Assembly (NCBI GenBank): GCA_039028615.1
Contig: JBCCHT010000082.1
Location: forward strand, 1 to 17,200
Reading direction: 5' to 3'
Length of the DNA: 17,200 nt
Source of the DNA: Myxococcota bacterium
GTDB taxonomy: Bacteria; Myxococcota_A; Polyangia; Nannocystales; Nannocystaceae
In this document: positions 1 through 17,200 of the stretch, piece after piece
How positions within the stretch are numbered: the first letter of the stretch is position 1
How the letters are laid out: each line of letters opens with the position of its first letter
Program-made: the position numbers and the translations under genes
Notes under the pieces: generated by a model
What the model saw: the letters and a program-made list of their open reading frames with translations, nothing else
The model's database searches: none
Told to the model about the DNA's origin: nothing

Positions 1-2
1 AC

Positions 3-437
3 GCCTATCGAGCGCTGGCGCAGCAGCGCCCCGACGCCTTCACCCCCAACCTCGCTACCGCGCTCAACAACCTCGGCGCGATGCTGGACGCGCTAGGACG
101 GAGAGAGGAGGCGCTCACCGCCACCCAGGAGGCTGTCCACCTTCGCCGAGCGCTGGCGGAGCAGCGCCCCGACGCCTTCACCCCCAACCTCGCCAGGTCG
201 TTCGGAGTCCTGGGCTCAGTCTTCATGTCTGCCAACCGGCACGCTGAAGCCCTCGACACATTCGCTCGAGGCCTCCGATTGGTACTTCCTTTCTACGAGA
301 GATTTCCGACAGCATTTGCCGGTCTTTTACAGTTCCTCGCGAGAGGTATCCTCAAGGCAGCACAAGCAGGCAACCTCGCCATTGCCAAAGACCTTCGCCC
401 ACTAGTTGAATCGCTGAGCGATGCGACCACGGACTAA
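3..437 (+). CDS. TPR-repeat protein, C-terminal part (5' end outside the window)
   Basis: The frame is open from position 3: AYRALAQQRPDAFTPNLATALNNLGAMLDALGRREEALTATQEAVHLRRALAEQRPDAFTPNLARSFGVLG. This is a 46-aa TPR-like unit with the LA..LNNLG..L..LGR.EEAL pattern. It stops at TAA 435-437. The ATG at 81 is internal. Confidence 0.9.
   Translation, partial: AYRALAQQRPDAFTPNLATALNNLGAMLDALGRREEALTATQEAVHLRRALAEQRPDAFTPNLARSFGVLGSVFMSANRHAEALDTFARGLRLVLPFYERFPTAFAGLLQFLARGILKAAQAGNLAIAKDLRPLVESLSDATTD
9..193 (+). repeat. Intragenic direct repeat encoding consecutive TPR units
   Basis: 9-55 and 147-193 (CGAGCGCTGGCGsAGCAGCGCCCCGACGCCTTCACCCCCAACCTCGC) match at 46 of 47 nt, offset by 138 nt (46 codons). 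Confidence 0.9.
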
Positions 438-545
438 CTCCTGACCTAACTCTCCGAATTCCGCACCTGCGCACCGATTTGCGCTGCCCCACCTTTTCCG
501 ATCTACTACCACCAACGATGGACGAGGCGCTCGGGACGGCGCCTC

Positions 546-1724
546 ATGACCTTCCGACACTTCCGAACCGACGACCCGACCAACCCAGCGTCCGATAGCC
601 ACTCGCGCCTGCTCGAGCGGCTACTCATCCGCCACGCGGCCGAGGGTCTCGATGTCCTCGAGCTTCGTCGCCAGATGGGCAAGAACGGCTACGTGCCCAC
701 CGAGCATCGGTGGGAGAACGATGGCAATGGCGAAGACCTGACCGACGAGGACGGCAACGTCCTGCTGATCGCGGGTGTCCCTCCGGCCGACCTCGCTGCC
801 GAACTCATCGACACGGCACGGCAGCACGTTGACGAGACGAACGAGCGCAAGAACTACCGCTTGGTCGCGCTACGCACGACCGAGGGCATCGACGGAGGCG
901 AAGAGCAGGAGGAGGTGTTCCGTTTCCTGCTCCCGGCCACGATGTTCGGAGCGGTCGGCGACGGCACTCCGCCTTCGGAGTCACGCGAGCAGCACGATGC
1001 GTTGATGGCCGCCAACCATCAGCTCCAGCGCCAGAACGACATGCTGTTCCGAATGCTGATGGACGTCGTGCGCCAGTACCCAGTGGTGCTGGGCAAATCG
1101 ACCGAGCTGCTCGAACAACTCGGTGACCAGCTCGGCGGCGGACGCCAGCAGGACTTGCAGCAAGTCCTCTCCATTCTCGAGTTCGAGTCCGGCCGTGACC
1201 AGCGCTGGATGGCGCACGACCGCGCGAAACAGCGAGCGGGGCATCGCGCCGACCTGCTGGGCAAGTCGGTCGCGGTGGCGGGGCCCGACCTGATGGTGCT
1301 CCTGCGCAAGCTCGTCGAAGAGCTGATGGCCGCGAGCAAGAACACCGCCAATGTCGATCCCAGCGCAGACGCGTCGACCCGTGAGCAGAGCCACCACCCC
1401 AACACCGTCAACGCCTCGGAGACTACCGTGAACCGAACCGCTCGCTACGCCGACCGTCTCAACCAGTTGCTCTCTCGTGTGCCCGCCCCGGGTATCGCGA
1501 AGGCTCGGAAGCTGCTCGACGAATACGAATGGGCCCTGCTCGAGGCGGCGCGACGAGCCGAGAGCGACGACGAGTTCGCAGCCATCATCGCCAAGCTCAC
1601 CGAAGGCTGGACGGCGCAGGGCGAGGCCAAGACCGAGGCCCGGATGGCCGGGCTCATCGACGCCCTCGGTATGTCGTCCGCGATGGCCCTGGGCAAGCTC
1701 ATCGAGGAGGTCCAGGCCGGCTGA
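546..1724 (+). CDS. Hypothetical protein (392 aa), largely helical with a coiled-coil-like middle
   Basis: Long ORF with GC-rich third codon positions. Heptad-like segment QHDALMAANHQLQRQNDMLFRMLMD. No recognisable motif. First gene of a + strand operon. Confidence 0.8.
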   Translation: MTFRHFRTDDPTNPASDSHSRLLERLLIRHAAEGLDVLELRRQMGKNGYVPTEHRWENDGNGEDLTDEDGNVLLIAGVPPADLAAELIDTARQHVDETNERKNYRLVALRTTEGIDGGEEQEEVFRFLLPATMFGAVGDGTPPSESREQHDALMAANHQLQRQNDMLFRMLMDVVRQYPVVLGKSTELLEQLGDQLGGGRQQDLQQVLSILEFESGRDQRWMAHDRAKQRAGHRADLLGKSVAVAGPDLMVLLRKLVEELMAASKNTANVDPSADASTREQSHHPNTVNASETTVNRTARYADRLNQLLSRVPAPGIAKARKLLDEYEWALLEAARRAESDDEFAAIIAKLTEGWTAQGEAKTEARMAGLIDALGMSSAMALGKLIEEVQAG

Positions 1725-1776
1725 CGGCTGGCTCGGACTGCGTTCTTCAACACCACGAATCAGACGAGACACGACC

Positions 1777-2019
1777 ATGAGTACGAACACCAATAGCGAC
1801 GAACAGGACACCGTCGAGATCGACCCGCCCTATGTCTGCGAGACCTTCGGCGCCAGCGCGGCCGAGGAAACCCGCATGCAGAAGTGGCTGAATATCCAGG
1901 CCCGCAAGAGCTACCGCCTGGTCGACCGCGCTGTGCTGGCCAGCGGTGGCACGGACAAGCGAATCAGTTGCGTGATGGAGCGTCGGCCTGCTGCGACGCC
2001 GAGCGAGGGGGCAGCGTGA
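1777..2019 (+). CDS. Small protein (80 aa), DUF4177-like
   Basis: ATG at 1777 within the 1477..2019 ORF. The pattern PYVCETF...EETRMQKWLNIQARKSYRLV...ISCVMER resembles DUF4177 (Y-x-V...E..LN..G..GW.LV...F.R) by eye. Its stop overlaps the next ATG (TGATG, 2017-2021). Confidence 0.6.
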   Translation: MSTNTNSDEQDTVEIDPPYVCETFGASAAEETRMQKWLNIQARKSYRLVDRAVLASGGTDKRISCVMERRPAATPSEGAA

Positions 2020-2591
2020 TGGAAGCGTTGCATCAAGGGGCTTCGATCGCACTGTTGCTCGCGGGCGTCGCTGCGGCGCTGCTGGGCCTCTCCGCTCTTT
2101 GGTGGGTCGCAGGGCGCGTGCGGACCAGCGACGGAGAGCTGGCGCTCCAACGCGACCGCTACGAGCAGAGCAAGGTCCGTCGTCAGGAGCGAGTGAGGAC
2201 CGAGCAGCAGCGGATCGAGCTCGTACGAGGGCTACTGCCTGCCGCGACCGCCTTGGTGGGGCACTGGCTTGGCAATCGCAGCGCACAGGCCGGGACCGGG
2301 TTGCCACCGTCTCTGCGGTTCGGCCGCGACGATGGGCCAACATTCGACCCACCGTCTCCTCGCCGCCCGCGACCTGAGCCCGAGCTGCCCGATGAGGGCC
2401 CGCCGAGCCTCAGTCGCCCACCCGCGGACGAGGAGACCCAGATCGAGCTCGACCTACCGTCGATGCTCGCGGCGCTCGAGGAGGCCGGCTTCGGCGATTG
2501 GATCGCCTCCGTCATGCGTGCGGCCAAGGCCTCGTCGACGGTCACGCTCACCCAGCCCAAATCCGAGACCGCCGACGCCGTGGCTGCGTGA
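2019..2591 (+). CDS. Hypothetical membrane-anchored protein (190 aa)
   Basis: ATG 2019 is coupled to the previous stop. N-terminal TM IALLLAGVAAALLGLSALWWVAG, charged coiled segment, Pro-rich linker and a small C-terminal helical region. Confidence 0.7.
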   Translation: MEALHQGASIALLLAGVAAALLGLSALWWVAGRVRTSDGELALQRDRYEQSKVRRQERVRTEQQRIELVRGLLPAATALVGHWLGNRSAQAGTGLPPSLRFGRDDGPTFDPPSPRRPRPEPELPDEGPPSLSRPPADEETQIELDLPSMLAALEEAGFGDWIASVMRAAKASSTVTLTQPKSETADAVAA

Positions 2592-2595
2592 GGCC

Positions 2596-2967
2596 ATGAC
2601 CGAGACTCGACTCCAACGAGCGATGGCCAAGGCCCAGGTTGCCCTCGAGGTCGACGCCGATGCGCCACGGACCTCGCCCGCTCGCGGTCGGGGTCTCGGT
2701 CTTCACGATTTCCTTCTGACCAGGCGGGTCGCCCTCGAAGCCGACCTTCCCTCAACCCTCGTCCATCGTTCCACCCGGCGACGAGGGCTGCCCGACCTGG
2801 TCGACCCTTCTTCTCTCGCGTTGCTCGAGCGGCTCCAGGCCGTCGCGAAGCAGCTGGCGCACGGCGGCACCGCGGAGCTGGTGCAGCGCGTGCGCGACTC
2901 GGGACATCGGCGACGGGCCAGGCTGCTCGAGAGCGGGAACGGGTCAGAAGGCGTGCCCAAGGTATGA
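2596..2967 (+). CDS. Hypothetical basic protein (123 aa)
   Basis: ATG 2596 lies 4 nt after the previous stop (MTETRLQRAMAKAQ...). Its stop overlaps the next start (ATGA, 2964-2967), so it fills the operon gap exactly. Confidence 0.6.
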   Translation: MTETRLQRAMAKAQVALEVDADAPRTSPARGRGLGLHDFLLTRRVALEADLPSTLVHRSTRRRGLPDLVDPSSLALLERLQAVAKQLAHGGTAELVQRVRDSGHRRRARLLESGNGSEGVPKV

Positions 2968-4622
2968 GCAAGGAATCCCCTGCAGACGAGACTGTGTCGG
3001 CGGAGCCGACAGCGCGTCTGGAGTACGTCGACGTGGTGACGGGCGCCCCTGCGCCAGCGAGCGAACGGGGCACGCTGTCCACGGGCCGGGTGGTGGCGGA
3101 CATCGATGGTGAGACCGTCGAGATCGATGAGGAGGATCTGCTCGGTCCGGGCACTGACTCCGATCCCCGGAAGCGTCGCTATCGCTTCGATCATGACAGC
3201 CCCGAGAACTACACGGGCCAAGCGAAAGCCAAGAAGGCCGCACGGGCGAGCAAGAAGGCGCCCAGGAAACAAGCGAGCAAGGTCGGGCTGCGCCGCACCT
3301 TCGACTCCGCGACCAAGGCAGCGGCTCAGTTCTACGAGAACAACGCTGACTACTTTGACCACGTCCACGACCCCTGGGATGGTCTGCGGGACTGGATGGA
3401 TGGCATCGAAGTTCGGGTGGGGCGCTCGGCCAAGCACCGCAAGCTGTCCCAAACCTCCGCAGGCAAGCGCATCCTTCAGCAGAAGCATGCGGCGGCTGCG
3501 ATTCGAGGTGCCCTTGCTTATCTGTTTCGCAAGGCGAAGGGGCGAAAGTGGGAGGACATCCCGTGGGACCAGGTTGATCGGCTCGGTGAGGCGCTCGAGC
3601 GGTACTACGAGGCGCCCACGAGCGGGTCCGGGCAGCCCACGATCTACTGGCAGCCCTTTGCCGGGACGGTCCGTGCCGAAGACCTCGATGCGATGACGCC
3701 CGAGCAGCGCGAGGCCGTTCGAGTCCAGGAAGCGACTCGGGAGATCGGGGAGCAACTCGAGGATCTGCGGGAGGCCTACAGCCGGGCCAAGGGTTGCCTA
3801 CCTTCAGACGTTCGGCGAGTGATCACGCGGCGCATGGCCGAGTGGTCGAGGTGGGTGCAGGACCCGACCATGATCCCCAGCTATGCGTGTGAGCCCGATC
3901 CGAAGACTGCCGGCTACTTGTGCAACTACCCCTCGGTGGCGGGGGAACTCGCCGAGCTGAAGCGGTCATGCGAGGACGCCTACGACCCCGATTGGGCGGC
4001 GGCGCAGAGCAAGCAGGGGGCGGCTGGGTTTCCAGATACCAGGCATGGCGAAGACGAACTGCCACGAAAAGAGGTGGCCTCGGCCAAGGCCTGCTGCTCG
4101 AGCCGCACCAGCAAGCCGGCCACAGCCAAGGAGCCTCCGCGCAGCCGACGAAAACGCAGCGCCATCAAGCGCCCGAGGCAGAAGGCCGCGGAGCGTCGGG
4201 TTCGCCGACTCCAATGCTCGGCCGCTGCTGCGAAACACGAAGCCGAGACAATCGACACCCAGCCGTACCGGGACCGGGTCAAGGCCACGGCCGCAGCGAT
4301 CAAAGAGGCAAGACGCCGCATCAAAGAGCAAGAACGCCAACTTGCGGCCATCGTGCGTGAGGCCGCCACAGTTACCCGTGACAAAGGCACGACGCCCAAG
4401 GAGCGCCAAAGTGCACGCCAGAGCGTAACGAAGGCGCGCTGCGAACTCCGCATCGCTCAGAGCGCCCTACGACAACGTCGACGAGATCACCAACGCGCTC
4501 AGACCGAACTGAGCCGCGCCATCGCCCGGGTCAAACGCCGCGAGGCCGTGGCCGATAAACGTCAACGCGCAGTTGCCCGTGCGAGGGCCGAGGCCAGCGC
4601 TCTGAAACCCGGCAACTCGTGA
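2964..4622 (+). CDS. Hypothetical protein (552 aa) with a long Arg/Lys-rich coiled-coil C-terminus
   Basis: Acidic N-terminus, Lys/Ala patch AKAKKAARASKKAPRK, Trp/Tyr-rich central region with a Cys cluster (YACEPDPKTAGYLCNYP...RSC), and roughly 180 aa of very basic helical tail. Confidence 0.8.
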   Translation: MSKESPADETVSAEPTARLEYVDVVTGAPAPASERGTLSTGRVVADIDGETVEIDEEDLLGPGTDSDPRKRRYRFDHDSPENYTGQAKAKKAARASKKAPRKQASKVGLRRTFDSATKAAAQFYENNADYFDHVHDPWDGLRDWMDGIEVRVGRSAKHRKLSQTSAGKRILQQKHAAAAIRGALAYLFRKAKGRKWEDIPWDQVDRLGEALERYYEAPTSGSGQPTIYWQPFAGTVRAEDLDAMTPEQREAVRVQEATREIGEQLEDLREAYSRAKGCLPSDVRRVITRRMAEWSRWVQDPTMIPSYACEPDPKTAGYLCNYPSVAGELAELKRSCEDAYDPDWAAAQSKQGAAGFPDTRHGEDELPRKEVASAKACCSSRTSKPATAKEPPRSRRKRSAIKRPRQKAAERRVRRLQCSAAAAKHEAETIDTQPYRDRVKATAAAIKEARRRIKEQERQLAAIVREAATVTRDKGTTPKERQSARQSVTKARCELRIAQSALRQRRRDHQRAQTELSRAIARVKRREAVADKRQRAVARARAEASALKPGNS

Positions 4623-4632
4623 TCGGCAGCCG

Positions 4633-6162
4633 ATGCGACTGACGGAAGACGACGAGATGTGGGTCGGCGTCGACGACTACTGGTCGTCGCGCGTCATCTC
4701 GCCTGCGCTGCTCGACGCCGCCCGTGGTGATCGCTCCCTGTGGCCAGACATGGCCGCGAGGATCTCCAGCTTCGATGCCAACGCGTTGGTCGGTGCACGA
4801 GCCTGGGCCGCAGCGGAACGCACCTCGATGCTCTTCCAGGGCACGGGAGCACTCGGGCTGCCCGCGAACGCACTGGCCGACGTAGCGCAAGCGCTGGGGC
4901 CTCTGGTGATGGCCCCACCCGAGGACGTCGGCGCCCTCTTCGAGACGCTCGCACGAACCGGAGTCGGAGTGGTGGTCGACGCGCTGGGGGCCATCCCGAT
5001 CGTGGGCGTCATTGCCAAAGCGATCGGCGCGATGGGCCTGTTCGCGTGGGACATTTCCAAGCGAAGCCAGCAGGAGGCGCAGGAACGGCTGCCGCCCCCC
5101 CAGGTGTACAACCGAAACACCGAGGAGTACGTGATGAACACGCAGCTCCTGCCCGCGCTTTCGACCAACGACTGGACCGGCCTGTTCCTACCGCGCATCG
5201 CCAACGAACGACGAGTTCGCGAGATCGAGACTGGTTGGCTCCTCGACTCCCCAAGCGGGGGGCCCGGGCTGGGCTTCATCCCCGGCACCCAGCAGATCAG
5301 CAGCGCGACCCAAGCGTTGTGGCACAAAAAGTCGAGTCGCCCCGGAGGCTCACTCGCGTCTCACCAGGACATCGGTGACTTCTTCCCCGGGCCCGCTCAG
5401 CTGATGACGGCCATCGATCAGCAGGTGCAGCGCCCAGGCGCCGAAATGTGGGCCGTCGATCCATCGCGAGTGCGCAGGGCTTGGCGTGACTACGTCGATG
5501 CCACCAGGACTTTCGCGTACGAGCTGTACGTCGGCCATGGCCTCGCCGGCTCGGGGCTCCAGGCGCTCAACGAAGAACACCGTCGCCTCATCGTGCAGCA
5601 ACTCGTCGCCCCGCTGCACGTATCGCGAATCGGCGACGAGCTCCATCGCGGCATCTTGTCCGCCAACTCCTGGACGCCGAAGAACCCTCCCGACGATATC
5701 GCGGAAGCCTTCGTCGATCCGTGGTGCGACCGGATGCAGCAGCGACAGGACCACTACCTGGGGACCATCGCGGTAGCCTACGCCGATCCTCGCAGCGTGG
5801 CATTCGGGGCCAACGCGAGGCTCCGAGACAAGCTGATGAGGATGCGCAAGCTCCTGCTGGAGAGCCCTGCCCGCTACGACGTCGACCAACGAGACGTCAT
5901 CGACAGCGAGTACCGCAGAGCGCTGTTTGAATCGACTGCAGGTGGTCAGTTCAAGGCCCCTGATCAGGCTTCGCCCGGAAACGTGCCGGGCCTCGATGGC
6001 GACGACACGGAACCCGAGCCTCCACGACCGCCTCAGGGCGGTCCACCGCTCCAGGTGTACGTGGCGGAGTTGACCGATGGAGGCAGTGGCGGGCTCTTGC
6101 TCGGGCTGGGCCTGCTCGGGTTGCTATGGGCGGCGCAGCGGGGCCTCAAGCGCCATCGGTGA
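4633..6162 (+). CDS. Hypothetical protein (509 aa) with an internal hydrophobic hairpin and a C-terminal membrane anchor
   Basis: Segment TGVGVVVDALGAIPIVGVIAKAIGAMGLFAW, Pro-rich linker EPEPPRPPQGGPP, C-terminal GGSGGLLLGLGLLGLLWAAQRGLKRHR. No N-terminal signal peptide is evident. Confidence 0.8.
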   Translation: MRLTEDDEMWVGVDDYWSSRVISPALLDAARGDRSLWPDMAARISSFDANALVGARAWAAAERTSMLFQGTGALGLPANALADVAQALGPLVMAPPEDVGALFETLARTGVGVVVDALGAIPIVGVIAKAIGAMGLFAWDISKRSQQEAQERLPPPQVYNRNTEEYVMNTQLLPALSTNDWTGLFLPRIANERRVREIETGWLLDSPSGGPGLGFIPGTQQISSATQALWHKKSSRPGGSLASHQDIGDFFPGPAQLMTAIDQQVQRPGAEMWAVDPSRVRRAWRDYVDATRTFAYELYVGHGLAGSGLQALNEEHRRLIVQQLVAPLHVSRIGDELHRGILSANSWTPKNPPDDIAEAFVDPWCDRMQQRQDHYLGTIAVAYADPRSVAFGANARLRDKLMRMRKLLLESPARYDVDQRDVIDSEYRRALFESTAGGQFKAPDQASPGNVPGLDGDDTEPEPPRPPQGGPPLQVYVAELTDGGSGGLLLGLGLLGLLWAAQRGLKRHR

Positions 6163-6457
6163 GACAGAAGGTCAGCCGCTCCCACAAGAACCCCACGTCC
6201 TCGGGGTTCTTCATCACCTGGTCGAGATCGGTCGGCCACGGATCGACCTCGTTCGCGATGTCGATGCACTCCGACACACAGAGCTGGTGTAGGTCGTCCT
6301 GAGTGAGCGCCTGGTCGTCGCCGCGGGCGTACTGCTCGTCGCGGCAGCTCGAGTAGCAACGCAGCCAGTCTGCGCAGGTGGTCTCGGGTGGGGGCTCTTC
6401 GTCGCAAGCGCCGAGGCCGAGCAGTACGCCGAGAGCGAGTCCGATGAGGGGGCGCAT
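6146..6457 (-). CDS. Small Cys-containing lipoprotein (103 aa)
   Basis: ATG at 6457: MRPLIGLALGVLLGLGA-C is a signal peptide with lipobox LGAC. The mature part has six further Cys. The 3' end overlaps the convergent 4633..6162 gene by 17 nt. Confidence 0.75.
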   Translation of the reverse strand: MRPLIGLALGVLLGLGACDEEPPPETTCADWLRCYSSCRDEQYARGDDQALTQDDLHQLCVSECIDIANEVDPWPTDLDQVMKNPEDVGFLWERLTFCLTDGA

Positions 6458-6551
6458 CCGCTGGGAGCCTACCCGAGGTGACGAGCCGCCCGGAAGCTCA
6501 TCGGAGCTCGAGTTCGTCCGCCGAGCCTTTCCGGGACGATATCCGAGCCCT

Positions 6552-6791
6552 TTACTCATGACCGCCCACAGACAACTCGGGCGACTCCTCATCGTCGGCG
6601 ACGAAAACTGAGTGGCGTCCCGCCGGTTCCGGGGTAAACCTGATGTGTGCCCCCTTGGGCTCAAGTAGTAGGTCGACACCAAAGCCCAAAAAGACGGCAG
6701 TAACTGTCGCGACACCTACAAACGTTATAAAGACGGCCAGCAGTTGGTACCGCAGTGCGGTCCGTAACGATGTATGATTGAGATTCTCCAT
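6552..6791 (-). CDS. Small membrane protein (79 aa)
   Basis: ATG 6791 is preceded by GGAGGGGTT (RBS-like) and lies 16 nt after the stop of the wHTH gene. TM LLAVFITFVGVATVTAVFLGFGV and an acidic tail. Confidence 0.65.
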   Translation of the reverse strand: MENLNHTSLRTALRYQLLAVFITFVGVATVTAVFLGFGVDLLLEPKGAHIRFTPEPAGRHSVFVADDEESPELSVGGHE

Positions 6792-6807
6792 AACCCCTCC
6801 TTGTTTG

Positions 6808-7575
6808 CTATGCGATAAGCGAGATGATCTTTGCGCTACGCTTGCGGCCGGGCGCGAACGGTGCACGCAATGTGAAATGTCGCGCTTGCGTGTAGCCCTT
6901 GGGCGCCAATGGCATCTTTTGGTACGCAATCGCAACGTTGATGAGGCCGGCCTCCCCAAGGGCGGCCAACCCTCTCTGCACGGTATCAGGCGAGACGCCA
7001 TACCAGTCGGGCCCCCGCTCCACGGGTAGCTTAAAACCATCGGATAGACTGAGCGCGATGAGAAACGCGACCTTCGCTGGCATCTTCAACCGCTGAGCCC
7101 AACCTTCCTCCCAGTACTCGTACGGCAGCTTGAAATACGACTCACGCTTGTCCTTAGGATGCTTGTAGGGAGCCGCGGTGCCACCCTCGTCGAGCAAAGT
7201 AATCTGACACCGACCACGATGGCGTTTGCGTTGAATGAGGCGAGCGTCTTCGAGTCGCTTCAGAACCTTCGAAACGGCGGACGCCGAACTCTTGGCCCCG
7301 CGCCCATCAGGCAACCCCAGCGCCCGTGCCCAGGCACTCGCTGCCAGGGTTACATCGTACGGCTCCGCGCTCGCCGCGGCGTGCACGAGGAGGTATTGAT
7401 CAAGTCCTCGTTCGTCACCACGACGAACAAGACCTGCGAGCGGCCCGGGAATGCGCTTGGCGCTCTTGCCCTGTTGTAGGAACGACCGCCGGATCGGCAC
7501 GAAGCGCCGCTTGGAGCGCTTCAGGAGCGCGTCTATGGTCTCCTGCTGAGTCACCGCTGGTGGTCTGTTGTCCAT
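6808..7575 (-). CDS. Tandem winged-helix DNA-binding protein, putative replication-initiator-like or mobile-element regulator
   Basis: Two wHTH-like motifs: WARALGL...SAVSKVLKRLEDARLIQRKRHRGRCQITLL and PDWYGVSPDTVQRGLAALGEAGLINV. The protein is basic. Start uncertain (ATG 7575, or 7620/7623). The Rep function is inference. Confidence 0.7.
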   Translation of the reverse strand: MDNRPPAVTQQETIDALLKRSKRRFVPIRRSFLQQGKSAKRIPGPLAGLVRRGDERGLDQYLLVHAAASAEPYDVTLAASAWARALGLPDGRGAKSSASAVSKVLKRLEDARLIQRKRHRGRCQITLLDEGGTAAPYKHPKDKRESYFKLPYEYWEEGWAQRLKMPAKVAFLIALSLSDGFKLPVERGPDWYGVSPDTVQRGLAALGEAGLINVAIAYQKMPLAPKGYTQARHFTLRAPFAPGRKRSAKIISLIA

Positions 7576-7620
7576 GACGTTCAACTTGACCGGAGATAGA
7601 CGGATTGTCGAACTTTGCAT

Positions 7621-7719
7621 CACCGTGTAAGTCAGCTCTGAGTTACCGTTTCAGCGGCACCTTTACTAGTTCCGTTTAAGTTCCAAGTGCAAGATCCCTG
7701 TGCAAGAACCAAGTACTAG
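7621..7719. repeat. Imperfect 11-13 bp tandem repeat array (iteron- or operator-like)
   Basis: CACCGTGTAAG (7621), TTACCGTTTCAG (7643), CACCTTTACTAG (7658), TTCCGTTTAAG (7670), TTCCAAGTGCAAG (7681), ATCCCTGTGCAAG (7694), AACCAAGTACTAG (7707). The last five are contiguous and the last three have a 13-bp period. Confidence 0.6.
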
Positions 7720-7817
7720 ACCCAGTTCGCATCTCAACCAACAAGCGACGAAGACAGGCCTGCCCAGCGGGGGGTCGATTGGGGCTCGGCCGCAAGCGCT
7801 CACTTTGTACCTGAGGC

Positions 7818-7848
7818 AAAAAAAACTTCCGCCGTGCCCTGGAGGAAG
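7818..7848 (-). terminator. Putative intrinsic terminator
   Basis: The minus strand reads CTTCCtCC-AGGGCAC-GGcGGAAG-TTTTTTTT: a 7-bp stem with one mismatch followed directly by U8. Confidence 0.55.
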
Positions 7849-8025
7849 CCGCCCCCGAGTTCGCTTCCCTGGTCGCAGAACAACCCCCCGGGTTCGATTT
7901 CGACCTCTGGTGGGCCCCAAACCGCGGTGCTACGCCTGGGACCAGTGGTGGAGACAACGGATACGGTGGAGGTACATCGACCGGAGCAGGTGGGCGTAGA
8001 ACCGCTTTCGGTGGACTTCGAGGCC

Positions 8026-8397
8026 ATGGAGCTGTGGGTTCACGGCGGTCGATCGCTGTTCTCGCGGGGCGAGCTACCCACCATGCGACAGGCGATGACC
8101 GCAGCTCGCCGAGTGCTCCTGCAAATGTCGATGACACGCCAGCGAGGCAACATCAGCGCGGTGGCGCGAGCGCTGGGGATGAGTCGTCGAGCGGTTCGGG
8201 AGCACCTCAAGAAAACGGGCCTGTACGAACGCGACCCGGCAAGCTCGCCTCTCTCCGAGTTTGCCGCTCCGTCACACGATCATCAACGTGAAGCTTGCAG
8301 CACCGATTGCCAGCCCTGCGGCCAAGAGCACGCTCAGCCAAATCCACCGTTGGCGACCCCGAACCTCGTGAGCCCCGTCTGCTCGCGAGGATCGTAG
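8026..8397 (+). CDS. Stand-alone Fis-type (HTH_8) DNA-binding protein
   Basis: RRVLLQMSMTRQRGNISAVARALGMSRRAVREHLKKTGLY is a Fis/NtrC C-terminal HTH pattern. Start uncertain (ATG 8026 or upstream GTGs near 7945-7966). The tail overlaps the convergent kinase gene by 126 nt. Confidence 0.75.
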   Translation: MELWVHGGRSLFSRGELPTMRQAMTAARRVLLQMSMTRQRGNISAVARALGMSRRAVREHLKKTGLYERDPASSPLSEFAAPSHDHQREACSTDCQPCGQEHAQPNPPLATPNLVSPVCSRGS

Positions 8398-9336
8398 CGT
8401 CTCGAGCAGGGCCTCCATCCCGTGGAATCGCTTGCTCGGATCGAAGGCCAGGCCCTTGCGCAACGCAACGACCCATCCGAGTCCGGGAGCGACCCCTTCC
8501 GGCCACTCCACCCGGCCCCTTCGCATGGCATCCAACATCTCTGGCGCAGTGTCGCCGCCGAAGGGTCGCATCCCGAACAGAGCTTCCCATGCCGTCACGC
8601 AGAAACCGAACTGGTCGCAGGCCGGGTTGATCTGGGCGCTGGAGAACTGCTCGGGCGCCATGTAGGCGGGCGTTCCGACGACCGATCCGGGTCGGGTCAG
8701 CGTGCCCTGCTCGAACGCTGCGAACGGCACAACGCCTGCCATGGTCTCGGCGTCGCTCTTGGGCTCTTCGCGGCCCTGAACCCGAACCAAGCCGAAGTCC
8801 GCGACGCGGACGCGCCCGTCGTCACCAATCAAGACGTTGCTGGGCTTGAAATCTCGATGCACGAGGCCAGCCCGATGAGCGGCGGCTAAGCCCTCCCCTG
8901 CTTGCAGCAGCAGATCATGCACAACCTCGAGGCGACCTGGCCGACCCAACGGGTGCTGCCTCAGCCAGTCCCGCAAGGTCTGCCCTTCCACGAACTCCAT
9001 GGCGACGAAGAGCCGCCCGTCGTGCACTCCCACATCGAATACCGCCACGACGTTGGGATGGGACAAGCGAGCCAGCGCCTGAGCCTCCCGAATCAAACGA
9101 GGGTCGTAGCCGGGGTTCTGCCCCTCGTGCAGCACCTTGAGTGCAACCCGGCGATCCAGTCGCGGATCGTAGGCCGCATACACCTGACCCATTCCCCCGG
9201 ACCCGATGCACCGGAGCACGAGGAATCGGCCGACCGTTTCACCCGGCCGTATGCGAAGAACGGCCCCGTCGGTTCTACCCTCGGGGCACGCTCGAGCAGT
9301 CCGAGTCGTCTCGAACACAGAATCCAACGGGTCCAT
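8272..9336 (-). CDS. Hanks-type Ser/Thr protein kinase with a C-terminal TM helix (354 aa)
   Basis: GSGGMG, VALKVL, REAQAL..LSHPNVV, HRDFKPSNVL, DFGL, GTPAYMAPE and DQFGF are all present. It ends RQRWIWLSVLLAAGLAIGAASFTLMIV. Confidence 0.95.
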   Translation of the reverse strand: MDPLDSVFETTRTARACPEGRTDGAVLRIRPGETVGRFLVLRCIGSGGMGQVYAAYDPRLDRRVALKVLHEGQNPGYDPRLIREAQALARLSHPNVVAVFDVGVHDGRLFVAMEFVEGQTLRDWLRQHPLGRPGRLEVVHDLLLQAGEGLAAAHRAGLVHRDFKPSNVLIGDDGRVRVADFGLVRVQGREEPKSDAETMAGVVPFAAFEQGTLTRPGSVVGTPAYMAPEQFSSAQINPACDQFGFCVTAWEALFGMRPFGGDTAPEMLDAMRRGRVEWPEGVAPGLGWVVALRKGLAFDPSKRFHGMEALLETLRSSRADGAHEVRGRQRWIWLSVLLAAGLAIGAASFTLMIV

Positions 9337-9390
9337 CCTTGCCTAGGTGGTTGTGAGGGCCGGGCCAAACGACGCGTTTTCACTTCCAGG

Positions 9391-9750
9391 CTAGGGGAAC
9401 ACTGAGACAGATGGCTCCGATCCTTCCACGAGCGGGAACCGCATCTCGGAGTTCGACCGAGGACCGTCCTTTGGCGTCCGAACCTCGGCCAGGTCCCTGC
9501 GCACGCGCCTACGAGTCGTCCTCAGGAGTGCGGCCACCTGCGAGATGTTGTCCCCTTGGGATTGCCACACACGAACGACGATCAGTCGCTCGGCAGCACG
9601 AAGGAGCTCGAGCAACGAAGACCGTTCGAACCGCGACGCGATCCTCTCGACCCTTCGGCCGATCTCGGCCCACTGCTCCGAGAAACTCGGCTCGAGGACT
9701 GGTTCAGATGTGCCCGGATCGTTGTGGCTGGTCGTGTACTGGTTGGTCAT
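9391..9750 (-). CDS. Stand-alone Fis-type HTH protein (119 aa)
   Basis: ATG 9750. AAERLIVVRVWQSQGDNISQVAALLRTTRRRVRRDL aligns without gaps to the Fis-type HTH of the other two HTH proteins in the window. Confidence 0.7.
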   Translation of the reverse strand: MTNQYTTSHNDPGTSEPVLEPSFSEQWAEIGRRVERIASRFERSSLLELLRAAERLIVVRVWQSQGDNISQVAALLRTTRRRVRRDLAEVRTPKDGPRSNSEMRFPLVEGSEPSVSVFP

Positions 9751-9763
9751 GGAAGTACCGCAG

Positions 9764-9779
9764 AGCAAGCGGCGTTCCG
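9764..9779 (-). promoter_or_regulatory. Putative sigma54 (-24/-12) promoter
   Basis: Minus strand CGGAACG-CCGC-TTGCT versus consensus TGGCACG-N4-TTGCW. GG-N10-GC spacing is exact. It ends 13 nt before ATG 9750. Confidence 0.65.
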
Positions 9780-9831
9780 GCGATCGAGACCAACAGAATT
9801 CAGTAGGTTGAGAGAAGAACGAGCCTGGCGG

Positions 9832-9869
9832 TTGTGCCCGATGGCACAGGAGCTGCGCCCTCGAGTACG
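9832..9869. promoter_or_regulatory. Putative tandem upstream activator sequences (bEBP enhancer)
   Basis: TTGTGCCCGATGGCACA (9832-9848) contains the perfect inverted repeat TGTGCC-N4-GGCACA, i.e. TGT-N10-ACA. A degenerate copy CTGCGCCCTCGAGTACG (9853-9869) lies 21 bp away. Confidence 0.6.
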
Positions 9870-9929
9870 ACACGTTGGATCGTCGCAGCCCAGCGGAAGC
9901 GGTACCGTAACGCCCAGTTCGCCAAGTCG

Positions 9930-11441
9930 CTACGGAACGTCGGCGCCCGGGACATCCACGGAGCCGTCGATCTCGGGCCGCAGGTCGCCATCGATGTCGA
10001 CCACCGGATCGCCTTGCTGCCAGCGCCCGGCGTTGACCAGAGCCGCAGGCACCAAGCCCAGGTGGAAGTCGCCCCCCGCGAAGTCGGAGAACCAGCCGGT
10101 GTCCATAGGGCCCAGCGCGGTATTGGAGCCGCCGAGGTCAGCCTCGGTTGCGCTGTCGTCCACCGTCGCGCCGCTGCACTGGAGTTCGGGGTCGTTCGTG
10201 CGCGCCACGAGAACCGAGTTGCGGATCTCTACGGTGGAGCCGCCATCGCAGGTCAGGGCTGCCGCGGAGCCGAAGCCGCTGCCAAGGGTGGAGTAGAGCA
10301 CGGTAGCCGTCGTGCCCACGAGTTCAACGCTGGTGCGATCGTTGACGTCTCCGCCGAGGAACGCGTTGCGTGTGACCAGTTCGGCGCTGGCCTCGGCCAC
10401 GATCGCTCCACCTGCATTGCCGACGATCCGACTACGATCGAGCCAGACTCGGCCCCCGACGACCCGGAGTGCTGGATTGTTGGTGGCGTCGTTGCCCGAG
10501 AGCGTCAATCCGTCGAGGAGCACCGTGGCATCCCCGACGTCGAGCTGCGACTCGCTCGACAGCCCCGGCGGCCGCCACGTCGGCTGACCGCCGTCAGCCG
10601 CTCGGAATGCAACGACGTTGCCACCGCTCAGGGTCACGGCTTCGTCGTACACGCCGCCGTGCACGACAATCGTGCCCTCCGCCCCAACCTCGAAGCTGTC
10701 CAAGGCAGCCATCAGCGAGCCGAAATCCTGCCCCGGGCCGACGTGCACCACCGCGTCGGGTGGGAGGCAGGCTCCCGTGAAGAGGTTGCAGGCCGCCTCG
10801 CCGCACTGTGCGTGGGCGGTACATGCAACGCAGGAGTTGGCTTCATCGTCGCAGACGGGCGTCTCTCCTTCGCATGCATCCGGGGTTGCGCCAGTGCACT
10901 CAACACATTGGTCGTCGAGGCACACAGGCAGGCTCGAATCGGCCGATGCACATGCCGCGTTGGGGTCGTCGGTGGCACCGCACGCAACGCATTCGCCTGA
11001 CGCAGGCACGCAGAACGGGGCGTCCTCGTTCATGCAGTCCGTGTTCTCGGTGCACGGCCGCGAGCCGGTCGTGGTCGGCTCGTCCGTCTCCTCGCTGCCC
11101 TCGGAGCCGGAGCCCAAAGTTGCCTCGGAGGTCGTGCCGCCCGTCGTGCCTCCGTCGACGCAGCTCGGGTCTTCAGACAGCGACAGACCCCCGCCGCACG
11201 GACTGTAGCAGGCGTCGTCCTCTGGACGCTGCTCTACGCAGCCATCGCGGCCAGGTGTCGACCCACAGGTACCGCGAGCGCAATACGAACGAGAGCCGTC
11301 CGAGTAGCGAATGGCACACCAGGCATCGCCATCCTGATTCGCACAATGGTCGGCATTCAGGACGGACTGGGCCTCCGGGGCACACGAAACGGCCAGACCC
11401 AGCGCGAAACCAGCGGAGGCAAAGATCGGGGTACGAGGCAT
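9930..11441 (-). CDS. Surface lipoprotein: Cys-rich domains plus a right-handed beta-helix (pectin-lyase-like fold) with a choice-of-anchor-Q-like end (503 aa)
   Basis: Lipobox LAVS-C, N-terminal Cys domain, Thr/Ser/Glu linker, and Cys repeats (C..N.DC....PFC....GECVAC) resembling myxobacterial Cys-rich stalk repeats. Beta-helix cap VHVGPGQDFGSLMAALD...IVVHGGVYDE, then LDGLTLSGN, RIVGNAGGAI, IRNSVL. C-terminal DFHL...LVNAG...DIDGDLRP...DVPGAD. Confidence 0.85.
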   Translation of the reverse strand: MPRTPIFASAGFALGLAVSCAPEAQSVLNADHCANQDGDAWCAIRYSDGSRSYCARGTCGSTPGRDGCVEQRPEDDACYSPCGGGLSLSEDPSCVDGGTTGGTTSEATLGSGSEGSEETDEPTTTGSRPCTENTDCMNEDAPFCVPASGECVACGATDDPNAACASADSSLPVCLDDQCVECTGATPDACEGETPVCDDEANSCVACTAHAQCGEAACNLFTGACLPPDAVVHVGPGQDFGSLMAALDSFEVGAEGTIVVHGGVYDEAVTLSGGNVVAFRAADGGQPTWRPPGLSSESQLDVGDATVLLDGLTLSGNDATNNPALRVVGGRVWLDRSRIVGNAGGAIVAEASAELVTRNAFLGGDVNDRTSVELVGTTATVLYSTLGSGFGSAAALTCDGGSTVEIRNSVLVARTNDPELQCSGATVDDSATEADLGGSNTALGPMDTGWFSDFAGGDFHLGLVPAALVNAGRWQQGDPVVDIDGDLRPEIDGSVDVPGADVP

Positions 11442-11443
11442 GA

Positions 11444-12247
11444 TCAGAAGCGTCCCTGGATGCGTAGACCGGTGAGCCTGGGGCCAACCGAGGGTCCGAC
11501 CGAGACCCGGGCTGGGCGATGACGTAGCACGGCTAGGTCGATCGCGAGCATGGTGGCTCCGACGGCCACTCCTGCAACGCCCACACCCACCCAGGCGCGG
11601 CCTTGCGGGCCGAAGTCGTGGCGGATCTCGCGTTCCTCGTCGCTTGGATCGGAACTGAGAACGTCGCCACGACGGACGCGGCTGATGCCGAAACCGAGGC
11701 CTCCGAGGCCTCCGGCCGCAACGATCATCCCGGTGATGCCGACGGGGCCGATCGGTGGCCGACGGTGATTGGGCTGCTCGGAGGGTCTCGTTGGAGAAAC
11801 GTCCGAGCTTGGCTCGGGTTCATCTCGAGGAGTCGTGCCCGGTTCGGGCTCGGCCGGCGGTGGTTCGTCCAGTTGCTCGAGGGCCGCGGGCAGTCGCTCG
11901 AGCACGGCTTCGCTCACCCCCGAGTCGATGCATGGACACTCAATGCTCTCGAGCATCTGCGGTTTCTCCCCCGGGCGCCGGGTCTCGATGTCGATGCGGT
12001 AGATCGAGGCCTCATAGTCGACCCAGGAGAGCGTGACCACGATCGTTGGAGCGGCCGCTTCCTCGGTCACACCGACGTCGTGAACACCTTTGAGGGCTCC
12101 GACTCCATCTTCGCGAACGTACGCTGCGGTCTCCTCGGCAGCGGAGGCATCCTGATGCCGAAGGAGCGGTGTGGGGTCGACCTCCAGTGCCACCTGCTCA
12201 GGGCTTGCCGCGAGAGTCAGAGCGGCGGCAAAGAGAGACGGGATCAT
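11444..12247 (-). CDS. Exported protein with a Pro-rich linker, two Gly-rich hydrophobic segments and a C-terminal beta-strand ending in Phe (267 aa)
   Basis: Signal MIPSLFAAALTLAA, segments IGPVGITGMIVAAGGLGGLGFGI and AWVGVGVAGVAVGATMLAIDLAVL, and terminal VSVGPSVGPRLTGLRIQGRF. The start overlaps the upstream stop (ATGA). Confidence 0.8.
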   Translation of the reverse strand: MIPSLFAAALTLAASPEQVALEVDPTPLLRHQDASAAEETAAYVREDGVGALKGVHDVGVTEEAAAPTIVVTLSWVDYEASIYRIDIETRRPGEKPQMLESIECPCIDSGVSEAVLERLPAALEQLDEPPPAEPEPGTTPRDEPEPSSDVSPTRPSEQPNHRRPPIGPVGITGMIVAAGGLGGLGFGISRVRRGDVLSSDPSDEEREIRHDFGPQGRAWVGVGVAGVAVGATMLAIDLAVLRHRPARVSVGPSVGPRLTGLRIQGRF

Positions 12248-13839
12248 GGCTGCCCTCGATCGAGTTGGCGGTCGCAGTGAACGGCCATGCGCCGGGCTTC
12301 GGGGTCGGCCGAAGCTTCGCCCAGCTTCACGCAGTCGTTGAACCGTCCGAGTTCGGAGAGAGCCTTGATCCGCATTCGTGTGTAGGCCACCGGGTCGTCC
12401 CAGCAGCGGCGCGTTCTGGTCAGCTCAGCGACTTGCCGCCATTGTCGCGCTTTCCGAGCCGCGGACGCTCGCTCGAGGGTCTCAGGGCAGGGATCGACCT
12501 CCCTCGGCACGGATGCCGAATGAGGCTGGGACCTACGCTTGGATCGGCGAGGGCGTGACGGCGGTGCGGCCTCTGTGGGCGGAGGAATAACCACAGGCTC
12601 CGTAGCGGGCGTGACCGGCTCCGCAGGAGCAGGGGGGTTTCGAGGGGGCTGTTCGGTATTGAAACCGGCGGTGGGCTGTCGCGAGGGTTCTGCGGCAGCG
12701 CGGGGTGACGTCACGGGACTCTCCGCCAACTCAACGCCCACACCTCGCTCCTCGCTCCCGCTCCGCGAGTGCAACCACCACCCGAGGGCCCCCGCTGCAA
12801 CTACGACCGCCACGCTCACGATGAGAAGCACACGTCGCCGTGGCCTCGCCAAATCGATCGAGTGTCGATCGAACGGCTTCGTCGTGACCAGGGAGTCGAC
12901 GCTGGCCTCGTTCGCCGCAACCGCCTGCTCGCCGCTCTCGACCGCGGCGGTCATCACCACGAGCTGCTCGTCGAGCCGCCGCACGACCTCATCCATCGTG
13001 GGTCGTCGCTGAGGCTCGGTCGCGACGCAAGCATCCACGAGCTCGGCCAGGGCCAGCGGCACCGCGTCGTACACTCGAGTATCGATCCGCGGAGGCCGTA
13101 GCTGTCCTTGGCCCTGCAGCTCGATGAACGTGGCGTCATCGCATCGCCCGGGTGCCACCCCCGTGAGCATGTGGACGAGCATCACGCCAAACGCGTAGAC
13201 ATCCATTGCCGCACGGGCTGGCTCGGCTCGAGCTTGCTCCGGGGCCATGAAATGAGGCGTACCCGGGACCTCGTTCATCCGGGTCAACCGCTGCTGGCCG
13301 TCCGAAGGACCTCGAGGCGCCGCGATCTCGCTGGCATGGCTGAGATCGATGAGCACCGCGTTCCCGTCTGCGACGAGCACGTTCATCGGCGTCACGTCGC
13401 GATGAGCAATGCCTCTGCGATGCAGAGCTTGAACCGCCCCCGCCACCTGCCGTGCGAGCCGCGTCGCCTCCGGCGGCGGCAACGGGCCGCGGGCGAGCCG
13501 ACTCCCCAGATCGCGCCCCGGCACCAACTCCATCACCAAGAACGGCCACGCGAAGTCGTGCAGCCGTCCGCCGTCGAGATAGTCGACGAGGTTGCGGTGT
13601 GGTTCGACGCACCGCCCCAGGTCGAGTTCCTGCAGGAATCGTTGCTCCCGCTCGGGTCGGCCCAGGTAGCGCGGAACGATGAGCTTGAGCGCGACCTCGC
13701 GCCCGAGCCGGAGGTCACGGGCCCGGAACACTTGCCCCATGCCCCCCGAACCGAGAGTCCCGAGCAGTTCGAAGCGTCGGTCGAGCACCTGGCCCACTGA
13801 CGGCAACACCGGTCTGGCTGCTTTCTGAGCGGCGCTCAC
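12244..13839 (-). CDS. Transmembrane Ser/Thr kinase with atypical catalytic motifs (531 aa)
   Basis: GSGGMG, VALKL, RFLQE, HRDVTPMN, DLS in place of DFG, GTPHFMAPE, DVYAFG. TM VLLIVSVAVVVAAGALGWWL, Pro-rich linker and a four-Cys helical C-terminal domain. The GTG start overlaps the upstream TGA. Confidence 0.92.
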   Translation of the reverse strand: MSAAQKAARPVLPSVGQVLDRRFELLGTLGSGGMGQVFRARDLRLGREVALKLIVPRYLGRPEREQRFLQELDLGRCVEPHRNLVDYLDGGRLHDFAWPFLVMELVPGRDLGSRLARGPLPPPEATRLARQVAGAVQALHRRGIAHRDVTPMNVLVADGNAVLIDLSHASEIAAPRGPSDGQQRLTRMNEVPGTPHFMAPEQARAEPARAAMDVYAFGVMLVHMLTGVAPGRCDDATFIELQGQGQLRPPRIDTRVYDAVPLALAELVDACVATEPQRRPTMDEVVRRLDEQLVVMTAAVESGEQAVAANEASVDSLVTTKPFDRHSIDLARPRRRVLLIVSVAVVVAAGALGWWLHSRSGSEERGVGVELAESPVTSPRAAAEPSRQPTAGFNTEQPPRNPPAPAEPVTPATEPVVIPPPTEAAPPSRPRRSKRRSQPHSASVPREVDPCPETLERASAARKARQWRQVAELTRTRRCWDDPVAYTRMRIKALSELGRFNDCVKLGEASADPEARRMAVHCDRQLDRGQP

Positions 13840-15116
13840 GACGGACTCTCCTCTTCGGGTGTGTCAGCCTCTGCCGCCTCGCTCTCACCGACTGCGGGTA
13901 GGTGCCGTACTCCGGCCGACGGATCAAGCGCGAAACGTCGTCGCCGTCGCTGAACCAGAGGAGCGTTGGGCTCGGGCCCTGTGGAGGCAGGATCGAAGCG
14001 TTGGGTTGGAACCTCATCATCGGGGTGCAGCCACGGTGATGCCCCTGGCTCCCCCGCCTCGAGTTCCTGCTCCCGTGAAATCTTCACCGTCATGCGGGCC
14101 GACTCTGGTGGAGCTGCGGGCAGGCCCTGCGGAACCTCGACACTGCGAGTCTCCCCATCATCGAGCAACGCCTCCGCAGCCTCCTCGATCTTCGTCATTC
14201 CCGAGCGTGGCTTGCCGACGAAGCGCCGATACAGCTCGGAGAGTACCCGCGTACCCTTCCGATAGCCCGGCCATGCGTCGATGAGCGTCAACGCATCGTC
14301 GGCAGTCGCGATGCGCCGCTCGAGGGCAGGCTCGAGGCCCATGCTTCGGAGCTTCTCGAGCGCGGCCGGCACGTCTTCACGCGAAAGTCCGGGCGGAGGT
14401 GCGTCGAGGATCCGCTGGAGTTCCCCCACCGAAGTCACCTCGCGCGGAGCCTCGCCTGCCAGCATGAAGTGCAGCACCCCGGCCGCACCGTAGATGTCGC
14501 TCTCGAAGCACGCCTCGCCGCGAGCCTGCTCGGGAGCGATGTACTTGAGCGTCCCGAATGCCTCGTCCGAAAGGTCCGCCTCGTAGCGAGCGATCCCAAA
14601 GTCGGTCAGGAACACCTCGCCCTCGGACGAGATCAGCACGTTGCTCGGCGTCACGTCGCGATGGATGACACCTCGGGGCTTCCCGGCCACCGTCCGATTG
14701 TGGGCATGCCGCAGCGCCTCGAAGACCTCCCCTATCACATAGCCCACCGCAGCCAGAGGCAGGCGCTCTCCCTCGTCCGCCAGTGCCCGACAGAACCTCG
14801 CCAGGTCGATCCCATCGACGAACTCCATCACCAGGTACAGGTGCCCGTGCGCTTCGCCGAAGTCCTGCATCGGCACGATTCGGCCGTGTCGCAAGCTCGC
14901 GCCGATCTGCGCCTCGCGGAAGAAACGGCGCCGATAGCCGTCGTCCAACGCGAGCCGAGGCCGGAGAATCTTGAGCACACACGGTTTCGCCAGGCCCTGC
15001 TTGTTGGCCAGCCACACCTCGCCCATGCCGCCGCTACCGATGAACTCGAGGGGCCGATACTGCCCAAGCTCGCGGGGCACGCTGGGTTCGACTTGCATCG
15101 CGTCTCGGTCCGTCAT
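13836..15116 (-). CDS. Cytoplasmic Ser/Thr protein kinase (about 426 aa)
   Basis: GSGGMG, CVLKIL, RFFREA, HRDVTPSN, DFGIAR, GTLKYIAPE, SDIYG. No TM. Low-complexity acidic tail. ATG 15116 (or 15098) is preferred over TTG 15143, which falls inside the predicted promoter. Confidence 0.93.
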   Translation of the reverse strand: MTDRDAMQVEPSVPRELGQYRPLEFIGSGGMGEVWLANKQGLAKPCVLKILRPRLALDDGYRRRFFREAQIGASLRHGRIVPMQDFGEAHGHLYLVMEFVDGIDLARFCRALADEGERLPLAAVGYVIGEVFEALRHAHNRTVAGKPRGVIHRDVTPSNVLISSEGEVFLTDFGIARYEADLSDEAFGTLKYIAPEQARGEACFESDIYGAAGVLHFMLAGEAPREVTSVGELQRILDAPPPGLSREDVPAALEKLRSMGLEPALERRIATADDALTLIDAWPGYRKGTRVLSELYRRFVGKPRSGMTKIEEAAEALLDDGETRSVEVPQGLPAAPPESARMTVKISREQELEAGEPGASPWLHPDDEVPTQRFDPASTGPEPNAPLVQRRRRRFALDPSAGVRHLPAVGESEAAEADTPEEESPS

Positions 15117-15138
15117 CGGGGGCCTACCACGACTCCGA

Positions 15139-15154
15139 AGCAAGCCGAGCGCCG
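15139..15154 (-). promoter_or_regulatory. Putative sigma54 (-24/-12) promoter of the kinase operon
   Basis: Minus strand CGGCGCT-CGGC-TTGCT with exact GG-N10-GC spacing. It shares CGG and GCTTGCT with the 9764-9779 element. Confidence 0.6.
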
Positions 15155-15199
15155 GATCGCGAACTCAATGAACCCGCGAACTTGGCGATCTCAGACGCA

Positions 15200-15244
15200 G
15201 GCGGTTGTTCCCCCGGGCGCAGCGATTGGTCCCAAGGGCACAGG
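15200..15244. promoter_or_regulatory. Putative tandem upstream activator sequences (bEBP enhancer)
   Basis: TTGTTCCCCCGGGCGCA (15205-15221) and TTGGTCCCAAGGGCACA (15226-15242), 21 bp apart. 15200-15222 matches 9827-9849 at 18/23 nt, and 15226-15244 matches 9832-9850 at 15/19 nt. Confidence 0.65.
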
Positions 15245-15345
15245 TGGCCGACTCGAGCTGCCGACTGAAGCGTGCCCGGTCGTCCGGCTGGTCTCTTGAT
15301 CGGTGGTCAGCGACGGCCCGCCATCGACACGAACTCGGCGCGCGC

Positions 15346-15361
15346 TGGGTTCCGGCGTGCT
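15346..15361 (+). promoter_or_regulatory. Possible sigma54-like promoter of the activator gene
   Basis: TGGGTTC-CGGC-GTGCT has GG-N10-GC spacing and ends 16 nt before ATG 15378. It is a weaker consensus match and could be chance in GC-rich DNA. Confidence 0.3.
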
Positions 15362-15377
15362 ATCCCCCGCCCCAGAT

Positions 15378-16733
15378 ATGTCCACGGAAGGACTCGAGTC
15401 CGAGCTCATCACCCCGGTCACCCAGACCATCCCTCGCCACGGCCGGTCACGCTATGTGCGGCGGCCAGGACGGATTAAGCTACGCGTGCTGGATGGGCCC
15501 GCGGCGGGCTCGGAGACGGTGGTCGATCGGACGCGGTTGCGAGTCGGTCGTGGGCCGACGGCCGATGTGCGGATCGACCATCACTCGTTGAGCGGGCTGC
15601 ACTTCGAGCTTCGACTTGGGCGGCAGGGTGTGGAGCTGTTCGACCTGGCCAGCAAGAACGGGACCGTGCTGCTGGGGCGACGCGTCTACCATGCGCACGT
15701 TCATCCTGGCGACGTGATCGTGGCGGGGGACTGCCGGATTGAGTTGGTGGAGACCGGTGAAGTCGACGTCGAGCAGAGCATGGAGGCTCGGGAAGACGGG
15801 TTGCTCGGGATCAGTGAGCCCATGCGCGAGATGTTCGCCGTGCTCGACAAGGTCGCGCCGCGCGAGCTGCCCGTGTTGGTCATGGGGGAGACTGGGACTG
15901 GTAAGGATGTCGTGTGCCGAGCGCTGTACCGGAGGTCGCGACGGGCCGAGGGTCCATATCAGGTGCTCGACTGCGGTGCGATTGCGCCGAGCTTGGCTGA
16001 GTCTGCGCTGTTCGGGCATCGAAAGGGGGCGTTCACGGGGGCCGAGGAGGACCGCGTGGGAGTGTTCGAGCTCGCCCACCGAGGGACCTTGCTGATCGAT
16101 GAGGTTGGCGAGCTGCCGTTGCCGTTGCAGGCCAAGCTGCTTCGGGCACTCGAGTCGAAGGAGATCGTGCGGGTCGGCGAGCTGACGCCGCGCAAAGTGG
16201 ACGTGCGCGTCGTAGCGGCGACCCACCGTGACCTGCGGACGATGATCGACGAGGGCAAGTTCCGCGAGGATCTCTACTTTCGGCTCGCGCGCTTCGTGAT
16301 CGAACTGCCGCCGCTGCGAGAGCGTGGAGCTGAAGAAATCGGCCATCTGTCGCGGAACTTCATCAATGAGATCGTCGAACGGGATGGTGTCTCGGTCGAG
16401 CTGAGCCGCGAGGCTATGCTCGCCCTCGTGAAGCACTCGTGGCCCGGCAACGTTCGGGAGCTACGAAACGTGCTCGAGCAGGCGGCCGTGCTATGCGAGC
16501 GCGGCGAGATTCGGGCCGCGGACCTGGCCTTGGGGGCCTACGAGCCCCGCCGGCTCAAGCTCGGCCAGATGCTTCGCTTGGGCGCCTACGAGGACGTTCA
16601 CGCCGAAGTCGACCGCTGGCTTCTCCGCCGCGCCCTCGATGACGCCAACGGGAACCTGAGCGAGGCCGCCCGTGGGCTCTCGATCGGCCGCAAGAAGCTG
16701 ACCAACCGACTGACGGAGCTGGGGCTGTATTGA
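15378..16733 (+). CDS. FHA-domain sigma54-dependent transcriptional activator (FHA-AAA+-Fis HTH bacterial enhancer-binding protein)
   Basis: FHA: VGRGPTAD...SLSGLH...DLASKNGT. AAA+: Walker A GETGTGKD, ESALFGHRKGAFTGA, Walker B LLIDEVGEL, QAKLLRALE, FREDLYFRL, WPGNVRELRN. HTH: ANGNLSEAARGLSIGRKKL. Start ATG 15378 or GTG 15303. Confidence 0.95.
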   Translation: MSTEGLESELITPVTQTIPRHGRSRYVRRPGRIKLRVLDGPAAGSETVVDRTRLRVGRGPTADVRIDHHSLSGLHFELRLGRQGVELFDLASKNGTVLLGRRVYHAHVHPGDVIVAGDCRIELVETGEVDVEQSMEAREDGLLGISEPMREMFAVLDKVAPRELPVLVMGETGTGKDVVCRALYRRSRRAEGPYQVLDCGAIAPSLAESALFGHRKGAFTGAEEDRVGVFELAHRGTLLIDEVGELPLPLQAKLLRALESKEIVRVGELTPRKVDVRVVAATHRDLRTMIDEGKFREDLYFRLARFVIELPPLRERGAEEIGHLSRNFINEIVERDGVSVELSREAMLALVKHSWPGNVRELRNVLEQAAVLCERGEIRAADLALGAYEPRRLKLGQMLRLGAYEDVHAEVDRWLLRRALDDANGNLSEAARGLSIGRKKLTNRLTELGLY

Positions 16734-16734
16734 C

Positions 16735-16793
16735 TGCGTTTCGCCTCTCCGGCGCGACTCTGCTTCGGGCCTCGAGACGCGACAGGCGACGCA
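16735..16793. terminator. Possible long hairpin between convergent genes
   Basis: TGCG(TT)TCGCCT (16735-16746) pairs with AGGCGACGCA (16784-16793). The loop is large and there is no U-tract. Confidence 0.25.
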
Positions 16794-16795
16794 AC

Positions 16796-17200
16796 TCAAC
16801 CGCTTCGAACTTGGGCGATGATCTGTGCGACTTGCTCCGCGTGTTCGTGTTGGCCGAGCGTGAGGAGCCCCTGGTGGGAGCGTTCGAGAATCGCCAGCCC
16901 ACTTGGACGATCGCCGGCTGCGGCGAGGAGCTGGCCGAAGTCGATTCCGACAAAAATGATACCTTCGAGGCGTTGGAGTTCGAGATTTAGCTCGTACGCC
17001 GTACGAAAGTAGTGGAAGGCCTGCTTCCAGTCTTCCGTCTGCACCGCCAGCTGCCCCAGGTTCCACAGCGCGTGCGCCCTGCCGTCCATGTCGCCCAACT
17101 GCTCGTTGATGGCAAGCCGTTGTCGATGAAGGTCGAGGGCCTCGTCCACCTGTCCTTTGCTCCGCAGGATGCGTGCGATGTCGCCGAGGGTGACGGCCCG
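16796..17200 (-). CDS. TPR-repeat protein, C-terminal part (5' end outside the window)
   Basis: The frame is open from 17200: RAVTLGDIARILRSKGQVDEALDLHRQRLAINEQLGDMDGRAHALWNLGQLAVQTEDWKQAF, with TPR units of about 40 aa. Stop TGA at 16796-16798. Confidence 0.9.
   Translation of the reverse strand, partial: RAVTLGDIARILRSKGQVDEALDLHRQRLAINEQLGDMDGRAHALWNLGQLAVQTEDWKQAFHYFRTAYELNLELQRLEGIIFVGIDFGQLLAAAGDRPSGLAILERSHQGLLTLGQHEHAEQVAQIIAQVRSG

Follow-up and report, generated by a model that had tools for sequence, protein, structure and literature searches.

The window, by which we mean the whole stretch of 17,200 nt that was analysed, carries six consecutive open reading frames on its plus strand, denoted here A to F, together with several flanking features:

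3..437, plus strand, 3' end of a TPR-repeat gene (Pfam TPR_12), cut by the contig end
444..545, plus strand, conserved non-coding leader of gene A, 75% identical to the sequence upstream of A in a relative (G005:C34)
546-1724, plus strand, gene A, 392 aa, acidic (pI 5.1), with a coiled coil; first gene of the arm
1777-2019, plus strand, gene B, 80 aa, with a faint resemblance to DUF4177 only
2019-2591, plus strand, gene C, 190 aa, a membrane protein anchored at its N terminus, with a Pro-rich linker
2596-2967, plus strand, gene D, 123 aa, pI 11.3
2964-4622, plus strand, gene E, 552 aa, pI 9.8, a core of ~350 aa and a basic coiled-coil tail
4633-6162, plus strand, gene F, 509 aa, which serves as marker for the element family
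6146..6454, minus strand, gene G, 102 aa, small lipoprotein-like, convergent on F
6808..7623, minus strand, winged-HTH, Rep-like gene in a lower-GC patch

The layout given in a preliminary description of this DNA held at every junction: A and B are separated by 52 nt, B and C overlap in TGATG, C and D are 4 nt apart, D and E overlap in ATGA, and E and F are 10 nt apart. Its term "translationally coupled" suits the overlapping genes but not A and B, as a 52-nt gap is not translational coupling. All six orthologues are present in identical order in a relative, and dN/dS is below 1 throughout (A 0.33, B 0.66, C 0.56, D 0.81, E core 0.20, F 0.21; a rough Nei-Gojobori estimate against a single copy), with D under the weakest constraint; these frames are therefore not chance ORFs. 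Their GC3 is 0.75-0.84. Pfam and PHROG searches of the six products returned no family of note, in agreement with the earlier remark that no enzyme motif is recognizable in them; weak rows for CorA, DUF3093 and a terminase small subunit were rejected. Among the ORFs of the window there was no Pfam or PHROG match to an HK97 capsid, portal or terminase, and we found no integrase, tRNA, terminal repeat or sigma-70 promoter within it.

Most protein features described previously were borne out, namely the coiled coil of the acidic A, the N-terminal anchor of C (a hydropathy peak at residues 4-32), the two very basic proteins D and E, and the tail anchor of F, a short C-terminal helix (492-507) followed by a basic tail. 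The exception is the DUF4177-like label of B, a mere resemblance: B itself has no Pfam match, and DUF4177 (PF13783) appeared below threshold in one of three B homologues (E=0.094, 13.4 bits against a cut-off of 25). Orthologues of B and C are syntenic. Those of A were found in 3 other genomes among 73 by a single-query search, and profiles link A weakly to the gene that occupies its position in two other element types (E ~3e-4) and in a circular virus described below (E 6e-4). C is a candidate virion membrane protein and D a candidate DNA-condensing protein.

F consists of a hydrophobic helical hairpin (~100-142), a folded core (155-435), a Pro-rich linker and the C-terminal anchor; in its AF2 model the core is confident and the hairpin of low confidence. 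We regard it as a candidate entry or membrane protein of a virion. A fold search gave no match (best Z 4.8), which for a model of more than 400 residues does not prove a new fold; Foldseek against BFVD was empty and the F profile had no match among PDB sequences. Unnamed viral clusters in the ESM Atlas (0.79-0.87, under the bar) serve as leads only. In the host family, 38 of 73 genomes contain 1-15 matches each to the F profile, which was itself built in part from genomes that it counts; within the genus, F occurs in 3 of 5 other genomes. A quick F tree lacks resolution in its deep branches.

The surroundings of this copy are composite. In G005:C34 a cargo hotspot, holding DUF4062 and restriction-endonuclease genes and a duplicated start of A, lies between two divergent arms and is followed by the leader; the TPR-repeat gene of the window is either such hotspot cargo or host flank. 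G, whose lipobox was seen by eye, has an equal position in G005:C34 and G001:C861, where it is part of the element. The low-GC Rep-like island that had been noted beside the cassette is real (GC 0.58-0.62 at 6501-8000), but it does not appear to belong to it: the winged-HTH gene is from a separate widespread family with 73 homologues, actinomycete records included, had no match in 20 loci of relatives that we compared, and is probably a separate insertion rather than a core part. No contig of this assembly (G000) joins the left end of the window; contig C85, which bears a tRNA-Asp, does not join the window. The capsid arm of this element type, described below, is absent from the assembly, and there is no adjacent integrase or att site seen for this copy. 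Hence either the copy is reduced or an assembly gap cuts it; we consider an intact element that lost its capsid arm to the gap and a reduced derivative about equally probable. A simple CRISPR finder detected no array in G000. Read depth is flat over the cassette and flank in contigs of run X1, possibly the source sample, and is uninformative on induction.

Comparison with relatives shows that A-F is the right arm of a mobile element family, and that the cassette is one arm only of an element of 25-50 kb. The hosts are myxobacteria, judging by named homologues. The order A-F is kept in close relatives (G005, G001), and divergent from A lies an opposite-strand arm that encodes a single jelly-roll protein, a further protein that is beta-rich, several membrane proteins with one anchor each, and an amidase (PF01510). 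The elements are chromosomal, patchy and multi-copy, rather than syntenic single-copy core genes, and carry a tyrosine integrase (PF00589) and an excisionase beside tRNA or tmRNA genes. Within 25 kb of 33 F loci we counted a capsid-position gene at 20, an A-like gene at 16, a gene for a giant protein at 17, an integrase at 17, an amidase or M23 gene at 15, and at 22 a gene which we take to be lysozyme-like from a motif, Pfam giving no match; these counts cover the fetched stretches only, many of which end at contig or fetch limits. The genes thus co-occur with each other and with integrases, the jelly-roll protein and lysins. In one copy (G027:C220) the 3' 23-mer of the tmRNA recurs 49.7 kb away as an att repeat; five other tRNA/tmRNA-adjacent copies gave none, nor did a repeat scan. 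A JGI contig of 34.9 kb holds the same arm and many small genes. The preliminary description had recognized no capsid, packaging ATPase or integrase. The homologue neighbourhoods contain the jelly-roll protein and integrases; a packaging ATPase was found neither in the loci examined nor in the virus record described below.

The jelly-roll protein of the relatives is modelled as a single 149-aa barrel (pLDDT 93.8) with a helix after the fifth strand and a basic N-terminal arm, and its homologues form 67 clusters at 50% identity, most with the basic arm. The highest-ranking structural matches are to viral capsids: PBCV-1 (Z 7.6), EhV (7.1), STMV (6.5), HHIV-2 (6.4), HCIV-1 (5.8) and SPV1 (5.4). 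The match is nevertheless generic, with all Z below 8 and ties with cellular GOLD (6.4), PHM (6.3) and discoidin domains. Foldseek of the model on the PDB returned nothing at E<=0.001, the jelly-roll and beta-rich profiles had no match among PDB sequences, and a 132-aa viral cluster in the ESM Atlas is a lead only. In a scan that lacked a positive control, none of 401 genomes drawn from the whole phylum matched the jelly-roll profile. For two other element types, the genes at the capsid position gave non-significant links to the folded one (E 0.13 and 0.38). The capsid role of the jelly-roll protein is putative, and so are the membrane and the particles.

A search of viral databases, as had been proposed, revealed a circular virus record with the same backbone in IMG/VR. 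This record of 24,870 bp has direct terminal repeats of 123 bp, a CheckV completeness of 100% and a viral classification, and it encodes the jelly-roll protein (E 4e-38), F (E 5e-21), the E core alone (307 aa), an A-like protein, a Rep_trans-like initiator below the Pfam cut-off and an SSB, along with a lysin, a methyltransferase and many small early-type genes. It was the only related record found and only the E core retrieved it; IMG/VR scans with F and with a close jelly-roll alignment were empty. We could not find a packaging motor: there was no Walker A motif in the frames of at least 120 aa of this record or in conserved core genes of integrated loci, and among 28 selected ORFs of the record no Pfam match to an FtsK-HerA packaging ATPase and no Pfam or PHROG match to terminase, portal or HK97. 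One 118-aa ORF weakly matched families of virion structural and minor tail proteins. Some element genes contain strings that resemble Walker A, which we dismissed as Gly-, Lys- or Cys-rich artefacts.

By sequence comparison, E is the conserved core of a much larger polyvalent protein. The core, to which no Pfam family matched, is the invariant part of proteins of 695-2813 aa in relatives, which add DUF3560 (E 1e-20 to 1e-26; such proteins measure 1004-2813 aa) and other modules, and also show a weak LPD29 match; other element types carry methylase-SNF2 giants. Giant, variable multidomain polyvalent proteins are described as adjoining virion genes in phages and conjugative elements (Iyer et al. 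2017, PMC5512222). The relatives of E resemble them in joining several unrelated domains in one large element-encoded polypeptide, and differ in that their core has no Pfam match and the E of the window bears only its basic tail, without added domains.

We consider it likely that the cassette is one arm of a provirus, and that the bacterial virus concerned is tailless, probably contains a membrane, packages its DNA with no ATPase involved, and belongs to an apparently undescribed family in Nannocystaceae-like myxobacteria. The earlier proposal, a virus-like element (or what remains of one) that has no tail and is associated with membranes, is supported by the circular record and by the jelly-roll protein, integrases and lysins of relatives. 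In such a virus, the provirus would excise and replicate; DNA would be condensed by basic proteins (D, the E tail and histone-H1-like repeats), and the particle would assemble around it without a motor. The jelly-roll protein would form an icosahedral shell over an internal membrane, in which C, F and other anchored proteins would sit. The hairpin and tail anchor of F may help the virion membrane to engage the host envelope, E may enter with the virion and be released as an early counter-defence protein, and the lysozyme-like protein and amidase would open the wall. A broader claim, which we advance tentatively and rate a little below even, is that these elements form a new high-rank lineage of bacterial viruses that are single-jelly-roll, membrane-containing, motor-less and 25-50 kb in size, a bacterial counterpart of the archaeal portogloboviruses. 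Roughly half of the Nannocystaceae genomes that we searched would then harbour such proviruses, which Pfam/PHROG-based prophage callers would miss, and F would be a protein for membrane entry whose fold is unmatched.

Several features would also fit a non-viral integrative element that spreads by membrane vesicles or a GTA-like particle, its jelly roll serving as an adhesin or coat and not as a genuine capsid: the many anchored membrane proteins, the absent packaging ATPase, the generic jelly-roll match, ParA in one element type, and copies without the capsid arm that keep A, F and the integrase. We think this unlikely, given a complete circular record, viral by classification, that encodes a lysin, an SSB, a methyltransferase and numerous small genes of early type, the basic N-arm of the jelly roll and an order of the structural arm that is fixed across divergent members. 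The beta-rich protein that adjoins the jelly roll raises another option, an ATPase-less double jelly-roll virus of FLiP or Odin type, in which this protein would act as major capsid protein and the single jelly roll would form a penton. Its 250-290 aa are the size of small double jelly-roll capsid proteins, and two runs of beta strands are seen by eye; ATPase-less groups of such viruses are described (PMC5894146). We rate this as improbable, since the protein has no PDB sequence match, its member in the circular record has no PHROG match, and it is the single jelly roll that bears the basic arm and the helix after the fifth strand.

A locus domesticated from such a virus, in which A-F would be retained for the benefit of the host, for example as a predation or bacteriocin-like particle, would account for six open frames under purifying selection and a capsid arm missing from the assembly. 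However, F is patchy in the genus, no flanks are shared with other copies, and the neighbouring host block occurs without A-F in G004; dN/dS does not show selection in the host, as the divergence measured is older than this insertion. These observations make domestication very improbable. We give least credence of all, next to none, to a satellite that depends on a tailed helper phage for capsid and motor: the lack of its own packaging motor and integration at tRNA/tmRNA sites would suit one, but the elements have their own jelly-roll protein, lysins and a large membrane-protein module, and the circular record shows no terminase, portal or HK97 match in the ORFs scanned.

Among known viruses, the tailless provirus that we favour would on the best reading work like Portogloboviridae, which are described as having a single jelly-roll capsid protein and no packaging ATPase (PMC8812541); SPV1 (Sulfolobus polyhedral virus 1) has a circular genome of ~20 kbp, a lipid layer on the inside and a core of nucleoprotein (PMC8459092). 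The lack of a detected ATPase and the circular genome of the IMG/VR record are alike, and the single jelly roll of relatives would be a further parallel if it is a capsid protein; lipid and nucleoprotein core are suggested here only by anchored and basic proteins. Hosts differ (myxobacteria versus Sulfolobales), as do the integrase, peptidoglycan hydrolases and polyvalent protein; no sequence link was found, and the SPV1 chain aligns with the jelly-roll model over 126 residues at rmsd 4.4, with a Z (5.4) not above that of cellular jelly rolls. The Helvetiavirae/Singelaviria (Sphaerolipoviridae, Simuloviridae, Matshushitaviridae) are described as tailless, with an internal membrane, single jelly-roll capsid proteins and temperate members (PMC12642351, PMC12451622), and their HHIV-2 and HCIV-1 chains are among our structural rows; these viruses possess two major capsid proteins, each a single jelly roll, and an FtsK-HerA ATPase (PMC8812541), whereas here one jelly roll is seen, to which the neighbouring beta-rich protein shows no profile link (E 0.54), and no Walker A was found. 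The FLiP and Odin groups lack a packaging ATPase and sporadically carry integrase and lysozyme (PMC5894146), but have a double jelly roll in place of the one modelled barrel, and Odin genomes measure 7-11 kb versus 25-50 kb for the elements here. The marine, virus-like Charybdis elements without hallmark genes (bioRxiv 10.1101/2025.08.03.668216) are, as described there, set apart by a size of ~4.6 kb, archaeal hosts and a double-Greek-key protein. The HK97 capsid, portal and terminase of Caudoviricetes were not found in the ORFs of the window or in the 28 selected ORFs of the circular record, nor were the hallmarks of integrative conjugative elements: no conserved Walker A gene for VirB4 or a coupling ATPase in element cores, and no relaxase family among the element proteins scanned.

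Our literature searches, from whose coverage subscription journals mostly fall outside, returned no description of the family; supplementary virus catalogues could list members. In the accessible part of a genome paper on one named host species (PMC9960870) prophages appear in a figure key only, and the accessible part of a myxobacterial virus survey (bioRxiv 10.64898/2026.09.14.751636) does not contain the terms "jelly", "non-tailed", "Varidnaviria" or "Nannocyst". If true, a tailless family that occurs in 38 of 73 genomes of one host family, frequently as multiple copies, would make up a major share of their mobilome that has been overlooked. F and the E core are new conserved domains. Motor-less single-jelly-roll DNA viruses have been proposed to resemble an ancestral state of Helvetiavirae (PMC8812541), and a bacterial, inducible example of up to ~50 kb would make ATPase-less packaging of large genomes testable. 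The elements also carry histone-H1-like repeats, kinase/ECF-sigma modules and defence cargo, and through the latter two may therefore feed the expansion of such genes in myxobacteria.

The contig that carries the cassette, C82, is the entire 17.2-kb stretch, in a genome of 12.3 Mb and 68% GC. Re-reading the sequence gave six ORFs, A-F (546..6162, + strand), whose sizes, charges and junctions agree with the preliminary description; none had a useful match in Pfam or PHROGs. Same-order orthologues of all six occur in the related genome G005 (dN/dS 0.20-0.81 against one copy), indicating that A-F are real genes. As a single query F matched 12 of 61 related genomes, and a 38-row F profile matched 38 of 73 genomes of the family (taken as Nannocystaceae from named homologues), with 1-15 matches per genome that do not equal copy numbers, the profile rows being partly drawn from the counted genomes. 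In one genus, all 11 genomes were without a match to the profile. The window's F clusters with G005 and G001 copies in a quick tree. A core-gene reading of the homologues, raised in the preliminary description, falls on this patchy, multi-match distribution of F and on the G005 copies, which are 76-97% identical to each other across the element and unrelated outside it. The distribution pattern is that of a mobile element rather than of core genes.

In three relatives (G005:C34, G005:C147 and G001:C861) the arm A-B-C-D-E-F is divergent from a second, roughly ten-gene arm, the capsid arm:

a 150-aa helical protein
the capsid candidate, a 269-aa protein whose N-terminus is basic and which has a beta-rich domain
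a 282-aa beta-rich protein
a small protein (143 aa), possibly transglutaminase-like from its Cys/His/Asp pattern
four or five Pro/Gly-rich proteins with one anchor each
an amidase (PF01510, E 1e-11)
an anchored protein without Pfam match, presumably lysozyme-like from its motif

E reaches 1080-2813 aa in these relatives, where DUF3560 and repeated modules precede the same core; shorter forms of 695-782 aa are also known, so the 552-aa E of the window is not necessarily broken. Other element types carry a methylase-SNF2 protein in place of the giant E and an M23-like gene in place of the amidase. Within 25 kb of 33 F matches, many of these stretches ending at contig or retrieval limits, we counted an integrase at 17, a lysozyme-like gene at 22, an amidase or M23 gene at 15, an A-like gene at 16, a giant protein at 17 and a capsid-position gene at 20, the last figure taking in two clusters without significant link to the folded jelly-roll protein. 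One metagenomic member (Ga0180432_10000278, L093:9899-20172) carries giant E-like proteins of 1405 and 1263 aa on either side of an M23-like gene. Tandem beta-rich genes, differing among members, lie downstream of E at L088:2718-7214 and L095:10286-12322; they are candidate spike or receptor-binding proteins. In G005:C34 a cargo hotspot (L033:3068-7589) separates the arms; it holds a DUF4062 gene and one for an AspBHI-like restriction endonuclease, and the start of gene A is duplicated there.

The AlphaFold2 model of the 269-aa protein's domain shows a single jelly roll (pLDDT 93.8). Its structural matches include the PBCV-1 capsid (Z 7.6, rmsd 5.0, 127 aligned), EhV-201 (Z 7.1), STMV (6.5), HHIV-2 (6.4), HCIV-1 (5.8) and SPV1 (5.4), and in the same range the non-viral GOLD domain (6.4) and PHM (6.3). 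Foldseek with this model found nothing in the PDB at E<=0.001; its BFVD matches were two unnamed viral proteins. An Arg/Lys-rich arm and a Cys-rich linker are present in most of the 67 clusters (50% identity) that a profile of the domain gathered; the basic arm and the gene context suggest a capsid role. A 387-aa protein, P0070, has the same domain in repeated copies and is possibly a fused double form.

Through the E core we found a circular relative in IMG/VR, IMGVR_UViG_3300017989_000050 (24,870 bp, direct terminal repeats of 123 bp, CheckV 100%). Its genes include that of the jelly-roll protein (E 4e-38), homologues of five more capsid-arm genes, a lysozyme-like gene, the E core, an amidase, an SSB, an MT-A70 methyltransferase, a Lys/Ala-rich repeat gene read from an antisense frame, a Rep_trans-like protein (E 2e-5, short of the Pfam cut-off) and, on the opposite strand, an A-like gene and after it F. 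Among 28 selected ORFs nothing matched an integrase, terminase, portal or HK97 family, and the Walker A motif is absent from all frames of at least 120 aa. A 34.9-kb JGI contig has the same arm and numerous small genes within the 21 kb examined.

Several copies have a PF00589 integrase adjoining a tmRNA or tRNA gene. In one (G027:C220) the tmRNA 3' 23-mer recurs 49.7 kb away; no such att-type repeat was found for five other copies within the DNA stretches compared. Tyrosine-recombinase integration and a circular form are both shown in relatives. The same 138-kb contig holds three related proviruses (G027:C220:46593-133694), one flanked by the tmRNA att repeats. Three reduced copies (L025, L023 and L026, on G027:C161, C192 and C92) keep A, F, the integrase and a kinase/ECF-sigma/HTH module and have no capsid arm; they are possibly defective or satellite forms.

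As to the copy in the window, its genome, G000, was searched in six frames with profiles, and no gene of the capsid arm belonging to this element type was found. The same genome has a further two proviruses, of a different type within this family and about 95% alike in protein (G000:C10:1-12281 and G000:C64:32464-45854), each with an integrase, C10's next to tRNA-Sec. Both run off contig ends (C10 start, C64 end) before the jelly-roll gene, so the assembly loses parts of such elements. The leader 5' of A matches the cargo hotspot of G005:C34, the site between that copy's arms where foreign genes and the duplicated start of A are found. In contigs of X1, a sequencing run possibly from the source sample, there are breaks at 543-547, and a variant of the TPR gene among them shows 12 differences over 153 nt. 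A second A start and a second TPR gene, absent from the assembly, are therefore probable, a weak hint of missing DNA here; no contig joins either window end. The lack of an integrase in the 11 kb right of the cassette and the reduced G027 copies count against an intact copy. The element ends left of 9391-16733, since that block is syntenic with G004:C5, where A-F are absent. The block is genus-conserved (Fis-HTH, secreted protein, two kinases, FHA sigma-54 activator), and its G004 counterpart sits just past a partial tRNA-Asp repeat. The Rep-like island noted beside the cassette is present and lower in GC, but its winged-HTH gene (6808-7623) is from a separate, unnamed family with 73 or more members, actinomycetes included.

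We propose a particle in which the jelly-roll protein would form a shell over an inner membrane, co-assembling without a motor around DNA condensed by basic proteins; E would be delivered into the host cell, which would finally be lysed. F may engage the membrane at entry. Its alignment has a hydrophobic hairpin that is conserved, together with the motif G-x-x-P-G, a linker rich in Pro and an anchor at the tail, and its model, confident at 155-435 and poor at the hairpin, had no fold match in structure searches. Polyvalent proteins adjoining virion genes are already known (PMC5512222, in part). A double jelly-roll virus of the Odin/FLiP-like kind (PMC5894146, in part) would hinge on the fold of the 282-aa protein and seems improbable. 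The single jelly-roll particle would work much as portogloboviruses do, with a single jelly roll and no ATPase (PMC8812541), a layer of lipid and a core of nucleoprotein (PMC8459092). Its host places it outside Portogloboviridae, and no specific structural link to that family was seen. Nor does it fit Helvetiavirae, which have a packaging ATPase, whereas none was found in the relatives examined. We found no description of it in the literature, mostly open-access main texts, or by term searches of the accessible part of the 2026 myxobacterial virus survey (bioRxiv 10.64898/2026.09.14.751636). Tailless temperate viruses are already known; this combination of features looks undescribed in bacteria.

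Genes for Ser/Thr kinases, ECF sigma factors and HTH proteins turn up repeatedly next to or within elements (L021-L029 of G027, L013:3244-7115, L017:17212-20000 and window 7834-9873), in several copies between F and the integrase, and the elements may disseminate such signalling modules. A separate tmRNA island in the window's genome (G000:C16:218729-231617) has, by eye, an integrase, an excisionase, a resolvase-like gene, an AAA ATPase with a long protease-like gene, and an Mrr-like nuclease.
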